Assembly (NCBI GenBank): GCA_044225175.1 | Contig: JBGAJA010000003.1 | Location: 69,428-133,427, forward strand | Source: Candidatus Omnitrophota bacterium | GTDB lineage: Bacteria; Omnitrophota; Gorgyraeia; Zapsychrales; Fredricksoniimonadaceae | DNA length: 64,000 nucleotides | Direction: 5' to 3' | In this document: piece after piece, positions 1 through 64,000 of the stretch | Layout of the letters: every line of letters starts with the position of its first letter | How positions within the stretch are numbered: the first letter of the stretch is position 1 | Notes under the pieces: model-generated | Databases searched by the model: none | What the model was told of the DNA's origin: nothing | What the model saw: the letters and a program-made list of their open reading frames with translations, nothing else | Made by a program: the position numbers and the translations under genes

Positions 1-2400
1 TTTGATTTTGCTGTCTTCTTGATTTACATCAACATTCAAATTGTTAAGTTTGAATCCTGAGATTGTTACAAGGTCGCTGGATGCATTCGCATCGATGTTC
101 CACTGCATCCATTGAGAAGCAGGACCGCTAAGTGAAGCTTTCATGGATAACAACCCAGTGAGTTTTAAGGGTTCAAGGGTGCTTTTAAGCTGGGGAAGAA
201 ATCTAGAGGCGTCCTCTAGATTACATTTGAAGGTGCTTTTGATGCTCAGTTGCGGAGTTTTGCCAGAGATATCGACGGATCCAGAAGCATTTAATTGGGC
301 TGATAAAAATTCTCCTGAAAGACTCTTTAGTTCAATGAGATTATCGTTCTTATTAATCTCTCCTTTAATTTCAATTCCATCAAAAGATAAAGATGTCTTG
401 ATTTGTGGATTTTTGAAGTCCATGAGATGTCCGGTGAGTGTTAAGGCTTTATCCATGAATACAGCTGTAAAATTATCCCAGGAGAGAGAATTGCCATCGG
501 CCTTAATTGTTCCTGAAATATGATTAAGTTTTTGTTTAAGAGTTGAGCTTTCTAGGTTGACATCCTTCAGGACAGCCTGGGCATTGATTTTGGCTGTCAG
601 GGGGTCTAAAGCTGGTCCTTCAAATTTAATCATAAAGGAAGTTGTGCCATCTACGGTTAACCCTTGAGCTTTTAGAAGATCAGGGGCCAGGGTTTGAAGT
701 TTACTTAAATCAAATCGTTCACTTTGGGCTTGGATATTTAAAAGAGGCTTAGAGAAATCGCTAATATTCCCAGAGGCAATAATGGTGGTATCAAGAACCA
801 TCAGAGATAAACTTTGAAGATCAATAGAATTTGTTTTCACATCCGCTGTTAATTTAACGTTATTGATTGGACCAAAAGGAAGGCCTTGAACATCGGTATT
901 TTCAAGAGCAAGAGTTCCGCTATATTTCATTCCTGAGGGATTTTTTAAAGGATAAAGGGTTTTTAAATCAAAATGGGCATTGGTATGGATTTCTTTTTTA
1001 TCTTCGAGTTTTATGGTCAAGCCTTCGAGGATGCCTCTGCTTTGAGCATCTAAGATCTGTTGAGTTTGATCGAAGTTGATTTTCAGTTGATCACAATGCA
1101 ACTTTCCCTGCAAGATTGTTTTGTCAAACGCCGCATCATCAGCCATAACATCTAAAGTTCCGTCCATCCTGACAATATTCTTAGAATCTAAGGAAATGAG
1201 CATTTGAGGGGCATGGATTGTTCCCACAAATTTTTTTTCAGGAAGATTTACGTTCAATTGGTCTAAATTTAATTCAAAATTTGCTTGGGTGAGATTCTTG
1301 TCTTTGCTGACTTTGATTTTATTGATTTGAACTTCCCCGGTAATCTTCTCATGTTCACCCAGTGATACGACGCCTTGTTTTAGAGCAACACTGCCTTCCA
1401 ATGAGCCTGCATTTTCCTGCCACCTACCGTGCTCAATTCGAGCGCTCAATGTTCCGCTGCCGGAAAGAAGAGGGGTCGTAATCTGGGTATTGAGCAATGA
1501 GAAGTTACCTTTGAAGGCAATATCATTCTTCTTTAATGTGATGTCAGCATTGGTTGCTTGAAGCTCTCCTTTGAAGCTTTGTTGATCAAAGGCAGTTTCA
1601 ACATTTTTGATACTCCAGCTACCAGTGAGCCTCATATCATCAGGAGCATATTGAATGTGGGCATTGACTTGTTCCATCAGGCCGTTAGTTAAGCTGAAGG
1701 GAAGGGGGCCTGGATAAAATCTGAAATAATCTTGAGGCTTAATATTTTTAATATTCACTTGAGCTTTCAGAGATTGATTAGGGATTTGATAGCTTCCTTG
1801 TAAAGAAATGGAGGCTTGTTTTTGGGGGATAGTAAGTTGCCCATCAAAGCTGATGCCTGAAAGAGACAGGCCTACTTTAAGGTTAATAGGATCAATAATT
1901 TCACTCCAAACACTTTGGCCTTGAATGTCATCAACACGGAACTTCCCATTGTTAATCGTAATTCCACCGACGGAAACATCGACAGGAGAAGGTCTGGAAG
2001 ATGGAGATGTTTGAGGAATAATTAATAAATCTGAGAAGTTCCAAGTGTCTGTTTGATGGACCAAAAGGACGGATAAAGAATCGATGTTAAGAGAAGTTAA
2101 GATGAGTTTATGTGTTTTAACACCTGGAACAAAAAGAATGCCCGAGGAGATTCTTTCAGCTTGAAGGAAGACTTTATCAAGAGAGTCCTTCTGGTAAATC
2201 TTGATATTATTAATAACAATCCCTTTAACCCAGCTAAAGTGAATAGACTCGATTTCAACTTTGCGTTTAAGAAAATTTTGGGCCTGTTCAATGGCGATTT
2301 TTTTAACAATGGTAGGTAGAAAAACTTGATTGGCCCAGAATGTCAAGGAGCCTAAGAAGAAGATGATACTGAGGGTTATGATAATCCATTTGTGTTTCAT
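1..2400 (-). CDS. AsmA-family (AsmA/TamB-like) outer-membrane biogenesis protein. The N-terminal ~800 aa lie in the window and the C-terminus runs off the left edge.
   Basis: Hand translation of the reverse complement from ATG at 2400 gives MKHKWIIITLSIIFFLGSLTFWANQVFLPTIVKKIAIEQAQNFLKRKVEIESIHFSWVKG. Spot checks of this frame at 2221-2400, 61-120 and 1-60 are stop-free. A single N-terminal TM followed by a long beta-rich repeat region is typical of AsmA-like proteins. It is absent from the ORF track because it has no in-window stop. Confidence 0.6.
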   Translation of the reverse strand, partial: MKHKWIIITLSIIFFLGSLTFWANQVFLPTIVKKIAIEQAQNFLKRKVEIESIHFSWVKGIVINNIKIYQKDSLDKVFLQAERISSGILFVPGVKTHKLILTSLNIDSLSVLLVHQTDTWNFSDLLIIPQTSPSSRPSPVDVSVGGITINNGKFRVDDIQGQSVWSEIIDPINLKVGLSLSGISFDGQLTIPQKQASISLQGSYQIPNQSLKAQVNIKNIKPQDYFRFYPGPLPFSLTNGLMEQVNAHIQYAPDDMRLTGSWSIKNVETAFDQQSFKGELQATNADITLKKNDIAFKGNFSLLNTQITTPLLSGSGTLSARIEHGRWQENAGSLEGSVALKQGVVSLGEHEKITGEVQINKIKVSKDKNLTQANFELNLDQLNVNLPEKKFVGTIHAPQMLISLDSKNIVRMDGTLDVMADDAAFDKTILQGKLHCDQLKINFDQTQQILDAQSRGILEGLTIKLEDKKEIHTNAHFDLKTLYPLKNPSGMKYSGTLALENTDVQGLPFGPINNVKLTADVKTNSIDLQSLSLMVLDTTIIASGNISDFSKPLLNIQAQSERFDLSKLQTLAPDLLKAQGLTVDGTTSFMIKFEGPALDPLTAKINAQAVLKDVNLESSTLKQKLNHISGTIKADGNSLSWDNFTAVFMDKALTLTGHLMDFKNPQIKTSLSFDGIEIKGEINKNDNLIELKSLSGEFLSAQLNASGSVDISGKTPQLSIKSTFKCNLEDASRFLPQLKSTLEPLKLTGLLSMKASLSGPASQWMQWNIDANASSDLVTISGFKLNNLNVDVNQEDSKIK

Positions 2401-2413
2401 AGGATTAAGCTAG

Positions 2414-2452
2414 CCCTGCGAAGCCCCAACTTTCGTTAAAAGGCTTCGCAGG
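2414..2452 (-). other. 12-bp perfect stem-loop (CCCTGCGAAGCC ... GGCTTCGCAGGG) between tRNA-Pro and the AsmA-like gene start. It may be a tRNA 3' processing or terminator hairpin.
   Basis: Inverted repeat seen directly in the sequence. There is no obvious U-tract, so the function is uncertain. Confidence 0.3.
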
Positions 2453-2460
2453 GACTAAAG

Positions 2461-2534
2461 TCGGGAAGCCGGGGGTCGAACCCGGGACCTCTTGCTCCCA
2501 AAGCAAGCGCGCTAGCCAACTGCGCTACTCCCCG
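2461..2534 (-). tRNA. tRNA-Pro (anticodon TGG)
   Basis: The reverse complement CGGGGAGTAGCGCAGTTGGCTAGCGCGCTTGCTTTGGGAGCAAGAGGTCCCGGGTTCGACCCCCGGCTTCCCGA folds as a 74-nt cloverleaf: 7-bp acceptor, GCGC/GCGC D-stem, anticodon loop TTTGGGA (TGG, G37), TTCGACC T-loop. CCA is not encoded. Confidence 0.9.
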
Positions 2535-2644
2535 TAAATTTTGAGTCGATAGTATACCATGCAAAATTTAATTTTGTAAATAATATAAAAAGAGTGGCAT
2601 TAAATGCATTGCAGGGGCTTTTGCTTTCGTATAGAATTTTTGAA

Positions 2645-4381
2645 ATGAAAATCCAGCCTAATAGTCTCCTGCAAGTTTCACCTCTTTGGCTTTGCCTTTT
2701 CCAGTGGTCTAGCTTGATTTTTTTGGGTTTATTGATTTATGGCCAGAGTTTTGGTTTTGGCTTTGTTTTTGATGATGATCAATTCATCGTTAATAATCCT
2801 TACATTCATAACTTAAGCAAGGTCCATGAGATAGAACAAGCTCTTCCTTTGACGCGTTTGGTGGGGATTTATACATTTGCTTTAAATTATCATTTCCATG
2901 GTTTAAATCCCACCGGGTATCACCTCTTTAATGTTGTTCTCCATCTTGTCGTTACCGGATTAGTTTGGGCTTTGGCAAATTTATTGTTTAAGATCGTGGG
3001 GAAAGAACCAAAACAATTGCCATTTTTCATGGCCTTACTTTTTCTTGTTCATCCACTTCAAACCCAGGCAGTTACCTACATTTCTCAACGATTCGAATCG
3101 CTGGCCACATTATTTTATCTAACCACCATTTATTGTTATTTATCTGCCCGAATTTCTAAGGACATGCTGTCAAAGGTGATTCTTTTTTTGATTGCAGCTG
3201 TGAGTGCTTTTCTTGGGATTATGACTAAAGAGGTAGCAATCACTATTCCTTTAATGCTTTTAGCATGTGAATGGATTTTACTGCCTTCTAAGAATCCATC
3301 GGCAAAGTCATCTAGAAATTTAATGATCAGTGTAGGAGGCGTTTTATTCTTATTGGTATTTTTGAAACTTCTTCGAAGCGGTTTCAATATGTTTATTACA
3401 GCTTTACCGTCGCAATCCCACGATGGTGATACCATTGTGCTTGGAAATTATCTTTTGACTCAAATGAGAGTTTTTCTGACTTTTGTACGGTTATTTTTTG
3501 TTCCATATCCGCAGAATGTTGACTATGATTACCCTCTTTCAGTAAGTATTATTGATCCCTTATTGACCCTTGTAGGGGCAGGTCTGGTTTCTTTTCTAAT
3601 CCTGGCCATGATTAGAATCCGCCATAAATGGCCACTCATTTCTTTTGGGTTGGCTTGGGTTTTAATCACATTTTCAATTAATCTTGCACCTCGTGCGAAT
3701 GTCATTTGGGAACATAAATTTTATTTGATGTCATTTGGCTTCTTAATTGCAACGGTGAGTGTTTTAGCAAATTTGATCCACAAAAGGAGTTCATTAATCT
3801 TTATTGTATGTGCTGTAACGGCCGGGTTTACTTTCTTGAGTTTCCAGAGAAACCATATTTGGCAAAATGATTTTACACTTTGGGAAGATGGCATCAAACG
3901 GTCCCCAAATAAGGTTCGTGTGTATGTAGATTTAGCCAAAGCTAAAGGCACCCATGGGCAATTACAGCAAGCAATCACCCTACTTACCCAGAAATTATCT
4001 GTAACTCCTAATCATTATGGGTCCCTCATGGCTAGGGCAGGATTACAGTACCGCTTAGGGAATTATGATTTAGCGACGGAAGACCTCAGGCAAGCGGTCA
4101 TCGTAAGGCCTAATTTTATTGATTTTTATAAGCTCTCTTTGATTTACAGTGAACAAAAACAGATGGATAAAGCATTAGATGCCTTAAATACATCCATCTT
4201 ATTGAATGATAATTTTCTTCCAGCTTATATTGATCGAGCTATGATTTTTGTGCAGAAAAAGAATTATATTTTTGCTGTGGGAGATCTTGTGAAGGCCCAG
4301 AAGATACAGCCTCAAAATAAAGTTATCCAGAACAATATAGAATATTGTTTTTCAAAATTAAGGGTGCAGAAATCGCCTTAA
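2645..4381 (+). CDS. TPR-repeat membrane protein of the protein O-mannosyltransferase-like (GT39/TMTC-like) type
   Basis: Polytopic N-terminal region with an FDDDQFIVNNP (DD loop) motif typical of PMT/TMTC-like glycosyltransferases, and C-terminal TPR-like repeats. The ORF opens at GTG 2594; the first ATG is at 2645, so the start is uncertain. Confidence 0.55.
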   Translation: MKIQPNSLLQVSPLWLCLFQWSSLIFLGLLIYGQSFGFGFVFDDDQFIVNNPYIHNLSKVHEIEQALPLTRLVGIYTFALNYHFHGLNPTGYHLFNVVLHLVVTGLVWALANLLFKIVGKEPKQLPFFMALLFLVHPLQTQAVTYISQRFESLATLFYLTTIYCYLSARISKDMLSKVILFLIAAVSAFLGIMTKEVAITIPLMLLACEWILLPSKNPSAKSSRNLMISVGGVLFLLVFLKLLRSGFNMFITALPSQSHDGDTIVLGNYLLTQMRVFLTFVRLFFVPYPQNVDYDYPLSVSIIDPLLTLVGAGLVSFLILAMIRIRHKWPLISFGLAWVLITFSINLAPRANVIWEHKFYLMSFGFLIATVSVLANLIHKRSSLIFIVCAVTAGFTFLSFQRNHIWQNDFTLWEDGIKRSPNKVRVYVDLAKAKGTHGQLQQAITLLTQKLSVTPNHYGSLMARAGLQYRLGNYDLATEDLRQAVIVRPNFIDFYKLSLIYSEQKQMDKALDALNTSILLNDNFLPAYIDRAMIFVQKKNYIFAVGDLVKAQKIQPQNKVIQNNIEYCFSKLRVQKSP

Positions 4382-4423
4382 GAATATTCTTGTAAATCAT
4401 CTAAAAATGTACAGAATGGTTTT

Positions 4424-6673
4424 ATGTTTAGACGTTCCCATGCAAAATTAATTTGCGGCATCAGCGAACTTTCCGGTTTATTTCATGACACTCCTAGCAT
4501 GGAAGTCTTCCTGCAAAAAATCACATTCATGGTCACCCACCACATGGAATGTGAAGTCTGTTCCATTTATCTTTATTATGAAGATCAAAATGAATTAGTC
4601 CTCAAAGCCACAACCGGCCTCAGTCCATCTTCTCTAGGTGAGGTCAAAATGAAACCTGGCGAGGGATTAACAGGACTAGCATTCAAGGAAAAACGTCCTA
4701 TTTGCGAGGGACAGGCGAAAGAAAGTCCTAATTTCCGTTTATTTCCAGGTATCGGAGAAGAACGTTTTGAGTCCTTTTTAGCAGTGCCTATTCTTCGAGG
4801 ATCTATGGAAATAGGTGTTATGGTCATTCAGAGTCAGAAAAAACATTCTTTTGCTTCCGATGAGATTGAGATTCTTCGCGCTATCACATCACAGCTGGCA
4901 ACCACTATTGAAACCGCCAGACTTTTAATTACCCTTAATGATCAGAAACAAAAGAAAGTTCAACCGCTGTCTGATCTGAAGCTCATCAAAGGCAGGAGCG
5001 GTTCTCAAGGAGTCGCTTTAGCCCAAAGTGTGGTGATTGGTAAGCTCCTGACAGATGTCGAATATTTAGCTAAATTATCCAAGGATACAACTGAAGAGAC
5101 TTTTCATAAGGCCGTGGAAGATTCTGAGAAGCAGCTGCAGCAGCTGCAGAAGCAAATTGAAAAAGACCTCTTCGATGCCAGTGGTCTTATATTTACCGCC
5201 CAGATCTTAATGCTCAAAGATAAAGGTTTTCTTGATGCCATTGTGGCGCATATTCGTGTGGGAGTGAATCCTCCTCAGGCCGTAGCTGGAGTGGTGAATG
5301 AGTATGTCCGCAAATTTAGTGCCATCGCAGATAATTACCTTCGAGACAAGATTTATGATGTTAAAGATGTGGGCCGTAGATTGCTCGAGAATATGACAGG
5401 CTTAAGCCACCATCAAGGCGACTTAGAGGGGCGTATCGTTATTGCACATGAGCTTCTGCCTTCCGATACGATCAAACTTTTTTCTCAAAATGTTAAAGGG
5501 ATCATTCTTCTAAGCGGGGGAGTGACGTCTCATGTGTCCATTCTCTCGAGATCTCTAAACATTCCTTTGGTCGTGGCCGATGAAGATGGCCTTTTATTAG
5601 TAGAGGATGGAACAAAAATACTTTTGGATGCCGAGATGGGTTATATTCATTTAAATCCATCTGCTGACACAATTAAGAAAACTTTTGATCGTGAGGACCT
5701 GCATAAAGATCTCGAGGAATTGAAGAAATCTATTCGTTTAAAACCTTTCACCAAAGATGGAACTCCCATTAAATTGATGGCAAACATTAATCTCTTAGGG
5801 GATTTGAAGGCTGCAACTGAGTTTAAAGCAAGCGGCATTGGCTTGTATAGAAGCGAGTTTCCTTTTCTTATTAGGAGTAGTTTTCCGTCGGAAGAAGAGC
5901 AGTATTTGATCTATCGAAAGCTTATGGAAGCTATGCCGGATAAGGATGTGACTCTGCGCACGCTGGATGTAGGGGGAGATAAGGTGCTTTCTTATTATGA
6001 CTATGGTCATGAAGAAAATCCATTTCTTGGCCTTCGCTCCATACGTTTTACTTTAAGGCATAAAGATGTTTTTATTACACAAATCCGTGCCATGCTTCGT
6101 GCAGGAGGTGGGACATCGGCCCGTTTAAAGATTATGTTTCCTATGATTTCTTCGATTGATGAATTTCAAGAAGCCAAAGGCATTGTTCAGGAATGTATTT
6201 TTCAAATGGAAAAAGAAAAGTATAAGATTGCCTATCCAAAGCTTGGCACCATGGTTGAGCTTCCCTCTGTCGTTGAGATCATTGATCAACTAGCTCAAGA
6301 AGCGGATTTCTTAAGTATTGGAACCAATGATTTTGTTCAGTATATGCTGGCGATTGACCGCACTAATGAACGCGTTGCCAATTTGTACTATCCTCAGCAT
6401 CCTTCTGTGTTAAGGTCACTTAAAAAGATTGTGGATGCGGCCTTGAAGCATGATAAAGAAATCTCAGTATGTGGGGATATGGCATCTAACCTTAAGTTTT
6501 TGCCTTTTTTGATTGGAATAGGTATTCGCACCTTAAGTGTGGATGCTCGTTATCTGCCAAAATTACATGAGAATCTCCAAGAGATCATTACGACTGATGC
6601 CCATAGGCTCAGTGAAGAAGTGCTCAAGCAGCATACCATTGAGCGAACCTCCCATCTTTTGAAAATCGAATAA
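4424..6673 (+). CDS. ptsP: Phosphoenolpyruvate-protein phosphotransferase with N-terminal GAF domain (EI-Ntr)
   Basis: GAF-like N-terminus; active-site His motif GGVTSHVSILSRSLNIPLVV; C-terminal PEP-utilizer motif SIGTNDFVQYMLAIDRTNE. Confidence 0.85.
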   Translation: MFRRSHAKLICGISELSGLFHDTPSMEVFLQKITFMVTHHMECEVCSIYLYYEDQNELVLKATTGLSPSSLGEVKMKPGEGLTGLAFKEKRPICEGQAKESPNFRLFPGIGEERFESFLAVPILRGSMEIGVMVIQSQKKHSFASDEIEILRAITSQLATTIETARLLITLNDQKQKKVQPLSDLKLIKGRSGSQGVALAQSVVIGKLLTDVEYLAKLSKDTTEETFHKAVEDSEKQLQQLQKQIEKDLFDASGLIFTAQILMLKDKGFLDAIVAHIRVGVNPPQAVAGVVNEYVRKFSAIADNYLRDKIYDVKDVGRRLLENMTGLSHHQGDLEGRIVIAHELLPSDTIKLFSQNVKGIILLSGGVTSHVSILSRSLNIPLVVADEDGLLLVEDGTKILLDAEMGYIHLNPSADTIKKTFDREDLHKDLEELKKSIRLKPFTKDGTPIKLMANINLLGDLKAATEFKASGIGLYRSEFPFLIRSSFPSEEEQYLIYRKLMEAMPDKDVTLRTLDVGGDKVLSYYDYGHEENPFLGLRSIRFTLRHKDVFITQIRAMLRAGGGTSARLKIMFPMISSIDEFQEAKGIVQECIFQMEKEKYKIAYPKLGTMVELPSVVEIIDQLAQEADFLSIGTNDFVQYMLAIDRTNERVANLYYPQHPSVLRSLKKIVDAALKHDKEISVCGDMASNLKFLPFLIGIGIRTLSVDARYLPKLHENLQEIITTDAHRLSEEVLKQHTIERTSHLLKIE

Positions 6674-6678
6674 CTCTT

Positions 6679-8181
6679 ATGATAAAGAAAATTATCTTTG
6701 CCCTGATTTTAATTTGGTTGGGCTGGCATTTGGCGCATCCAATTTATTTGATTCAAGCTGATTTGGGGCGACACATCAAAAATGGGGAGATGCTTTTTAA
6801 GGGAGTTTGGGAGGTTCTTTTTAGCAATTATTATTCTTATACGATTCCTCATTATCCTGTCATCAATCACCACTGGCTCTTTGGTATCTGTTCCTATCTT
6901 GTTTGGCTTTGTACTGGGTTTGCGGGACTTTCTATGGTGTATGTGGCCCTTGTTCTTATCGTGTTTGTTCTTTTTGTTTCAAGGGCACAGTCTATTTCAT
7001 TTCCTCTTCTATGCGCTTTTAGTCTAATAAGTTTTCCTCTGATATCTTCCAGGCCAGAAATTCGTCCAGAAGGCTTTAGCATGCTATTTTGCGGGCTCTT
7101 CTGGCTGTTAGCGGACTTATATAATCAAGGAAGACTGAAAGCCAATGGTTTTAAAATAGCTGTATTTTTCTTGCAGATCCTTTGGGTCAATTCTCATAGT
7201 TATTTTCCTTTAGGACCTGTAATGATGTTTGCTTTGTGGCTGCAGGCTAAGTGCAATCGTCAAGAACAAGCTAAGACCTTTTTGGAGAGTTATTTCATTC
7301 TTCTTTTTGCTTGTTTGATTAACCCTTCAGGGTTATCTGGAGCTTTGTATCCTTTGCAGGGAAGGGCAGGGCTTGGGTATTCGATTATTGAAGAGCAGTC
7401 ACTTGATCTCATGATGAAAGGCCATCCATCGGACTTAGTGTATCCCTATTTTATTGGTTCATTTGTATTTACTCTGCTTGGGCTGGGACTTCTAATTAAA
7501 AGACAGGGATTAAAGAAGCATCTTTTTATGCTTATTATGTTTGGGGTGATGTCTTATGCAGCCTTTAATGCGGTCAGATTTATTTCTCCATATGCATTTT
7601 TTTGGGTTCCTATTACAGTTTATTGCTGGGGACACTTGATTAATGCGTGGCCTGTGAATCTGCGAAAGATGGCAGCAGTGGTTCTTGTGATTTTCGGAGT
7701 TGTGACGGCAGCCTTTGTCAACTTTAGTCTTACAACTCCACCTGGATTTGGTCTTGTAAAGGGTAATAGCCAGGCAGGGGAATTCTTTAAGGCCGAGCGT
7801 TTAAAAGGACCTATCTTTAATAACTATGATATTGGCGGTTATCTTATATTTTATTTAAGTCCTCATGAGAGGTTGTTTGTTGATAATCGAGTGGAAGCCT
7901 TTCCAGCAGATTTCTTTAAGAAAATTTATGTGCCTATGCAGATCCATGATGAGGTATGGAAAATTTTGGATCATCAAATTGATTTTAATGTGATTTTCTT
8001 TGCCCGCGTCGATCAGACTCCCTGGTCATATGATTTTATTACTCGGCGCTTTGAAGACCCTAGCTGGGCGGTTGTGTTTATTGATGACAATGCTGTCATT
8101 TTGCTCAAGAGAAACCAACAGAATGCAGATGTTATCAAGAACCACGAGATCCTCGTCACTAAAAGACCTAAATCTTCCTAA
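6679..8181 (+). CDS. Polytopic inner-membrane protein (about 12 TM), function unknown, possibly a GT-C-like glycosyltransferase
   Basis: Strongly hydrophobic 500-aa ORF starting 6 nt after the ptsP stop, so it is in the same operon. No motif I can name. Confidence 0.5.
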   Translation: MIKKIIFALILIWLGWHLAHPIYLIQADLGRHIKNGEMLFKGVWEVLFSNYYSYTIPHYPVINHHWLFGICSYLVWLCTGFAGLSMVYVALVLIVFVLFVSRAQSISFPLLCAFSLISFPLISSRPEIRPEGFSMLFCGLFWLLADLYNQGRLKANGFKIAVFFLQILWVNSHSYFPLGPVMMFALWLQAKCNRQEQAKTFLESYFILLFACLINPSGLSGALYPLQGRAGLGYSIIEEQSLDLMMKGHPSDLVYPYFIGSFVFTLLGLGLLIKRQGLKKHLFMLIMFGVMSYAAFNAVRFISPYAFFWVPITVYCWGHLINAWPVNLRKMAAVVLVIFGVVTAAFVNFSLTTPPGFGLVKGNSQAGEFFKAERLKGPIFNNYDIGGYLIFYLSPHERLFVDNRVEAFPADFFKKIYVPMQIHDEVWKILDHQIDFNVIFFARVDQTPWSYDFITRRFEDPSWAVVFIDDNAVILLKRNQQNADVIKNHEILVTKRPKSS

Positions 8182-8260
8182 GTATTCTGTTCATGCTTTT
8201 TTAACCTTTCCTTAATCCTTGTTGTGTTAATTTGGTGATAGTTCTTTTAAAGGAGGACAT

Positions 8261-8554
8261 ATGCTAAAAACTAAGAATTATAAGGAAAGTTTGTGGATAG
8301 GTGTTTGGTTCGGAGTTGTGTTCTTTGCGGTCAGTGCTTTTGCAGCGATTAAGGATCCTACACCCGTTTTGACCGACAATAATTATTCTTCTGATGTCTA
8401 CGAAAGAAATAAAGCAGCCGCCAAGGAAGATGAAGGATCAGTATCTTTAACTGTTGTTAATAATTTCCAGGTCACCTATGAAAATTCTTCAAATGAGGAG
8501 CTTAATTCTCAAGCTAATCAGGAAGGAGGCCAAAATGATTACAAAAACCGCTAA
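8261..8554 (+). CDS. Small membrane-anchored/secreted hypothetical protein
   Basis: Strong SD AAAGGAGG 7 nt upstream of the ATG; N-terminal TM (LWIGVWFGVVFFAVSAFAA). Confidence 0.55.
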   Translation: MLKTKNYKESLWIGVWFGVVFFAVSAFAAIKDPTPVLTDNNYSSDVYERNKAAAKEDEGSVSLTVVNNFQVTYENSSNEELNSQANQEGGQNDYKNR

Positions 8555-8666
8555 AGGATACGTGGTCAAATCAGAAAAAGGCAAAAACCTAGGCGGCCCC
8601 TACAAAAGCCGCGAAGAAGCTCAAAAAAGACTGCAACAGGTTGAATACTTTAAGCATAAGAAATAA
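8535..8666 (+). CDS. 43-aa basic small protein (MITKTAKGYVVKSEKGKNLGGPYKSREEAQKRLQQVEYFKHKK)
   Basis: SD GGAAGGAGG 5 nt upstream of ATG 8535. It overlaps the preceding ORF by 20 nt. The track lists it only as part of the longer 8454..8666 frame. Confidence 0.45.
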   Translation: MITKTAKGYVVKSEKGKNLGGPYKSREEAQKRLQQVEYFKHKK

Positions 8667-8685
8667 ACAATCTACCCTTCCCCAA

Positions 8686-8724
8686 CTCCTGTTTTCGGAA
8701 TATTAGAGACAGGAGTTTTCTATT
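8686..8724 (+). terminator. Rho-independent terminator (CTCCTGT ... ACAGGAG followed by TTTTCTATTGTTTT)
   Basis: 7-bp stem plus T-run directly after the small ORF. Confidence 0.55.
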
Positions 8725-8864
8725 GTTTTAGATCGTCATGAAACTAGACTTTGTCACCAAAATCTGATATAAGATTACTCTTCCAACCTCAAGGAAATTA
8801 GATACAAGAGATGTAAGGGGTTGTTAAGGGGAACAAAAAACGCAGTTTTCTGAGAGCGAGTTTT

Positions 8865-8938
8865 GTCCCAGTAGCTCAGTTGGATAGAGCATCTGCCTTC
8901 TAAGCAGAGGGTCGCACGTTCGATTCGTGCCTGGGACG
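8865..8938 (+). tRNA. tRNA-Arg (anticodon TCT)
   Basis: GTCCCAGTAGCTCAGTTGGATAGAGCATCTGCCTTCTAAGCAGAGGGTCGCACGTTCGATTCGTGCCTGGGACG folds as a 74-nt cloverleaf with anticodon loop CTTCTAA. Confidence 0.9.
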
Positions 8939-8989
8939 TTTATATTTGTTGAGAATCGAAGCTGTTTTTGATATTCTAGTGCCTCTTGT

Positions 8990-9066
8990 GGTGGCTGTAG
9001 CTCAGTTGGTAGAGTACTTGATTGTGGTTCAAGTTGTCGCGGGTTCAAATCCCGTCAGCCACCCCA
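8990..9066 (+). tRNA. tRNA-His (anticodon GTG) with encoded G(-1) and 3' CCA
   Basis: G-1 plus GTGGCTGTAGCTCAGTTGGTAGAGTACTTGATTGTGGTTCAAGTTGTCGCGGGTTCAAATCCCGTCAGCCACC, then CCA. Anticodon loop TTGTGGT. The extra 5' G pairing with discriminator C is the tRNA-His hallmark. Confidence 0.9.
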
Positions 9067-10629
9067 TATTTCGTTTTTGAGGTATAAATCCTCCCAACCA
9101 GTTGTATTTGCAATAGTTTGCAGAGGTTCGAACCGGTTGTGGAGGATTTTTATTTCAGGAGCGAGTCCCAAAAGGAAAGAAAATTTTTGCTCGACGGTAA
9201 TATCAAGTTTTCGATCTTGTAAGAGAAGGTTCGAACTTAACTCCGCAGTAATACTTTGTTTGACCTGCCAGTCGCCTTCCTGAAACCGTTTTTTGGCCGA
9301 TTCTGCAAAGTTAAAGGCCTTTTCCGCCGCATCAATCCAATTAGGGCTAGAAGAAGCGTTTAAAGAAGACTCTAGGCTTTCTTTTTCTTTTAAGAGGGCG
9401 CTCCGTTTAGCCGCGTATTCTTCTGCAGTGATTTCTTCATTTACTCGGAGGCTGAGAAGGGTATCGAGTTTTCTTATCGCTGTTACCACCTTTTCTTGGA
9501 TGGCATTTTTGCTGTTAAGGGATGCGGTATCATCGTGTTCATTTTCTGCCCTTAGCTGTTTAATAGCCCATTGATGGAAAGGGAGAGGAATGGAAATTTG
9601 ATCCAAGACCCCCAAGATTTGTTGATCTATTTCATCATTGCGGACGGCGGGTTGAGAGCAATCACGATTGATGCGTTTGGTGCAATGGTAATAAGTATAG
9701 TTATGAATATTCCCGTTCTTTTGATGTTTTGTTCGATGCTCAGAAGTGATCGATGCGCCACATTCTCCACAGCGAACTAACCCTCTAAAAGCAAAACCGC
9801 CGCGTTTCTTCAGCTGTTTAACCCGACCGTCCAGAATATCTTGGGCAAGATCAAACTCCGCTTTTGAAATCATGGGTTCATGGACACCTTTATATCTTTT
9901 GCCTTGCCAATCGAATTCGCCATAATAAAAAGGATTTCTTAATATCCTATAAAAACTGCTACGACCAAATTCTTTTCCAGCTCTTCCTCTAAGGCCCATT
10001 TTGGTCGCTCTCAAATAGATTTGTTCAGCCGAACATTTTTCTTCTAACAGGATGTTCCAGACTTGTTTCATGATTGGAAAGAGGTGGGGATCCGAATAGA
10101 TGGGAAGGTGTTCCGGTAAATTATGGCGATTGTTTAAATAACCGATTGGAGGCTTATGGGGGAGCCAACCTTTCTCAGCCTTAGCCCGTTGACCACGTTT
10201 GGTATTTAGGCTTAGATCCAAGATAAACTGATTGGCCATCCCGAATTCGACACTCATCATTAAGACGTTATCGGAAGGAAGGTAGCCTTTTTGGAAGGTC
10301 TGGATGTGCTGTAGGACGCCTTGTTGAAGCATCCAGGTGATATTGCCGCCATCAACCGGATTACGTGCTAGGCGGTCTAGTTTCCAACACAGAATGCCAT
10401 TTGCTTTGCCCTCATGGATCTGCTGGAGCATTTGATTAAAAACTGTTCGACCTGGTGCTTTGGCAGACTTTTCTTCAGTGCAAGTGCCGATGATATTTAA
10501 ATTAAGGTCTTTAGCCAGTCTTTTGAGCTCTTCGATTTGGGAGGGAATAGATGCGACTTGCTTATCTTCATTTTCTGATGATTTGCGTGCGTACAGTAGG
10601 TATTTATTAGCTATAGATAAAGATGTCAT
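9055..10629 (-). mobile_element. Large serine recombinase (resolvase/invertase N-domain, recombinase domain and Zn-ribbon); island integrase
   Basis: The N-terminus LLYARKSSENEDKQVASIPSQIEELK carries the catalytic Ser context of serine recombinases. At 524 aa it has the large C-terminal extension. The gene's 3' end overlaps the last 9-12 nt of tRNA-His. Confidence 0.8.
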
Positions 10630-10799
10630 TTTTCAATACGTTTAAGTAATTTTAGTAGATCCGATTTCTTATATAAACGGTAATTGTTCATAGGATGCCG
10701 GTGGGGTGTTAATTTGCCTTGCTTGTCCCAATTTCGTAGTGTTTGACTGGTTATTTTAAGTAGTTTTGCAGCATCTTTGATGCGAAATAGTTCAGACAT
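10626..10799 (-). CDS. 57-aa MerR/excisionase-family HTH protein, candidate recombination directionality factor
   Basis: MSELFRIKDAAKLLKITSQTLRNWDKQGKLTPHRHPMNNYRLYKKSDLLKLLKRIEK. Its stop overlaps the recombinase start as ATGA. It is below the ORF-track size cutoff. Confidence 0.6.
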   Translation of the reverse strand: MSELFRIKDAAKLLKITSQTLRNWDKQGKLTPHRHPMNNYRLYKKSDLLKLLKRIEK

Positions 10800-10863
10800 T
10801 GGGATCTCCTAACCTTATAAAACATTATAAATTATAACTCGAGTTATCATTGTATTCAACGAC

Positions 10864-11361
10864 TTATTTTTGTGATTCTTTTAAATATGCTTTGGCTTCT
10901 TTAGGTGAATATCCATATTGGAAAAGACGTTCAAATTGGTGGCTGTTTCTGCAACTTTGGTAAGTTAAATCATGACAGTGTCTGCAACCAAAGTATTTAT
11001 CTACTAAATAAAGTATTCCCACGCGTTTTAGGCAAGGAACACTGTTCTTTACAAGGGGACAAATAAACCACCATTTTTTATCTCCTATAAAGTGGCTGGG
11101 GGTAGAGGTGAGTTTGACCTTGTAATCCATAGTATTTCGTCCATCCATTTCTTGATTTGTAAAAGTGTACATAAGGCGCATATATTTATCATTAGGATTA
11201 ATTGATATGATGAATTGAATGCTTCCTAATTCTTGACCAGAAGGGTCTTGCCAAGACATCACCCCTTTCTTTATGCCAGTAAAAAAGCCTTTTTTATTTA
11301 GTCTTACAGTACTTATGGAATTGCACTCTTCCACAGTTAATTTCTTAGCATGACGCCCCAT
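10864..11361 (-). CDS. Cys/His-rich hypothetical protein (possible Zn-binding)
   Basis: 165-aa ORF with CxxxxxxxxC and CRHCH clusters. No known family recognised. Confidence 0.4.
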   Translation of the reverse strand: MGRHAKKLTVEECNSISTVRLNKKGFFTGIKKGVMSWQDPSGQELGSIQFIISINPNDKYMRLMYTFTNQEMDGRNTMDYKVKLTSTPSHFIGDKKWWFICPLVKNSVPCLKRVGILYLVDKYFGCRHCHDLTYQSCRNSHQFERLFQYGYSPKEAKAYLKESQK

Positions 11362-11414
11362 TTGCGATCTCCTTTTTTCTAAATCATCGATGATTTATTT
11401 AATCTTATTTACTT

Positions 11415-12077
11415 TTATGTAACGCTATCTACTGTGCCGTTAAATGTTCTTTTGATTTCATGGATTTTCTTAAGACTTTCATCATCAATATCTTTAAGCT
11501 TTACCATTTCTTCATGCGTGTATATGATCCCATCTTCAAAATGGATACAACCGTCTTTAGACACAAAATGTAATTCCAGCTTCTCTGAGAAAAATCTTCT
11601 GGGGAGCTTTGGGACGTTTGGGACGGCATTAACAAGACTACTTTTCAAAGAGAAGTCAGCAGGTTTGGTTATAGATTCTTTTCGTGTGTGAGTCTCATTA
11701 ACATGTCCCAAGTGTCCCAACACATTCTTCTCAATGACCAATGGTTTATGTTTTTCTGCGGGTTTAATCTTCATTAAAGATCCAGTTCTTGGGTGAAGGG
11801 ATACTTTGTCATTTTTGGTAAAACTATTTTCTTTAATGCCAACAAGTGCGAATATTCGTTGATAATGATTTCCACCCTTGCCGCCGGCATTAACCACACA
11901 TCCAAATGCCCCAGTAGAAGCAACAAAAAGGTGGTTGCCTTTTTGATCATGCCCAGTCTCCGCGCAAGCCGGACACTGGGCAATGATATTATTTCCTTGA
12001 TGTTTGACTTTTGAAAGTTTACTGATGTCCAACATCTTTGAGCCTAACTTTTCTATAACCTTTATGGTCTTTTCCAT
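11415..12077 (-). CDS. Zn-ribbon protein (primase-type CPxC ... FGC zinc-binding domain) encoded downstream of the primase-helicase
   Basis: Motif AQCPACAETGHDQKGNHLFVASTGAFGCVVNAGG resembles the primase zinc-binding domain. The track ORF (to 12206) overlaps the upstream gene by 188 nt, so an internal Met start (12077 or 12035) is more likely. Confidence 0.45.
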   Translation of the reverse strand: MEKTIKVIEKLGSKMLDISKLSKVKHQGNNIIAQCPACAETGHDQKGNHLFVASTGAFGCVVNAGGKGGNHYQRIFALVGIKENSFTKNDKVSLHPRTGSLMKIKPAEKHKPLVIEKNVLGHLGHVNETHTRKESITKPADFSLKSSLVNAVPNVPKLPRRFFSEKLELHFVSKDGCIHFEDGIIYTHEEMVKLKDIDDESLKKIHEIKRTFNGTVDSVT

Positions 12078-14109
12078 TTCTGGGAATGGATCCAGATTTA
12101 GGTGTTGAGAATAATTCCAACATGTATTTTTCCAATTCTTTGGGAATAACGGTTGGAGGCTTTGGATTCCATTGTTTCTCAGCGCAGTATTCAGAATAGG
12201 CGTCAATGATTTCTTGAGTAGTTAGAGTAGAGGGGGCATCTTTTATTACTCTGTCATTGAGGAAATGTCTGATGCTATCGCTTTCTGATAACAACGCTTC
12301 TACGATGGATTTTTGATTATCTTCAAGGTGAATATCACCATATTTATTGATATCATTAAAGATCATAGCAAGGCCATGAAGCGCCCAATTCAGAATGCCA
12401 GATCCTTCTTCTTTGATGAGTAAATCTGCAAAATCAGGGATCTTTTTAATTGGAGGAGGGCATTCAAATCTTACTATTAAAAGACGCCGTCTCCAAGCGC
12501 CGGCATCAGAGTATAAGCGTATTTGAAGGCGAGAATTAGAGGTGATTACAACGCAGAATTTACCTTGGATTGGAAAATTTCCAGTTCCTCCTTTTTGTTC
12601 CGCATCAAACCAATCGCCACCGACTAACCCTTTGATAACGTGGGCACCTTTCTCAGAGAGGAAGTTCCCCGGAACATCAACTCCAACCAAGAGGGTTTTC
12701 TTTAAGTAACGATATAGTTCAAATCGTTCGCTGAGGTGTTTTGTACGTAATTCGGTAAAGTTTGCTCTTCCTATCAGATGTTGAATGATTAAAGATAATT
12801 GTGATTTTCCCCGACCAGATTCTCCATCAAGGATAAGGAATCGCTGAATAAGATTTCTTCCCAATAAGCAGAGGCCAAAATACTTTTGGATGATCGTTGA
12901 ATCAGACGCACTAACAGCAGGGAGGAGTAGTTCATTTAGGAATCTGGGGCATTTTGCATCTTTATCGTATGGGATTGGACATTGGTTTCTCGAATAAAAA
13001 TCAGGAGAGAAACTAACAAAATCTGCTTCATTGGTGTCGTTAAATACAATGATCCCATTTGCAAGATGTACAAATTTCTTATTTTCTTTGTCAAAGGCAT
13101 TTTGTTTTTCACTAATACCTTTTAATTGAGTGACGATATGAGTAAGGCAGGTGTTATACCTTTTTAATTCAAGTGATGGGATTTCTTGTTCGCGGGAGAC
13201 TTCCAATATTCTAGAAGAGATTTCTTGCTTAATTTGATCAATTGAGAGAGTCTCACGGAGGCCTGTTTCTGGATTATAAATATAGAAAGCCTTTTCATTA
13301 GGCTCAAAAAGTAAAATGTGTTCATGGTTGTACGTGCCCGCCCAAAAACATTCATTAATGGCGTAAACAATTCTTTTATCGTTTATATAATATGGTTCAC
13401 CGTAAAGATTAATTAATTCTTTGAGATCCCCCGTTGATTCTATTTCTTCAGACACTGTTTCTTTTTCAAGAGGGGGTTCATAGTAAGGCGTGTTTTGTAT
13501 TATTTCTTCGAAGTCTGATTTTTGTCCTCCAGCTTCTATCCAATCGGAAATATCTTTCACAGCAGTGTTGTTAATATCAGGTAATTCAATTATTTTTAGT
13601 TTGATCCCTTGGGGGGCTAATTTATTAGTAATATCAAATGCATGGTTACGTCCAACCTCATCTTTATCGGGCAGTATAATAACCTCCTGAGCGTCCTTAA
13701 TTGAATCTGTGTAGTTATTTTTCCATTTGCCAGCTCCCATGGCGCATGTAGTGGTAGCGTAACCCCATGAGGCAAGGTTATCTGCATCTTTTTCTCCCTC
13801 GCAAATAAAGATTGGTTGGCCCTGTTTAATCGCTTCAATTATTTCTGGTAAGTGGTATAAAACTGGTTCCACGGTCTCTAACCAGACTGCATTCGCTGAA
13901 GGAGGGGCAGACTTATCATTTGAACAATTCTTTATTAGCGAATAAGATCCCAAAGGCTCACGTTGTTCATACCAACCTTCATTACGTCCATAGGCAAAAA
14001 ATCCATTGCAGGGGCGCCCTTGAAAGAAATCTTTCTTGTCTGTGCGTAAAATTTGAAAAATAATATTTCCTCGAGTGTCTCTGTAGTCATACTTTTTTAC
14101 TATGTTCAT
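12019..14109 (-). CDS. Bifunctional DNA primase (TOPRIM) / SF3 (D5-like) helicase, replication protein of an integrative element
   Basis: TOPRIM motifs IFICEGEKDADNL and IILPDKDEVGRN; Walker A GESGRGKSQLSL in the C-terminal half. Confidence 0.75.
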   Translation of the reverse strand: MNIVKKYDYRDTRGNIIFQILRTDKKDFFQGRPCNGFFAYGRNEGWYEQREPLGSYSLIKNCSNDKSAPPSANAVWLETVEPVLYHLPEIIEAIKQGQPIFICEGEKDADNLASWGYATTTCAMGAGKWKNNYTDSIKDAQEVIILPDKDEVGRNHAFDITNKLAPQGIKLKIIELPDINNTAVKDISDWIEAGGQKSDFEEIIQNTPYYEPPLEKETVSEEIESTGDLKELINLYGEPYYINDKRIVYAINECFWAGTYNHEHILLFEPNEKAFYIYNPETGLRETLSIDQIKQEISSRILEVSREQEIPSLELKRYNTCLTHIVTQLKGISEKQNAFDKENKKFVHLANGIIVFNDTNEADFVSFSPDFYSRNQCPIPYDKDAKCPRFLNELLLPAVSASDSTIIQKYFGLCLLGRNLIQRFLILDGESGRGKSQLSLIIQHLIGRANFTELRTKHLSERFELYRYLKKTLLVGVDVPGNFLSEKGAHVIKGLVGGDWFDAEQKGGTGNFPIQGKFCVVITSNSRLQIRLYSDAGAWRRRLLIVRFECPPPIKKIPDFADLLIKEEGSGILNWALHGLAMIFNDINKYGDIHLEDNQKSIVEALLSESDSIRHFLNDRVIKDAPSTLTTQEIIDAYSEYCAEKQWNPKPPTVIPKELEKYMLELFSTPKSGSIPRNGKDHKGYRKVRLKDVGHQ

Positions 14110-14290
14110 GACGGGTTTCCTTTTTGTGTACTATTTTGTAGAATCTGATTAAATGCATAGCCAGCTCAGCAGCTTCGTCTGTTGATAAATCAATTCCGAA
14201 GGTTGATTTATAAATATTACGGAATTCGTTGGTAGCTTCTTTAGTTAACATTGTCAGACAATAAAAAACCCTATAAGTTAAGATGCTCAT
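14087..14290 (-). CDS. Small hypothetical protein upstream of the primase gene
   Basis: 67-aa ORF overlapping the primase start by 23 nt. No homolog recognised. Confidence 0.3.
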   Translation of the reverse strand: MSILTYRVFYCLTMLTKEATNEFRNIYKSTFGIDLSTDEAAELAMHLIRFYKIVHKKETRHEHSKKV

Positions 14291-14406
14291 AGGGTAATAC
14301 GAAAATATCCGTTTGTGATCGCACTAGAAAATGATTTCTTTAATGCGGGGTTAGAGCTTAGGGATTGTTAGGTGGGCTTGGATGTAATTGATTGATAAAT
14401 ATGAAG

Positions 14407-15159
14407 TTATAGTTTTAATAGATCAGATAGATAAACAGGATGATCGTCATCTAGGAGTCCCATTTCTGCATAAAATTCTATTTGCTTTTTTGGTCGATCT
14501 CTATACTCGGCGAGAATTCTTTGAATTTGAGACTCGCTAAGATCATATTTATTGAATTCATTTTCAGGAATATTCTTTTCAAGATAATTCGCTAGACGTA
14601 TTTTTATTTCTTTGAGAGGAAAACGACCTTTTTTCCAGCCTAAATCTTTAAGACATTTTATAAGGTAATTATTTCGCATTTGAGTGGCATGGTTAGCCCG
14701 AGGATTCTTTCTACCATCATTAAGAAATTCAAGTTTTCGCAGAATGGTTTTTGTGTCGGTCAAATATTTGGGCCCATCGATCGGTATTCTTTTGTTCTTA
14801 AAAATGGAAATAGGTAGTTCAATGGAGTCTTTAGGAAAGCTATCTTGATAAATATAGGTGGGAATTGAATCTTGAATTATTTTGTGAAAAAAATCTCCGT
14901 ATTGTTTTTGAACAATTTTCGGCAGCATATGGTTTAGGTATTTACCCTTCCAGTAAACCATGAAATTATTATGCTCTGTTTTTTGTCCTTCTGGTTTAAG
15001 GGAATTAGAAGGAAGTTCAGAATAAAAGGCGGCAGAAAAATCTTTGAAGATTAAAACAGGTGGTTGATGCTTAATGGGAATAATAACCACACCATTAAGG
15101 TTTTTAAAGTGCCAGTAATCGATGGAGAAGCGTTCAGATTCGGTATCCATATAAAACAT
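14407..15159 (-). CDS. Hypothetical protein (island cargo)
   Basis: 250-aa ORF with typical coding composition. No family recognised. Confidence 0.45.
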   Translation of the reverse strand: MFYMDTESERFSIDYWHFKNLNGVVIIPIKHQPPVLIFKDFSAAFYSELPSNSLKPEGQKTEHNNFMVYWKGKYLNHMLPKIVQKQYGDFFHKIIQDSIPTYIYQDSFPKDSIELPISIFKNKRIPIDGPKYLTDTKTILRKLEFLNDGRKNPRANHATQMRNNYLIKCLKDLGWKKGRFPLKEIKIRLANYLEKNIPENEFNKYDLSESQIQRILAEYRDRPKKQIEFYAEMGLLDDDHPVYLSDLLKL

Positions 15160-15311
15160 TATAAATGCAGTAATAATTTTGACCAGTTTTGATTTAGTGT
15201 TTAATTTACAAAAACATCCGAAGGTGATAATCTAATTACAATTACCATGGAGGCGGTATCGATTAATAGCCTTTAAATACATATTTAGGAACACGCTTTC
15301 CTAATTTCCAC

Positions 15312-15396
15312 CAACTTGCAGGAGGAAAGGACTGTGTCCCGACGCACTTTATTGTGCGTTCGGGGCAGGCGGTCTTTCGCTTTTACCTGCAAGTTG
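15312..15396. other. GC-rich nested stem-loop element: 11-bp outer helix enclosing a 10-bp inner hairpin. Candidate structured RNA or origin/regulatory site of the island.
   Basis: Perfect 11-bp outer inverted repeat CAACTTGCAGG at 15312-15322 / CCTGCAAGTTG at 15386-15396. Inner hairpin CCCGACGCAC (15338-15347) / GTGCGTTCGGG (15354-15364) with one bulge. It lies in a 257-nt divergent intergenic region. Confidence 0.35.
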
Positions 15397-15467
15397 GGCG
15401 ATCGACTTAAAAATGCTTGCCCCTTTTTTATTTGTTCAAGGGGAAGCAAAATAAAAAAGGGGGCAAG

Positions 15468-16019
15468 GTGAGAAATATTTTATTAGTTTTAATGAGTTTT
15501 TTGTTAGCTGGCTGTGCTGCTCTAGGCATCGAAAATTTACCTGGAACTATAAGTGAGCGTGTTTCTGGTTTTGATAACACTAAAGAAATAACTATGGAAC
15601 CAGCATGGATTACCGGTGGCCCCATTAAGCTGAATTTATATAAAACTTCTAAAATGGCAGAGAATGAAGCGATTTTAGTGGTCACCGTAAAAGGCGCCTA
15701 TAATTTTTCTAATAAAAGTTCCTTACAGATTAATATTGATGGGAATATAGTCACACTTGAGTCTATAGATGTGCTTACTGATGTTTCAACAGATCCGGGG
15801 GTGTACAATTCAGTTGTCTCTATTTCAGCAGAAAATTGGTCATCTAAACGGTATGAGGTTACAAAAGATCTTGTGAAGAAATTAATTGATGCTAAGGAGG
15901 CCTGGGTAAAAGTTAATTTATTTAAAGATTATGTTGAGGGGAACTTCTCAACAGATAAGCCTATGATGGCGCGACCAGCATTTAGGGAGTTTTATAAAAA
16001 AGCTTGGGAAGCTAAATAA
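15468..16019 (+). CDS. Lipoprotein (lipobox LLAGC)
   Basis: GTG start 15468 preceded by GGGGG; signal peptide (M)RNILLVLMSFLLAGC. The track ORF starts further upstream at TTG 15417. Confidence 0.55.
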   Translation: MRNILLVLMSFLLAGCAALGIENLPGTISERVSGFDNTKEITMEPAWITGGPIKLNLYKTSKMAENEAILVVTVKGAYNFSNKSSLQINIDGNIVTLESIDVLTDVSTDPGVYNSVVSISAENWSSKRYEVTKDLVKKLIDAKEAWVKVNLFKDYVEGNFSTDKPMMARPAFREFYKKAWEAK

Positions 16020-16110
16020 GAAGGGGGCAGATGAAGTAGATTATTTGTGCAGTAGGCATATTTTCTAGTATTTCTTTAAATGTTTTTGCTGCAGGAATAT
16101 AGGGAGGATT

Positions 16111-16380
16111 ATGAAAAATAAGATAAATAACTTGGATGTCGGTAAGAATAAGATGAAAGTGAGCCTGGAGTTAATGTTTGTGGTGGGAGCAATAGTATTC
16201 GTAGTTTTTTTTACATGGGTAACATTATTTTCAGGATTTCATGTAGCTCCATCTCAGGTGGGAACTGTGTTTATGACAATGGGTGTTTCGGTAATTGTAT
16301 TAATATTCTTTATAAATAGATTGATGCAACCAAAGATTCTTGAAGGGGGAATAAGGAGCTTGTTCTTAAGGAAGTCGTAG
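16111..16380 (+). CDS. Small two-TM membrane protein
   Basis: SD AGGGAGGATT immediately upstream of the ATG; two hydrophobic helices. Confidence 0.5.
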   Translation: MKNKINNLDVGKNKMKVSLELMFVVGAIVFVVFFTWVTLFSGFHVAPSQVGTVFMTMGVSVIVLIFFINRLMQPKILEGGIRSLFLRKS

Positions 16381-16400
16381 GAGTTGTTGGGCGTTTAGAA

Positions 16401-16814
16401 TTGCTGCCTGATAAGATTAGGATTTCAAGAAAAGGGGCTGGAGCGCTATTTACTCATGGATTTAAGGGTGATAAAGAAATCTTTATAAAGTATATTTCTT
16501 CAATTCAGTTTAAAAAGGCGGGTTTAATAATCAATGGATACATTCAGTTTGCCTTTTTAGGGGGACAGGAGTCAAAATCAGGTTTATATAGTGCCGTTCA
16601 AGATGAAAATACTATAGTGTTTAATTCTTATCAGCAGAAGGATTTTGAAGAAATAAAGGCTATGATTGAGTCTAAGATGGCGACCACAGAGAATAATAAT
16701 TCCTCAATAGATAAAAATTTGGAAGATTTAGAAAGATTGGCTAATTTGAAACAAAAGGGGATTCTTACTGAAGAAGAGTTTCAATTAAAGAAAGAACAAA
16801 TTTTGCGATTGTAA
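16401..16814 (+). CDS. SHOCT-domain protein with bacterial PH-like N-terminal domain
   Basis: C-terminal LERLANLKQKGILTEEEFQLKKEQIL matches the SHOCT motif. TTG start. Confidence 0.55.
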   Translation: MLPDKIRISRKGAGALFTHGFKGDKEIFIKYISSIQFKKAGLIINGYIQFAFLGGQESKSGLYSAVQDENTIVFNSYQQKDFEEIKAMIESKMATTENNNSSIDKNLEDLERLANLKQKGILTEEEFQLKKEQILRL

Positions 16815-16864
16815 AATAGTGGGATATTTTTGATTTATAAATTAAAAATGAAAGGTGAATAGAT

Positions 16865-17290
16865 ATGAAAAGAATTCTAGTTTTACTCTTGTGTTTTGGA
16901 TTGGTAGGGTGTGCGACGGTTCCATCTTTAGGAGAAAAATCAACATTATTAAAAGTTGGAATGTCTAAAAGTGAGGTTACTCAACTTTTGGGAGTTCCTA
17001 AGACTACTTCAGTGAATAAGACAGATGATGGTATTGTTGAGAAATGGTCATATTGGGTGAAAAAAATGGTTGGGTATGTAATGTTTGATGATCCCAATTT
17101 AGCTGGATTAGGCAATCGGTTAACGGTAACATTTAAGAATGACGTTGTTCAATCATGGGGTGATCAACTAGATTACAGTAATATGATTGATCAAAGTACA
17201 CAGGTCATGAAAGAAGCAATGAAGAATATGCAGCCAATTCAAGTTGAGCAAACAGTCTATCAAAGCAATAAAGCGGATTCTAAGAAGTAG
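16865..17290 (+). CDS. Lipoprotein (lipobox LVGC)
   Basis: MKRILVLLLCFGLVGCAT signal peptide/lipobox; SD AAAGGTGAA upstream. Confidence 0.6.
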   Translation: MKRILVLLLCFGLVGCATVPSLGEKSTLLKVGMSKSEVTQLLGVPKTTSVNKTDDGIVEKWSYWVKKMVGYVMFDDPNLAGLGNRLTVTFKNDVVQSWGDQLDYSNMIDQSTQVMKEAMKNMQPIQVEQTVYQSNKADSKK

Positions 17291-17449
17291 GCGTAGCACG
17301 CTGTCTTTTGACTTTTGTATTAGGATAAATAAGACCCTCTGGGATTTAATAAATTGCAGGGGGTTTTTATTTGGAGTAGACTTATAAGAATATGAATCGG
17401 GGGATATTGCTATTCGAATTTAAAGAACAGATGATAAAATTAAAGATCA

Positions 17450-18394
17450 TTGATGAATAAGAATTCTATTAAAAAACAATTAGCACAAGACCTGCCGGAT
17501 CGAATTAGATTTCTTTCTAGGAAGATTGCAAGAAAACCATCCTCATTTAGGTCAAGATGGGCCGTCTCTATAGATCAATCTTTTGATCTTTATACTAATA
17601 CAAGTACGGTCAATCTTATACAAAGCATCAATAATATGTTGGCTGAGGAAAATTGGCCTTTACCAGCATATCTTAATGCAAAGGGCGAAATATATAGACT
17701 TTCTCCTCTTCCAGGATTGATCAATTCTTTAAAGAGCTTCATTGGACTTAGCAGGCTTGTTTTAATTCTGATGTCTCTAAATGTTGGTCTAAATAAGAAG
17801 AAGACTTTTGATGCTCACATGTCTAACTTTTCTAGATTTTATGCAAAAGACATTTTCAGTGATTTAAAACTCAATCCTTTATTAAAAGAGAAAAGACTAA
17901 TTATTAATGAGATTGAGAAAGCGTATAGATTAAGAATGTGGGCAACATGTATTACTACTATGGTGCCTATATTTGATTTTGTTATGAGATCTTACTTTGG
18001 TTCTCAAGACCTGAAGATTTCTATTCAGACATTACGGGACGCTTTTGGAAAATCTGGTCTCAAGCCAAAAGATTTGAAGCCAGGTCATGCTATTTGGGAG
18101 GCGCGTGAAAATCCTCATAAAGGTAATACCTTTACCAAATCGATAGAAGAGGATCTTCGGCTTCCAGGCGTTTATTTATCTTCATTCTTTGAGTTCGCAG
18201 ATAGATACTACGGATGGTATGAATCTACGGATAACCCCGATGCTCTTCTCAATAGACATGCTATTATACATTGTTCTACAGGATGTTGGAACGAGCCTAA
18301 TGCGATCAGGCTGCTGACATTCTTAGATTTAACCCTTAAACTTGAGAATGTATTAAAAACTTTAATACATGGGGACACTTTTGTTGATACTTAA
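17450..18394 (+). CDS. Hypothetical protein, possible partner of the downstream DUF4238 protein
   Basis: 314-aa ORF. No recognised family. Confidence 0.45.
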   Translation: MMNKNSIKKQLAQDLPDRIRFLSRKIARKPSSFRSRWAVSIDQSFDLYTNTSTVNLIQSINNMLAEENWPLPAYLNAKGEIYRLSPLPGLINSLKSFIGLSRLVLILMSLNVGLNKKKTFDAHMSNFSRFYAKDIFSDLKLNPLLKEKRLIINEIEKAYRLRMWATCITTMVPIFDFVMRSYFGSQDLKISIQTLRDAFGKSGLKPKDLKPGHAIWEARENPHKGNTFTKSIEEDLRLPGVYLSSFFEFADRYYGWYESTDNPDALLNRHAIIHCSTGCWNEPNAIRLLTFLDLTLKLENVLKTLIHGDTFVDT

Positions 18395-18593
18395 ATAAGA
18401 TTAAACATTTAGTGAGATCCCGGTCTTGGAAATTTTTGTTTTTCAGAAGGGAAGATGCCCGACGGACTTTGTTACTAGGGTTTGTAATGAAACAACGTCG
18501 GTGTATGACTGTTTCAGTCATGGTGTAGCGTTCTAGACGGCTAACTTACCTCTCCCACAGACCTGATATTCACAAACAAGCAACGCGGAAAAT

Positions 18594-21098
18594 ATGGATA
18601 CAACCCGCAAAAATCATTATGTCCCTAAATGGTATCAGAAGCGATTCTTATCTTCGGAGAAGAGTGCTTTTCATTACCTGAATCTCAACCCATCTTTAAT
18701 TAAGATTTCTAATGGCACAAAGCTAAGCAAGGCTATTGACTGGCCGTGTAGTCCTAGACAATGTTTTTGGGAACAGGATCTTTATAACACGTCGTATTTC
18801 GGCTTTATTGATGATGAAATCGAAAGGCGTCTGTTTGGGGAAATTGATCGTACTGGGGCCAAAGCGATTGATGCCATGGCCGCTCAGGATATGAGGCGGA
18901 TGCACGCAACGTTCGAGGACTTCTTTGAGTATATTGATGGACAGAGAATCCGCACTCCCAAAGGGCTGGCATGGCTTAAATCTAAATATCCTAATCTGAC
19001 ACATAATCAATTGCTGATGGAAATGCAGCGTATACGGCAAATGCACTGCACCCTTTGGGTGGAGGCAGTTCGGGAAATAGTGTACGCGGACACTTCTGCT
19101 GTGAAGTTCCTTGTCTCGGACAATCCCGTTACTTTTTATAACCACGCTTGTAATCCTGATTCAGAAGAATGTCGTTACCCGGATGACCCAAGAATTGAGA
19201 TGAAAGCGACGCAGACCATTTTTCCTTTAGACAGCAATCGTTGCCTTATTTTGACCAATTTGGACTATGCTCGTAATCCAAATCTAGCGGATCCCAAGGC
19301 TTGGAGACCCAATGCTAATCCTTTTCGTCCGACTATGGGAAGAATTGATACAACGATTTGTGAGCGACACTTGCAAGATCACGAAGTGGTGGCTATCAAC
19401 TACATAATCAAAAGTAGGGCAAAGCAATACATAGCTGCGGAAAAAAGGGAATGGCTTGAGCCCGAGAAGATTTTTAAAGGCGATTGGAAAGTAGCGGGTA
19501 AGGTGTTATTGCCTCCAAAAGATGAGTTGCACCATTTCGGTGGAGAAATGTATGGTCAGTATGAAGATGGCCGATATTTCTATCGTGATGCGTATGGCAG
19601 AACTCATGGGGAAGCAGAACACTTAAAGAAAGATCCTCCAAAAGGCAAGATTGGTGCCAACCATCCTTGTACGTGCGGCAGTGGTAAGAAGTACAAGAAA
19701 TGTTGTCGTGATAAGGCTGAGGAAGATAGACCTTCTAGCTCCCAACGCAGTATTCGGGAGAGAAATTTGATGTTTTTCAGCATTGTCTCCAAGATTCTAG
19801 GACTTGAAGAAAATAATTGGACCGAAGTAAGAAGGCAACTTACTGACAAGAAGGTCGTTGATGTTCATAAGGCTGTTGCGGCATTGTGGCCTCCGGATAC
19901 GGACTTAATGGCTTTGCTACCGCGACCGGATGCCAAAGTTTCACGGGCTCTTTATTCAGGATTATTAGATCCCAGGGTCACATACAAAGATATTGCGGCA
20001 CTTTTGCCTTATGTGGACGAGATTTTGTTGATAAATCCATTTTTAAACCCAAATGTACTTCAGAAGAAATTTAATCCCATTGATAATCCTGCTCAATTTA
20101 GGTATGAAACGCTAAAGAATGTGCTTTTCTTAATGCCTTTGATGCCTTTGATCTCAGCCGGAAGGGTTAATGTGATTCCTGATCCCTTACATTTTAATCC
20201 TGCTTTAAGACAACAAATTTGGGCAGAAGCTGAAAAGCGTCGGGGAAAAGTTCAGATAGACGAAAAGATGATGAAATCAAATACAGAATTTGCAAAGGAT
20301 GACTTCAGGCGATTCATTTTTAGCGGTCCGGAAGATCGAATAAGGAGATTTGTTAAGAAAACAAATCCCGACATGACGGATGTAGAAATGGAGAAGTTTC
20401 TTGCTTATACACGGAAGCAGAACGAAGAAGATCCTCTCGTTTTGCTTGATCCAGCCACCGCTCAAGATGGTCAAGGCCAAGTCATGGTATTTCATCTAAA
20501 CCCTAATTTTGAATTAGGGATGTTTTTAGCTCAAGCGACAGGATCATTTATTGTCACATCCCATCCGTATAGATGGTCTGAGATTTGCTCATCAATAGAC
20601 TATTTCTATAGTGGTGCTCAATCAGCATGGGATCCTATCGCCAAATACATAATGGATTTTGAAATGGATTTTGCGCATTTCTCAGATCAAAGAGACTTTG
20701 TGTCTATGCTTAATGGCGGCGGGTTTCCAGACATGAAAAGCGCTTTAAGAAATGTCTGGAATATGGTGCAGACTGAAAGGCCCGTAGATGCTTCACAAAT
20801 AGACGGGCTTTTGAAAGATATTGACCATGGGCGAGAAAAAACGAAAGTGTCGATCGACAAACTAATGCAGCAGAAAAATGACGATCAGGCAGAATATTTG
20901 AGAGTAATAAAAACCAAAGCAAAGCTAAGTGCTAAGATTGCACCTGCTGGACATAGTACTAGTTTGGTGTATCGGCAGCTTTTGGCTCATGCGGGGCATG
21001 ATAAGTATCTAAAGGCTTTACCGTTGGCATTGTACATTGAACATGAAGAAATCAATGAAGATGGACTGGCTAAACAGCCAGAACAAGCGCCTTCTTAA
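18594..21098 (+). CDS. Large DUF4238-like N-terminal domain protein with an internal SEC-C metal-binding motif; candidate anti-phage/abortive-infection protein
   Basis: The N-terminus NHYVPKWYQKRF matches the HYVP..Y...F signature I associate with DUF4238. HPCTCGSGKKYKKCC at about aa 355 is a SEC-C motif. About 470 aa of unassigned C-terminal sequence follow. Confidence 0.55.
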   Translation: MDTTRKNHYVPKWYQKRFLSSEKSAFHYLNLNPSLIKISNGTKLSKAIDWPCSPRQCFWEQDLYNTSYFGFIDDEIERRLFGEIDRTGAKAIDAMAAQDMRRMHATFEDFFEYIDGQRIRTPKGLAWLKSKYPNLTHNQLLMEMQRIRQMHCTLWVEAVREIVYADTSAVKFLVSDNPVTFYNHACNPDSEECRYPDDPRIEMKATQTIFPLDSNRCLILTNLDYARNPNLADPKAWRPNANPFRPTMGRIDTTICERHLQDHEVVAINYIIKSRAKQYIAAEKREWLEPEKIFKGDWKVAGKVLLPPKDELHHFGGEMYGQYEDGRYFYRDAYGRTHGEAEHLKKDPPKGKIGANHPCTCGSGKKYKKCCRDKAEEDRPSSSQRSIRERNLMFFSIVSKILGLEENNWTEVRRQLTDKKVVDVHKAVAALWPPDTDLMALLPRPDAKVSRALYSGLLDPRVTYKDIAALLPYVDEILLINPFLNPNVLQKKFNPIDNPAQFRYETLKNVLFLMPLMPLISAGRVNVIPDPLHFNPALRQQIWAEAEKRRGKVQIDEKMMKSNTEFAKDDFRRFIFSGPEDRIRRFVKKTNPDMTDVEMEKFLAYTRKQNEEDPLVLLDPATAQDGQGQVMVFHLNPNFELGMFLAQATGSFIVTSHPYRWSEICSSIDYFYSGAQSAWDPIAKYIMDFEMDFAHFSDQRDFVSMLNGGGFPDMKSALRNVWNMVQTERPVDASQIDGLLKDIDHGREKTKVSIDKLMQQKNDDQAEYLRVIKTKAKLSAKIAPAGHSTSLVYRQLLAHAGHDKYLKALPLALYIEHEEINEDGLAKQPEQAPS

Positions 21099-21232
21099 TT
21101 GTCATATGGAGATTAGATTCTTTCCTTGGGGCAGGGGGCATGTTTCTTCTTTGCTATTTTTGGGGTTGAGAGTAAAATTACTTTATGATTAACATACTCA
21201 TGCAATTGAGCGTCTTTTAGTTATGGGAACTA

Positions 21233-21865
21233 ATGAACATTGAGATTTTAAGTAAGATTAGCGGGTATTTACAAATTGGTATCTTTGTGTGCGGGATCCT
21301 CACCACTGGGTTAGCATTTGTTAAATATAAAATTGATAAACAAATTGGATCTTCCAAAGATCTCCAGATTAAACAGCTTGATAGTTATTCTGAATTTTAT
21401 CGTTTAAGTGTATCTGTCCGAGCCGATAGTAGAGCGGCTCTCGACAAGCTCAAAGAGATATCTCAAAATAAATATGATGTTAGACAATCTTTGGTTGCCG
21501 ACACGCTAAAAGATTTTCCTAAAGAAGCAGAGCACATAAATCTCTTAGAATACCCCATTGATTGGCAACAGATTGGTATTGATCCCACAAAAGCTACGCT
21601 AGAAGTCTTTCAAGAACTATATAATCATGCTGCGCCAGTGTACCAAAGTAAAATAATGCAGACTGTTTGGGGCGCTACACAGATTCAAAAGAAAGAAAAG
21701 ATTCAGTTCTTGATTGATATTATACGTACCACTCCATCCGTTAGGTGTTTAAGGGAGGCATGTATTCTTTTGAATCCAGAAGCAAAGCTGGGCAGGAATT
21801 TTATGCTATGGGAAGAATATATTAAATGGTGGGATAATAACAAGGATAAGTATCAGAAGTCATAA
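21233..21865 (+). CDS. Membrane-anchored hypothetical protein
   Basis: N-terminal TM ISGYLQIGIFVCGILTTGLAFV; 210 aa. Confidence 0.45.
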   Translation: MNIEILSKISGYLQIGIFVCGILTTGLAFVKYKIDKQIGSSKDLQIKQLDSYSEFYRLSVSVRADSRAALDKLKEISQNKYDVRQSLVADTLKDFPKEAEHINLLEYPIDWQQIGIDPTKATLEVFQELYNHAAPVYQSKIMQTVWGATQIQKKEKIQFLIDIIRTTPSVRCLREACILLNPEAKLGRNFMLWEEYIKWWDNNKDKYQKS

Positions 21866-21884
21866 AACGTATACGGAGATCATT

Positions 21885-22196
21885 ATGAAGAATATAATGC
21901 TTTGCCTTTTGGTGTCATTATTTTTAGTTGGCTGCGGCGAGAATGACGGAAGATTTGAAGTGAAGAATGTTAAATTACCTGTGCGGACCACAATCGCAGC
22001 AAATACGGTAAATGCGGGGGGTTCAAGAATTGAATACCAGGAAGAACTTATAAAGGTTGATACCAAAACCGGTAAGGTATGGAAGCTACAGCATGGTTCT
22101 AGCCAGATTGGAGGAAGTATTTCTGAGTTCAGCTTATGGGATGAACTGGGCAATACTTATCGTGAGAACGGCAAAGATGTAAGGAAGCCTCAGTAA
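21885..22196 (+). CDS. Small lipoprotein (lipobox LVGCG)
   Basis: MKNIMLCLLVSLFLVGCGEN; SD ACGGAGAT upstream. Confidence 0.55.
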   Translation: MKNIMLCLLVSLFLVGCGENDGRFEVKNVKLPVRTTIAANTVNAGGSRIEYQEELIKVDTKTGKVWKLQHGSSQIGGSISEFSLWDELGNTYRENGKDVRKPQ

Positions 22197-22271
22197 GAGC
22201 TCTTATTAATTAGTCGATGAGTAATCGGTAGCTTTAAATGTAGCTTAAAAGTTCTTTCTTTTAACCAGACT

Positions 22272-22284
22272 GGGACCCCATTTC
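22272..22284 (+). repeat. Degenerate copy (GGGACCCCATTTC) of the tRNA-His 3'-end / att core, at the 5' truncation point of the ATPase remnant
   Basis: It shares ACCCCAT(A)TTTC with the tRNA-His end (gccACCCCATaTTTCg at 9058-9073). Confidence 0.3.
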
Positions 22285-22329
22285 TATCGCCCTGTCCCTA
22301 TTTAGGGGACTGGCCCTTTCTACTTTCTA

Positions 22330-22679
22330 CGTTATCTGGTAAGGCGTATATTTCTTTATTTAAAGAAGCTAAAGCCAAAGGTTACAGAATTACAGTTTTT
22401 TATTTAAGTATTCCAAGTAATAAGCTTGCTCAAGAGAGAGTGAAGCAGCGCGTTAAAGAGGGTGGGCATAATGTGCCAATAGTTGATATTAATAGGCGAT
22501 TTATTAGAAGTTGGCAGAATTTCATTAACCTTTATATGCCACTAACAGATTCTTGGTTGTTACTTGATAATTCAATGCTTAAACCAATTGAAGTAGCAAA
22601 ATGTGATCATGGTAAGATCAAAGTTTTGAATAAATCTTTATATAAAGAATTAATGGAGGGTAGAGATGACAAGTCTTAA
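22330..22679 (+). pseudogene. 5'-truncated paralog of the zeta-toxin-like ATPase gene (C-terminal ~110 codons only)
   Basis: Translation KEAKAKGYRITVFYLSIPSNKLAQERVKQRVKEGGHNVPIVDINRRF... aligns with the C-terminal half of the 23518..24090 protein (KEVKSKGYSVHIFFLWIPSEDLAKQRIKQRVKQGGHHVPDADVKRRL). The Walker-A N-terminal half is missing. Confidence 0.65.
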
Positions 22680-22833
22680 ATCTAGTACATTAATTTTAAA
22701 TAAAGCAGGAAAAGCAATGCGAAGTGCTGTACGTAAGGTTTTAGCAGAAAAGAAATTGAGAGGTGAGCCTGCTATTATTTGGAAGGATGGCAAGGTTGTA
22801 AAAGTCCCTGCAAGTCAATTAAGCAAAGCTTAA
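22666..22833 (+). CDS. 55-aa small protein, paralog A of the partner gene downstream of the zeta-like ATPase
   Basis: MTSLKSSTLILNKAGKAMRSAVRKVLAEKKLRGEPAIIWKDGKVVKVPASQLSKA, with SD GGAGGG 6 nt upstream. It is paralogous to 24087..24257 (shared core RGEPxIIWKxGKVVKxPA). Confidence 0.5.
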   Translation: MTSLKSSTLILNKAGKAMRSAVRKVLAEKKLRGEPAIIWKDGKVVKVPASQLSKA

Positions 22834-22834
22834 G

Positions 22835-22866
22835 CAGGTACGGATAACGTCCCGCCAGCGACCCCA
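22835..22866 (+). repeat. att-like degenerate copy of the tRNA-His 3' half (core CCCGCCAGCGACCCCA)
   Basis: 14/16 identity to the tRNA-His 3' end CCCGTCAGCCACCCCA (9051-9066). Preceded by GGTACGGATAAC, which resembles the T-arm. Confidence 0.5.
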
Positions 22867-22973
22867 GCTCTTGTAACACCTTGAATTTTATGAAGTTAAA
22901 AAGTTCGAGGCTGTCCCATGACCCTTCGCAATTAATTTTGCGAAGGGTTTAATTTTTGTGATATGCTTTCTCT

Positions 22974-23435
22974 ATGCCCTCCCAAGAAAACAAGATTCTT
23001 CAAGAAGCATTTAGCCCAATCTTTAAAAGATACGGGTATAAGAAGCATGGTGCAACATGGCATCATGATAATAAGGAATTGATCTCGTGTTTCAACATAC
23101 AAGGATCGCAATGGTCAAAAGCATTCTATTTAAACTTGGGGATTTATATTAAAGCTTTGGGTGATAAATCTTTTCCTAATGAATATGAATGTCATGTGCG
23201 ATTGCGAATAGAAGGGCTTGTGGATGAGAGATCAAAAGTGCATCAATTGCTAGATTTTGAGAATTCTCTGCCTCAAGAGTCTCGGCTTAAAGAATTAACC
23301 AAGATCGTTGAAGATAAAGTTATTCCGTGGTTTCAGAAAATTAGCACCTCGGAAGATTTGCGGAAGATGATTTTAGAAATGAAGCTACAAGTAGTAACAA
23401 AGATCGCTAAAGAACATCTTGGCATTATTGATTAA
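22974..23435 (+). CDS. DUF4304-like hypothetical protein
   Basis: KKHGATWHHDNKELISCFNIQGSQWSKAFYLNLGIYIKAL matches the pattern (KkGnnWyr...NlQkSqws..fyiNlGi) I recall for DUF4304. Confidence 0.45.
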   Translation: MPSQENKILQEAFSPIFKRYGYKKHGATWHHDNKELISCFNIQGSQWSKAFYLNLGIYIKALGDKSFPNEYECHVRLRIEGLVDERSKVHQLLDFENSLPQESRLKELTKIVEDKVIPWFQKISTSEDLRKMILEMKLQVVTKIAKEHLGIID

Positions 23436-23459
23436 AGATAAAATAGTTACAAAACTCGT

Positions 23460-23475
23460 CCCGTAAGTGACCCCA
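23460..23475 (+). repeat. Third degenerate att-like core (CCCGTAAGTGACCCCA)
   Basis: 13/16 match to the tRNA-His 3' end. Extended similarity (16/21) to copy A including the preceding CGTCCCG. Confidence 0.3.
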
Positions 23476-23517
23476 GTTTTTTCCTCTCAAGCTTAGGTTT
23501 TATGGTAGACTTTAATC

Positions 23518-24090
23518 ATGCCTAAGCTTTATATAATTGCTGGTCCTAATGGCGCCGGAAAAACTACATTTGCTAAAGAATTTCTTCCTTCCTATGCGAA
23601 ATGTTCCAATTTTGTCAATGCAGATTTGATTGCGTTAGGTCTTTCTCCTTTCAGTCCAGCTCAAGTCAGTATTAAGGCTGGTAAATTGTTACTCGGTGAA
23701 ATCGATAATTTCATAATCCGTAAGATGGATTTCGCCTTTGAAACAACTCTCGCTGGAAGAACATATATAAATTTAATCAAAGAAGTTAAATCTAAAGGAT
23801 ATTCTGTACACATTTTCTTTTTGTGGATACCCAGCGAGGATTTAGCTAAACAAAGAATAAAGCAACGGGTCAAACAAGGTGGGCATCATGTGCCTGATGC
23901 AGATGTCAAAAGAAGGTTACGCCGTAGTCTGAAGAATTTTTTTAATCACTATAGTCCCTTGGTTGATGGATGGGACATTTTTGATAATTCCGGATCAGAG
24001 CCAAAATTGGTGGTTAAATCTAATGAAAAAGGGTTTCAGATTATTGATAAAGAACTTTATCGATATTTGCTCAACAAGGAGAACATATGA
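23518..24090 (+). CDS. Zeta-toxin-like / AAA_33-type P-loop kinase-fold ATPase
   Basis: Walker A IIAGPNGAGKTTFA. The overall fold matches zeta-toxin/UDP-GlcNAc-kinase-like proteins. 190 aa. Confidence 0.6.
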   Translation: MPKLYIIAGPNGAGKTTFAKEFLPSYAKCSNFVNADLIALGLSPFSPAQVSIKAGKLLLGEIDNFIIRKMDFAFETTLAGRTYINLIKEVKSKGYSVHIFFLWIPSEDLAKQRIKQRVKQGGHHVPDADVKRRLRRSLKNFFNHYSPLVDGWDIFDNSGSEPKLVVKSNEKGFQIIDKELYRYLLNKENI

Positions 24091-24257
24091 TTAAGAAAGT
24101 CGAAGGTGATGTTCTTTCTAAGAAAGCAGAAAAAGCCATGAAGAAGGCTGTGCAAGGTGTGATTGCAGACCGCAAAATGCGAGGCGAGCCTTTGATCATT
24201 TGGAAGAACGGTAAAGTTGTAAAGATTCCTGCTAAGGACTTAAAGCGGTTCGGATAA
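24087..24257 (+). CDS. 56-aa small protein, paralog B, translationally coupled (ATGA) to the ATPase
   Basis: MIKKVEGDVLSKKAEKAMKKAVQGVIADRKMRGEPLIIWKNGKVVKIPAKDLKRFG. Its start overlaps the ATPase stop. Its 3' end overlaps the att-like repeat. Confidence 0.5.
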   Translation: MIKKVEGDVLSKKAEKAMKKAVQGVIADRKMRGEPLIIWKNGKVVKIPAKDLKRFG

Positions 24258-24276
24258 CCTCCCGCCAGCGACCCCA
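24245..24276 (+). repeat. att-like degenerate copy of the tRNA-His 3' half (GCGGTTCGGATAACCTCCCGCCAGCGACCCCA)
   Basis: The core CCCGCCAGCGACCCCA is identical to copy A. The upstream GGTTCGGATAACC mimics the tRNA T-arm GGGTTCAAATCCC. Confidence 0.5.
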
Positions 24277-24284
24277 TTTTTAGA

Positions 24285-24318
24285 CCCTTATAACTAAAAA
24301 GTTATAAGGGTTTTTTAT
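24285..24318 (+). terminator. Rho-independent terminator (11-bp perfect stem CCCTTATAACT/AGTTATAAGGG plus TTTTTT)
   Basis: Seen directly in the sequence. Confidence 0.7.
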
Positions 24319-24370
24319 TTAGAGCTATAATGGGGGCACTTTTGAATTAAATCATATATGGAGGTAAGCT

Positions 24371-24802
24371 ATGGCATCAATAAATCCACACATTAATTTC
24401 AACGGAAATGCCGAAGAAGCATTTACATTTTACAAATCGATGTTCGGCGGAGAATTTGCAAAGGTGATGCGTTTTAAAGACCTCGCAAGCCCGGGATTTG
24501 AAATCGCAGAAAAAGATAAGAATAAGATTATGCACATTGCTTTGCCTATCGGTAAAAGCAGTATGTTAATGGCAAACGACGTGCCAGAATTTATGGGAAA
24601 GACTAATGAGCGTGAGAATAGAAGCAAGATTGTCATAAGTGCAGATAGCAAAGAAGAGGCAGATAAATTATTTCATGGTCTTTCAGCTGGTGGAGAAGTA
24701 GAGATGCCAATTGGGAAAAGCCCCTGGGGTTCATACTTTGGTATGTTTAGAGATAAATACGGTATTGAATGGATAGTAGATTTTGACCCTAAGAGGTTTT
24801 AA
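24371..24802 (+). CDS. VOC-superfamily protein (PhnB/YjdN-like glyoxalase-fold)
   Basis: The pattern INFNGNAEEAFTFYKSMFGG ... EEADKLFHGLSAGGEVEMP ... YGIEWIV is typical of PhnB-like proteins. SD GGAGGTAAGC upstream. Confidence 0.6.
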   Translation: MASINPHINFNGNAEEAFTFYKSMFGGEFAKVMRFKDLASPGFEIAEKDKNKIMHIALPIGKSSMLMANDVPEFMGKTNERENRSKIVISADSKEEADKLFHGLSAGGEVEMPIGKSPWGSYFGMFRDKYGIEWIVDFDPKRF

Positions 24803-24840
24803 CAGCTATAGGCCATGGCCCGTTTTCAATAACATAAACC

Positions 24841-24871
24841 CCTGTGACGTAAGAAGTTACAGGTTTTTTTT
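24841..24871 (+). terminator. Rho-independent terminator (CCTGTGAC ... GTTACAGG plus T8)
   Basis: 8-bp stem with one G-U wobble followed by eight T's. Confidence 0.65.
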
Positions 24872-24983
24872 GACCGGTAGCGGAACCCGCAGCAAATGAA
24901 ATAGTTTTTATAGGATTTGAAGTTGATGAAGAGTTCTCTATAATGCAATTAACAAAGAAATAGAACTGCATAGGGGCATTTCA

Positions 24984-25691
24984 ATGAATAATAAAATATC
25001 TGTGGTTGTTGCATTTCTTTTTCTGTTGATGTTTATTATCTGGAGTCAAATCAAAACTCCTGTCACCGATCAGGAGAATCAACCTACCGTTATTAATTCC
25101 CAGTCAGTCCCCATAGAAGAAAAAAAGATTCCTGAGGGAGATGTCATTCGAAAAACACGCGTCCAGCGAGGAGGAGATTTTACAGAAAACATTTTTTATG
25201 TGGGAGAAGTGGTCATTGCAGCTCAAAAGGTCTATGTGAACGGAACAATTGAAGAGACCGATCAAATCCCTGATGGAAAAGTCAAGTTTGAGGATGAATA
25301 CGAACAGACATATGGAGAAGAATATTATGAAAATGGGAAAAAGCACGGTAGTGTCACTGTTTATTACAACAGTGGGAAGTTAAAATCTGAGCAATTGTAC
25401 CAATACGGACAACTCATGAAAAATAAAGAGTATTATGAAAATGGATCCGTGCGTTTTGAGGTTGATTATTCGAATGCTATAACTGGGATTGATCAAAAAG
25501 AATCAGGGATTGGAAAACTTTATTATCCCAATGGCCTGCTTAAATATGAATGGAATCATACAACAACTCAAAATGAGGGTTATAAGCGGTCTTATAATCA
25601 GGATGGAACCTTAAGGGCAGAAAGCAAATTTGATTCTCAAGGGCATTTTATTGAAAATTCAAAGATTCAGGCTCCCCCACAGGAACTGTAA
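24984..25691 (+). CDS. MORN-variant (YwqK-like) repeat protein with N-terminal signal anchor
   Basis: Repeated YYENGK.K / YY.NG.L motifs (MORN_2-like). N-terminal TM. Confidence 0.5.
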   Translation: MNNKISVVVAFLFLLMFIIWSQIKTPVTDQENQPTVINSQSVPIEEKKIPEGDVIRKTRVQRGGDFTENIFYVGEVVIAAQKVYVNGTIEETDQIPDGKVKFEDEYEQTYGEEYYENGKKHGSVTVYYNSGKLKSEQLYQYGQLMKNKEYYENGSVRFEVDYSNAITGIDQKESGIGKLYYPNGLLKYEWNHTTTQNEGYKRSYNQDGTLRAESKFDSQGHFIENSKIQAPPQEL

Positions 25692-25730
25692 ATAGGAAAG
25701 AATATGGTATACTTGTATTGGACGGTTAGT

Positions 25731-25903
25731 CCGTTTGACGAAACGGCAAACCCATCGTAAGGTGGGGACCCTCATAGGCAGGTTCTATGAGGCCATGGCA
25801 AAATCCATGGGCAAAGCTATAGAGTCCTTAATTCAAAGGATAGTCAGCTGTCGAAACAAACAGTGTAACGACCTATTCTTTTATTTAAGGGATAGGTTTT
25901 TTT
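25731..25903 (+). promoter_or_regulatory. Structured 5' leader of the minor-pilin operon: four consecutive hairpins plus a terminator/attenuator; riboswitch-like
   Basis: H1 CCGTTT-gacg-AAACGG (25731-25746). GGCAAACC at 25745-25752 overlaps H1 and leads into H2 CCCATC-GTAA-GGTGGG (25751-25766, GNRA loop). H3 is CCTCATAG-gcaggtt-CTATGAGG (25770-25792). H4 is CCATGG-caaaat-CCATGG (25793-25810). Terminator stem at 25871-25896 followed by 7 T's at 25897-25903, 19 nt before the pilin ATG. Confidence 0.35.
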
Positions 25904-25921
25904 ATTGAGGCTTATGAAAAA

Positions 25922-26302
25922 ATGAAAAGAAAAAATCAAAAAGGATTTACCCTGGTAGAAGTTATGGTTTCGGTTTTTATTGTTTTTATAACGATGGTGG
26001 GGACTCTGCAGCTATACGTGCATACTTCGCGCCTGGCGGAAATTGCTGGAGATAAGAGTATCGTTCTTAACGAAGCCCAAAATAAGATGGATGAAATTCG
26101 TAATACCGCCTTTAGTTTGATCGCCTCAACTTATCCTACAGGAACAACATTTGCTTTGCCCTCACAATTAACAGGAAGCGCCACGATTACCTTAGATACA
26201 TCTAACAGTAACATCTATGGTGTCACCATCACGATGACATGGAAGAATAAGAAAGGGTTCGGCTCAACGTTAACACTTGTTAGCAGGATTGCAAATAAAT
26301 GA
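25922..26302 (+). CDS. Prepilin-type N-terminal cleavage/methylation domain protein (PilV/GspH-like minor pilin)
   Basis: KGFTLVEVMVSVFIVFI prepilin signature. Confidence 0.7.
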   Translation: MKRKNQKGFTLVEVMVSVFIVFITMVGTLQLYVHTSRLAEIAGDKSIVLNEAQNKMDEIRNTAFSLIASTYPTGTTFALPSQLTGSATITLDTSNSNIYGVTITMTWKNKKGFGSTLTLVSRIANK

Positions 26303-26829
26303 TAAATACAAATAGAAACACTCAAGGAATCAGTTTGACGGAAATTTTGGTAACAGTGGCTTTATTGACGTTGCTTTCAGGAGGGGCAGTACAGCTTTTA
26401 ATAGTCGGCTCGGATTCTTATGTTGTTAACAAAAATAAAATAGAATTACAACAGGAGCTTCGAAAATCCGTCGATTGGATCAAAGAGGATTTGCGTCAGA
26501 CAGGTATAAATGGTTTGGTGAATATGAATACAGACACGACCTATACTCAAATCACTTTTCGTGTGGCTGTGGGAGCTGTGGCAGGTGGAACAACCACATG
26601 GTCAAACAACACGATTCAATATATGTTAGGGGGAACAGGAGGGGTACAACTGCGAAGGATCTCTGGTGCTACGACTCAAATTATTGCGCAGAATATAACC
26701 ACATTGCAGTTTAGACGCAATTCCAGCGCCCCCAATATTATTATTGTGACCATAACATCATCCAACAATCAGGGAAAAGGAGGAACAATTTCTCTTAATT
26801 ACAGTGCTAAAATAAATATACGTAATTAA
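26299..26829 (+). CDS. Prepilin-type minor pilin (PilW/GspJ-like)
   Basis: QGISLTEILVTVALLTLL prepilin signature. The start overlaps the upstream stop (ATGA). Confidence 0.6.
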   Translation: MINTNRNTQGISLTEILVTVALLTLLSGGAVQLLIVGSDSYVVNKNKIELQQELRKSVDWIKEDLRQTGINGLVNMNTDTTYTQITFRVAVGAVAGGTTTWSNNTIQYMLGGTGGVQLRRISGATTQIIAQNITTLQFRRNSSAPNIIIVTITSSNNQGKGGTISLNYSAKINIRN

Positions 26830-26852
26830 ATAATGAGAAATTGTAAAAAAAT

Positions 26853-28322
26853 ATGAAAATAAAAATAATATCTAATGATCGAGCAAGCATACTGATGTTG
26901 TGCATTATGGTAGTGGCCATGCTTGTAAGCTTTGGAGGTGCTTTTATGCTTTTAAGCTTAGGCGAGGCCAGGGTGGTTGAAAGAGGGCGGATCAACACGA
27001 TTGCTTTTAATATCGCTGAAGCTGGACTTGAACAGGCTATGTATGCAGTCAGGGCAGATTTTTTAAATGATCGAAGCTGGAGTACGGTGACGGTGGGTTC
27101 CACATATACGCCGTCGACGGCAAACTGGACCGATATTTATTCTGGCGTCAGCTTAAACGGTGGAACATATACTTCTTCCATTAAGGCCACAGAGCAACCA
27201 CAAGAGCTCTGGCTTCAATCTACAGGAACTTATAGCGGCCAAACCCAGACAATCAGGACTTATGTCAAAATGGTCAGCTCTTCTCCTTGGGACAATGCCA
27301 TTTTTACTGGGTCGGGTTTTATGGGTGCTGCGGTCAACGGGAACGTCAATATTAGAGGTTCTGTCGTTATTCTAGGGACGGGACTCAAAAGTACTGATCA
27401 TGCCATTGATCTAGGAGGGACGGCGGAGCTTGTGGGCAATAATTACAATACTTTACCAGATTCAATTTTGCCAAAAATTCCTGCCTTACCAACCATAGTT
27501 TTTGGTAATGAGACGATATCAACGCTTAATGCAACTTTGCGTGTTAAACGGGGCAAGGTAGCACTGAGTGGATCATCTGCCGTTGGAGAAGCAAATGTCA
27601 TCGGCAACAGTGTCAAAGAAACAGTTGACGGTGTGTATGTTACAGATGGTTTTGCAGGCAACCAAGGAAGTGCCAATGTCCATTCAGATAATGGTTGGTC
27701 CAACGCTTTTGATCTTTCCAATGTTGTTTTCCCAACTTTAGGCTGCGGAGCCACGTATTGTGATGGGTATTACACATCCTCAACAGGATATAACTCCGAT
27801 GCTGTTATTATTAATGGAAATGTTAACATTACTCCGACGACCACGATTGCCCCGGTCACTAGCGGATCAAACAGTTTTAGGGTAGACAATGGCAATATTA
27901 CTATTGTCGGCAAGGTTTATATTAAAGGGACTTTATCCATGAATAAGTCTGGTCCTAATAAAACCGTTACTTATAGTGGGAACGGTTCTATTTTAACTTC
28001 TGGCACTGTCCAGATTAATGCTGACTTACTGACCAACGGCGATAATTCCTACCCAACAAATGTTATGGCTATTATGACTCCAGCGTCTGTTTTCTTTAAT
28101 GAAGCGAATATTAATGTGATGGGGTTATTTTATGGTGGGACAAATATAATTGTACAAAAGCAGACCAATATTATAGGAACACTCGTTTCGAATTGGGTTA
28201 GTGTGGGACAAAACGTTCCTTCTGTATATCAGGTTCCCGATACCGCCAACCATTTGCCAGCAGGTCTTATCGGTGCAGACTCAGGATGGTCTTTAAGGGT
28301 AGTATCTTGGCAGAAGATGTGA
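26853..28322 (+). CDS. PilX-like (PilX_N domain) type IV pilus / pseudopilus assembly protein
   Basis: The N-terminal hydrophobic segment followed by NTIAFNIAEAGLEQA matches the PilX_N signature. Gly/Thr/Asn-rich beta-helix-like remainder. Confidence 0.55.
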   Translation: MKIKIISNDRASILMLCIMVVAMLVSFGGAFMLLSLGEARVVERGRINTIAFNIAEAGLEQAMYAVRADFLNDRSWSTVTVGSTYTPSTANWTDIYSGVSLNGGTYTSSIKATEQPQELWLQSTGTYSGQTQTIRTYVKMVSSSPWDNAIFTGSGFMGAAVNGNVNIRGSVVILGTGLKSTDHAIDLGGTAELVGNNYNTLPDSILPKIPALPTIVFGNETISTLNATLRVKRGKVALSGSSAVGEANVIGNSVKETVDGVYVTDGFAGNQGSANVHSDNGWSNAFDLSNVVFPTLGCGATYCDGYYTSSTGYNSDAVIINGNVNITPTTTIAPVTSGSNSFRVDNGNITIVGKVYIKGTLSMNKSGPNKTVTYSGNGSILTSGTVQINADLLTNGDNSYPTNVMAIMTPASVFFNEANINVMGLFYGGTNIIVQKQTNIIGTLVSNWVSVGQNVPSVYQVPDTANHLPAGLIGADSGWSLRVVSWQKM

Positions 28323-28346
28323 CCAGCGACCCTATGATTTTACAAG

Positions 28347-28380
28347 CCTCTGTAACTTAAGAAGTTGCAGAGGTTTTATT
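28347..28380 (+). terminator. Rho-independent terminator (CCTCTGTAAC/GTTGCAGAGG plus TTTTATTT)
   Basis: 10-bp stem with one wobble. Its loop is similar to the terminator at 24841. Confidence 0.6.
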
Positions 28381-28533
28381 TGATTATCGACTAGAAGAAA
28401 ACATTGAGACCCTTTTTGCCTATCGGCTGAAGGGCTTTTTTATGATTTTAATTATGTTTTAACCTTCTCTTAATTCGGTGGAACTTATACTTTTTAATGA
28501 TATTTAATCTAGGATTAAAAAAGGAGATAAAAT

Positions 28534-29196
28534 ATGGCATTACAAACAACGATTCGAGAAGAGGTAACCGTCGTGAACGAATTACCTCGAGTGGTATGGG
28601 GTGCAGTTTTGGCTGGGGGAGTAATCGTTATAGCAATTGAACTAGCATTAGGTTTATTAGGGGCTGGTATTGGTTTAAGTTTAACAAATCCAGCCAGAGA
28701 TCCAGAGCATGTCAAAGCATTAGGGATCAGTGCCGTCATCTGGTGGTTTTCAAGCAGCTTAGTTGCAATATATATTGGTTCATGGGTGGCCGGTCATTTT
28801 GCTCGCAACCATGGTGGTTTTCATGGACTATTAGTGTGGGCCCTTAAAGCTGTGCTTATGTTCGTATTTTTGGCCACGTCGGTTGGAGTAATATCGGGTG
28901 GAGTATTTGCGCTTACTAATCCTAACTCTACAGCCGATGACATTAGGATTACGACTCAGTCTTTGGATGATTCGAATTTAAGCGCGGAACAAAAAAGACA
29001 AGAATTGGTCAATGCTACTGCACTTAATACACAAATGAATTCGGAAGAAGCTAAAGCCGCTGCCGCAAAGGCAGCCAAGAAGGCTGCACAGATGTCTTTA
29101 TTAGCATTCTCGATATTGGGGCTTGGTGCCATCGTTTCTTCTGCTGGAGGAGCCCATGGAGCTAGAGATGCGCAAAAAGAAGTTGCCTTCTTTTAA
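28534..29196 (+). CDS. Membrane protein, hypothetical (about 4 TM, Ala/Lys-rich C-terminal segment)
   Basis: Strong SD AAAAAGGAGAT upstream; hydrophobic helices. Confidence 0.5.
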   Translation: MALQTTIREEVTVVNELPRVVWGAVLAGGVIVIAIELALGLLGAGIGLSLTNPARDPEHVKALGISAVIWWFSSSLVAIYIGSWVAGHFARNHGGFHGLLVWALKAVLMFVFLATSVGVISGGVFALTNPNSTADDIRITTQSLDDSNLSAEQKRQELVNATALNTQMNSEEAKAAAAKAAKKAAQMSLLAFSILGLGAIVSSAGGAHGARDAQKEVAFF

Positions 29197-29236
29197 TGAA
29201 TGAAAGATTGGGAAGACAGGCTTTGTACTTAAAATA

Positions 29237-29374
29237 GTTACAGGGCAGCAGCTCGGATTAGCCATTGTTCAACGCATCATCCGGCGTCATAATGGAAAAA
29301 TTTGGGCTGAAGGCCATATTGGTCAAGGAGCCAAATTTTCTTTTGCCTTGCCTATAAAAGTGGGGAGATACTGA
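29237..29374 (+). pseudogene. Orphan C-terminal fragment of a histidine kinase (HATPase_c G2-box region) with no start codon
   Basis: The frame opens just after the preceding gene and reads ...[44 protein letters not shown]. It is homologous to the C-termini of the histidine kinases at 57436..58194 and 36565..40179. There is no in-frame Met. Confidence 0.55.
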
Positions 29375-29393
29375 TAGGTTTATTTTATATTCT

Positions 29394-29422
29394 TTGACTG
29401 CCTTCTTAGATCAGAGTAGTAT
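29394..29422 (+). promoter_or_regulatory. Sigma70-like promoter TTGACT-17-TAGTAT upstream of blc
   Basis: Hexamers at 29394-29399 and 29417-29422 with a 17-nt spacer. Confidence 0.4.
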
Positions 29423-29451
29423 TCCTTAAGCTTCAATTAACAGGGAGGAAT

Positions 29452-29985
29452 ATGATGATCAAGACATCGGTAGTTTTCTTATTGGCGATATTACTTACCG
29501 GCTGTGCTCACACACGTCCTCCCTTAAAGACTGTTGATCAAGTAGACCTGAAACGTTATATGGGGCCTTGGTATGTGATCGCTTGTATTCCAACCTTTAT
29601 TGAAACTAAAGCTTACAATGCTATCGAAGAATATCAGCTGCTCCCAGATGGTACCATTGATACCGTTTTTACTTTTAATAATGGTAGTTTTGAAGGGCCC
29701 AAGAAACGATTTAATCCGCATGGGTTTGTTGTAGATAAGATTAATAACTCAACTTGGGGAATGCAGTTTATCTGGCCTTTCAAAGCAGAATTTCTTATTA
29801 CCTACCTCACGCCAGACTATAGCCAAACTATTATCGGCCGCAATAAACGTGATTATTTCTGGATTCAAGCCCGCACTCCTCAAATTTCAGATGATGATTA
29901 TCAAAGTTTGCTTATGATGTTGAAGGCTCAAGGATATGACATTACTAAGGTTCGTAAGGTTCCTCAGCATTGGCCCAATAAGTAA
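29452..29985 (+). CDS. blc: Bacterial lipocalin (outer-membrane lipoprotein Blc)
   Basis: Lipobox LLTGC; lipocalin SCR1 YMGPWYVIA; C-terminal DYFWIQARTPQISDDDY, similar to E. coli Blc. Confidence 0.75.
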   Translation: MMIKTSVVFLLAILLTGCAHTRPPLKTVDQVDLKRYMGPWYVIACIPTFIETKAYNAIEEYQLLPDGTIDTVFTFNNGSFEGPKKRFNPHGFVVDKINNSTWGMQFIWPFKAEFLITYLTPDYSQTIIGRNKRDYFWIQARTPQISDDDYQSLLMMLKAQGYDITKVRKVPQHWPNK

Positions 29986-30021
29986 TAAGTTTGCATTAGG
30001 AAATTCGGAGTCCACAAAAGA

Positions 30022-30612
30022 ATGACACTCTACAAAGTGATTTATATTCTTTTGTTAACAGTGATCCTGTGGATAGGAAACCTTGAATTATCCTATGCGT
30101 CAAATACTATTGAATTTGGACCTAAAGAAACAAAAATCAATGGCTCAATCAAATATTCTGTGGTGGGGAAATACCAAGCGTCTTTTGATCATTTTAAAGG
30201 CAAGATTGCCATTGATGAGAAATCTTACACTGTACAATCCGTTGAATTAGAGATTCAAGTTTCAAGTATTCGTTCGAATTGCAGTTGGTGTGATAAAATC
30301 GTTTGTTCCAAAAGATTGTTATACACAGAGAAATATCCCGAAATCATATTTAAAAGCAATGCCATTATAAAAGACGGATCTGGTTATCATGTCCGAGGTG
30401 TATTAAAGATGCATGGCGTCGAAAAATCTATGACCTTTCCTTTTAAGGCTAACATCATCGAAGATCATGGTCAGAAGTTTCTCGATTTATCCGGCAATTG
30501 GGAGATTTACCGTAAAGATTTCGGAATCATTTGGAATGCCCTACTAGATCAAGGCGGTGTCCTTGTTGGGAATAATGTTAATGTTCAGTGGGCGATAAGG
30601 AGGGCTTTATGA
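30022..30612 (+). CDS. YceI-like periplasmic (polyisoprenoid-binding) family protein
   Basis: Signal peptide. The length and beta-rich pattern, with GSGYHVRGVLKMHGVEKSMTFPF, resemble YceI-like domains. Confidence 0.45.
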   Translation: MTLYKVIYILLLTVILWIGNLELSYASNTIEFGPKETKINGSIKYSVVGKYQASFDHFKGKIAIDEKSYTVQSVELEIQVSSIRSNCSWCDKIVCSKRLLYTEKYPEIIFKSNAIIKDGSGYHVRGVLKMHGVEKSMTFPFKANIIEDHGQKFLDLSGNWEIYRKDFGIIWNALLDQGGVLVGNNVNVQWAIRRAL

Positions 30613-30968
30613 GCGCAGTATCAATTGTAATTTTAAGCAGCTTAATTTTATGCTCTTCTGTCTCGTATGCCCAGAATATGCCTGTTAAGAAATTATCACG
30701 AGGATTTGTCAATATTGTGACTGCACCCATTGAGATTCCTAAACAAGCTCGCGCCTATTGGATTAAAGGGGCACAAAAGACTCCGCACATCTTGGCGTGG
30801 ATTGGCTGTGGTGTGGTATGGGGAGGAGTGCAAGTAATTAAAAGAACAGGCTCTGGAATATGGGATGTGATTAGTTTTCCATTCTCTAAACCTGCAAATT
30901 ATGAACCGTTATTAAAGCCTAATTTCGTTTTTCAAGAATGGCCTAGAAATCCTAATAGTGGGCGTTAA
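30608..30968 (+). CDS. Secreted small protein resembling the exosortase-associated TIGR04073 family
   Basis: Motif KLSRGFVNIVTAPIEIPKQA after a signal peptide. SD AAGGAGG 6 nt before ATG 30608. Confidence 0.45.
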
Positions 30969-30974
30969 TTTAAA

Positions 30975-32990
30975 ATGAAAACTAAGAAAATCATCGTATT
31001 AGGTGCTACAGGTTACGTGGGAGGAAGACTTGTTGCTAAGCTGCTTGAAGAAGGATATCAAGTTAGAGCAACAGGGCGCTCTAAGGAGAAATTAAAAAGC
31101 AGATTCTGGGCTGATCATCCGCAAGTCGAATTATTTGATGCTGATGTTCAAAACTTGGATTCCTTGCGTAAGGCTCTTAAAGACATGGATATTGCCTACT
31201 ACCTTGTTCATTCCATGAATCCACAGAGTTCTGATTTCGAAGAAGCAGATCGACTCGCTGCGAACAACATGATTAAAATCTCCCAAGAATGTAACGTTAA
31301 AAGAATTATTTATTTGGGAGGCTTAGGTGAAGATAACCCACAATTAAGCAAACATTTAAAATCCCGCCATGAAGTTTGCGAAATACTAAACTCTGGTCCT
31401 GTTCCAGTTACAACGTTAAGAGCAGCCATGATTATTGGTTCTGGTAGTGCTTCTTTTGAAATTTTAAGATATCTAGTTGAACGTCTTCCAATCATGATTA
31501 CCCCTCGCTGGGTCAACACCCCCAATCAACCGATTGGCATTCGAAACGTCATAGAGTATCTTTGTGGCTGCGCGCAAAAAGATGAAACATCAGGGCAAAC
31601 GTACGATATTGGTGGTAAAGAAATTCTTTCGTATTTGGAATTGATGAAGATTTATGCGGACGTTGCGGGTTTAGCCCCAAGAATCTTTATTCAAGTACCC
31701 ATCTTAACCCCTCGATTAAGTTCTCTATGGATTCATTTGGTAACACCCGTGCCCAGCTATATCGCACGACCTTTAGCTGAAGGATTAAGAAATCCAGTCA
31801 TTTGTAAAGATCTTCGTATCAGAGAAATTATTCCTCAAGATTTATTGGATTGCAAAGAGGCGATAACACGAGCCTTACATCTTGTTCATCTTAATGATGT
31901 TAAAACGTACTGGGCGGATGCAGGAAAGGTCCCTCAAATTGCTATAGCGCAAAGGGGAGATCCCAACTGGGCAGGAGGAACGCTCTTACAGGATAAAAGA
32001 ACGCGAATTGTCAAAGCTTCTAAAGAAAGAATATGGGAGGTGATTTCTCATATTGGTGGTGAAACAGGTTGGTATCATGGAACGTGGCTATGGGGGCTTC
32101 GAGGTTCTCTTGATCGACTCGTGGGTGGTGTAGGTTCTTCCCGAGGACGAAGAAATGCGGTAGAAATAGCCGTGGGTGATGTACTCGATTTTTGGCGAGT
32201 GATCGGTGTAAAAAATAATGAGTCCTTAACCCTTGCTGCAGAAATGAAGGTTCCAGGAATAGCTACTTTAGATTTTCAGATCAAAGAAATTGATGCTACG
32301 ACTTGCGAGCTTACTCAACATGCCCGTTTTAGACCCAGAGGATTATTTGGTTTAGTGTATTGGTATTGCTTGGTTCCACTTCACGAATATATCTTTGGGG
32401 GAATGATTAAGAAGGTAGCTGTTCTTTCCACCAAAAAGATACTCGTTATTATTTTCTTAACAGCTTTTTTAAGTATGTCTCCGGCTTGGGCTTATAAAAT
32501 TGGTCCGGTAGAATTTAACGAGAAATATAATAGAGATTCGAACGCATTGTCTTTAAGAGGAGCTGGGCTTAAGAAATTCTTAGGAATACAAGTTGTGGCA
32601 GCAGCGCTTTATATGCCTGAGAATATTTCATCAGCAGACGCTCTGTCTGATTGTCCCAAACGTCTGGAAGTTGTCTATCTTCAGAATATTCCCAAGCAAG
32701 AGCTCCAACGAGCAACGGTTAAAGGTATTCGTAGCAATGTAAGCAAAAATGAATATGGTATTCTGGAACCAAAGATCAATCTTATTAATAATGCTTACAC
32801 CGACGTGCGAAAAGGGGATAGGATTTCAATTGCTTATATTCCATCAAAAGGTTTACAAATTACTGTTAATAGCGATGATAAAGGGTTTGTTGAAGGTCCT
32901 GAGATCGCCCGTGCATTTTTTGCTATTTGGTTAGGTGAACATCCGGTAGATCCTGTAATTAAAGATCTTCTCTTGGGAGGAAAGAAATGA
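30975..32990 (+). CDS. Composite ORF: NAD(P)-binding SDR-type domain plus DUF2867, fused in frame to a signal-peptide-bearing chalcone-isomerase-like (CHI-like) domain
   Basis: N-terminus IIVLGATGYVGGRLV (Rossmann fold). DUF2867-like segment GWYHGTWLWGLRGSLDRLVGGVGSSRGRR ... HEYIFGGM. This is followed directly by MIKKVAVLSTKKILVIIFLTAFLSMSPAWA (signal-peptide-like) and a CHI-like domain. Internal Met at 32403. Confidence 0.55.
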   Translation: MKTKKIIVLGATGYVGGRLVAKLLEEGYQVRATGRSKEKLKSRFWADHPQVELFDADVQNLDSLRKALKDMDIAYYLVHSMNPQSSDFEEADRLAANNMIKISQECNVKRIIYLGGLGEDNPQLSKHLKSRHEVCEILNSGPVPVTTLRAAMIIGSGSASFEILRYLVERLPIMITPRWVNTPNQPIGIRNVIEYLCGCAQKDETSGQTYDIGGKEILSYLELMKIYADVAGLAPRIFIQVPILTPRLSSLWIHLVTPVPSYIARPLAEGLRNPVICKDLRIREIIPQDLLDCKEAITRALHLVHLNDVKTYWADAGKVPQIAIAQRGDPNWAGGTLLQDKRTRIVKASKERIWEVISHIGGETGWYHGTWLWGLRGSLDRLVGGVGSSRGRRNAVEIAVGDVLDFWRVIGVKNNESLTLAAEMKVPGIATLDFQIKEIDATTCELTQHARFRPRGLFGLVYWYCLVPLHEYIFGGMIKKVAVLSTKKILVIIFLTAFLSMSPAWAYKIGPVEFNEKYNRDSNALSLRGAGLKKFLGIQVVAAALYMPENISSADALSDCPKRLEVVYLQNIPKQELQRATVKGIRSNVSKNEYGILEPKINLINNAYTDVRKGDRISIAYIPSKGLQITVNSDDKGFVEGPEIARAFFAIWLGEHPVDPVIKDLLLGGKK

Positions 32991-33538
32991 GTCAAATGTT
33001 TAAGGCAAGAGACATTGCGCTTTTATTGTTCTCCATTATGGTCATTTATTTCTTGGCGCCATCCTTAGATCGCAATCAAGGCATTTATGTTAGTACGATG
33101 TTTGCCATTATTAACATTTGTTCTGCTCGTCCCCTCTGGGATAAACCCCATCGTATCAAATATTTGAGTTATGTATTTGTATCAGTGGTCACCTATTATA
33201 TTTTATTTAATGATGAGCCATGGGGTATGATTTTTCACGGCGGTTTGTTTGAGAGTTCTCCTTGGCCTTTGATTGTTTGCTCTCTACTCATGACCTTCAA
33301 TGGGTGGTTATTATTTAATAATTGGCGCCAACGGCGTTTATATGCTTTGATCACATTGGGCATCCAAATTCCAATTGCCATTTTTATCGGCAGCCAGTAT
33401 TTGCAAGAGTCATTCACCGGTATGTCTCACGGGCTAAAATTCGTTGAGCACTATTCAGGATCCTGGCAAGTTTGGCAATTTGAATGGATGTTAACATATT
33501 ATCTTCCTATATATGCACTGAGTCGTCTCAAAGCATAA
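32987..33538 (+). CDS. Membrane protein, hypothetical
   Basis: ATGA overlap with the upstream gene; 5-6 hydrophobic helices. Confidence 0.45.
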   Translation: MSQMFKARDIALLLFSIMVIYFLAPSLDRNQGIYVSTMFAIINICSARPLWDKPHRIKYLSYVFVSVVTYYILFNDEPWGMIFHGGLFESSPWPLIVCSLLMTFNGWLLFNNWRQRRLYALITLGIQIPIAIFIGSQYLQESFTGMSHGLKFVEHYSGSWQVWQFEWMLTYYLPIYALSRLKA

Positions 33539-33668
33539 AGTCCCACCAGTGCAAAACTAAGCGTTTTTTCAATTACTTTTATAAATTACTTGAATAATGG
33601 ATTAAGTTTTGCCAATATGACTCGTTTTCAATCTACAATTTTTTACAAAATAACTAAAAGGAACTGCC

Positions 33669-36401
33669 ATTAAAGACTATATTTCTCTGACTCTCAAGGA
33701 AGATGTACGTTTTCTAACCACACTTTTAGGAGACAACATCCGCGAACAGGAAGGTGAGGCTTTCTTTAATAAGATTGAAAGCATCCGCAAGCTTGCTATC
33801 CAAATCCGCGAAGGCGGCAACAACGATAAAATTGAGACTCAACGAAAGATGATTGATTCGTTGTCGCTGGAGGAGGCTTACAAAGTTGCCCGCGCATTTA
33901 GTATTTATTTCCAGCTGGTCAATATTGCGGAGGAGCGTCAGCGTATCCGCCGTCTGCGTGAATACGCCAAAGACCAATCCAGCCTTCTTGACATGTCCCT
34001 TAGAAAAGTTTTTCATGATTTGAAAGAAATGAAAGTTCCAGCTAGTCGGATTACTGAACTTTTGGGAAACATGGAAATCGAACTTGTTCTAACCGCCCAT
34101 CCTACTGAAGCGAAACGCCATTCAGTGCTTGATCATCTATTACATATTGCTGTTGATTTAGCCAGGCTAGGAAACAATGATCTGCCTGTTATTGAACGCC
34201 ATCAAAATATCGAAAGTATCAAAGCTACGTTAGAGATTCTCTGGCAAACCTCTGAGATCCGCTTGCGTAAAGTGGAGGTGGTGGACGAAATCGATCATAC
34301 GTTGTTTTATTTCCGTCGAACTATTCTCAAACTTGTTAATAATGTTTACGATAAGGCTGTTGCTGAATTTCAGCATTCTTATGGGGATCGTGATCTTAAA
34401 TTTAAACCGTTTTTATATTTTGGTTCATGGGTGGGGGCTGACCGTGATGGGAATCCTAATGTTACGGCTGAAGTGACGAAAGAAGCAGTGCGCCGCCAGA
34501 AGGCATTGATACTGAATTTTTACCAGGATCGCATTCAAGGTTTTATCCGTGTGCTCAGTCAGTCGATGTCGCTTGCGAAAGCCAGTAAATCCCTATTAGA
34601 TTCCCTTAAAAAAGACGCACGTCTTTTGCCTGATGTGGCCAAGACGCTGGAAGGCTATGAATCCACCGAAATTTACCGCAAGAAGGTTACCTACATTCAT
34701 CGTAAACTGCATAATACATTAAGCGGCAAAGGTCATGGTTATCGATCAGCAGATGAATTTAAGGCTGATATTCTGCTCATGCAGCAAAGTCTTGAGAAAA
34801 ATAAAGGCGTATTGGCTAGTCAGTATTTTTTGAAATATTTGCTCGTGCAGGTGGAAACGTTTGGTTTTTATCTGGCGAGAATGGATTTTCGTGATCATAG
34901 CCGCAAGATTCGCCAGACGCTGGTAGAAATGTTTCCAGAAGACAATGCCATGGATAAAGATTTTCTTTTGAATCAAATTGAGCAGGAGAAAAAGAAAAGC
35001 CGCACTAAGATCTTTAGTCCTGAATCAAAAGACATTTTGGATCAATTGAAAGCCTTTCATGAAATTCAAAAGAGCGGCGGAAGTCAGTTAGTTAGCGATT
35101 ACATCATCAGCATGACGGAAAACACCAATGATATGCTGGCCCTATTTTATTTGGCCAAACGTCAGGGATTGATTAAGTTTAAAAATAAGAAAGTGGTAAA
35201 AGCTGATATCGGCATTGTTCCGTTATTTGAAGTCATTGATATTCTCGATAGTAGCCATGAAATTCTTGATGAGTTATTTTCAATTCCAATGTATCGCGAG
35301 TATCTCAAAGCGCGGGGCGATTTTCAGCAAGTGATGTTGGGATATTCTGACAGCAGTAAAGATGGTGGTTATCTTGCAGCCAACTGGAAGATTTATATCG
35401 CACAGAAAAAGCTTTTGGAGACAGCTCAAAAACATAACGTTAAACTGCAAATTTTTCATGGTAAGGGTGGCACCATTGATCGTGGAGGTGGCCAGTCTCA
35501 CAAAGCAATTTTGGCTCAGCCAGCCTCCGCCCCATTGGGACAAATTAAAATTACTGAACAGGGGGAGGTCATTTCACAAAAGTATTCCAATCCTGTTACC
35601 GCTGAACGAAATATAGAACAGCTAATAACCGCAGTCTTGTGGACAAATCTCGTCAGTCGTAAAGAAGTGAAAAATAATCCCCGCATTCCCGTTTGGGAAA
35701 AACGCCTGGAGGAGTTGTCGGCCTATTCTCTTAGTTTTTATCGACAGCTGATTGGAACTGAAGGATTTGTTGAGTTTTATAATCAGGCAACGCCGGTACA
35801 AATTTTAGAATTTGCAAAGATTGGTTCGCGTCCCGTCCGGCGAGGCAAGAGAGAATTAAAAGATCTAAGGGCTATTCCGTGGGTCTTCAGCTGGATTCAA
35901 TCCCGTTACATCATTTCATCCTGGTATGGAGTAGGATACGCTATTGAACGATTTATTGAAGAATATGGCCCAGAGGCTATTGAAGAATTACGTGAAATGT
36001 ACGCAGAGTGGCCGTATTTTAGATCGGTGATTGATAACGCGCAGATTTCGTTGGAAAAGACAGAAATGTATATTGCCGACCAGTATGGAGTGCTAGTCGA
36101 AGATAAAGTTATTCGAGACAACATCATGCAGCAGATCCATAGCGAATATAAGCGTTCAATTGAAAAGTTGATCGAGGTTTCACTTGATAAAAAATTGCTT
36201 GATTCTAAACCAATTCTTAAGAATTCAATCCGCCTGCGCAATCCGTATATCGACCCCTTACATTACATTCAAATCCGTTTCTTAAAAGAAATCCGTCAGA
36301 AAGAATTCTTGTCTCAGAACGAAAGTGTTCGCATCAAGATGTATGAAACACTCTTGCTCACGATGAATGGAATCGCAGCAGGGATGAAGAGTACAGGTTA
36401 G
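33669..36401 (+). CDS. ppc: Phosphoenolpyruvate carboxylase
   Basis: LAHPTEAKRHS, VGYSDSSKDGG and FHGKGGTIDRGGG motifs. The conserved N-terminus (LKEDVRFLTTLLGDNIREQEGEAFFNKIESIRKL) lies in frame upstream of the first ATG (33849). The likely start is ATT 33669 (SD AAAAGGA at 33656-33662) or CTG 33687. Confidence 0.85.
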   Translation: MKDYISLTLKEDVRFLTTLLGDNIREQEGEAFFNKIESIRKLAIQIREGGNNDKIETQRKMIDSLSLEEAYKVARAFSIYFQLVNIAEERQRIRRLREYAKDQSSLLDMSLRKVFHDLKEMKVPASRITELLGNMEIELVLTAHPTEAKRHSVLDHLLHIAVDLARLGNNDLPVIERHQNIESIKATLEILWQTSEIRLRKVEVVDEIDHTLFYFRRTILKLVNNVYDKAVAEFQHSYGDRDLKFKPFLYFGSWVGADRDGNPNVTAEVTKEAVRRQKALILNFYQDRIQGFIRVLSQSMSLAKASKSLLDSLKKDARLLPDVAKTLEGYESTEIYRKKVTYIHRKLHNTLSGKGHGYRSADEFKADILLMQQSLEKNKGVLASQYFLKYLLVQVETFGFYLARMDFRDHSRKIRQTLVEMFPEDNAMDKDFLLNQIEQEKKKSRTKIFSPESKDILDQLKAFHEIQKSGGSQLVSDYIISMTENTNDMLALFYLAKRQGLIKFKNKKVVKADIGIVPLFEVIDILDSSHEILDELFSIPMYREYLKARGDFQQVMLGYSDSSKDGGYLAANWKIYIAQKKLLETAQKHNVKLQIFHGKGGTIDRGGGQSHKAILAQPASAPLGQIKITEQGEVISQKYSNPVTAERNIEQLITAVLWTNLVSRKEVKNNPRIPVWEKRLEELSAYSLSFYRQLIGTEGFVEFYNQATPVQILEFAKIGSRPVRRGKRELKDLRAIPWVFSWIQSRYIISSWYGVGYAIERFIEEYGPEAIEELREMYAEWPYFRSVIDNAQISLEKTEMYIADQYGVLVEDKVIRDNIMQQIHSEYKRSIEKLIEVSLDKKLLDSKPILKNSIRLRNPYIDPLHYIQIRFLKEIRQKEFLSQNESVRIKMYETLLLTMNGIAAGMKSTG

Positions 36402-36564
36402 GAAAGATTAAGAAGACAGAGCACGGGTGGGTCTAATCTCTACACGTATACATGGTGTTATGGATTATACGACTGGATTATTCTTGATAGCAGTTCCATG
36501 GCTATTAGGTTTTTACTGACTATGAATTAGGCGTGAAACATAGTATTCCCATCCGCATGGCAAA

Positions 36565-39500
36565 TTAAGATTTACTTGCTGTAAGACAAGGGAGGGTAAA
36601 AGAAAACACTGAACCTTTACCATATTCTGAAGTTACAATCATCTTGCCTCCATGCCGCTCTACGATTTTTCTACATATTGCTAAACCAATCCCAATCCCC
36701 GAGTATTCTTGGCCATGGAGGCGGTTGAAAATATCGAAGATTTTATTTAAATCTTCTGGCTTAATTCCTATTCCATTGTCTGTGATGGAAATAAGCCATT
36801 CTTGATCTTGTCGAACGGCAGAGACATTGATAAGAGGGGTCGTATTACTTTTATATTTTAAAGCATTACTGATCAAGTTTTGGAAAAGTTGTATAAGTTG
36901 GGTTTTATTGCCTAAAACTACCGGAAGTTTATCGAAGGTGATCTTAGCACCAGTTTTTTTGATCTTAATTTGTAGATTAGTTAGAACCTGCTTCAAGCAT
37001 TGTTTGCAATCAACTTCTTTTAAAGGGGTTTTTACCTGTTCAATTTGGCAGAATTCAAGCAATTTGCTGATAAGTTCCTGCATGTGCGAAACGCTTGAGT
37101 TAATGTGGCTTATAAATTCTTTGGCTTTCTCATCTAATACTTTACCTACATATTTCTTCTCCAAGAGTTGAAGATAAGAGGAGACCACATTCAGTGGTTC
37201 TTTAAGATCATGAGAGGCCATAAAAGCAAATTGTTCAAGATCGGTATTACTCCGTTTAAGCTCTACGGCATCATTTCGAAAGCGGTTGAGGGATTGCCTG
37301 TGCTTAGTCACATCTTCAATTCCAATCAAGATTAAAGCATCTTTACCCTGTTTTTGTTCTAATCGTGTCGCATTAAGCAGCATGATACGATGACCCAGGT
37401 TTTGAAAATTGTGCTCAATTTCATAATTATCAATTCTTTGCTTTTGTGGCAATATTTCTTCAAGTAGAGTGCGTAATTCTGCAATGTCCCACTGTCCATT
37501 TCCTAAATTGTAGAAACATTTGCCTTCTGTCTCTTTCTCTAAGACTTCAAACGTCTTATAGAAGGAATGGTTAGCGATTTTAACCCGTAGGTCTTTGTCT
37601 AAGACGACCAAGTTTTCTCTTGCTGTCTGTACCATAGCCCTACAAAAATCATTCATTTCTTGAAGATGCAAATTAGTACGTTTAATTCCTTCGATGTCAT
37701 TTAATGTAAGAATAGCTCCTTCAATCTTATTATCGGCAGTTTTATTAGGAAGCACCCGAAGCATAAACCACTGTCCATCTGAAGTCTGTATTTCTTGTTC
37801 TTTAACAATCACTTTATGGATAACATCAAGAAGGATGCGATTTAAGTTGATAGCTTTGATAGCATGTAAATCATTCAGTGGCCTATTCAATTCATTTGGA
37901 AGGAATTGAAGAATTTGAGAAGCAGCCTCATTAAAGCGACGGATCTTAAGATCGTTTCCGATCATGATGATTGGGATTTTAGTGCCGTTAAGCAAATTTG
38001 TTAAATCATTGTTAAGTAAGTTTATCTCCCTACTTTGGGTCTGAAGTTCTTCATTGATCGTCGTGAGTTCTTCATTGGCAGATTGAAGTTCTTCCTTGGA
38101 CGTTTCTAATTCTTCATTAGTGCTTTGCAGTTCTTCATTGCTGGATAGAATTTCTTCATTAGCTGCATCCTGCTGTTCAATGATGGATTGAAGATATTCT
38201 CGGGCAGCAGTCAAATCCCTTCTTAATTGGATAATTTCCTTTTTCTGTTCATTAGGAGTTTGATTTTTTTCTTGAGAAACAGGAGCTTCAATATCTACGG
38301 GTTTTGAGGCTTCAAACAAGATTAAGAAACAGCTTTCATTTGTTTCCGGTAATTTAACCGGAATGATCTCGAGATGGGCAACATGTTCTTTAGATCCATC
38401 TTTAAATTTTATATTAGGCCTATTAACTGTGACATGGGTTTCTTTGGCTTCTCGGATCGCTGTTCCAAGTTCCAATGCCAAGTTTTCTTTAGCCATTCTA
38501 AGAATATGAAAAACTGCTTCACCTGTGGGAGGCTCTAAATACAAATTAGTCTTTCCTCGAAACTGTAGAATCTCAAGATTTTCATTAATCAATACTCCAG
38601 AAGGGGAGTAACGCCCAACAATGATGCGATCAGCTTCTTTTTGGAAATCTGCAGTTGTAGGTACTCTTTGACTATTAGCAGGGGAAGAAAGAACGTAATT
38701 TTTTGTATTCTTATCCATATAAAAATACGTCTCAGGACGAAGAGCAATAAGCTTTTTAGTATAAATATTAAGTTTTTTATCCAGGACATTGAATAAATTG
38801 GAATGAATGCCTACTGTTTCTGAATTTCCCAACACCAGAAAACCATTCGGATTAAGAGCGTAATGAAAAGTTTTCAAGACTCTTTGCTGGAGAGGATTGC
38901 TTAAGTAAATTAATAAATTACGGCATGTGATAACATCCACTCTGGAAAAGGGCGGGTCAGCCATAACGTTTTGTTTGGCGAATATGCACATTTCTCTAAT
39001 GAATTTATTGATACGGTATCCCCCAGTCTCTTTTGTAAAAAAACGGCGAAGACGACTTTCTGATACCTCTGTTTCAATACTTTCGGTGTAAAGCCCCAAC
39101 CGGGCCTTTTCGATGCATTTAGGATCATTGATATCTGTTCCAAAAATTTGGATGGTTGGAGGGGAAGGTTTATGATCAAAGTATTCAATAAGTAGCATAG
39201 CCAGAGAATATGCTTCTTGACCTGTAGAGCAACCAGGTGCCCACATACGGATAATAGAAGGATTATTTTTTGTTATCTCAGGCAGAACTTTATTTTTGAT
39301 TGCTTCAAATATTTCAGGATCTCTAAAGAAGCTGGTCACATTAATCAGGAGATCATGATGAAGAAGTTCGATCTCTTGGTGATTATTTTCCATGTAAGTC
39401 AAATATTCTGCCAGGGTTTGCTTGGCATGAAGGGTCATACGCCGCATAATCCTGCGTTTGATAGTGGTGTCTTTATAATTGGTAAAGTCAATACCAGTGG

Positions 39501-40179
39501 TTGTTCGCAAAAGGGACAGGATTTTATGGAAGTCATTTTCTTGTTCTGGAATTCTAGAATCTTCATCAGCAGTAGCTTTATTGCATAGATAAGGATGACG
39601 GACAATGTTGACTAATTCACGTGCAATTTCTTCAGGAGGCATAATAAAATCGATGGAACCGCTTTCAACAGCATTGCGAGGCATCAGCTGATATTCCGCT
39701 GACTTTTCATTTTGAGCAAAAGTAATGCCACCCGATGCTTTGATCTCTGCTACTCCTACAGTGCCATCGGATCCTGTGCCTGAAAGAATGACACCAATAG
39801 CTCGGTTCTTTTGCTCTGCTAAAGATCGGAATAAAAGATTAATAGGTAAATGTGGGGCTTGGGAATCTCCCCGAGGAGACAGCTTAAAAATATCCCCATT
39901 CAGTTCTACATTAACATTAGGAGGAGTTACATAAACATGATTAGGTTCTATCGTCATGCCATTTTTTATTTCACTTACTGGAATGTTCGTTGTTTTCGAT
40001 AGAATACTGGTGAGTTGACTTGGAAAATTTGGAGCAAGGTGCTGAACAAACACGAAGGCCATTTGAGGGTCTTCAGGTATGTTTGCTAGGAACTTTGTAA
40101 ATGCCTCTAAACCGCCTGCTGAAGCACCGATACCAACTATGGGAAATATTCTTTTTAATTTATTCATGACAAATATCAA
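36565..40179 (-). CDS. CheB methylesterase-CheR methyltransferase-PAS-coiled-coil-histidine kinase fusion protein
   Basis: CheB motif PIVGIGASAGGLEAF; CheR AdoMet-binding motif (RMWAPGCSTGQEAYS); PAS segments; heptad-like NEEL repeats (SNEELQSTNEELETSKEELQSANEELTTINEELQ); HisKA ASHDLKEPLN; HATPase_c GIGIGLAICRKIVERHGG. Confidence 0.8.
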   Translation of the reverse strand: MIFVMNKLKRIFPIVGIGASAGGLEAFTKFLANIPEDPQMAFVFVQHLAPNFPSQLTSILSKTTNIPVSEIKNGMTIEPNHVYVTPPNVNVELNGDIFKLSPRGDSQAPHLPINLLFRSLAEQKNRAIGVILSGTGSDGTVGVAEIKASGGITFAQNEKSAEYQLMPRNAVESGSIDFIMPPEEIARELVNIVRHPYLCNKATADEDSRIPEQENDFHKILSLLRTTTGIDFTNYKDTTIKRRIMRRMTLHAKQTLAEYLTYMENNHQEIELLHHDLLINVTSFFRDPEIFEAIKNKVLPEITKNNPSIIRMWAPGCSTGQEAYSLAMLLIEYFDHKPSPPTIQIFGTDINDPKCIEKARLGLYTESIETEVSESRLRRFFTKETGGYRINKFIREMCIFAKQNVMADPPFSRVDVITCRNLLIYLSNPLQQRVLKTFHYALNPNGFLVLGNSETVGIHSNLFNVLDKKLNIYTKKLIALRPETYFYMDKNTKNYVLSSPANSQRVPTTADFQKEADRIIVGRYSPSGVLINENLEILQFRGKTNLYLEPPTGEAVFHILRMAKENLALELGTAIREAKETHVTVNRPNIKFKDGSKEHVAHLEIIPVKLPETNESCFLILFEASKPVDIEAPVSQEKNQTPNEQKKEIIQLRRDLTAAREYLQSIIEQQDAANEEILSSNEELQSTNEELETSKEELQSANEELTTINEELQTQSREINLLNNDLTNLLNGTKIPIIMIGNDLKIRRFNEAASQILQFLPNELNRPLNDLHAIKAINLNRILLDVIHKVIVKEQEIQTSDGQWFMLRVLPNKTADNKIEGAILTLNDIEGIKRTNLHLQEMNDFCRAMVQTARENLVVLDKDLRVKIANHSFYKTFEVLEKETEGKCFYNLGNGQWDIAELRTLLEEILPQKQRIDNYEIEHNFQNLGHRIMLLNATRLEQKQGKDALILIGIEDVTKHRQSLNRFRNDAVELKRSNTDLEQFAFMASHDLKEPLNVVSSYLQLLEKKYVGKVLDEKAKEFISHINSSVSHMQELISKLLEFCQIEQVKTPLKEVDCKQCLKQVLTNLQIKIKKTGAKITFDKLPVVLGNKTQLIQLFQNLISNALKYKSNTTPLINVSAVRQDQEWLISITDNGIGIKPEDLNKIFDIFNRLHGQEYSGIGIGLAICRKIVERHGGKMIVTSEYGKGSVFSFTLPCLTASKS

Positions 40180-40340
40180 TCGACAATTCTCATAGTAGGC
40201 CTATTAAAGAAATAGCGCAATCTTTATTAAAGTTGTAGTAGCCGGTAAAAACACCATTCAAATCATTTTAGACAAGATGAAGCAAAGATTAATTTTAGAA
40301 CATATTGCCAGAAAAAATTTAACTTTATTGATAATGAATT

Positions 40341-40352
40341 GTTATTTATAAG
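40341..40352 (+). promoter_or_regulatory. Candidate Fur-family (Zur-like) box GTTATttATAAG inside GATAATGAATTGTTATTTATAAGTAATGA
   Basis: Imperfect palindrome TTAT-tt-ATAA ahead of the metal-uptake locus, about 30 nt upstream of the -35 element. Confidence 0.25.
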
Positions 40353-40380
40353 TAATGAGAATGGGGATAGAGCGAATTGT

Positions 40381-40408
40381 TTGACAAAAATCTTTATTTT
40401 GTTATAGT
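40381..40408 (+). promoter_or_regulatory. Near-consensus sigma70 promoter TTGACA-16-TATAGT
   Basis: Hexamers at 40381-40386 and 40403-40408. The predicted TSS is about 40415, coinciding with the ATG of the small His-rich ORF. Confidence 0.5.
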
Positions 40409-40414
40409 CCTCCC

Positions 40415-40714
40415 ATGATTCATTTGCGCAACAAATTTCTTCTCGCTTTTGCTTTCTTGGTGGCTTCGATATTTCTATCGATTTCATTAGGCGGTGAATT
40501 CTTTCACCACAAAATCCACCATCATCAAACAACAGTTTCTCATGATGAGTGTCCGTTGCATCAATTGTTGGTCCAAGCTTTTCTTCTTGCTGTTGCATTG
40601 GGGTGGGGACTGCAGCTAATCAAGTCTTGGTCAAATGTTTTATCCAATGTAGCATTAGTTTTTCCTCCACAATATCTCCTCCCGAGTCTTCGCGCACCAC
40701 CAGTTTCTCTCTAA
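40415..40714 (+). CDS. Small secreted His-rich protein (HHKIHHHQ), possibly a leaderless mRNA
   Basis: Signal-like N-terminus KFLLAFAFLVASIFLSISLG. No SD. The promoter places the TSS at the ATG. The antisense ORF 40263..40598 is the competing call. Confidence 0.35.
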   Translation: MIHLRNKFLLAFAFLVASIFLSISLGGEFFHHKIHHHQTTVSHDECPLHQLLVQAFLLAVALGWGLQLIKSWSNVLSNVALVFPPQYLLPSLRAPPVSL

Positions 40715-40803
40715 AACATAGGTAATACTATTTTAGTCCCTCGCTATTAGCTCGGGATCAATTTGTCCTGCTTACGACAGCAGGATTTCATTGAGGAGAA
40801 TCT

Positions 40804-42078
40804 ATGCGTACATTTGCTATTTTTATCATTCTTTTTTTTCAATTGTGCATTTTTAGCCAGCTTTCTTGGGCAGATTCATCTGTGCAAGAAGACATGAAAG
40901 TCATGAAGGAGCAATTGGTTGCCATGCAGGCCAAGATGAATGCCCTTGAAGATAAGGTGGCTTATCAGCAGGAACAAATCAATCAATATGAAGCATCCAA
41001 GCAAATAGCGCAGCCTGAGACTACTCTTGCACCTAATCGTCTCATCCGTGGCAAATGGACACCAGAAATTGGGGTGGTTGCTGATACCGTCTTAAAACTA
41101 GATAGTTCTAAAGCGGATGGGGAAGGCAATAATCGGCTTTCTTTACGTGAATTGGAATTAGTCTTAGGAAGTGACGTAGATCCTTTTTCACGTCTGGATA
41201 CGACGATTGCTTTTTCAGATGCGGAAGATGAAACTGTTTCTTTAGAGGAAGCTTATTTGACACGGTTTGGCTTACCTTTGGATACAACGGCACGGATCGG
41301 TAAATTTAAGCCTAAGATTGGTAAAGTTTTAGGTACTCATCGGGATGGTTTGGATACCGTTGATGAGCCTTTGGTGATTCAACGCTATTTTGGAACAGAA
41401 GGAATGAGTAAGGCGGGTATTGATGTTACAAAAACATTAGATTTGGCCTTGCCCGTGACTCAACAAGTTGTTTTGGGGGTTCTTGAGGGTGGCCATGGGG
41501 AGGATGGATCAGCCTTTGGGACCACCCACAGGTCTCCGACACTCTATGGTCATTTGAAAAACTACATTGATCTTAGCGAAACGACAGGATTGGAAGTGGG
41601 ATTCTCTCCTATGTTTGGTTCAGGTAGTGACAAACCTGGTTTTGACTCTCAAGTGTTAGGCGCTGATATGACTTTGATTCAGCATCTTGGATCCATTCAA
41701 ACCATCAAATGGCAGAACGAAGCCTTTAATGTCAACCATCGCAAAACTGCAGGCATTGATACTGACTCCGATGGCTTTGCAGATACAAAAGTCGACGGAA
41801 ATATATGGGGAGCATATAGTCTTTTAGATTACCATTTCCATTCGGCATGGTCGGTAGGGTTTCGCTACGATTACACACAGCTAGTCAATAATGATCCAAC
41901 GGTTAATCCCCGCAATAATGATCAGGGTGAAACAGGCTATCTCACTTTTTATCAAAGTGAATTTGCCCGTTGGCGATTACAGTATAGCCATGCAGCATTA
42001 GCAACTGGAAAAGATAATAATACTGTGTATCTCCAAGGCACATTTGCGATTGGTGATCATAAACATAAATTACAATAG
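40804..42078 (+). CDS. Secreted protein with N-terminal coiled coil and beta-rich C-terminal domain (putative outer-membrane/porin-like protein of the metal-uptake locus)
   Basis: Signal peptide MRTFAIFIILFFQLCIFSQLSWA. Gln/Glu-rich coiled coil, then alternating hydrophobic beta-strand pattern. Confidence 0.4.
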   Translation: MRTFAIFIILFFQLCIFSQLSWADSSVQEDMKVMKEQLVAMQAKMNALEDKVAYQQEQINQYEASKQIAQPETTLAPNRLIRGKWTPEIGVVADTVLKLDSSKADGEGNNRLSLRELELVLGSDVDPFSRLDTTIAFSDAEDETVSLEEAYLTRFGLPLDTTARIGKFKPKIGKVLGTHRDGLDTVDEPLVIQRYFGTEGMSKAGIDVTKTLDLALPVTQQVVLGVLEGGHGEDGSAFGTTHRSPTLYGHLKNYIDLSETTGLEVGFSPMFGSGSDKPGFDSQVLGADMTLIQHLGSIQTIKWQNEAFNVNHRKTAGIDTDSDGFADTKVDGNIWGAYSLLDYHFHSAWSVGFRYDYTQLVNNDPTVNPRNNDQGETGYLTFYQSEFARWRLQYSHAALATGKDNNTVYLQGTFAIGDHKHKLQ

Positions 42079-42091
42079 AAAGGTTCACTCT

Positions 42092-43009
42092 ATGAAATAT
42101 TTGTTCATTTATTTTGTTTTGATTGGCGCTTGCATGACATCTCATGTATTCGCAGCTGAAAGTTTAAACATTGTAACGACTCAAACCATCTTCGCGGATT
42201 TGGTCAAACAGATCGGAAAAGATAAGGTGAATGTGCAAGCGATAGCATCGCCTAAATACAACATTCATTTTATTCAGCCTAAACCTAGTGATGTTCGTAA
42301 GGTGTCCAAGGCTGACTTATACATTAATGCGGGTCTGGATTTAGAAGCATGGTCTGATCCATTGTTAGAGGCTGTGGGTAACCTTAAGCTTTTTAGAAAT
42401 AGTCCTCGAAATGTGGATTTATCTCAAGGTATTAAGCTTTTGGAGATTCCCGACCATCCCCTGAGTCGAGCTGAAGGAGATATCCATGCTTTCGGTAATC
42501 CACATTTTCAAATGAATCCCGAAAATGCAAAGGTCATGGCGCAGACTATCCTTAAGAAATTAGAGGAGATTGATCCTGCTAATACCTCTTATTATGAGAA
42601 CAATGCCAAAGCGTTCTTTACTAAGTTGGAGGAGAAAGTCGCCCAATGGAGAACTCTCTGCGCACATTGTAAGGGCAAGGAGATTATTTCCTACCACGAG
42701 GACATTGCGTATTTCGCAGACTTTTTAGGGCTCAAAGTGGAACAGTTTTTGGAGCCAAAGCCAGGAATTCCCCCTACGCCAAAGCATATGCGGTTCTTAG
42801 AAGAGTATGCCAAGGCCAATCACATCACAGCGGTTGTTCGGCCGACATATTACTCTCAAGATGCTGCTCAATCCTTGGCAGGAAAAATTGGGGGAACAGT
42901 TGTTACTATCTGTCAGTCAGTAGGGGAAATTCCAGGAACAGAAGACTTTTTTAGTTTTTTTGACCATAACTTTATGCAAATTAGCCAAGCCATGCCTGCG
43001 GGCAGATAA
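42092..43009 (+). CDS. Metal (Zn/Mn) ABC transporter substrate-binding protein, ZnuA/TroA family
   Basis: Signal peptide MKYLFIYFVLIGACMTSHVFA with SD AGAAAGG upstream. DIHAFGNPHFQMNP and HEDIAYFADFLGL are cluster-9 SBP motifs. Confidence 0.7.
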   Translation: MKYLFIYFVLIGACMTSHVFAAESLNIVTTQTIFADLVKQIGKDKVNVQAIASPKYNIHFIQPKPSDVRKVSKADLYINAGLDLEAWSDPLLEAVGNLKLFRNSPRNVDLSQGIKLLEIPDHPLSRAEGDIHAFGNPHFQMNPENAKVMAQTILKKLEEIDPANTSYYENNAKAFFTKLEEKVAQWRTLCAHCKGKEIISYHEDIAYFADFLGLKVEQFLEPKPGIPPTPKHMRFLEEYAKANHITAVVRPTYYSQDAAQSLAGKIGGTVVTICQSVGEIPGTEDFFSFFDHNFMQISQAMPAGR

Positions 43010-43017
43010 GGAGTTAA

Positions 43018-43863
43018 GTGATGGATGAATTCCTCCATGTGATGATGTTTCCTTTTTTAGCGTGCCTCATCCTTGTGGCTAGTCATGCATATTTGGGTTT
43101 TCATGTGATTGAGCGTCAGGTCATTTTTGTTGACCTGGCGCTAGCCCAAATTGCTGTACTAGGGGCAAGTGTAGCTCTGGTGATAGGGCATGACCTCAAT
43201 AGCTCTCAGGCCTACTGGACTTCTTTGGCCTTTACAATGGCAGGAGCAGCTATTTTCTCTTTAACGAGGTTAAAGAATGAACGTGTTCCCCATGAAGCCA
43301 TCATTGGGATTACCTATGTTGTTTCGGCGGCCTTATTAATTTTAGTACTAAGCCGTTCGGGAGAAGGTGATGAACATATCAAAGAAGCACTAGTCGGAAA
43401 CATTCTATTAGTCAGTAAGCCCGAATTGATCCGTCTAACAGTTATTTATACAATCCTTGGAGTTATTCATTTCTTTTACCGTAAATATTTCTTTATGATT
43501 TCTAGTGATCCTAATGCTGCATTTGCCAAAGGATTGAAGGTTCGAGGGTGGGACTTTCTATTTTATTTAACTTTTGGTGTGGCTGTGACTAATTCTGTGA
43601 GGATCGCAGGAGTTTTGTTGGTTTTTTCCTATCTGGTTGTGCCGTCCGTCTGTGCCATGTTTTTAGCTAATAATTTGAAAAGCCGCTTACTTATAGGATG
43701 GATGATTGGACTTGTTGCCAGTGTTCTAGGAATGGCCTTTTCTTATTACCTAGATTTTCCAACAGGTGCCAGTGTGGTATGTATGTTGGGATTGCTTTTA
43801 ATTGTCGTAGTGGTTCTCAAGAAAGTTTTAAGAATTAATCCTGAAGCAGGATATCGGAATTGA
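43018..43863 (+). CDS. Metal ABC transporter permease (ABC-3/ZnuB-like)
   Basis: 8-9 TM permease pattern immediately downstream of the SBP gene. No cognate ATPase gene adjacent. Confidence 0.65.
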   Translation: MMDEFLHVMMFPFLACLILVASHAYLGFHVIERQVIFVDLALAQIAVLGASVALVIGHDLNSSQAYWTSLAFTMAGAAIFSLTRLKNERVPHEAIIGITYVVSAALLILVLSRSGEGDEHIKEALVGNILLVSKPELIRLTVIYTILGVIHFFYRKYFFMISSDPNAAFAKGLKVRGWDFLFYLTFGVAVTNSVRIAGVLLVFSYLVVPSVCAMFLANNLKSRLLIGWMIGLVASVLGMAFSYYLDFPTGASVVCMLGLLLIVVVVLKKVLRINPEAGYRN

Positions 43864-44920
43864 TCTCTTTGAGATTTTTACAGCCGCACAAGGCCATGGC
43901 AATTTCCAACTCATCTCGCAGTAATTTAATTGCATGAGCCACACCATAGGCCCCATTGCAAGCAAGAGCATAGACCAAAGGTCTGCCTACCATGACGGCT
44001 GAAGCGCCCAAGGCAAGAGCCTTAAGAATATCTGTGCCCCTTCTAATGCCACCATCAACAATAATGGGCATGGACCCATTGATCACGCGAACTATTTCAG
44101 GTAGTAGTTCGGCAGTGGGTGCAACCGTATCTAAGATTCTGCCGCCATGATTGCTAACAATGATTCCTTTGGCTTTATATTTCTTTGCAAGCCTGGCATC
44201 ATCAGGATGGGTGATCCCTTTCAGAAGGACAGGCAATTTAGTATGGGAGATAAGCCATTTAAGACTATCCCAATCAGGAGCATAAGACATGATATCTAAA
44301 ACAGTATTGAGTCGCTCTTGATTGGAAGGTGCTCTATTCAGGTCTTTTAAATGCACAGGAGAAATTCCTGGTGGAAGACGAAAGCCAGCTCGTCGTTCCT
44401 CATCGCGGCTTCCATTGATAGGGGCATCGACCGTTAATACGATTGCCTCATACTTTGCTTCTTCTACTTCTTTGATCAACTGACGATTAAAAGCTTGATC
44501 GTGTTGTAAATAAAGTTGAAACCAAAGAGGCCCGCGTTCGGCTTCATTAAGAACAATTTTGGCAATTTCTTGCAAGGGGGTGCTGGTTTGAGTGCTTACG
44601 GTGACTCCTACTCCTTGAGCTGCTGCAGCTGTAGCCAGTGCAGATTCTCCCTCTGGATGGGCCAAACGCTGGTAAGCCATAGGGGCAGAAAAAATAGGAT
44701 AGGGGCATCGTTTACCTAATAACATGCTATGGGTATGGGCTCCTTTAAAATTCTTAAGCACCCGAGGATTTAATTGGATATTGGCCCAAGCTTTCAGATT
44801 GGAATGTGCTGTTAACTCATCTGCAGCCCCGCCATTAAAATAGGCCCAAATATCTTTGGGTAGAATTTTCTGGGCCTGCTTCTCGTAATCCATGAGATTG
44901 ATATATTGATTGGGTGTCAT
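43835..44920 (-). CDS. FMN-dependent alpha-hydroxy-acid dehydrogenase/oxidase (L-lactate dehydrogenase LldD / glycolate oxidase family)
   Basis: Family hallmarks SNHGGR and GGIRRGTD, plus the overall length. Confidence 0.75.
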   Translation of the reverse strand: MTPNQYINLMDYEKQAQKILPKDIWAYFNGGAADELTAHSNLKAWANIQLNPRVLKNFKGAHTHSMLLGKRCPYPIFSAPMAYQRLAHPEGESALATAAAAQGVGVTVSTQTSTPLQEIAKIVLNEAERGPLWFQLYLQHDQAFNRQLIKEVEEAKYEAIVLTVDAPINGSRDEERRAGFRLPPGISPVHLKDLNRAPSNQERLNTVLDIMSYAPDWDSLKWLISHTKLPVLLKGITHPDDARLAKKYKAKGIIVSNHGGRILDTVAPTAELLPEIVRVINGSMPIIVDGGIRRGTDILKALALGASAVMVGRPLVYALACNGAYGVAHAIKLLRDELEIAMALCGCKNLKEINSDILLQD

Positions 44921-45075
44921 AAGTCAAAAGATTATATATCTTTTCTTGAACTGTATAGATATTTTTTGTCATGAAGAAAGCAGGATTTTCTTTTGTTTGA
45001 CCATGCATGGTATGAATGATAAAGTTACCATCCTTTATGTGTTAGACCAAAATAAATGAAAATTTCAGGTGCAAG

Positions 45076-47130
45076 ATGAGTGAATTGATTTTTTTGCAAG
45101 ATATGGCTATTGTTATGGTCGTCAGCGCTGTGGCCATGGTTATTTGCAATCGTCTACATTTACCTGTTGTTTTAGGATATATTTTAGCAGGCCTTTTGAT
45201 TGGTCCGCATACCCCGCCGTATTCTCTTGTCACAGATATCCACAGCATCCATACTTTGGCCGCATTAGGTGTCATATTTCTTTTATTTTCCATTGGACTT
45301 GAATTTAGTTTTACAAAATTGTTAAAGGTTGGAGCAGTTGCGTTTGTCGCATCTACGTTTGAAATTATTTTGATGGTGTGGATTGGATACTCTTTAGGTA
45401 AATGCATGGGTTGGAAACAAATGGATAGCTTGTTCTTGGGAGCGATTTTATCTATTTCGAGTACGACTATTATCGCTAAGATTTTGATGGAGAATAAAAA
45501 GCTTAATGAGAAATTTGCTCAAGTCATTCTGGGGATATTGGTGGTAGAGGATTTATGGGCCATTGTTATCATAGCACTGCTTTCGGGTATTGCCACGACG
45601 GGAGCTTTGACATTGGGCGCTATCAGTTTTTCGATGGTCAAAGTCTTTATTTTTATTGGAGGCGTCCTGTTTTTTGGATTTTTATGTGTGCCACGATTAC
45701 TCCGATACATTGAGCGCCTGCAAAACCAGGAAATGATGGTCGTTATTGTGCTTGGTCTATGTTTTGGTATTTCTCTTTTAGCAGCTAAAGCAGGTTTTTC
45801 TATTGCTTTGGGGGCTTTTCTCATCGGCGCGGTCATTGCAGAAACTAAGCAAGGCCATTCCATCGTCTCAAGTATGGGATCAATACGGGACATGTTTACG
45901 GCCATCTTCTTTGTTTCTATAGGAATGCTCATTGAGCCCTCCGTGCTTGTGCAGTATTGGCTTCCTATTCTTCTGATAGCCTTGATCACGATTATAGGTA
46001 AAGTTTTTAGCTGTTCTTTAATCACATTTCTTACAGGCCATGATTCACAGACATCTATGAAGGTTGGCTTAGGGTTAGCCCAGATCGGTGAATTCTCTTT
46101 CATTATTGCTCAACTGGGTTTGGATACGAATGTCACGAGCTCATTTCTTTATCCGATCGCGGTGTCTGTTTCAGCACTGACAACTATCACGACACCTTTT
46201 TTAATGAATAATTCCACCTCTATTATTAAACAAATCAAGCGGTTTGCCCCCAAGCCTATTTTAACTTTCGGCCATTTTTATCCTTCATGGATATCTAAGA
46301 TCGGTGGTACGGATGTGAGCCAGCAGAAGAAAATGGTGATACTGTTGGATATCAAAAAGTATTTACCAAAGTTTATCCTTTATACAATGTGTGTAGTGGC
46401 TGCCTATTTTATGGGAAATACCTACCGCCATATCTTTAGCCAATTTAATGACAATGTTTTTTGGAGCATCATTACCTTGTTATCTTTTCCTTTTCTCATT
46501 GGTTTTGTCCATACTCTAGACAAGATGCTTTGGGAGGGGGTGTTTTTGAACCTTGTTAAGTCCAAGAGTGAGATCTATAAGGTCAAAGAAACGGAAGAAT
46601 TCTTTCACAGTACAATTCGTTTTATGGCAGCTATCACAAGCGGATTAGTTTTCATTTTTGTAACCTCTTTTATCATTCCAACGATTCCCTTGACCGTTTT
46701 TATTATTGTTCTGGTTGTGTCCACAGGGGGGTTCTTCTGGAAATCCACTAGCCGAGTCCATGAGAACATTGAAAAGGCTATATTAGGGGTCATGGATTAT
46801 GAGAAACCATTAAATGAGGAACAAGCTAGATCTACCCACGATCAATTAGTTGACTTGATCCGCACTAACTATCCATTATCTTTTGAAACCCAAGACGTAC
46901 TTTTACCTTATGAAAAATGTGCCGTTAATAAAACGATTAAGGACCTTGATCTGCGGTCTAAAACAGGGGTAAGTATTGTCGGTATCTATAGGGAAGAAAA
47001 AACTATTCCTAATCCTTCTGCCCAAGAAGAGCTTTTGCCAGGAGACGTTATTGTGATTATAGGCACACAGGAGCAAATTAAGATGGGAATGCAATATTTA
47101 CAAGAAAAAATGAGGGAACTTTCTGACTAA
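45076..47130 (+). CDS. Monovalent cation:proton antiporter-2 (CPA2, KefB-like) with C-terminal TrkA-C (RCK_C) domain
   Basis: Na+/H+ exchanger-like TM core, and a C-terminal segment SIVGIYREEKTIPNPSAQEELLPGDVIVIIG typical of RCK_C. Confidence 0.7.
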   Translation: MSELIFLQDMAIVMVVSAVAMVICNRLHLPVVLGYILAGLLIGPHTPPYSLVTDIHSIHTLAALGVIFLLFSIGLEFSFTKLLKVGAVAFVASTFEIILMVWIGYSLGKCMGWKQMDSLFLGAILSISSTTIIAKILMENKKLNEKFAQVILGILVVEDLWAIVIIALLSGIATTGALTLGAISFSMVKVFIFIGGVLFFGFLCVPRLLRYIERLQNQEMMVVIVLGLCFGISLLAAKAGFSIALGAFLIGAVIAETKQGHSIVSSMGSIRDMFTAIFFVSIGMLIEPSVLVQYWLPILLIALITIIGKVFSCSLITFLTGHDSQTSMKVGLGLAQIGEFSFIIAQLGLDTNVTSSFLYPIAVSVSALTTITTPFLMNNSTSIIKQIKRFAPKPILTFGHFYPSWISKIGGTDVSQQKKMVILLDIKKYLPKFILYTMCVVAAYFMGNTYRHIFSQFNDNVFWSIITLLSFPFLIGFVHTLDKMLWEGVFLNLVKSKSEIYKVKETEEFFHSTIRFMAAITSGLVFIFVTSFIIPTIPLTVFIIVLVVSTGGFFWKSTSRVHENIEKAILGVMDYEKPLNEEQARSTHDQLVDLIRTNYPLSFETQDVLLPYEKCAVNKTIKDLDLRSKTGVSIVGIYREEKTIPNPSAQEELLPGDVIVIIGTQEQIKMGMQYLQEKMRELSD

Positions 47131-47293
47131 ATAAGCCCCTATTAAGCTAAAGTCTCTTCAACTTGGCTTGTAGAGGTTTGAATAAGATTCTGTTTTAATT
47201 CTATTTTCATCTATGCTTTATTTTTCCTATATTAAAATCTCTTAATTTTAAAGAGGCAGATATGTCTACTAATTTTATTTTTAGGAGCCGGGG

Positions 47294-48772
47294 ATGACAC
47301 AATCCAAATGCAAAACAGGTATTGGTGAGTTGGATAATATTTTAAATGGGGGGTTACCTCTTCATCGATTTTATCTTATTCAAGGAGACCCTGGGGTCGG
47401 AAAAACAACATTGGCTTTGCAGTTTCTTTTGCAAGGTTTAGCTGAAAAGGAGAAGGTTTTATATATCACATTATCTGAAACCAAAGAAGAGATTCAGATG
47501 GTCGCTCAATCACATGGCTGGTCTTTAAATGGGGTAGAGGTTATAGAACTTTCTACCTTAGAGGAAAACCTCTCTCCTGAGAAACAGAATACCCTTTTTC
47601 ATCCCTCTGAAGTCGAATTAAACCAAACCATTAAATTAATCCTAGATAAGGTCAAAGAATTTAAACCTTCTCGAGTCGTATTTGACTCTTTATCAGAAAT
47701 CCGCCTTTTATCACAAAATTCATTGCGTTATCGAAGGCAGATGCTGGGTTTAAAACAATATTTTGCTAAACTTAACTGTACTGTGTTGGTATTAGATGAC
47801 TGTACGGCAGGAGAAGAGTTACAGATTCGAAGTATCGCTCACGGGGTCATTATTCTTGAGAAGAATATCTTGGAATATGGAGTTTATCGTAGGCAGTTAC
47901 ACGTAGATAAAATTAGAGGAAGTCTTTTTAGAGAGGGGCATCACGATTTTATCATTCGTCCAGGCGGAATCTCTGTATTCCCTCGCTTGATTGCGAAAGA
48001 AAATAGCAAGACGTTTGTGAGGGAAACTGTTTCTACAGGCTTAAGAGAGTTTGATGATCTTCTAGGAGGAGGAATGCAAAGAGGAACGAGTAATTTGTTC
48101 TTAGGACCTCCGGGGGTTGGAAAATCTACTTTGGCTATGCGTAGTGCAGTTGCTTTAGCTGATCGTGGAGAAGATGTTTCAATCTATTGTTTTGATGAAA
48201 ACATAGGAACATATACTTCGAGAGCTGCAGCTTTGGGCATGGATATGAGTAAATATATAAAATCGGGGAAGATAAATATTACACAAATTAATGTCTCTGA
48301 GCTTTCGCCAGGAGAGTTTGCTTACCAAATCAAAGAGAATGTGGAGAAGAAAAATACAAGGCTAGTCATTATTGATAGTTTAAATGGATATCTAAATGCC
48401 ATGACTGAAGAGAGTCATCTCATTGTTCAACTCCATGAATTATTTGCGTATTTAAGTCATCAGGGAGTTATTTCTATCTTAATTGTAACCAATCAGGGTC
48501 TGTTTGGCAGTGCTATGAGTACCCCTGTTGAAGCAACTTACTTAGCGGATACAGCGGTCATCCTGCGGTTTTTTGAGACAAGGGGGGCTGTGAAAAAAGC
48601 TATTTCTATCATTAAGAAAAGAAGCAGCAGTATCGAAGATTCTATTCGCGAATTTAGCATTGATAAAGATGGCATTCAGATTGGAAAACCGCTCATCGAA
48701 TTTAAAGGTATTTTAACAGGAAATCCGACTTATTATGGGCTAGAACAGGATATTCTAAAAAGGACTTCATGA
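47294..48772 (+). CDS. kaiC: KaiC-like double RecA-fold ATPase (circadian-clock protein KaiC homolog)
   Basis: Two P-loops: GDPGVGKTTLALQF and GPPGVGKSTLAMRS. GIGELDNILNGGLP and TGLREFDDLLGGGM are KaiC/RadA-like motifs. Confidence 0.75.
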   Translation: MTQSKCKTGIGELDNILNGGLPLHRFYLIQGDPGVGKTTLALQFLLQGLAEKEKVLYITLSETKEEIQMVAQSHGWSLNGVEVIELSTLEENLSPEKQNTLFHPSEVELNQTIKLILDKVKEFKPSRVVFDSLSEIRLLSQNSLRYRRQMLGLKQYFAKLNCTVLVLDDCTAGEELQIRSIAHGVIILEKNILEYGVYRRQLHVDKIRGSLFREGHHDFIIRPGGISVFPRLIAKENSKTFVRETVSTGLREFDDLLGGGMQRGTSNLFLGPPGVGKSTLAMRSAVALADRGEDVSIYCFDENIGTYTSRAAALGMDMSKYIKSGKINITQINVSELSPGEFAYQIKENVEKKNTRLVIIDSLNGYLNAMTEESHLIVQLHELFAYLSHQGVISILIVTNQGLFGSAMSTPVEATYLADTAVILRFFETRGAVKKAISIIKKRSSSIEDSIREFSIDKDGIQIGKPLIEFKGILTGNPTYYGLEQDILKRTS

Positions 48773-50799
48773 AACTAGAAGAGCGTGTTCTTATTCTTGC
48801 CCCATTGGGAGACGATGCTCAGAATGCTGCAAATGTGCTTAGTCAATCCAATATTTTTGGCGAAATTTGTTTCAATTTAGAGGAATTAAACCAGAAATTC
48901 TTGAAAGGAGCAGGGGCTCTTATAATTACCGAAGAATCTTTAACGCATTTAGAAACAATGACTTTTATAGATTCATTGAAAGGACAGGAAAAATGGTCTG
49001 ATATTCCAATCATTATTATTACCAGTGGTGGAGAAACTACTGCTTTAAGTGTATCTATGATCAATTTATTTAGCGGGGTTGGAAATATTAATCTTTTGGA
49101 AAGGCCATTGAGGAAAATCACTTTAACATCCGCTGCGCAAGTAGCCTTGCGTACTCGGCAAAGGCAATTTCAAATGAAAGATTTATTAGAGGCCCACAAG
49201 AAAGCGGAGCAAGAAATTATACATTATGCCAATGAACTTCTAGAAGCTAATAAAGGTATGGAGCTGTTAGCTTCGATTGTATCTTCCTCAGATGATGCCA
49301 TTATCAGTAAAAATCTTGAGGGAATTATTATTAGTTGGAATATTGGAGCTGAAAGAATCTTTGGTTATAAGGCCCACGAGGTTATTGGTAAGCCTATCCA
49401 TATATTGTTTCCTAAGGACCGCTTCAACGAGGAGCCTGTTTTCTTAGAGCGGATCAAAAAAGGAGAAAGAATAGACCACTATGACACTGTCCGCCAATGT
49501 AAAGATGGGCGCCTAGTGGACATTTCTTTGACTATTTCACCCATTAGAGATGACAAGGGGGTCATTATTGGCGCCTCCAAGATTGCTAGAGATGTTACTC
49601 AACGCAAGAAACAAGAAAAGGAATTAAGAAGCCTCACCTTTCATCTAGAACAACGTGTGGAAGAGCGCACACACCTTTTGGAGGAGCAGGCTGAACGTCT
49701 GAGGCAATTGGCAGTTGAATTAACTGAGGTCGAGCAAAAAGAGCGCCGTCGGCTGGCTGAAGTGTTGCATGATCATTTGCAGCAATATTTGGTTGCAGCC
49801 AAGATGCGACTAGAGATGGTTGAACGTAAGGCAATTAAAGTTGATAAAGGGGGACTTGAGGATGCTCGTTTGTATATTGAGAATGCTATCGAATCTTCTC
49901 GTGTGTTAACCGCAGAACTGCGTCCCCCCGTACTTTATGAGGGTGGATTAACCGCAGGGTTACGTTATTTAGGTCAGAAAATGCAAGATCAGCATAAGCT
50001 GCGGGTCCATCTTTCCTTCTTAGAGGACATAGAGCCTGGTTCTGAATTGATCAAAGTCATGGTCTATCAATGTGTCCAGGAATTGCTATTTAATGCGGTT
50101 AAGTATGCCAACGTTAATGAGATTTTTGTAACAGCGACTAGGCTAGAGAAGAATCATATCCAGGTTAAGGTAGAAGATCATGGGGTTGGCTTTAATGTAA
50201 AGAGCCTAGGAAACAATACGACTGGTGGTTTTGGCTTATTTAGTATTCGAGAAAGAATAAAAGCCTTAGGGGGGGAATTTAAAATATCATCAATACCGCA
50301 GGAAGGTTCAGTATTTACTCTTATCGTTCCAGATAGAATCCCAGTCCCTGTTATAGGAAAAATAGATTTCAACGAAGAAAAATTATTTATGCGAGAAAGA
50401 GTACATAAAGAAGGAATAGTTGTGCTGGTTGCTGATGATCATTTAATTGTTCGACAGTCTATAGCCAGTCTTTTGATGTCCCAGACATTTATTAAGGAGG
50501 TTATTGAAGCGGGAAATGGAGAGGAAGCGATACGAAAAGCTGAATCTTCTGATCCTGATATCATTCTTATGGATGTGAACATGCCTATCATGAATGGTAT
50601 TGAAGCAACTAGAGTTTTGAGTAACAGAAAATCTCGTTCTAAGGTGATAGGTCTTTCAGTACAAGCCAAAAGTGAGATGGCACAAGCCATGAAAGATGCA
50701 GGTGCAGTTGCTTACTTCAATAAAGGTGACAACACGACTAGTTTGATTGATGCCATAAGAGACTTGGCCTACCCGCAATTGCCTTCTTCAAATAATTAA
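48769..50799 (+). CDS. Hybrid sensor kinase: receiver-like N-terminal domain, PAS, HisKA_3-type dimerisation domain, HATPase_c, and C-terminal receiver
   Basis: ATGA overlap with kaiC. H-box RRRLAEVLHDHLQQYL (NarX/HisKA_3 type). C-terminal REC domain VLVADDH...ILMDVNMP. The N-terminal 120 aa are receiver-like, but Glu replaces the acceptor Asp. Confidence 0.7.
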   Translation: MKLEERVLILAPLGDDAQNAANVLSQSNIFGEICFNLEELNQKFLKGAGALIITEESLTHLETMTFIDSLKGQEKWSDIPIIIITSGGETTALSVSMINLFSGVGNINLLERPLRKITLTSAAQVALRTRQRQFQMKDLLEAHKKAEQEIIHYANELLEANKGMELLASIVSSSDDAIISKNLEGIIISWNIGAERIFGYKAHEVIGKPIHILFPKDRFNEEPVFLERIKKGERIDHYDTVRQCKDGRLVDISLTISPIRDDKGVIIGASKIARDVTQRKKQEKELRSLTFHLEQRVEERTHLLEEQAERLRQLAVELTEVEQKERRRLAEVLHDHLQQYLVAAKMRLEMVERKAIKVDKGGLEDARLYIENAIESSRVLTAELRPPVLYEGGLTAGLRYLGQKMQDQHKLRVHLSFLEDIEPGSELIKVMVYQCVQELLFNAVKYANVNEIFVTATRLEKNHIQVKVEDHGVGFNVKSLGNNTTGGFGLFSIRERIKALGGEFKISSIPQEGSVFTLIVPDRIPVPVIGKIDFNEEKLFMRERVHKEGIVVLVADDHLIVRQSIASLLMSQTFIKEVIEAGNGEEAIRKAESSDPDIILMDVNMPIMNGIEATRVLSNRKSRSKVIGLSVQAKSEMAQAMKDAGAVAYFNKGDNTTSLIDAIRDLAYPQLPSSNN

Positions 50800-50887
50800 G
50801 CTATACAGAAAAGTTGTTGTATGGCAACAGCTCGTTGTATATACTCATTTTCTAACATTAAGTTTCAGAAAATTGAGTTTCTCCCAC

Positions 50888-51634
50888 ATGATTACAACAA
50901 ACAAGATTACAAAATTCTTTGGTTCCTTCCAAGCTCTCAAGGATGTCTCTTTTGAAATTAAAAAAGGAGAGATCGTTGGGTTCTTAGGACAAAATGGTGC
51001 AGGTAAGACAACATTAATGCGCATTTTGACATCCTACCTTCCAGCTTCATCTGGTTCTGTAATCGTAGATGGTAAAGACCTGAGTAAAAGTTCTTTATCT
51101 ATTCGTCAAATAATTGGGTATTTACCCGAGACCCCGCCTCTTTATATGAATATGACGGTGAAAGACTATTTGAAATTCGCAGCAGAGATCAAAGATATCC
51201 CTGTTAATAAATTAACTCGTCAGCTAGACAAAGTTTTAGAAGAATGCCAGCTTGTGGATGTTAAGAATAAGACAATAGGCATACTTTCAAAAGGGTATAA
51301 ACAACGGGTGGGAATTGCCCAAGCAATCATCCATGAACCAAAGCTTTTAATTTTAGATGAGCCAACCAGTGGTCTTGATCCTATACAAAATCTTCAGGTA
51401 CGTAAACTCATCAAAAGCCTCAAAGATGAACGAACAGTCATTCTAAGTACTCATATCTTGTCGGAAATTGAACAAATTACCAAACGTGTGATGATCATAA
51501 AATCTGGAGAAATTATCGTGGATGATTCTCTTGATGTTCTTCTTGGAAACAATCAAGATGATCTATCTAAACGTTTAAGCTTAGAAGAATTCTTTGTGAA
51601 ATGTCATATGCAAGCAGGGGACGTCCATGAGTAA
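50888..51634 (+). CDS. ABC transporter ATP-binding protein (ABC-2 type, GldA-like)
   Basis: Walker A GQNGAGKTT; signature LSKGYKQRV; Walker B LLILDEPTSGLD. A TTG at 50873 is an alternative start. Confidence 0.8.
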   Translation: MITTNKITKFFGSFQALKDVSFEIKKGEIVGFLGQNGAGKTTLMRILTSYLPASSGSVIVDGKDLSKSSLSIRQIIGYLPETPPLYMNMTVKDYLKFAAEIKDIPVNKLTRQLDKVLEECQLVDVKNKTIGILSKGYKQRVGIAQAIIHEPKLLILDEPTSGLDPIQNLQVRKLIKSLKDERTVILSTHILSEIEQITKRVMIIKSGEIIVDDSLDVLLGNNQDDLSKRLSLEEFFVKCHMQAGDVHE

Positions 51635-52340
51635 AACGATGATCATTGCCAAAAAAGAACTGTTGTCTTATTTCAAATCGCCTATTGCTTATATTATTCT
51701 GATTTTGACCATCTCTATTTTTAATATATTTTTTTATATGATCATTGATCAGAACAAGGAAGTTGCTTTGAAAGATGTTTTTCAGGTGATGGAGTTTATG
51801 TTTATCTTTTTAATTCCGTTACTTACTATGGGTGCTTTTGCTCAGGAGAAAGCCAGCGGTACGATGGAATTTTTAATGACAGCGCCTTTGACGAATAGCG
51901 CCATTGTTTTTGGAAAATATATTGGAGCTTTGATTTTTTTCTCAAGCCTGGTTGTTATGACATTTGCGTATTATGGCATTGTTGAATATTTTGGAACGCC
52001 TGATCGCCTGACAATCCTGACAGGTTATATGGGTGTTTGGTTGGAGGGAGCATTCTTTCTATCTGTCGGTATCCTGACATCTTGTTGGACGCGTAATCAA
52101 ATTGTCGCTGCCATTTCTTCCTATGCCATCTTGTTTTTTTTATATTTCTCGACTGGTTTTCTTAAATACTTTACAGGATCCATGGAAGTTATGATTCGTG
52201 CGTTAGGGACAGGAAGTCATTTAGAAAATTTGGCTGTAGGCATTATTACTGTTTCAGATATTGTTTACTATCTCAGTGGGATATTGGTATGCCTGTTTTT
52301 AACTCGTTTAAGTATTGAAAATAGATTATGGCAATCATGA
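51627..52340 (+). CDS. ABC-2 family permease (GldF-like)
   Basis: 6-TM pattern overlapping the ATPase stop. Confidence 0.65.
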   Translation: MSKTMIIAKKELLSYFKSPIAYIILILTISIFNIFFYMIIDQNKEVALKDVFQVMEFMFIFLIPLLTMGAFAQEKASGTMEFLMTAPLTNSAIVFGKYIGALIFFSSLVVMTFAYYGIVEYFGTPDRLTILTGYMGVWLEGAFFLSVGILTSCWTRNQIVAAISSYAILFFLYFSTGFLKYFTGSMEVMIRALGTGSHLENLAVGIITVSDIVYYLSGILVCLFLTRLSIENRLWQS

Positions 52341-53719
52341 AAAAATTTATCTTTATGTTTGTATGTGTTGTGGTGTCTTTTGGGCTTTGGCTTGGAATTA
52401 ACTATTTTACTTATTTGATTCCCGGCCAATGGGACGTCACACGTGCTAAGCAGCATACTTTAAAGGCCGGTACAATTTCTACTCTTAACAATTTAACGCA
52501 AGATGTTAAAGTTTCGGCTCTTATGGCTGGAATACCACCCAAATATTTAGAAGACCTTTTTAAAGAATATACAAAAGCTTCACGCGGAAAAATCACCACA
52601 GAAATCATTGATCCTATTCAACAAATTGGTTATGCGGCACAATTTGGCAATGTCATCAATGCTAAGGAAAGAAAAGTGTTTGTTACATCAGGCCAGCAGA
52701 AGAAAGAAATTTATTTTACCGATGCCCCACTTTCCCAAGAACAGTTGAATAATGCCATCAGCCAAGTCAACCAAGACAGGCGTTATGTTTATTTTTTAAC
52801 AGGACATGGAGAATTAAATATTGAGAGTAAGGATGACAAAGGCTTAGAAAAATTGGCTCGACTCATGGATTCCAATAACTTTGAATCTAAAAGCTTGATG
52901 CTGGGAATAACCAAGGAGATTCCAAAGGATTGTGCATTGCTTATTATTGCAGGTCCCCAGAATGATTTAACAAAACAAGAGAATGAAATTATTGAAGCCT
53001 ATCTAGAAAATGGCGGTCATGCGTTGTTTTTGATTGAAAATGTTATTGTCACCACCCCAGATAAACCTTTGACTCCAGAAGAGTTTAATAAGAATCCGTC
53101 TGTAAATGAGATTTTGAATAGTTGGGGTCTTAATGTGGAGTCCGACGTGGTGGTAGACTTAGCCAGCCATGCTGGTGATGATGTTGGAAGCCCTGCCACC
53201 AAGAACTATGTTAAACATCCTGCTCTCACACAGGGATTGGACTACACCTTTTATGTGCGTCCACGTACTATTTCTGTTATCAAGGAGCACCGTCCAACCA
53301 TTCAACTTGCACCCATTGTTTTGACCGCTTCTAAGAAAGAAAGCTGGGGGGAGTCTAATCGAACATTGAACGTCCACTTTGATGAAATCGAAGATAGACC
53401 AGGTCCAGTGGCTATTGCCTATGTGGTTTTTGAAAAAAAAGAAAAAGGTGATTTTTCGGATACTCGTCTGATTGTATTTACTGACGCTGATTTTCTATCG
53501 AATGCGTATATTAATCAATATAGCAACTCCCAAATGGGACTTAATATGATCAACTGGCTTACCGAAACGGATTACAAGGTCTTTGTTGATCAAGAGAACT
53601 TAAAAGTTGAACGATTAGATTTGACAAGCCAGCAAAAACGCAGCATTGCTTTAATTCTTTTGCTTATTCCTATCCTTATTGCTTTAGCCGGAATCATTGT
53701 CTGGGTAAAAAGCAAATAG
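52328..53719 (+). CDS. ABC transporter auxiliary component, GldG-like (ABC_transp_aux)
   Basis: N- and C-terminal TM anchors with a large periplasmic domain. Gene order is ATPase-permease-auxiliary. Confidence 0.55.
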   Translation: MAIMKKFIFMFVCVVVSFGLWLGINYFTYLIPGQWDVTRAKQHTLKAGTISTLNNLTQDVKVSALMAGIPPKYLEDLFKEYTKASRGKITTEIIDPIQQIGYAAQFGNVINAKERKVFVTSGQQKKEIYFTDAPLSQEQLNNAISQVNQDRRYVYFLTGHGELNIESKDDKGLEKLARLMDSNNFESKSLMLGITKEIPKDCALLIIAGPQNDLTKQENEIIEAYLENGGHALFLIENVIVTTPDKPLTPEEFNKNPSVNEILNSWGLNVESDVVVDLASHAGDDVGSPATKNYVKHPALTQGLDYTFYVRPRTISVIKEHRPTIQLAPIVLTASKKESWGESNRTLNVHFDEIEDRPGPVAIAYVVFEKKEKGDFSDTRLIVFTDADFLSNAYINQYSNSQMGLNMINWLTETDYKVFVDQENLKVERLDLTSQQKRSIALILLLIPILIALAGIIVWVKSK

Positions 53720-53831
53720 ATCCGTTCGTGCATTAAATAATTATCATCTTATCTTCATCCCTTCTTAATTTAAATCTTGGTATAAATGTGTTTAGTTTTA
53801 ATCCACTAACATACATTGACAAGGAGGCATT

Positions 53832-53951
53832 ATGGATAAGCTAAGAAATATAAAATCAAACCAGGGAAAAGTAGGATGGGCTATTTTATGGTTATTAGGA
53901 GTTCCTATTCCTATTTTGTTTTTACTTTTTGTTCTTAGAGGATGTCAATAA
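53832..53951 (+). CDS. 39-aa small membrane protein
   Basis: Strong SD AAGGAGG 7 nt upstream. MDKLRNIKSNQGKVGWAILWLLGVPIPILFLLFVLRGCQ. Below the track cutoff. Confidence 0.5.
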   Translation: MDKLRNIKSNQGKVGWAILWLLGVPIPILFLLFVLRGCQ

Positions 53952-54033
53952 CTCTTGCAATACCTATATTCGACTATTAGTATCTAAATAGATTCCTGAA
54001 TTTATTGATCTTATTAAGAAAGGATATTTATTT

Positions 54034-54429
54034 ATGGTTGCAAAATTTCAAATGGGAGCAAGGTTTACTTTAGGTTTAATCTATTTTGTGTTCGGTGGGA
54101 TGGGATTAGCGATTGCATTAGGATTCATGCAAATGCCTCATTCTCCGATGCCCCAAGCAGCTGAAGGATTTATGAAGGGCATCATGGGAACAGGGTACTT
54201 TTTCCCACTCCTGAAGATAACTGAGGTCTCATGTGGTTTCCTTCTTTTAATTAATCGTGCAACACCATTAGCTCTTATTATCCTTGCCCCCATTACCCTA
54301 CATATCATTTTGTTCCATGTTAATTTAACTCCAGGAGTAGAAAATCTGATCCTTCCACTTTTTATGGGTCTGGCTCATATCCTTGCCATGAGTGGATGTT
54401 GGAAGTCGTATAAGCCATTGTTTAAATAG
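54034..54429 (+). CDS. DoxX-family membrane protein
   Basis: Four-TM DoxX-like pattern (GLIYFVFGGMGLAIALG ... ILAPITLHIILFH). Confidence 0.55.
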   Translation: MVAKFQMGARFTLGLIYFVFGGMGLAIALGFMQMPHSPMPQAAEGFMKGIMGTGYFFPLLKITEVSCGFLLLINRATPLALIILAPITLHIILFHVNLTPGVENLILPLFMGLAHILAMSGCWKSYKPLFK

Positions 54430-54562
54430 TGGAGATAATAGGAGAGCACTTCTTATTAAACATTGACTACCACCTGATAAGAGAGTACTATCCAACTTAA
54501 CATTCGAGGTGCTCTCCAAATTGTCCTTCCTCCAATGCCGCTCTAAGCGGTGAACGGATTAA

Positions 54563-55876
54563 ATGAAAACTACAAAGAAGAAGATTATTAAGTCTCTCCA
54601 GAAGTTGGTGCCTGGCAAGGTTTCAAAGACGGAACGTGTGCGATTTCAAGAGGAAGCCGCTGATTTAAATAAAAGCAAGGACAGCTTGGGAAGAAGGATT
54701 AAGCAGCAGTCGAATCAGTTAAGTCTCAAAAATAAGCAGTTAAGACACGGAGCAGACAAGGCCCTTAGAGCAGAAGAACAGATCCATATCCTTACTAAAG
54801 CAATGGAAGCAACGGCAGATGGCATTTTTATTATCGATGTCAAAAAAGTTAATTTTCCTGTTATTTATTCTAATCAATCTTTTCATACAATGACTGGTTA
54901 TGCTAAGAAGGAAATCTTAGGTCGAAATTATTTTTTACTTTATGGTGCTGATGCAGATACGCGTATCATCGAGGAAATAAAATCTACAATGAATCAAGGT
55001 GAGTCTTTCCATGGAGAGATGCTTAGTTTTCAAAAAAATGGTAAGAAATATTGGAATTTATTGCGTATGGCCCCGGTACGTGATTCGAATGGGGAAGTTA
55101 CTCATTACGTAGGTATTCAGACAGATATTTCGCTGATGCGGCAAAGAGATTTAGAAATTAAAGAACAACGTGAAGAACTCCTGCATGTCACACGGGTGGG
55201 AAGGCTTGCTGAATTTGTTTCTTCTTTAGCCCATGAAATTAGCCAACCTTTGACAGCTATTCTTTCCTATGCTCAAGCAGCACAGCGTATTCTTGGTGAG
55301 CGTGAGCCTCAACTCAAGGAAATTTTTCAATATATCATTAATGATGACAAGCGTGCATCTGAGGTCATACGAAGGCTACGGGCCCTTTTAAAGAAGAGCG
55401 AACCTGAAATGAAGTTGATGGACATGAACGCTCTTATTAAGGAAACGATTGTATTTATTGCGACCGATGCTTCCGTCAGGAATAATATTTTAAAAATAGA
55501 TCTAGATCCAAATCTTCCACTGATTTATGGTGATCGTATCCAACTACAACAGGTGATATTAAATTTAATCAGTAACAGTTTCGATGCTATAAAGCCTAAT
55601 CAAGTTGTTCGTGACATTTCAATCAGTACATCCCGTAAAGACCTTGAGACAATTATTGTAAAGGTTAGGGATTCCGGATGCGGCATTCCTGCAGAAAACT
55701 TACCTAAACTTTTTATTCATTTTTTCACAAGTAAAGCAGATGGTTTAGGTATGGGTTTATCCATCAGTCGTTCGATTATTGAGGCGCATGGAGGACATCT
55801 GGAAGGTAAGAATAACTCTGATCAAGGGGTCACATTTTCATTTACGCTTCCTATTATCACAAAGGGTGACTCATGA
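54563..55876 (+). CDS. PAS-domain sensor histidine kinase (FixL/NtrB-like: PAS-HisKA-HATPase_c)
   Basis: PAS segment GIFIIDVKKVNFPVIYSNQSFHTMTGYAKKEILGRN; H-box LAHEISQPLTAIL; G-boxes in the C-terminus. Confidence 0.8.
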   Translation: MKTTKKKIIKSLQKLVPGKVSKTERVRFQEEAADLNKSKDSLGRRIKQQSNQLSLKNKQLRHGADKALRAEEQIHILTKAMEATADGIFIIDVKKVNFPVIYSNQSFHTMTGYAKKEILGRNYFLLYGADADTRIIEEIKSTMNQGESFHGEMLSFQKNGKKYWNLLRMAPVRDSNGEVTHYVGIQTDISLMRQRDLEIKEQREELLHVTRVGRLAEFVSSLAHEISQPLTAILSYAQAAQRILGEREPQLKEIFQYIINDDKRASEVIRRLRALLKKSEPEMKLMDMNALIKETIVFIATDASVRNNILKIDLDPNLPLIYGDRIQLQQVILNLISNSFDAIKPNQVVRDISISTSRKDLETIIVKVRDSGCGIPAENLPKLFIHFFTSKADGLGMGLSISRSIIEAHGGHLEGKNNSDQGVTFSFTLPIITKGDS

Positions 55877-56496
55877 TTAAACAGCCCATTGTTTATGTCA
55901 TTGATGATGACATCTCTGTATGTCGAGCACTTACGTTATTACTGACAAATCATGGATTTAAGGTGAAAACCTTTACACGCGCCGCAGACTTTTTGATTTT
56001 TAAGCATCTTAAAGGGCCTTCCTGTCTGGTTCTCGATTTAAAAATGCCACAAATCAATGGAATTGTCCTTCAGGATATCATGGCAACTAAAGAATTATCT
56101 ATTCCTATTGTTTTTATGTCCGCGCATGGGAGTATCCCAATTAGTGTAAAAGCCATCCAAGCAGGGGCTATTGATTTTTTGACCAAACCATTTACTGCGA
56201 AGAAATTATTGAATGCCATTGGACGCGCTATTGAAAGAAATAAGATTTTGACTAAGAGTCAGGCTGAAATATTAAGAATTGAAAGTCGTATAAAAAAGCT
56301 ATCTCCCCGAGAATTGGAGGTCTTTCATTTCGTCGCTCAAGGAATGATGAATAAACAGATTGCTTCAAAGCGGGGTACTTCCCTTCAAACAATTAAAGTC
56401 CATCGTGGGCGTGTTATGCAAAAAATGCAAGCTAAGACCGTTACGGAACTTATCGGCTTCGCCCAAAAGATTGGCATTGTCTCCCCTAAAGATTAA
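55873..56496 (+). CDS. Response regulator, REC plus LuxR-type HTH (FixJ/NarL family)
   Basis: VYVIDDD...LDLKMP receiver. C-terminal LSPRELEVFHFVAQGMMNKQIASKRGTSLQTIKVHRGRVMQKM. Overlaps the kinase stop. Confidence 0.85.
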   Translation: MIKQPIVYVIDDDISVCRALTLLLTNHGFKVKTFTRAADFLIFKHLKGPSCLVLDLKMPQINGIVLQDIMATKELSIPIVFMSAHGSIPISVKAIQAGAIDFLTKPFTAKKLLNAIGRAIERNKILTKSQAEILRIESRIKKLSPRELEVFHFVAQGMMNKQIASKRGTSLQTIKVHRGRVMQKMQAKTVTELIGFAQKIGIVSPKD

Positions 56497-56565
56497 TTCT
56501 TCGTCGATATTGTATTATACCTCGGTACAATTGATTCATTTCTGTCTTTCCCTAAAATAACTTTT

Positions 56566-56967
56566 ATGCAACTCGAGAAAATGGAACTTAAAGGATGGAA
56601 CGAGGCGTCAGAAAAAAAACACATTTATATTGTCGATGACGATGACTCAGTGCGCCGCGCACTGAAATTGTTGCTTGTTACATATGGTTTTGAAGTAGAA
56701 ACTTTTTCTTCAGCAGAGGGATTCTTAAGAGAAGTTCCAGACAGCGCTATTGGATGTTTAATCTTAGATATTCATATGCCGGGATTAAATGGATGGGAAA
56801 CGCTGCAGCGTTTATATAATTCGGGATCTAAACGTACAGTCATTGTGGTTTCAGCTGCGAAAAATGGCGGCTTAACGGAACAAGCTTTAAAAGCAGGAGC
56901 CAAAGGCTTCTTACAAAAACCATTCAATGACCAAGATCTGATCAATATGGTTAATAAAGAGTGCTAA
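56566..56967 (+). CDS. Single-domain response regulator (REC only)
   Basis: IYIVDDDDSVRR ... LILDIHMPGLNG ... KPF receiver motifs. Confidence 0.75.
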   Translation: MQLEKMELKGWNEASEKKHIYIVDDDDSVRRALKLLLVTYGFEVETFSSAEGFLREVPDSAIGCLILDIHMPGLNGWETLQRLYNSGSKRTVIVVSAAKNGGLTEQALKAGAKGFLQKPFNDQDLINMVNKEC

Positions 56968-56976
56968 AAGGAATTC

Positions 56977-57426
56977 ATGATGGGGAAAAAGATTATTGTT
57001 ATTGATAATGAGCCATTGTTTCCAAACTTGATTAAACAATTGCTGGAAGATGAGAAGGACTTCAAAATTTCTAAGATTACGGCCACTAAAGAAGAGTTTT
57101 TGAAGGAGATTGAGCAAAACTCATTTGATGTTGCTCTTGTAGATATTTCTGTTGGAGAACGGGAAGGTGGTTTGGATATATTACAAATATTGAGAAATCA
57201 AAAAGTACCATTGCCCGCAATTGTTTTGTCCGCTCACAGTGAAATGGATTACGGTTTAAGATCTCTGCAAGCGGGAGCTAGAGGATATGTGAGTAAAGGA
57301 GAGATTAGTTCTTCTTTAATTAAAGCTTTAAGACAGGTATGTAACGGTGATTTATTTGTCGCAGGTGATAAGGGAATGGAGATTTTAAACCAATATAGAA
57401 AAGTGACGACTTTCCATATTAAGTGA
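56977..57426 (+). CDS. Single-domain response regulator (REC only, divergent)
   Basis: IIVIDNEP ... VALVDISVGEREGGLDIL ... AIVLSAH receiver-like pattern. Confidence 0.65.
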   Translation: MMGKKIIVIDNEPLFPNLIKQLLEDEKDFKISKITATKEEFLKEIEQNSFDVALVDISVGEREGGLDILQILRNQKVPLPAIVLSAHSEMDYGLRSLQAGARGYVSKGEISSSLIKALRQVCNGDLFVAGDKGMEILNQYRKVTTFHIK

Positions 57427-57435
57427 GAAAGAAGG

Positions 57436-58194
57436 ATGTTTATGGGTTCAGAGATTCTTCATATACCCAAAAATCGCATTGGCTCACAAGATAAGACCTT
57501 AACGACCGATGAACTAATCAGGTCCAATAGAGAACTTGAACAATTTGCTTTTACAGCATCTCACGATCTTCAGGAACCTTTAAAAGCTATTTCTCTTTAT
57601 CTTCAACTTTATCATAAGAAATATAGCGGAAAACTGGGTGATCAGGCTGATGAAGCTATTTCTAGAATTCTAGATAAGACGAACAGAATGCAAAAATTAA
57701 TTCAAAATATATTGAATTATTCTCGAGTTGGAAAAGAAGATGTTGAGTTGGTGAAGCTAAATTCAGATCTTATTCTTAAGCGTGCGATTGGAAATTTGAA
57801 TGCAACTATTAAAGAAAATTTAGCACAGATTACACACGAAACTCTTCCTATCGTTATGGGAAATAATATTCAATTGATGCAATTATTTCAGAACTTAATT
57901 AGTAATGCCATTAAGTTCTCCAAAGGTGACGATTTTCCTCGTATTCATATTTCTTTTGTGCAAAAAGATCGCCAGTGGGTATTTTTAGTTCAAGATAATG
58001 GAATAGGGATTGCTCAGAAAGATATTCAGAAGATCTTTGATATTTTTCATCGATTACACAGCTCTAGTGAATATGGAGGAAATGGAATAGGCCTTGCACT
58101 ATGTAAAAGAATTGTTGAATCTCATGGGGGAAAGATCTGGATCGAATCAGAAGTAGGGAAAGGAACAGCTGTTTATTTTACGATGGGGATTTAG
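57436..58194 (+). CDS. Soluble histidine kinase (HisKA plus HATPase_c, no sensor domain)
   Basis: The H-box [22 protein letters not shown] is the same ASHDL.EPL subtype as the CheB/CheR kinase. [24 protein letters not shown]. Confidence 0.8.
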
Positions 58195-58223
58195 GAATTT
58201 ATAAGTATAGAAAGGAGTGTTCT

Positions 58224-58388
58224 ATGTTGAATTGGTCTGTAACGTTTTTTATTGTTGCAATTATCGCTGCAGTGTTCGGATTCACTAGTATCGCTGGATC
58301 AGCCATTGATATTGCTAAGATTTTATTCTTAGTATTTTTAGTATTGGCTGTGCTTTCTTTTATTTTTGGTAAGAAAGTGAATACGTAG
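58224..58388 (+). CDS. UPF0391/DUF1328-family small membrane protein (YtjA-like), 54 aa
   Basis: [54 protein letters not shown] with SD AAAGGAG upstream. Below the track cutoff. Confidence 0.6.
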
Positions 58389-58454
58389 TTTTAAGGTTAA
58401 GGATACAGAAATGCGAAGCTATGTGCTATTGACGGAAAATAAATTGGAGATCAA

Positions 58455-58715
58455 ATGAAAGATTTAAAGGAACAATTAAAGGACAAAGAAAAGGAAGACC
58501 AACAATCCGCACAAGTGGTAAAACAAGCGATCAAGGATGATCAGGCATTGGCTCCTGTTGCCAGTGATATTCAAGTAATTGTCGAAGATGGTACTATTAC
58601 ATTAGAGGGTGAAGTTTCTACGAACCAGCAAGTGAATCTTGCCGATAACACAGCAAAAGCTGTTGGTGTCGATGAGCAAGTTAATAACCATTTGAAAATA
58701 AAACATAAGACATGA
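58455..58715 (+). CDS. BON-domain protein (OsmY-like)
   Basis: IQVIVEDGTITLEGEVSTNQQVNLADNTAKAVGVDEQVNNHLKI matches the BON consensus. Confidence 0.55.
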   Translation: MKDLKEQLKDKEKEDQQSAQVVKQAIKDDQALAPVASDIQVIVEDGTITLEGEVSTNQQVNLADNTAKAVGVDEQVNNHLKIKHKT

Positions 58716-58727
58716 GGTTTATTTGCA

Positions 58728-58994
58728 ATGATACAAGAATTGCCTATCAAACACCTCTCACTTGGAGTGTTTCGATTCAAAAGATATTTCGAGTCTCGGA
58801 ATAATAAAATTCGTATATTTGGCTTGTGTGAAGTAACAGGAAAGAACTTTGAAATGAATGTATCTGTAGAAGGTTTTTTTGTTTACTTACAAGGATTTAA
58901 AGATATTTCTGAAGCATTAAAATCCAATTCACAGGAAGAGCGTGATTTCGTTTTATCAGGAATATCCCCTGAGGGCCGCAAAACCCTTTCTTAA
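58728..58994 (+). CDS. Hypothetical small protein
   Basis: 88-aa ORF. No family recognised. Confidence 0.3.
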   Translation: MIQELPIKHLSLGVFRFKRYFESRNNKIRIFGLCEVTGKNFEMNVSVEGFFVYLQGFKDISEALKSNSQEERDFVLSGISPEGRKTLS

Positions 58995-59143
58995 GCTCAC
59001 CTAATAACTACTCCATCCATGTATTAACTAGTTCTTGATTTCCATTGAAACTTTTATGGGAACAGTATTGTCTAAATCAGTGAAGGACACACAGACTAGT
59101 ATTAAACAAACCTATTTAAGGGATAAAATTGAAGGAGATGGAT

Positions 59144-59815
59144 ATGCGACACGTGAGAAAAGTTTCAATTATTATTTTGGGACTGATGTTAGTTCTTCAG
59201 CCAAGACTATCTTATGCAGACTGGGCAGTAGGATTTGGTTTTGGAGGAGGTCATCATGATCGTCACGAGAGGCATCATCACTATCGTTATCATGATCATC
59301 CTCGCTTTGGTGTTCATGTCAACTATCTGCCTACAGGATATTTTACTATTCATTCGAGGGGTGGAAGATATTACTACTATGATGGTGTCTACTACAACAT
59401 GGTTGGTCGAGAATATGTCATCATCGCTCCTCCGGTTGGGGCCGTTGTGAATATGATTCCTCCTGATTATCGTGCGGTTAATATCAATGGGGTCACATAC
59501 TATACGGATAATGGAACATATTATGTTTATACTCTTAAGGGATTCCAAGTAGTTCCACCTCCGGTCATAGTTCAACCGACCCAAGTCCTTGTGACGCAGT
59601 CTGCACCTACTGTTGTAAGTGTGCCTACTACAGAGGTTACAACTCAGGTAAACGTCACAACAGATGACTCGTATAGTATTAATGTGCCTAATTCTAAAGG
59701 AGGATACAGTCCCGTTCTTATTAAAAGATCCGGAAATGGATTTATAGGTCCGCAAGGCGAGTTTTATGCAGAATTCCCTAAAGTATCGCAATTACAAGCC
59801 ATGTACGGAAAATAA
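59144..59815 (+). CDS. Secreted His- and Tyr-rich protein (possible periplasmic metal-binding protein)
   Basis: SD AAGGAG 7 nt before ATG 59144. Signal peptide MRHVRKVSIIILGLMLVLQPRLSYA. His cluster GGGHHDRHERHHHYRYHDH. Tyr-rich YYYYDGVYY. Confidence 0.55.
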   Translation: MRHVRKVSIIILGLMLVLQPRLSYADWAVGFGFGGGHHDRHERHHHYRYHDHPRFGVHVNYLPTGYFTIHSRGGRYYYYDGVYYNMVGREYVIIAPPVGAVVNMIPPDYRAVNINGVTYYTDNGTYYVYTLKGFQVVPPPVIVQPTQVLVTQSAPTVVSVPTTEVTTQVNVTTDDSYSINVPNSKGGYSPVLIKRSGNGFIGPQGEFYAEFPKVSQLQAMYGK

Positions 59816-59934
59816 GACCATTACCTCTCACCTTAACCCCTTGGAATTTATAGTGTTGCGAGGGGTTCTTTATTTCTTCCTGTAGGTTGGGGCTCCAAGT
59901 GGTTATATCTATATATATCGTGTAAACTTCCTAC

Positions 59935-62900
59935 ATGCCTTGGAATTTCGATATAAGAAAAGGAATATCTATTGGGATAGTGATGGCTTTTTTGGCTAAC
60001 ACTATGGCAGTTCCTCCGTCATATGCGCAAAGTAGAATTAATCTTCCTGCCCCCCAGCAGATGCTTTCTCCTAGTGTAAAATTTTCTCCTGCGATTCTGA
60101 CCGGTATGACCATTCATCCTGAAAATCCGCTTCAATTCGATTTTATTATTGATAGCGGAGATGATCATCTTAAAGATGAGACATTTAAAAGGGAATCTCA
60201 AAAACTGATCAATTATTTTATGGCGGCATTAACTGTCCCTGAAGATGAAATGTGGGTCAATCTTTCGCCCTATGAAAAAAACCGTATTATTGCAGATGGC
60301 TTAGGCAATACAGAGATGGGCCGGGACATGCTGGCCCAAGATTATCTCTTAAAACAATTGACTGCCTCGCTTCTGTATCCAGAAAAAGGTGTTGGAAAAG
60401 AGTTCTGGCAAAGAATTTATTCGGCAGCAAAAGAAAAGTTTGGCACTACTGATATTCCCACTCATCTATTTAATAAAGTCTGGATCATCCCTCAAGAAGC
60501 AGATATTTATGTGAATGCCAACAATGTCTTTGTCACCAAAAGCCATTTAAAAGTCATGTTAGAAGAAGATTATTTAGCAATGGATAAAAACATAGCGCTA
60601 ACCAGGGGACATGTTCATAACAAAACCAACAAGAACGTGTCCCCAAGCAGGTTGCCAAATGATGCAGTGTTGAATACGAAAGCACCCCAGGGAAACACCC
60701 TTAACGCTTTAAGCTCCCACATCATCCGCCAAATCATCCTTCCTGAAATTGAAAAAGAAGTTAATGAAGGTAAGAATTTTGCCAATCTCCGTCAAATTTA
60801 TCACTCGATGATTTTAGCGACCTGGTACAAATCGAAATTGAAGAACAGTCTGCTTTCAACCATTTATCTTGATAAGAATAAAACCAAAGGCATAGAACTT
60901 GAGGACAAGGCAGTTAAAGAGAAAATTTATGCCCAGTATTTAAAATCATTTAAGAAAGGTGTTTATAACTACATTAAAGAAGATTACGACTTTCAATCTC
61001 AAAAGATTGTGCCAAGGAAATATTTTTTGGGAGGATTAAAGTTTGAGGGTATTAGCCAGGCCATGTTAACGAAAGGAACACAGCCTTCACAGGAATGGAT
61101 TAAGGAACAAAGAAATCCAAAGAATATTGTTCGTGTGAATGCAGCGATGTTAGTCAATAATCCAAGTAAGGCTCTACGACAAATGGAAGAGGATAATAAA
61201 AAATTGATTGTATATCTGGCTTGGCAGAAACTGTATGCCCAGGTCAAGGAAGGAGATAGAACTGCTATTCTTAAGTTAAAAGTCCTTGTAAAGAACAGGC
61301 CTGGTTTCTTTAATTCCAGCCTCTTAGAGGACCTATTTAATGTCTCTGACAAGCCCGATTCATACGCATATGAGGCAATAGCTGAATTTGTTTCCCAAAG
61401 ACCAGATCTAATCAATGAACAATTTGTTACCAAGCTTTTGGATCGTTTAATTCACCATCCAGATAAATATAAAGACATAGCAAAAATCTTCGGATATGTG
61501 GCAAAAAGCAAGCCTCAACTCATCACGACCCATGTTGTTCAAACAATTCTCCAGTTTCAAAATACTTCGGATAGAGAGAAGTCTTTTGATTTTGATGTTA
61601 GAGGTAAACTTCTGGTTGAAATCATTAAAGCAAATCATAGCTTTGCTGACCAGATTGTCGCAAAACTTATGAACGAGCTGAAGGCAAAATCTATTCCGTT
61701 AAGACCTCGAGCATTATATGCCGCAGAGATCTTGGAAGAAATTCATGGCATAGTCCCAGGATCCACCAATATAAATGCCATATCATCTCAATTGGAACGC
61801 TTAAGTGTAGATCAAGATACTACACCGCTTTATTTAAGGATTGCTGCCAAGGTTAATCCTGTGTTAATCGAAAAAGATGATGTGCATGATTTGCTTTCTA
61901 AGATCACATCAGAAGGATCGACAGAGCATAAGATTGAGGTCTGGCAGGCAATTGGTGCTTTAGTAGAGACAAGACCGGATTTAATCAGCCAAGAGTTCGC
62001 TCAGGAAATTATTGTAAAATCCAGCTGGTTTATTGAAGAAGCTCAGCAAGAAATCATGATCAACGTTTTGTATGCAATAGCCAAGATCAGTCCTGAATTT
62101 CATGCTTTCATTGTATCAAAACTTTGGGAGGAATTGATTGGTGCAAAAGATTTTGTAAGTATTGGTGTTGCTCCCATTTTAAAAAAGCTTATCTTACAAG
62201 ATAAAGTGATTGGAAAAGAGGTGCTTGGCAAAATTCTTTTTGAATTAAAGGGAGGTTATAGTGAGAATTATACAATCGGTTCTTCTTCAATGTCCTTACT
62301 TAAGTCTATTTCACAAATTATGCCTGAGGAATTCAATGATGATGTGATGGAGCAAGTATTTGCTTACAAGAAATCTGCATTCTTTAATCATATTGAGAAA
62401 GAATTAACTGAAATTATTTACAATATTTCAAAAATTAATCGATTAAGAGCAAAGAGACTTATGGCACGGGCGATCAAGAAAGAAGATGGATTGGGGAGGT
62501 TTTTTGCTGACAATAATGATGATTTTTATATGGAATCTGGAGCTGTTCCGTTTGTATTAAAGGTCAGCCCTGAATTATTGACAGAGCAGATGGCCAATCG
62601 CCTAATGCAGGAGCTATTGACTTCTGAGGAGCATAGGTACCAATATATTGACACAGAGGAAGATCTCCTGGAGATATATAAACTTAGGCCGGATCTGATT
62701 AGCTCAAAATTTCTATTTGAATACTGCTTAAAAAAAGAGCGGGATCTGAATGTCTTAGTAGGTATTTTACAAGTAGATGGAATTGCATCAGAAGTAGTCG
62801 ATTCTTACCGTATGGACTTGATGTACCGCTGGAATATCTCGTCTTTAAGAAGGGAGGAAATGGATAATGCATTGTTTATTTACAGTTTTTTGATAACCCA

Positions 62901-64000
62901 AGGGGAAAACGCTGATTTTATTGGGAAGTTTGCCTATCAGGATGATAAACAGTTCGAGACTCTATTAAATTCCGTTTTGAGCTATATTAAGGCCGGAGAA
63001 TATGAAAAGCTTATTACATTGTTGCAAAGTTATTCCGACCTCAAAAGAACAAACAAAGCCCTCTCAGATACACAGCTTCTTTCAATTCATGGATTAGAAC
63101 TTTATCAACCTACACGCAGTTGGGACAATTTGGAGGAATGGGTCAACGCATTGACTCTATTACCTCATTTAAGCGATAAAATTGTCTCACACATTATTGT
63201 GACGATGGATTTGTTAAAACAAGGTGTGGGAGAGCAGGTTGGATTCAGGTCCCGAGATTCCGTTGAAAATAGGCTGCCACGAATTCGAAGATCTCTTGTG
63301 CAAGCCCTCAAAGTTGTTCCAAGTGTAACCGATAAGAAAAGATTAACGAAAGTTTTGTCCCTAGGTACATCGGGAGATGTAGATGCCTTACGCAAACAAG
63401 CCATCGTGATGGTTCAGGCTACAACAGGAGGAAGAGACTCTAGAGAAGGGATTGTTGGACGTATCCGTGATAGGATCCATAATCAACAAAGTCCCCAGGA
63501 TTTGCATGTTGTGAAAGCTTATCGGGATTTTGTTGCAAATGGAAATGAGCAAGGTCTTCGGTTCTATGAATATGAACCAACGGAGACAGACATTGTCAAT
63601 AAAACAAGAAAGAATGATGTTCTAAAGGCCATAGATCAATTGATAGTTACACTCGAGTTTATCTATGGAGATCAAAATCTAACCAGCATGAATGACTTTC
63701 TGGACAAATTAAATTTACGTAATCAAGAACAGTTGCCGAATAAAGTAAGGGATTTCATTGTTTCTAAGAATTTGGATCAGATGTCCAGACTCGAGGAACT
63801 TGTTGTAATCCGAAAGAATCTGCACGAATTTATCCTGCAGGCTGAAGGAGAGGATTTATTGTCAGCCATTCAATTGGATAACCGTTTGGAACTTCTTTAT
63901 TATAAGTTTTTTAACGAGGCGAAAGAAAACATTGATGTTGGAGATTTGTTTCAGGCCATGCAGTTTTTGAGGAATATTTTAAAAAATGTCGCGTTAAGCG
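59935..64000 (+). CDS. Very large secreted repeat protein (more than 1340 aa within the window; C-terminus beyond the right edge) with ARM/HEAT-like R/KPDLI..F repeats
   Basis: The frame from ATG 59935 (MPWNFDIRKGISIGIVMAFLANTMAVPPSYA-QS signal peptide) was hand-checked stop-free at 60961, 62041, 63001 and 63961 through position 64000. Recurrent VSQRPDLINEQF / VETRPDLISQEF / YKLRPDLISSKF / KSKPQLITTHVV units. Not in the ORF track because no stop lies in the window. Confidence 0.65.
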   Translation, partial: MPWNFDIRKGISIGIVMAFLANTMAVPPSYAQSRINLPAPQQMLSPSVKFSPAILTGMTIHPENPLQFDFIIDSGDDHLKDETFKRESQKLINYFMAALTVPEDEMWVNLSPYEKNRIIADGLGNTEMGRDMLAQDYLLKQLTASLLYPEKGVGKEFWQRIYSAAKEKFGTTDIPTHLFNKVWIIPQEADIYVNANNVFVTKSHLKVMLEEDYLAMDKNIALTRGHVHNKTNKNVSPSRLPNDAVLNTKAPQGNTLNALSSHIIRQIILPEIEKEVNEGKNFANLRQIYHSMILATWYKSKLKNSLLSTIYLDKNKTKGIELEDKAVKEKIYAQYLKSFKKGVYNYIKEDYDFQSQKIVPRKYFLGGLKFEGISQAMLTKGTQPSQEWIKEQRNPKNIVRVNAAMLVNNPSKALRQMEEDNKKLIVYLAWQKLYAQVKEGDRTAILKLKVLVKNRPGFFNSSLLEDLFNVSDKPDSYAYEAIAEFVSQRPDLINEQFVTKLLDRLIHHPDKYKDIAKIFGYVAKSKPQLITTHVVQTILQFQNTSDREKSFDFDVRGKLLVEIIKANHSFADQIVAKLMNELKAKSIPLRPRALYAAEILEEIHGIVPGSTNINAISSQLERLSVDQDTTPLYLRIAAKVNPVLIEKDDVHDLLSKITSEGSTEHKIEVWQAIGALVETRPDLISQEFAQEIIVKSSWFIEEAQQEIMINVLYAIAKISPEFHAFIVSKLWEELIGAKDFVSIGVAPILKKLILQDKVIGKEVLGKILFELKGGYSENYTIGSSSMSLLKSISQIMPEEFNDDVMEQVFAYKKSAFFNHIEKELTEIIYNISKINRLRAKRLMARAIKKEDGLGRFFADNNDDFYMESGAVPFVLKVSPELLTEQMANRLMQELLTSEEHRYQYIDTEEDLLEIYKLRPDLISSKFLFEYCLKKERDLNVLVGILQVDGIASEVVDSYRMDLMYRWNISSLRREEMDNALFIYSFLITQGENADFIGKFAYQDDKQFETLLNSVLSYIKAGEYEKLITLLQSYSDLKRTNKALSDTQLLSIHGLELYQPTRSWDNLEEWVNALTLLPHLSDKIVSHIIVTMDLLKQGVGEQVGFRSRDSVENRLPRIRRSLVQALKVVPSVTDKKRLTKVLSLGTSGDVDALRKQAIVMVQATTGGRDSREGIVGRIRDRIHNQQSPQDLHVVKAYRDFVANGNEQGLRFYEYEPTETDIVNKTRKNDVLKAIDQLIVTLEFIYGDQNLTSMNDFLDKLNLRNQEQLPNKVRDFIVSKNLDQMSRLEELVVIRKNLHEFILQAEGEDLLSAIQLDNRLELLYYKFFNEAKENIDVGDLFQAMQFLRNILKNVALS

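Follow-up and report, generated by a model that had tools for sequence, protein, structure and literature searches.

The window analysed here, a stretch of 64 kb of DNA with a GC content of 38.9%, carries a ppc gene coding for PEP carboxylase (PEPC). The named best matches of this PEPC and of PtsP are nearly all MAGs of 'Candidatus Omnitrophica/Omnitrophota'. In the public annotation the gene is represented by P0001 (NCBI, on a contig of 272,723 bp), an 850-aa product which starts at the ATG at 33849. The following features, all on the + strand, are relevant for the 5′ end of the gene:

33617..33673, + strand: upstream ORF of 18 codons in another frame, from ATG 33617 to TAA 33671-73, with an overlap of one base with ATT 33669 (ATTAA)
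33651..33653, + strand: in-frame TAA closing the ppc frame on its upstream side, read directly from the sequence
33656..33662, + strand: Shine–Dalgarno-like AAAAGGA, 6 nt (ACTGCC) before ATT 33669; the motif recurs before other genes of the window
33669..33671, + strand: ATT, proposed as the true start codon of ppc from the alignment of Ile1 of the window with Met1 of P0002 and Met12 of P0121
33669..36401, + strand: full-length ppc coding sequence, 910 codons and stop, delimited by NF000584, PF00311 and the alignment with E. coli PEPC
33672..33848, + strand: 59 codons of the conserved PEPC N-terminus missing from the 850-aa annotation, judged from the mismatch pattern and the absence of rate acceleration
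33849..33851, + strand: first canonical ATG, an internal Met61 and the start of the public annotation (P0001), with no Shine–Dalgarno sequence at the proper distance

The 5′ end of the ppc reading frame

A sequence-only reading of this DNA had claimed that the ppc frame contains no ATG, GTG or TTG between the TAA at 33651-33653 and position 33849, and direct inspection of the window confirmed this. The interval comprises 65 sense codons, and 60 codons precede ATG 33849 if counted from ATT 33669. Downstream of the TAA the frame runs CTA AAA GGA ACT GCC ATT (33669) AAA GAC TAT ATT (33681) TCT CTG (33687), and its conceptual translation is LKGTAIKDYISLTLKEDVRFLTTLLGDNIREQEGEAFFNKIESIRKL... / IKDYISLTLKEDVRFLTTLLGDNIREQEGEAFFNKIESIRKL.... 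Three near-cognate codons are thus found at the 5′ end of ppc; ATT 33669 and CTG 33687 had been named as start candidates before, ATT 33681 had been overlooked.

With the in-frame codon frequencies of the genome the chance of finding 65 coding codons devoid of a canonical start triplet is P ~0.02. The window has 47 large ORFs, and of their open extensions without a start that of ppc is the longest, the runner-up having 38 codons. A Pfam scan of the 8 longest extensions of this type revealed a conserved domain entering the extension in ppc alone, and no domain reached into any of the 7 next-longest ones. The 64 kb stretch as a whole is therefore not characterized by non-canonical starts.

The homology of the upstream stretch to the N-terminus of E. 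coli Ppc, which had been proposed from inspection, turned out to be real. Residues 7-883 of the E. coli enzyme (1FIY) align with residues 8-910 of the product started at ATT 33669, and PF00311 is covered in full (1-919 of 919) from residue 14 of the stop-to-stop translation. A canonical start is hence absent between the stop codon and the conserved N-terminus, 59 of the 65 codons being homologous to PEPC. Measured against the curated equivalog cut-off of the NCBIfam PEPC profile NF000584 (815 bits), the 910-aa product scores 857.8 bits over profile positions 1-898; the annotated 850-aa product scores 813.2 bits, just below the cut-off, covers positions 52-898 only and lacks 51 conserved profile positions. 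We also checked the translation and the 1FIY alignment for the motifs TAHPTE, GYSDSxKDxG and FHGRGGxxxRGG and for a C-terminal end of the NTG type. All of them are present, as VLTAHPTE (in VLTAHPTEAKR), GYSDSSKDGG / MLGYSDSSKDGGYLAANW, FHGKGGTIDRGGG and the C-terminal ...GMKSTG. Compared with bacterial Ppc (PF00311, NF000584; E. coli 1FIY, 1JQN and 1QB4) the product matches from end to end, its N-terminus beginning to align at E. coli residue 7, and the start codon is the sole difference. Judged by these alignments the gene codes for a typical bacterial Ppc in all respects tested. The 850-aa public protein results from the restriction of gene callers to ATG, GTG and TTG as start codons.

A Shine–Dalgarno sequence at a functional distance is present as well. 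The + strand of the 64 kb window has AAAAGGA only 18 times, one of these copies standing 6 nt before ATT 33669. Other genes of the window have AAAGGA(G) 4-8 nt upstream of their ATG (e.g., 10864, 12019, 28534, 48769, 54034 and 56977). Nothing comparable precedes ATG 33849. Folding of the RNA from 33640 to 33720 predicted no special or occluding structure (z = 0.07). Because ATT 33669 coincides with the Met start of the relatives (see below) and has a good Shine–Dalgarno sequence at 6 nt, it is by far the best start candidate.

One could also envisage that initiation occurs at ATT 33681 or CTG 33687, or that ribosomes reach ppc from the 18-codon upstream ORF, either through reinitiation at ATTAA or through a +1 shift at AAA-AGG. 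Both codons are in frame. The stop codon of the upstream ORF shares one base with ATT 33669, and in relatives with ATG-AAA a classic ATGA overlap would result at the same place. The Shine–Dalgarno sequence is, however, 18 nt away from ATT 33681 and 24 nt away from CTG 33687, which is too distant. Moreover, the upstream ORF has no Shine–Dalgarno sequence of its own and may be a chance ORF, as a short ORF with an ATG is expected in an AT-rich spacer. We consider these routes very improbable. AGG, with 6.3 per 1000 codons, is not rare in this genome, and for this reason the +1 frameshift from the upstream ORF was dropped.

By eye a candidate promoter can be recognized in the spacer, namely TTGCCA (33609-14) and TACAAT (33634-39) separated by 19 nt. 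An mRNA starting from it would begin downstream of the ATG of the upstream ORF and leave this ATG out, which speaks against a role of the upstream ORF. A promoter and terminator scan of the spacer from 33539 to 33668 found neither element under the criteria of the scan.

Start codons and coding constraint in related genes

The closest relative of the window protein is P0002 with 911 aa and 82% identity, which begins MKNYISLILKEDVRFL. The second member of its cluster, P0121, has 922 aa as called and reads ...QQPMKNYISL / ...STQQPMKNYISLILKEDVRFL, and the window reads I-KDYISLTLKEDVRFL / IKDYISLTLKEDVRFL at the same place. Both proteins stem from JGI sample 3300050046 and were compared as proteins. 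ATT 33669 aligns exactly with the first Met of P0002 and with the internal Met12 of P0121. Since the latter is internal to the called ORF, its codon must be ATG. With Ile1 of the window aligned to the Met of both relatives, ATT 33669 is the codon homologous to their Met, and on this protein alignment the ancestral start position is established.

We then turned to the orthologous loci. Of the 81 loci fetched, 78 were informative; one locus without the anchor was set aside, as were L013 and L019, in which the frame stays open to the end of the fetched stretch. L013 has no upstream start in the fetched stretch; in L019 an ATG nevertheless precedes the motif. In 78/78 informative loci an ATG, GTG or TTG is found at the conserved LKxDVRFL motif or upstream of it; the window alone has none. 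Together with the Met in the two closest relatives this demonstrates, as far as the compared sequences reach, that the ATT is a singleton change on the lineage of the window. The suggestion that the true start lies upstream of 33849 is therefore well supported by the ortholog comparison, by the alignment of ATT 33669 with the Met start of the relatives and by the Shine–Dalgarno sequence 6 nt away. The further suggestion of a 'programmed' rare start codon which down-regulates ppc did not hold up: a selected regulatory start is expected to be conserved, and no conservation of a non-canonical start was seen among the relatives.

Next to the position of the start we analyzed whether the codons upstream of ATG 33849 still behave as coding sequence. 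In comparison with the locus L081 (66% identity) the 59 codons after the ATT show 19/12/37 mismatches at codon positions 1/2/3, and the next 70 ppc codons show 20/8/37. Different codons are used at 23 of the 40 identical N-terminal residues. When compared with seven outgroup proteins, the N-terminus of the window protein is 52-68% identical and that of P0002 54-66%; for the remainder of the gene the values are 57-66% and 56-66%, respectively. The identities of the window to the outgroups are on par with those of P0002 and P0121, and relative to these ATG-bearing relatives there is no rate acceleration, neither in the N-terminus nor in the whole gene. All N-terminal residues which are invariant in an alignment of nine sequences are kept in the window. 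None of the signs of a pseudogene (frameshifts, stops, faster evolution) was found; the ORF of 910 codons is intact and the mismatches are in excess at the third position. By these comparisons the upstream 60 codons evolve as coding sequence under constraint. The mismatch pattern, the missing acceleration and the retained invariant residues exclude an old loss of the N-terminus as well as an old pseudogene. The claim that a start at ATG 33849 removes a conserved N-terminal region is thus borne out, as the stretch is still constrained and the 850-aa form falls below the NF000584 cut-off.

Possible origins of the ATT codon

We moderately favour the following explanation. The start of ppc would be at 33669, where the ancestral ATG would have been converted to ATT by a single G-to-T change at 33671 on this lineage, with the ribosome-binding site AAAAGGA and the whole coding sequence left intact. 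AUU would be placed by Shine–Dalgarno pairing and read by the initiator tRNA as a near-cognate start. Such a start would be much less efficient than AUG (roughly 1-15% in reporter systems of E. coli), and IF3 would reduce its efficiency further, although near-cognate efficiencies have been measured in E. coli, Enterococcus and Listeria and may not hold for Omnitrophota. The outcome would be reduced initiation and hence less of a normal 910-aa PEPC rather than a truncated PEPC, and the 850-aa coding sequence would be an annotation artefact. The use of AUU in vivo is accordingly probable in our view, and so is the presence of the ATT in the organism itself, beyond the assembly.

The organism could, however, have an ATG at 33669-33671, with the T at 33671 being an assembly error or a minority strain variant; a sequencing error had also been offered as the alternative in the sequence-only reading. 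The genome seems to be a MAG of an uncultured member of the Omnitrophota, a single base is altered exactly at the codon where the relatives have ATG, and the rest of ppc is wholly intact, all of which would fit an error in the consensus. Nor did we find an independent copy of the base. An exact look-up of the annotated product retrieved no other contig, and the product is a singleton in the 90% clustering. No match came from scanning metagenomes with P0002, from a scan of the genome-contig collection with the window protein or from a search with a degenerate DNA pattern of the N-terminal peptide (ATN at the start). Against an artefact it can be held that the long ORFs of 600-1200 aa in the window are intact with no sign of a poor consensus, that no N-terminal truncation was seen in the 7 other extensions scanned, and that a G-to-T change within GCCATGAAA is not a homopolymer-type error context. 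In addition, substitution errors are rare per base in well-covered assemblies. To our mind an artefact is unlikely, but it deserves to be taken seriously.

A recent loss of the start codon would make ppc a strong hypomorph or a null allele and would be the first step of pseudogenisation. Either almost no product would be made or a protein shorter by 60 residues would be translated from ATG 33849, which would probably misfold. The start codon is indeed gone relative to every relative and AUU is a poor start. Some lineages of the Omnitrophota are moreover reduced and depend on a host, and anaplerotic genes might become dispensable for them. On the other hand, there is no second lesion across the 910 codons and no rate acceleration against the outgroups, and the codon-position pattern is typical of purifying selection, so that the loss would have to be very recent. 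Translation from ATG 33849 is further disfavoured by the missing Shine–Dalgarno sequence and by the absence of the 51 conserved profile positions, which puts the truncated product under the equivalog cut-off. A literature search on N-terminal truncations of bacterial PEPC yielded nothing useful. We regard a recent start loss as rather unlikely.

Possibly the ATT is real, fixed and adaptive, and the lineage throttles its anaplerotic PEPC at the level of initiation. AUU would then tie PEPC synthesis to the IF3 level, the growth state and ppGpp, and termination–reinitiation from the overlapping 18-codon upstream ORF (ATTAA) might assist. If this were true, it would be the first report of a regulatory AUU start for an enzyme of central carbon metabolism. 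We judge it to be quite improbable.

An intact ORF with a Shine–Dalgarno sequence is expected for a weak start, for a consensus error and for a recent loss, and therefore these readings cannot be separated from the sequence alone. Most likely the ATT is an isolated case of a weak start codon (or an error in base calling) rather than a new mechanism.

Comparison with known AUU starts and implications

AUU starts have been described for several bacterial genes. In Enterococcus faecalis the ebpA gene starts with ATT, and an ATG 120 bp downstream had been wrongly annotated as its start; mutagenesis and lacZ fusions proved the use of the ATT, and expression was below that from an engineered ATG (PMC4447247). 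The ppc gene resembles ebpA in that the ATG of the annotation is situated tens of codons within the true ORF and the annotation error has the same origin. In contrast to ebpA, the start of ppc is predicted from its sequence and the ATT is not common to the relatives.

The closest evolutionary analogue is rsbW of Listeria monocytogenes, in which spontaneous ATG-to-ATT/ATA changes lower translation but do not abolish it (PMC13068326). Here too a single-base change from ATG to ATT would have arisen within a lineage and turned down the translation of an otherwise intact gene. The change in rsbW, however, arose under selection by a defined stress and was quantified with reporters, and clade-specific start-codon variants have been found in addition (PMC13068326).

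The E. coli genes infC and pcnB also have AUU starts (cited in 10.1101/063800 and PMC3592434). As in ppc, the AUU stands behind a Shine–Dalgarno sequence, and in infC and pcnB translation is low and IF3 discriminates against AUU. The AUU of infC is conserved and part of an autoregulatory loop, because the product of infC is IF3 itself; the ATT of the window ppc is a singleton and has no such logic. With respect to the strength of such starts, one E. coli system gave 1-2% of the AUG level for AUU (10.1101/063800), and in another AUU was 6-8 times less efficient than AUG (PMC3592434). In vitro, IF3, low temperature and ppGpp affected mRNAs with AUU particularly strongly (PMC5499595).

AUU initiation and the mis-annotation of AUU starts are thus already documented (ebpA, infC, pcnB), and the ppc case does not reveal a new mechanism. 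Our literature search found no paper which links PEPC with an ATT start. Going by the homology and the constraint of the upstream codons, the public 850-aa annotation of PEPC is almost certainly wrong for this genome, and the case illustrates how genes are silently truncated by callers limited to ATG, GTG and TTG. The finding is therefore of use as a correction of the annotation and as a modest curiosity. If the base is real, ppc would be a natural case, from an uncultured phylum, of a central anaplerotic enzyme whose ATG start has changed to ATT, and a strongly reduced synthesis of PEPC would be implied.

The upstream side of ppc

Two genes and a short upstream ORF precede the phosphoenolpyruvate carboxylase gene ppc, for which we propose initiation at ATT 33669:

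30975-32990, fusion protein of 671 aa that joins an NmrA/NAD(P)-binding domain to DUF2867 and a chalcone-isomerase-like domain
32987-33538, 183-aa protein
33617-33673, upstream ORF of 18 codons, MTRFQSTIFYKITKRNCH (read from the sequence)

The gene pair (30975-33538) adjoins ppc and its two reading frames overlap by 4 nt; the Pfam scan of the 183-aa protein gave no family match. The upstream ORF lies in another frame than ppc and its TAA overlaps the ATT by one base. In relatives beginning with ATG-AAA this position would be expected to read ATGA, the classic coupling overlap. Inspection of the sequence ahead of the upstream ORF revealed no Shine-Dalgarno motif of its own, and it may be a chance ORF.

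A CheB-CheR-kinase fusion convergent with ppc

36565-40179, minus strand, CheB methylesterase, CheR methyltransferase, two PAS domains, HisKA and HATPase in a single polypeptide of 1204 aa

This gene is convergent with ppc. The ORF listing places its start at a TTG, an ATG five codons inside the ORF being equally possible.

Further loci of the window

4424-6673, PtsP-type enzyme I with N-terminal GAF domain (nitrogen-PTS type)
8864-8939, tRNA-Arg(tct)
8991-9066, tRNA-His(gtg)
9055-10629, minus strand, large serine recombinase
12019-14109, P4-family primase
47294-48772, KaiC-like double-domain ATPase
48769-50799, hybrid kinase, PAS-HisKA_3-HATPase-receiver

The closest relatives of the enzyme I are Omnitrophota proteins from metagenome-assembled genomes (73-79% identity), the strongest pointer to where the DNA comes from. 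Between 8864 and 14109 the two tRNA genes, the recombinase and the primase follow in this order, the recombinase stop overlapping the 3' end of tRNA-His(gtg). The region has the appearance of a mobile element that inserted at tRNA-His. The stop of the KaiC-like ATPase overlaps the start of the hybrid kinase; 47294-50799 thereby holds a two-component module coupled to KaiC, in a genome that is not cyanobacterial.

Follow-up and report, generated by a model that had tools for sequence, protein, structure and literature searches.

On the plus strand of the window, by which we mean the whole 64 kb stretch of DNA that was analysed, a kaiC homologue and a sensor kinase gene form a predicted two-gene operon, with open reading frames at exactly the coordinates given among the following features:

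47283..47287, + strand: AGGAG resembling a Shine-Dalgarno site, 6 nt before the kaiC ATG, read from the sequence
47294..48772, + strand: kaiC homologue of the S/T-Tyr (SY/TY) subfamily, "group I" or Nt_HK-linked, 492 aa
47309..47986, + strand: CI half of KaiC, residues 6–231, with Walker A G31–T38 (K37) and Walker B D131
48011..48736, + strand: CII half of KaiC, about residues 240–481, with Walker A G271–S278 (K277) and Walker B D361
48536..48541, + strand: codons of T415-Y416, at the Synechococcus elongatus phosphosite positions S431-T432 in a MAFFT alignment
48760–48764, + strand: AAGGA, 4 nt upstream of the kinase ATG
48769..48772, + strand: ATGA overlap of the kaiC stop and the kinase start, read from the sequence
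48769..50799, + strand: hybrid sensor histidine kinase gene, 676 aa
48769..49113, + strand: pseudo-receiver, residues 1–115, with a (beta-alpha)5 fold predicted by AF2 (mean pLDDT 93.8)
49114..49245, + strand: long helix, residues 116–159, predicted by AF2 as a continuation of alpha5, with conserved ALRxRxRQ(Y/F)
49261..49608, + strand: PAS domain, residues 165–280 (PAS_9, 1.2e-16; TIGR00229, 3e-28)
49741..49935, + strand: HisKA_3 dimerisation/phospho-acceptor domain, residues 325–389, with H-box LHD (H334)
50062..50334, + strand: HATPase_c domain, residues 432–522, with N442, G1 (D470xGxG) and G2 (G486–L490)
50422..50760, + strand: C-terminal REC domain, residues 552–664 (PF00072, 7.9e-25)
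50812..50832, + strand: hairpin 13 nt past the kinase stop, with a poor T-tail and a 9-bp stem in which 3 pairs are GC

The overlap of the two genes reads TCATGAAA, an ATGA that contains both the kinase ATG and the TGA that ends kaiC, from which translational coupling of the pair is predicted. With start codons called heuristically, 39/65 family loci show an overlap of the two genes, and in 59/65 the kinase begins at most 40 nt beyond the end of kaiC. Upstream of kaiC, the sigma-70-like promoter match at 47204–47233 was no better than chance; the hairpin downstream may be a weak terminator-like site ending the operon, a suggestion only. The GC content is about 39%, and three tRNAs are the only Rfam matches in the window.

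The KaiC homologue and the kinase core

The first protein matches the Pfam KaiC model (PF06745) twice (E = 3.7e-74), and the Walker A and B residues of both halves (K37/D131 and K277/D361) are conserved in 71/71 aligned family members, the window protein included. Where S. elongatus KaiC has E77-E78 and E318-E319, the homologue carries S61-E62 in CI and D301-E302 in CII, and its subfamily retains Walker A/B, the arginine fingers and, in each half, a single catalytic Glu, together with an S/T-Tyr site. The register of this site comes from a MAFFT alignment with PDB-verified S. elongatus KaiC, in which T410 corresponds to T426. Among the 71 aligned members, again including that of the window, position 431 is Ser in 52 and Thr in 18, position 432 is Tyr in 70, and an SY or TY pair is present in 70; in the metagenome KaiC set the site reads SY in 58, TY in 15 and SF in one. 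The Tyr at position 432 might itself be phosphorylated, which would give this RecA-family autokinase a second phosphosite, on tyrosine.

The homologue shares 25% identity with S. elongatus KaiC and 41–56% with the KaiCs of loci whose kinases share the N-terminal domain of the window kinase (hereafter N-domain). Unlike cyanobacterial KaiC, it has no equivalent of E77 or T432 and no long C-terminal tail, ending some 25 residues before the S. elongatus protein does, roughly where the tail (A-loop region) begins, and it scores below the NCBIfam cutoffs (NF006799, 238 bits under an equivalog cutoff of 408; TIGR02655, 162 bits vs. 546). Judged by cutoffs, catalytic pairs, phosphosites and tail alike, it is predicted not to be a canonical circadian KaiC.

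The second protein is ordered as N-terminal domain, PAS, HisKA_3, HATPase_c and REC. Its C-terminal REC has the full receiver set (D556-D557, D602, S630 and K652), and the protein as a whole is predicted to be a HisKA_3-type hybrid histidine kinase with a genuine C-terminal receiver.

The N-terminal domain and its linkage to KaiC

Kinase residues 1–150 gave no Pfam match at E ≤ 0.01, and the best Foldseek matches of the modelled N-domain are the receivers of NtrX, PhoB, CheY, WspR and RssB, with E = 1e-5 to NtrX, PhoB and CheY. In an hhalign comparison with CheY, A11-P12 takes the place of D12-D13, E55 of D57, T85 of T87 and R112 of K109, so that the acidic pair, the acceptor Asp and the Lys are all replaced and the Thr alone is kept; in a receiver fold, this makes the N-domain a pseudo-receiver. 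The helix at residues 116–159 forms its junction with the kinase core. Against KaiB, hhalign returned a probability of 0.1% over 10 columns, and the top 50 Foldseek matches contain no KaiB, SasA, CikA or KaiA entry. By these sequence and model comparisons, the N-domain is predicted to be unrelated to KaiB.

The original prediction had described a double-P-loop KaiC-like ATPase overlapping, by ATGA, a 676-aa protein with PAS, HisKA_3, HATPase_c and genuine REC domains behind a receiver-like domain bearing Glu in place of the acceptor Asp, with no kaiB nearby. Each of these points is borne out, by the two PF06745 matches and two Walker A motifs, the reading of 48769..48772, the Pfam matches with their catalytic residues, the AF2 fold with E55 at CheY D57, and a six-frame translated search of the 64 kb window for kaiB, which found no match (best tblastn E = 1.7) with a KaiB query that had been validated on KaiB entries of the PDB, the Rhodobacter and Legionella proteins among them. 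Its proposal of a KaiA/CikA-type KaiC-interaction domain holds in part. CikA and KaiA do possess receiver folds without the phospho-acceptor Asp that are used in Kai-system signalling, and the pseudo-receiver assignment stands. The analogy to KaiC contact is loose, however: CikA and KaiA, which were not compared directly with the N-domain, are absent from its top 50 matches, and ordinary receivers match best. Neither KaiA nor CikA is known to contact KaiC through its pseudo-receiver; that of CikA binds KaiB, and KaiA contacts KaiC through its C-terminal domain while KaiA-N does not. The N-domain matches none of the folds known to contact KaiC, a point against the docking on KaiC proposed below, and the similarity to the KaiB fold that was proposed as a check is likewise absent from the hhalign and Foldseek results given above.

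The N-domain defines a family without a Pfam model, with motifs LAPxGxDA, (A/T)EE(A/S)L, QxxWSDxP, TSGGE and LLERPxR; the window domain has every one of them and is 37–45% identical to 30 family members. A word-indexed search recovered two relatives, and the size of the family, 2267 cluster representatives at E ≤ 1e-10, comes from an exhaustive search. In the 80 proteins scanned, the domain is always N-terminal in kinases, with HATPase_c in 76, HisKA in 71 and HisKA_3 in 5; the window kinase, using the rare HisKA_3, is in this respect unlike most of the Nt_HK family. PAS, GAF and REC domains are variable (22/63 are hybrid kinases, and minimal kinases have about 390 aa), and the N-domain is the sole element common to all kinases downstream of an SY/TY kaiC. 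It is also the only candidate input domain of the shortest kinases (380–410 aa, 18/65), because these have space just for the N-domain, DHp and CA.

Two independent scans tie this domain to the KaiC subfamily. Patterns built from the N-domain only (a 10-sequence subset of the alignment) picked 80 loci in genomes, 79 of them testable, and a kaiC homologue with 41–56% identity lies directly upstream on the same strand in 79/79. Conversely, a KaiC-only pattern picked 80 loci in metagenomes, 74 of them testable, and 73 have an N-domain kinase directly downstream. The pairing is far beyond chance, and its two-way linkage spans more than 10 phyla. The exceptions are P0081, a true member of the N-domain family (132 bits against the family profile) with no adjoining kaiC, and L169, an SY/TY-type kaiC with no kinase behind it. 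Conservation across the N-domain loci is limited to kaiC and the kinase; no third conserved gene (response regulator, EPS sortase or CsrA) surrounds the pair among the loci compared, and kaiB is near the pair in 0/164 related loci.

Relation to known Kai systems

Many non-photosynthetic bacteria have KaiC homologues, whose signalling in the absence of KaiA or KaiB is mechanistically obscure. The module to which the locus belongs, kaiC followed by an Nt_HK gene without kaiB, is widespread and has been known since 2011, so the locus exemplifies a poorly understood system and not a new one. The original view of the architecture as little characterised needs correcting, since the kaiC-Nt_HK context without kaiB was already defined by De Luca et al. 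(2011; PMC3164672) and has been studied experimentally by Terrettaz et al. (2022; bioRxiv 10.1101/2022.01.26.477890). The type example is the co-transcribed pair Rta_04330/Rta_04340 of Ramlibacter tataouinensis (PMC3164672). Like the window, the Ramlibacter module has a KaiC with SY/TY, a kinase gene next on the same strand and no kaiB, and the Ramlibacter-type kinases resemble the window family in joining a conserved N-terminal domain of weak receiver similarity to variable PAS, GAF and REC domains. From these matching descriptions and the Burkholderiales members among the loci, the window N-domain is probably the "RtaNt" of De Luca et al. (2011). The N-terminal domain of Nt_HK was suggested to be similar to KaiB and SasA-N (De Luca et al., 2011; PMC3164672); in the window N-domain, hhalign finds the KaiB likeness absent.

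In Pseudomonas protegens CHA0, group I KaiC carries TY/SY at positions 431/432 and has an adjoining kinase; two-hybrid assays showed strong binding of Pseudomonas group I KaiC to its kinase, and the phosphorylation of this KaiC depends on growth phase, being seen in stationary phase (Terrettaz et al., 2022; bioRxiv 10.1101/2022.01.26.477890). A TY/SY KaiC, an adjacent kinase and the lack of KaiB are shared with the window. The window kinase differs in having its receiver fused to it, and the loci compared here conserve kaiC and kinase alone. The proposal of the original prediction, that KaiC is read directly by a kinase dedicated to it, is strongly backed by the two-way linkage across more than 10 phyla, and it gains further support from this binding between a KaiC of the same TY/SY type and its kinase. 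In P. putida, whose KaiC is of another group, KaiC is bound by an N-terminal stretch of 138 residues that was described as a PAS domain (bioRxiv 10.1101/2022.01.26.477890). Other contact modes therefore exist.

In cyanobacteria, SasA has an N-terminal non-catalytic domain dedicated to KaiC and turns the state of KaiC into phosphotransfer, and the window kinase is predicted to resemble this KaiC-SasA-RpaA pathway in having such a domain. The SasA domain is thioredoxin/KaiB-like, a fold type shared with KaiB, whereas the window N-domain has a receiver fold without KaiB similarity. Unlike in the cyanobacterial pathway, the kinase gene of the window is part of the kaiC operon.

The closest relatives of the window kinase core are also Kai-operon kinases, encoded in kaiC-kaiB(-kaiB)-kinase operons (loci L086, L087, L089 and L090) or directly behind kaiB (L088). 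In De Luca et al. (2011; PMC3164672), operons of the kaiC-kaiB-kinase type are the "first kaiC-context". The PAS-HisKA_3-HATPase_c-REC core is 65–70% identical between the window kinase and the kinases of these five loci, with homology beginning at residues 145–155, upstream of which the kaiB-linked kinases carry a PAS-like region at the N-terminus where the window kinase has its pseudo-receiver. Their kinase start likewise overlaps the stop of the preceding gene, but the kaiB operons contain kaiB once or twice and the window operon not at all. The KaiC of L086 is of another subfamily, 25% identical to the window KaiC, with EE/EE catalytic pairs and an SS site. Given the identity of the cores, one output kinase appears to serve two KaiC types through different adapters, which seems to be a new observation. 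A tentative reading, possible but not the one we would expect, goes further: the pseudo-receiver would be a built-in KaiB replacement, coupling the shared output kinase directly to a KaiB-independent, Tyr-bearing KaiC, while in the sister lineages with kaiC-kaiB-kaiB-kinase operons the same PAS-HisKA_3-REC output kinase would be coupled to a KaiB-dependent KaiC. Such an adapter swap would have its splice point around residue 150, within the linker helix.

Signalling route and alternatives

We consider it likely that the operon represents the conserved module of S/T-Tyr KaiC and Nt_HK, with the kinase reading the state of KaiC directly. The KaiC homologue, presumably a hexameric double-ring ATPase and autokinase, would shift its state by hydrolysing ATP and by becoming phosphorylated at T415, perhaps also at Y416. 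Without KaiB, the kinase would sense this state directly, its non-phosphorylatable N-terminal pseudo-receiver probably docking on KaiC. The helix continuing alpha5 would relay the signal through PAS to the HisKA_3/HATPase_c core, altering autophosphorylation at H334, transfer to the kinase's own receiver at D602 and then to a downstream partner. Control would thus run from KaiC to the kinase, and the output would be stress or long-timescale "hourglass" signalling rather than a circadian oscillator.

The reverse direction, in which the pseudo-receiver tunes the ATPase or autophosphorylation of KaiC as KaiA and KaiB do, leaving KaiC as the output or in mutual feedback with the kinase, is in our view unlikely. 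It draws on the fact that tight linkage of kaiC and kinase shows joint function and not direction, that the kinase's own PAS sensor could supply the input, and that the sister operons put the same kinase core behind kaiC-kaiB-kaiB, KaiB being a regulator of KaiC in cyanobacteria. Yet the shortest family members have no sensor besides the N-domain, which fits KaiC as the input, the N-domain has no KaiB similarity, and the kinases attached to cyanobacterial KaiC, SasA and CikA, are output kinases.

Pseudo-receivers frequently serve dimerisation, and the N-domain could be merely a dimerisation or autoinhibitory module, with KaiC contacting PAS or DHp, or with the two proteins just co-expressed. 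The retention of the N-domain in P0081 without an adjacent kaiC and the PAS annotation of the KaiC-binding fragment in P. putida would agree with this; we nevertheless find it rather improbable, since the N-domain is common to all kinases behind an SY/TY kaiC while PAS, GAF and REC come and go, and the closest cores without it sit behind kaiB, as if the two were alternative couplers. A canonical KaiBC-type timer whose kaiB lies beyond the 64 kb, out of a contig of at least 272 kb, covered by our search of the source genome is most improbable: the kinase core is indeed related to KaiB-operon kinases, but kaiB is near none of the 164 related loci, is found nowhere in the genomes with the kaiC-Nt_HK context (De Luca et al., 2011; PMC3164672) nor in 1255 Pseudomonas genomes (Terrettaz et al., 2022; bioRxiv 10.1101/2022.01.26.477890), and the KaiB-linked KaiC of L086, at 25% identity, differs in catalytic pair and phosphosite.

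The locus adds no new system, and its analysis sharpens the known kaiC-Nt_HK module in three respects: the N-terminal domain of the kinase is a receiver-fold pseudo-receiver and not KaiB-like; this domain and the S/T-Tyr KaiC are a near-obligate pair in many phyla; and a closely related kinase core works behind kaiC-kaiB-kaiB in other organisms. The shared core defines constructs for the study of KaiC-to-kinase transmission, namely the N-domain (residues 1–160) and a splice near residue 150. If the pseudo-receiver does replace KaiB, the two operon types would be a natural domain swap, revealing how the signal passes from KaiC to a kinase outside cyanobacteria.

The gene pair and its residues

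Both open reading frames were found exactly where the original prediction had placed them, and its claim of an overlap is borne out by the junction sequence, TCATGAAA, in which ATGA is common to the kinase ATG and the kaiC stop codon. AAGGA lies 4 nt 5' of the kinase ATG, and AGGAG 6 nt 5' of the kaiC ATG. With starts called heuristically, 39 of 65 family loci have an overlap between kinase start and kaiC stop, and in 59 of 65 the kinase begins at most 40 nt after that stop.

The kaiC–kinase pair (window coordinates) and the Pfam domains of the kinase
47294-48772, + strand, KaiC homologue gene, 492-aa ORF
48769-50799, + strand, hybrid kinase gene, 676-aa ORF
Kinase residues 165-280, PAS
Kinase residues 325-389, HisKA_3
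Kinase residues 432-522, HATPase_c
Kinase residues 552-664, C-terminal receiver

The KaiC homologue contains two Pfam KaiC stretches (E=3.7e-74) and falls below the NCBIfam KaiC equivalog cutoffs (238 vs 408 bits and 162 vs 546 bits). Its family was aligned to Synechococcus elongatus KaiC, whose sequence was checked to be identical to PDB 1u9i. The lysine of each Walker A motif, the aspartate of each Walker B motif and the two arginine fingers are kept; the E77 position is Ser with E78 kept, and the E318 position is mostly Asp with E319 kept. Position 431 is S or T and position 432 is Tyr in 70 of 71 family members, the window protein having T415-Y416. It terminates about where the C-terminal tail of cyanobacterial KaiC begins. 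In the kinase, the core catalytic residues are complete (H334, N442, G1 and G2 boxes), and the C-terminal receiver keeps D556-D557, D602, S630 and K652. Residues 1-150 gave no match in the Pfam scan.

A pseudo-receiver linked to one KaiC subfamily

Against PDB sequences, the kinase N-terminus gave weak receiver matches (2zay, E=0.008). The AlphaFold2 model of the N-terminal domain, built from 78 family sequences (mean pLDDT 93.8, pTM 0.86), has a (beta-alpha)5 fold followed by a single long helix at residues 116-159. Its top Foldseek PDB matches are ordinary receivers (NtrX, PhoB, CheY, WspR, RssB), and the best 50 include no KaiB, SasA, KaiA or CikA entry. Profile comparison with CheY aligns the whole domain in register, with A11-P12 falling on the acidic pair, E55 on the acceptor Asp57, T85 on Thr87 and R112-P113 on Lys109-Pro; the comparison with KaiB that had been suggested, run in the same manner, found no similarity (probability 0.1% over 10 columns). 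Because the key residues are replaced in the CheY register and KaiB similarity is absent, the domain is a pseudo-receiver, as had been guessed from its Glu in place of the acceptor Asp, and not KaiB-like.

An exhaustive HMMER search places the domain in 3722 cluster representatives at E<=1e-3 (2267 at E<=1e-10), and the match begins within the first 90 residues in all 150 matches listed. Pfam has no model for this large family. Among 80 representatives scanned, HATPase_c is present in 76, HisKA in 71 and HisKA_3 in only 5, while PAS, GAF and REC domains vary. Conserved motifs are LAPxGxDA, AEEAL, QPxWSDxP, LTSGGE, GNVTLLERPxR..TL and ALRARRRQYxVRDLL.

Linkage with KaiC was examined from both sides. 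Peptide patterns specific to the N-terminal domain, with one genome per species, yielded 80 loci, drawn from Acidobacteriota, Verrucomicrobiota, Gemmatimonadota, Planctomycetota, Myxococcota, Bdellovibrionota, Fibrobacteria, Actinobacteria, Abditibacterium and Alpha/Betaproteobacteria. In 79 of them, the gene immediately upstream, in the same orientation, encodes a KaiC homologue that shares 41-56% identity with the one in the window, and the remaining locus has just ~115 nt of upstream DNA. Conversely, a KaiC-only pattern returned 80 metagenome loci, 74 with sufficient downstream DNA, and the domain is encoded directly 3' of kaiC in 73 of these. Across the genome loci, no gene families other than those of KaiC and the kinase are conserved; adjacent response-regulator genes are rare, and hybrids account for 22 of 63 kinases.

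Two exceptions were found. P0081, a true family member with the architecture of the window kinase, has csrA upstream in place of kaiC, which recalls the CsrA association of Pseudomonas group III KaiC (Terrettaz et al., bioRxiv 10.1101/2022.01.26.477890). Its gene lies in locus L002 (7153-9619; also L003 and L004), where csrA precedes it by 200 nt, a NarL-type regulator is divergently oriented and kaiC is absent; the pseudo-receiver it encodes is true but somewhat degenerate (LASHRLD, SDAL, LLVDRDS). Metagenome locus L169 carries a TY-type kaiC (157-1164) with no kinase downstream, the sole such case of the subfamily in the loci tested and possibly a deletion; ~1.5 kb with no convincing ORF follows, then an opposite-strand LysR-type regulator.

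A kinase core shared with KaiB operons

The nearest relatives that the kinase core has are 65-70% identical and lack the pseudo-receiver, similarity starting at residues 145-155, within the linker helix. Three of them (P0012, P0007, P0010) are encoded behind kaiC-kaiB-kaiB and one (P0006) behind kaiB; all four have a PAS-like N-terminal region in place of the pseudo-receiver. The more distant P0005 and P0023 have no Kai neighbours.

kaiC-kaiB-kaiB-kinase operons (coordinates within each locus)
L086, 1886-6130
L089, 1884-6148
L090, 1926-6130

The tandem kaiB genes of these operons are tightly packed and mostly overlapping, and the first KaiB of L086 has an N-terminal extension of ~20 residues. 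Locus L088 has kaiB-kinase and no kaiC immediately upstream. L086 KaiC is 25% identical to window KaiC and 36% to S. elongatus KaiC, with EE/EE catalytic pairs and an SS site. The sole close full-length relative arranged like the window kinase, P0004 (61% identical), also follows a kaiC, whose product is 52.6% identical to window KaiC. Given the shared core and the differing contexts, N-termini and KaiC proteins, these sequences therefore point to one output-kinase core joined to two different KaiC subfamilies, via separate KaiB proteins in one case and a fused pseudo-receiver in the other. This exchange of adapters on a shared core appears to be a new observation.

Proposed readout of KaiC and genomic setting

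We consider it likely that the kinase reads the state of KaiC directly via its pseudo-receiver. The signal would pass through the long helix and PAS to the HisKA_3/HATPase_c core, and from there to D602 and a downstream partner. The gene linkage, domains and residues behind this reading come from the present analysis; KaiC–kinase binding would hold by analogy with Pseudomonas, and we infer where docking occurs, which way control runs and what the output is. That control runs in reverse, the kinase acting on KaiC, seems unlikely; that the pseudo-receiver is merely a dimerisation module is somewhat less likely still. No KaiB-like sequence was found in the 64-kb window, as had been claimed, or in any genome or metagenome locus of both scans, using a query validated beforehand on Rhodobacter and Legionella KaiB structures, and we regard a distant kaiB as very improbable.

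HisKA_3 kinases usually partner NarL/FixJ-type receivers. A dense two-component cluster lies ~4 kb downstream of the kinase (54563-58194, + strand), and one of its receivers is for this reason a candidate, if speculative, partner of the KaiC-linked kinase.

Other features of the window
54563-55876, + strand, FixL-like PAS kinase, overlapping the FixJ-like regulator gene
55873-56496, + strand, FixJ-like REC-HTH regulator
56566-56967 and 56977-57426, + strand, two single-domain receivers
57436-58194, + strand, short kinase
50873-53719, + strand, ABC transporter operon (GldA-, GldF-, GldG-like subunits), directly 3' of the kinase
36565-40179, - strand, CheB-like and CheR-like regions fused to PAS and histidine kinase, 1204 aa
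2460-2534, - strand, tRNA-Pro(TGG)
8864-8939, + strand, tRNA-Arg(TCT)
8991-9066, + strand, tRNA-His(GTG)

The transporter subunits all score under equivalog cutoffs, and the operon is not conserved beside the pair in other loci. The ORF of the 1204-aa protein contains a 21-nt tandem repeat of 5.7 copies (38042-38160). The region 16000-18000 has low GC (0.336) and high GC skew (0.306), gave no RNA family match, and codes for several small proteins, of which two seem to have signal sequences of the lipoprotein type, as read from the translations.

In the 'second kaiC-context' defined by De Luca et al. (2011, PMC3164672), the kinases share an N-terminal domain, 'RtaNt', 19% identical to a receiver domain; these authors proposed a SasA-like family of KaiC-interacting kinases. 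Group I KaiC (TY/SY), which adjoins a kinase, was defined by Terrettaz et al. (2022, bioRxiv 10.1101/2022.01.26.477890), who detected no KaiB among 1255 Pseudomonas genomes and reported a strong two-hybrid interaction between KaiC and the kinase of P. protegens, and KaiC phosphorylation that follows culture age and not circadian cues. Judged by sequence, the window pair belongs to this Nt_HK/group I module and shares all its testable features, with kaiC followed by a kinase that has the conserved N-terminal domain and no kaiB within the 64 kb. The finding is real and the original prediction essentially right, although its description of the architecture as not well characterised holds for mechanism only; the system is not new, its description dating from 2011 and its experimental study from 2022. 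The interest of the locus lies in the mechanistic question and the adapter-swap observation, rather than in novelty of kind.
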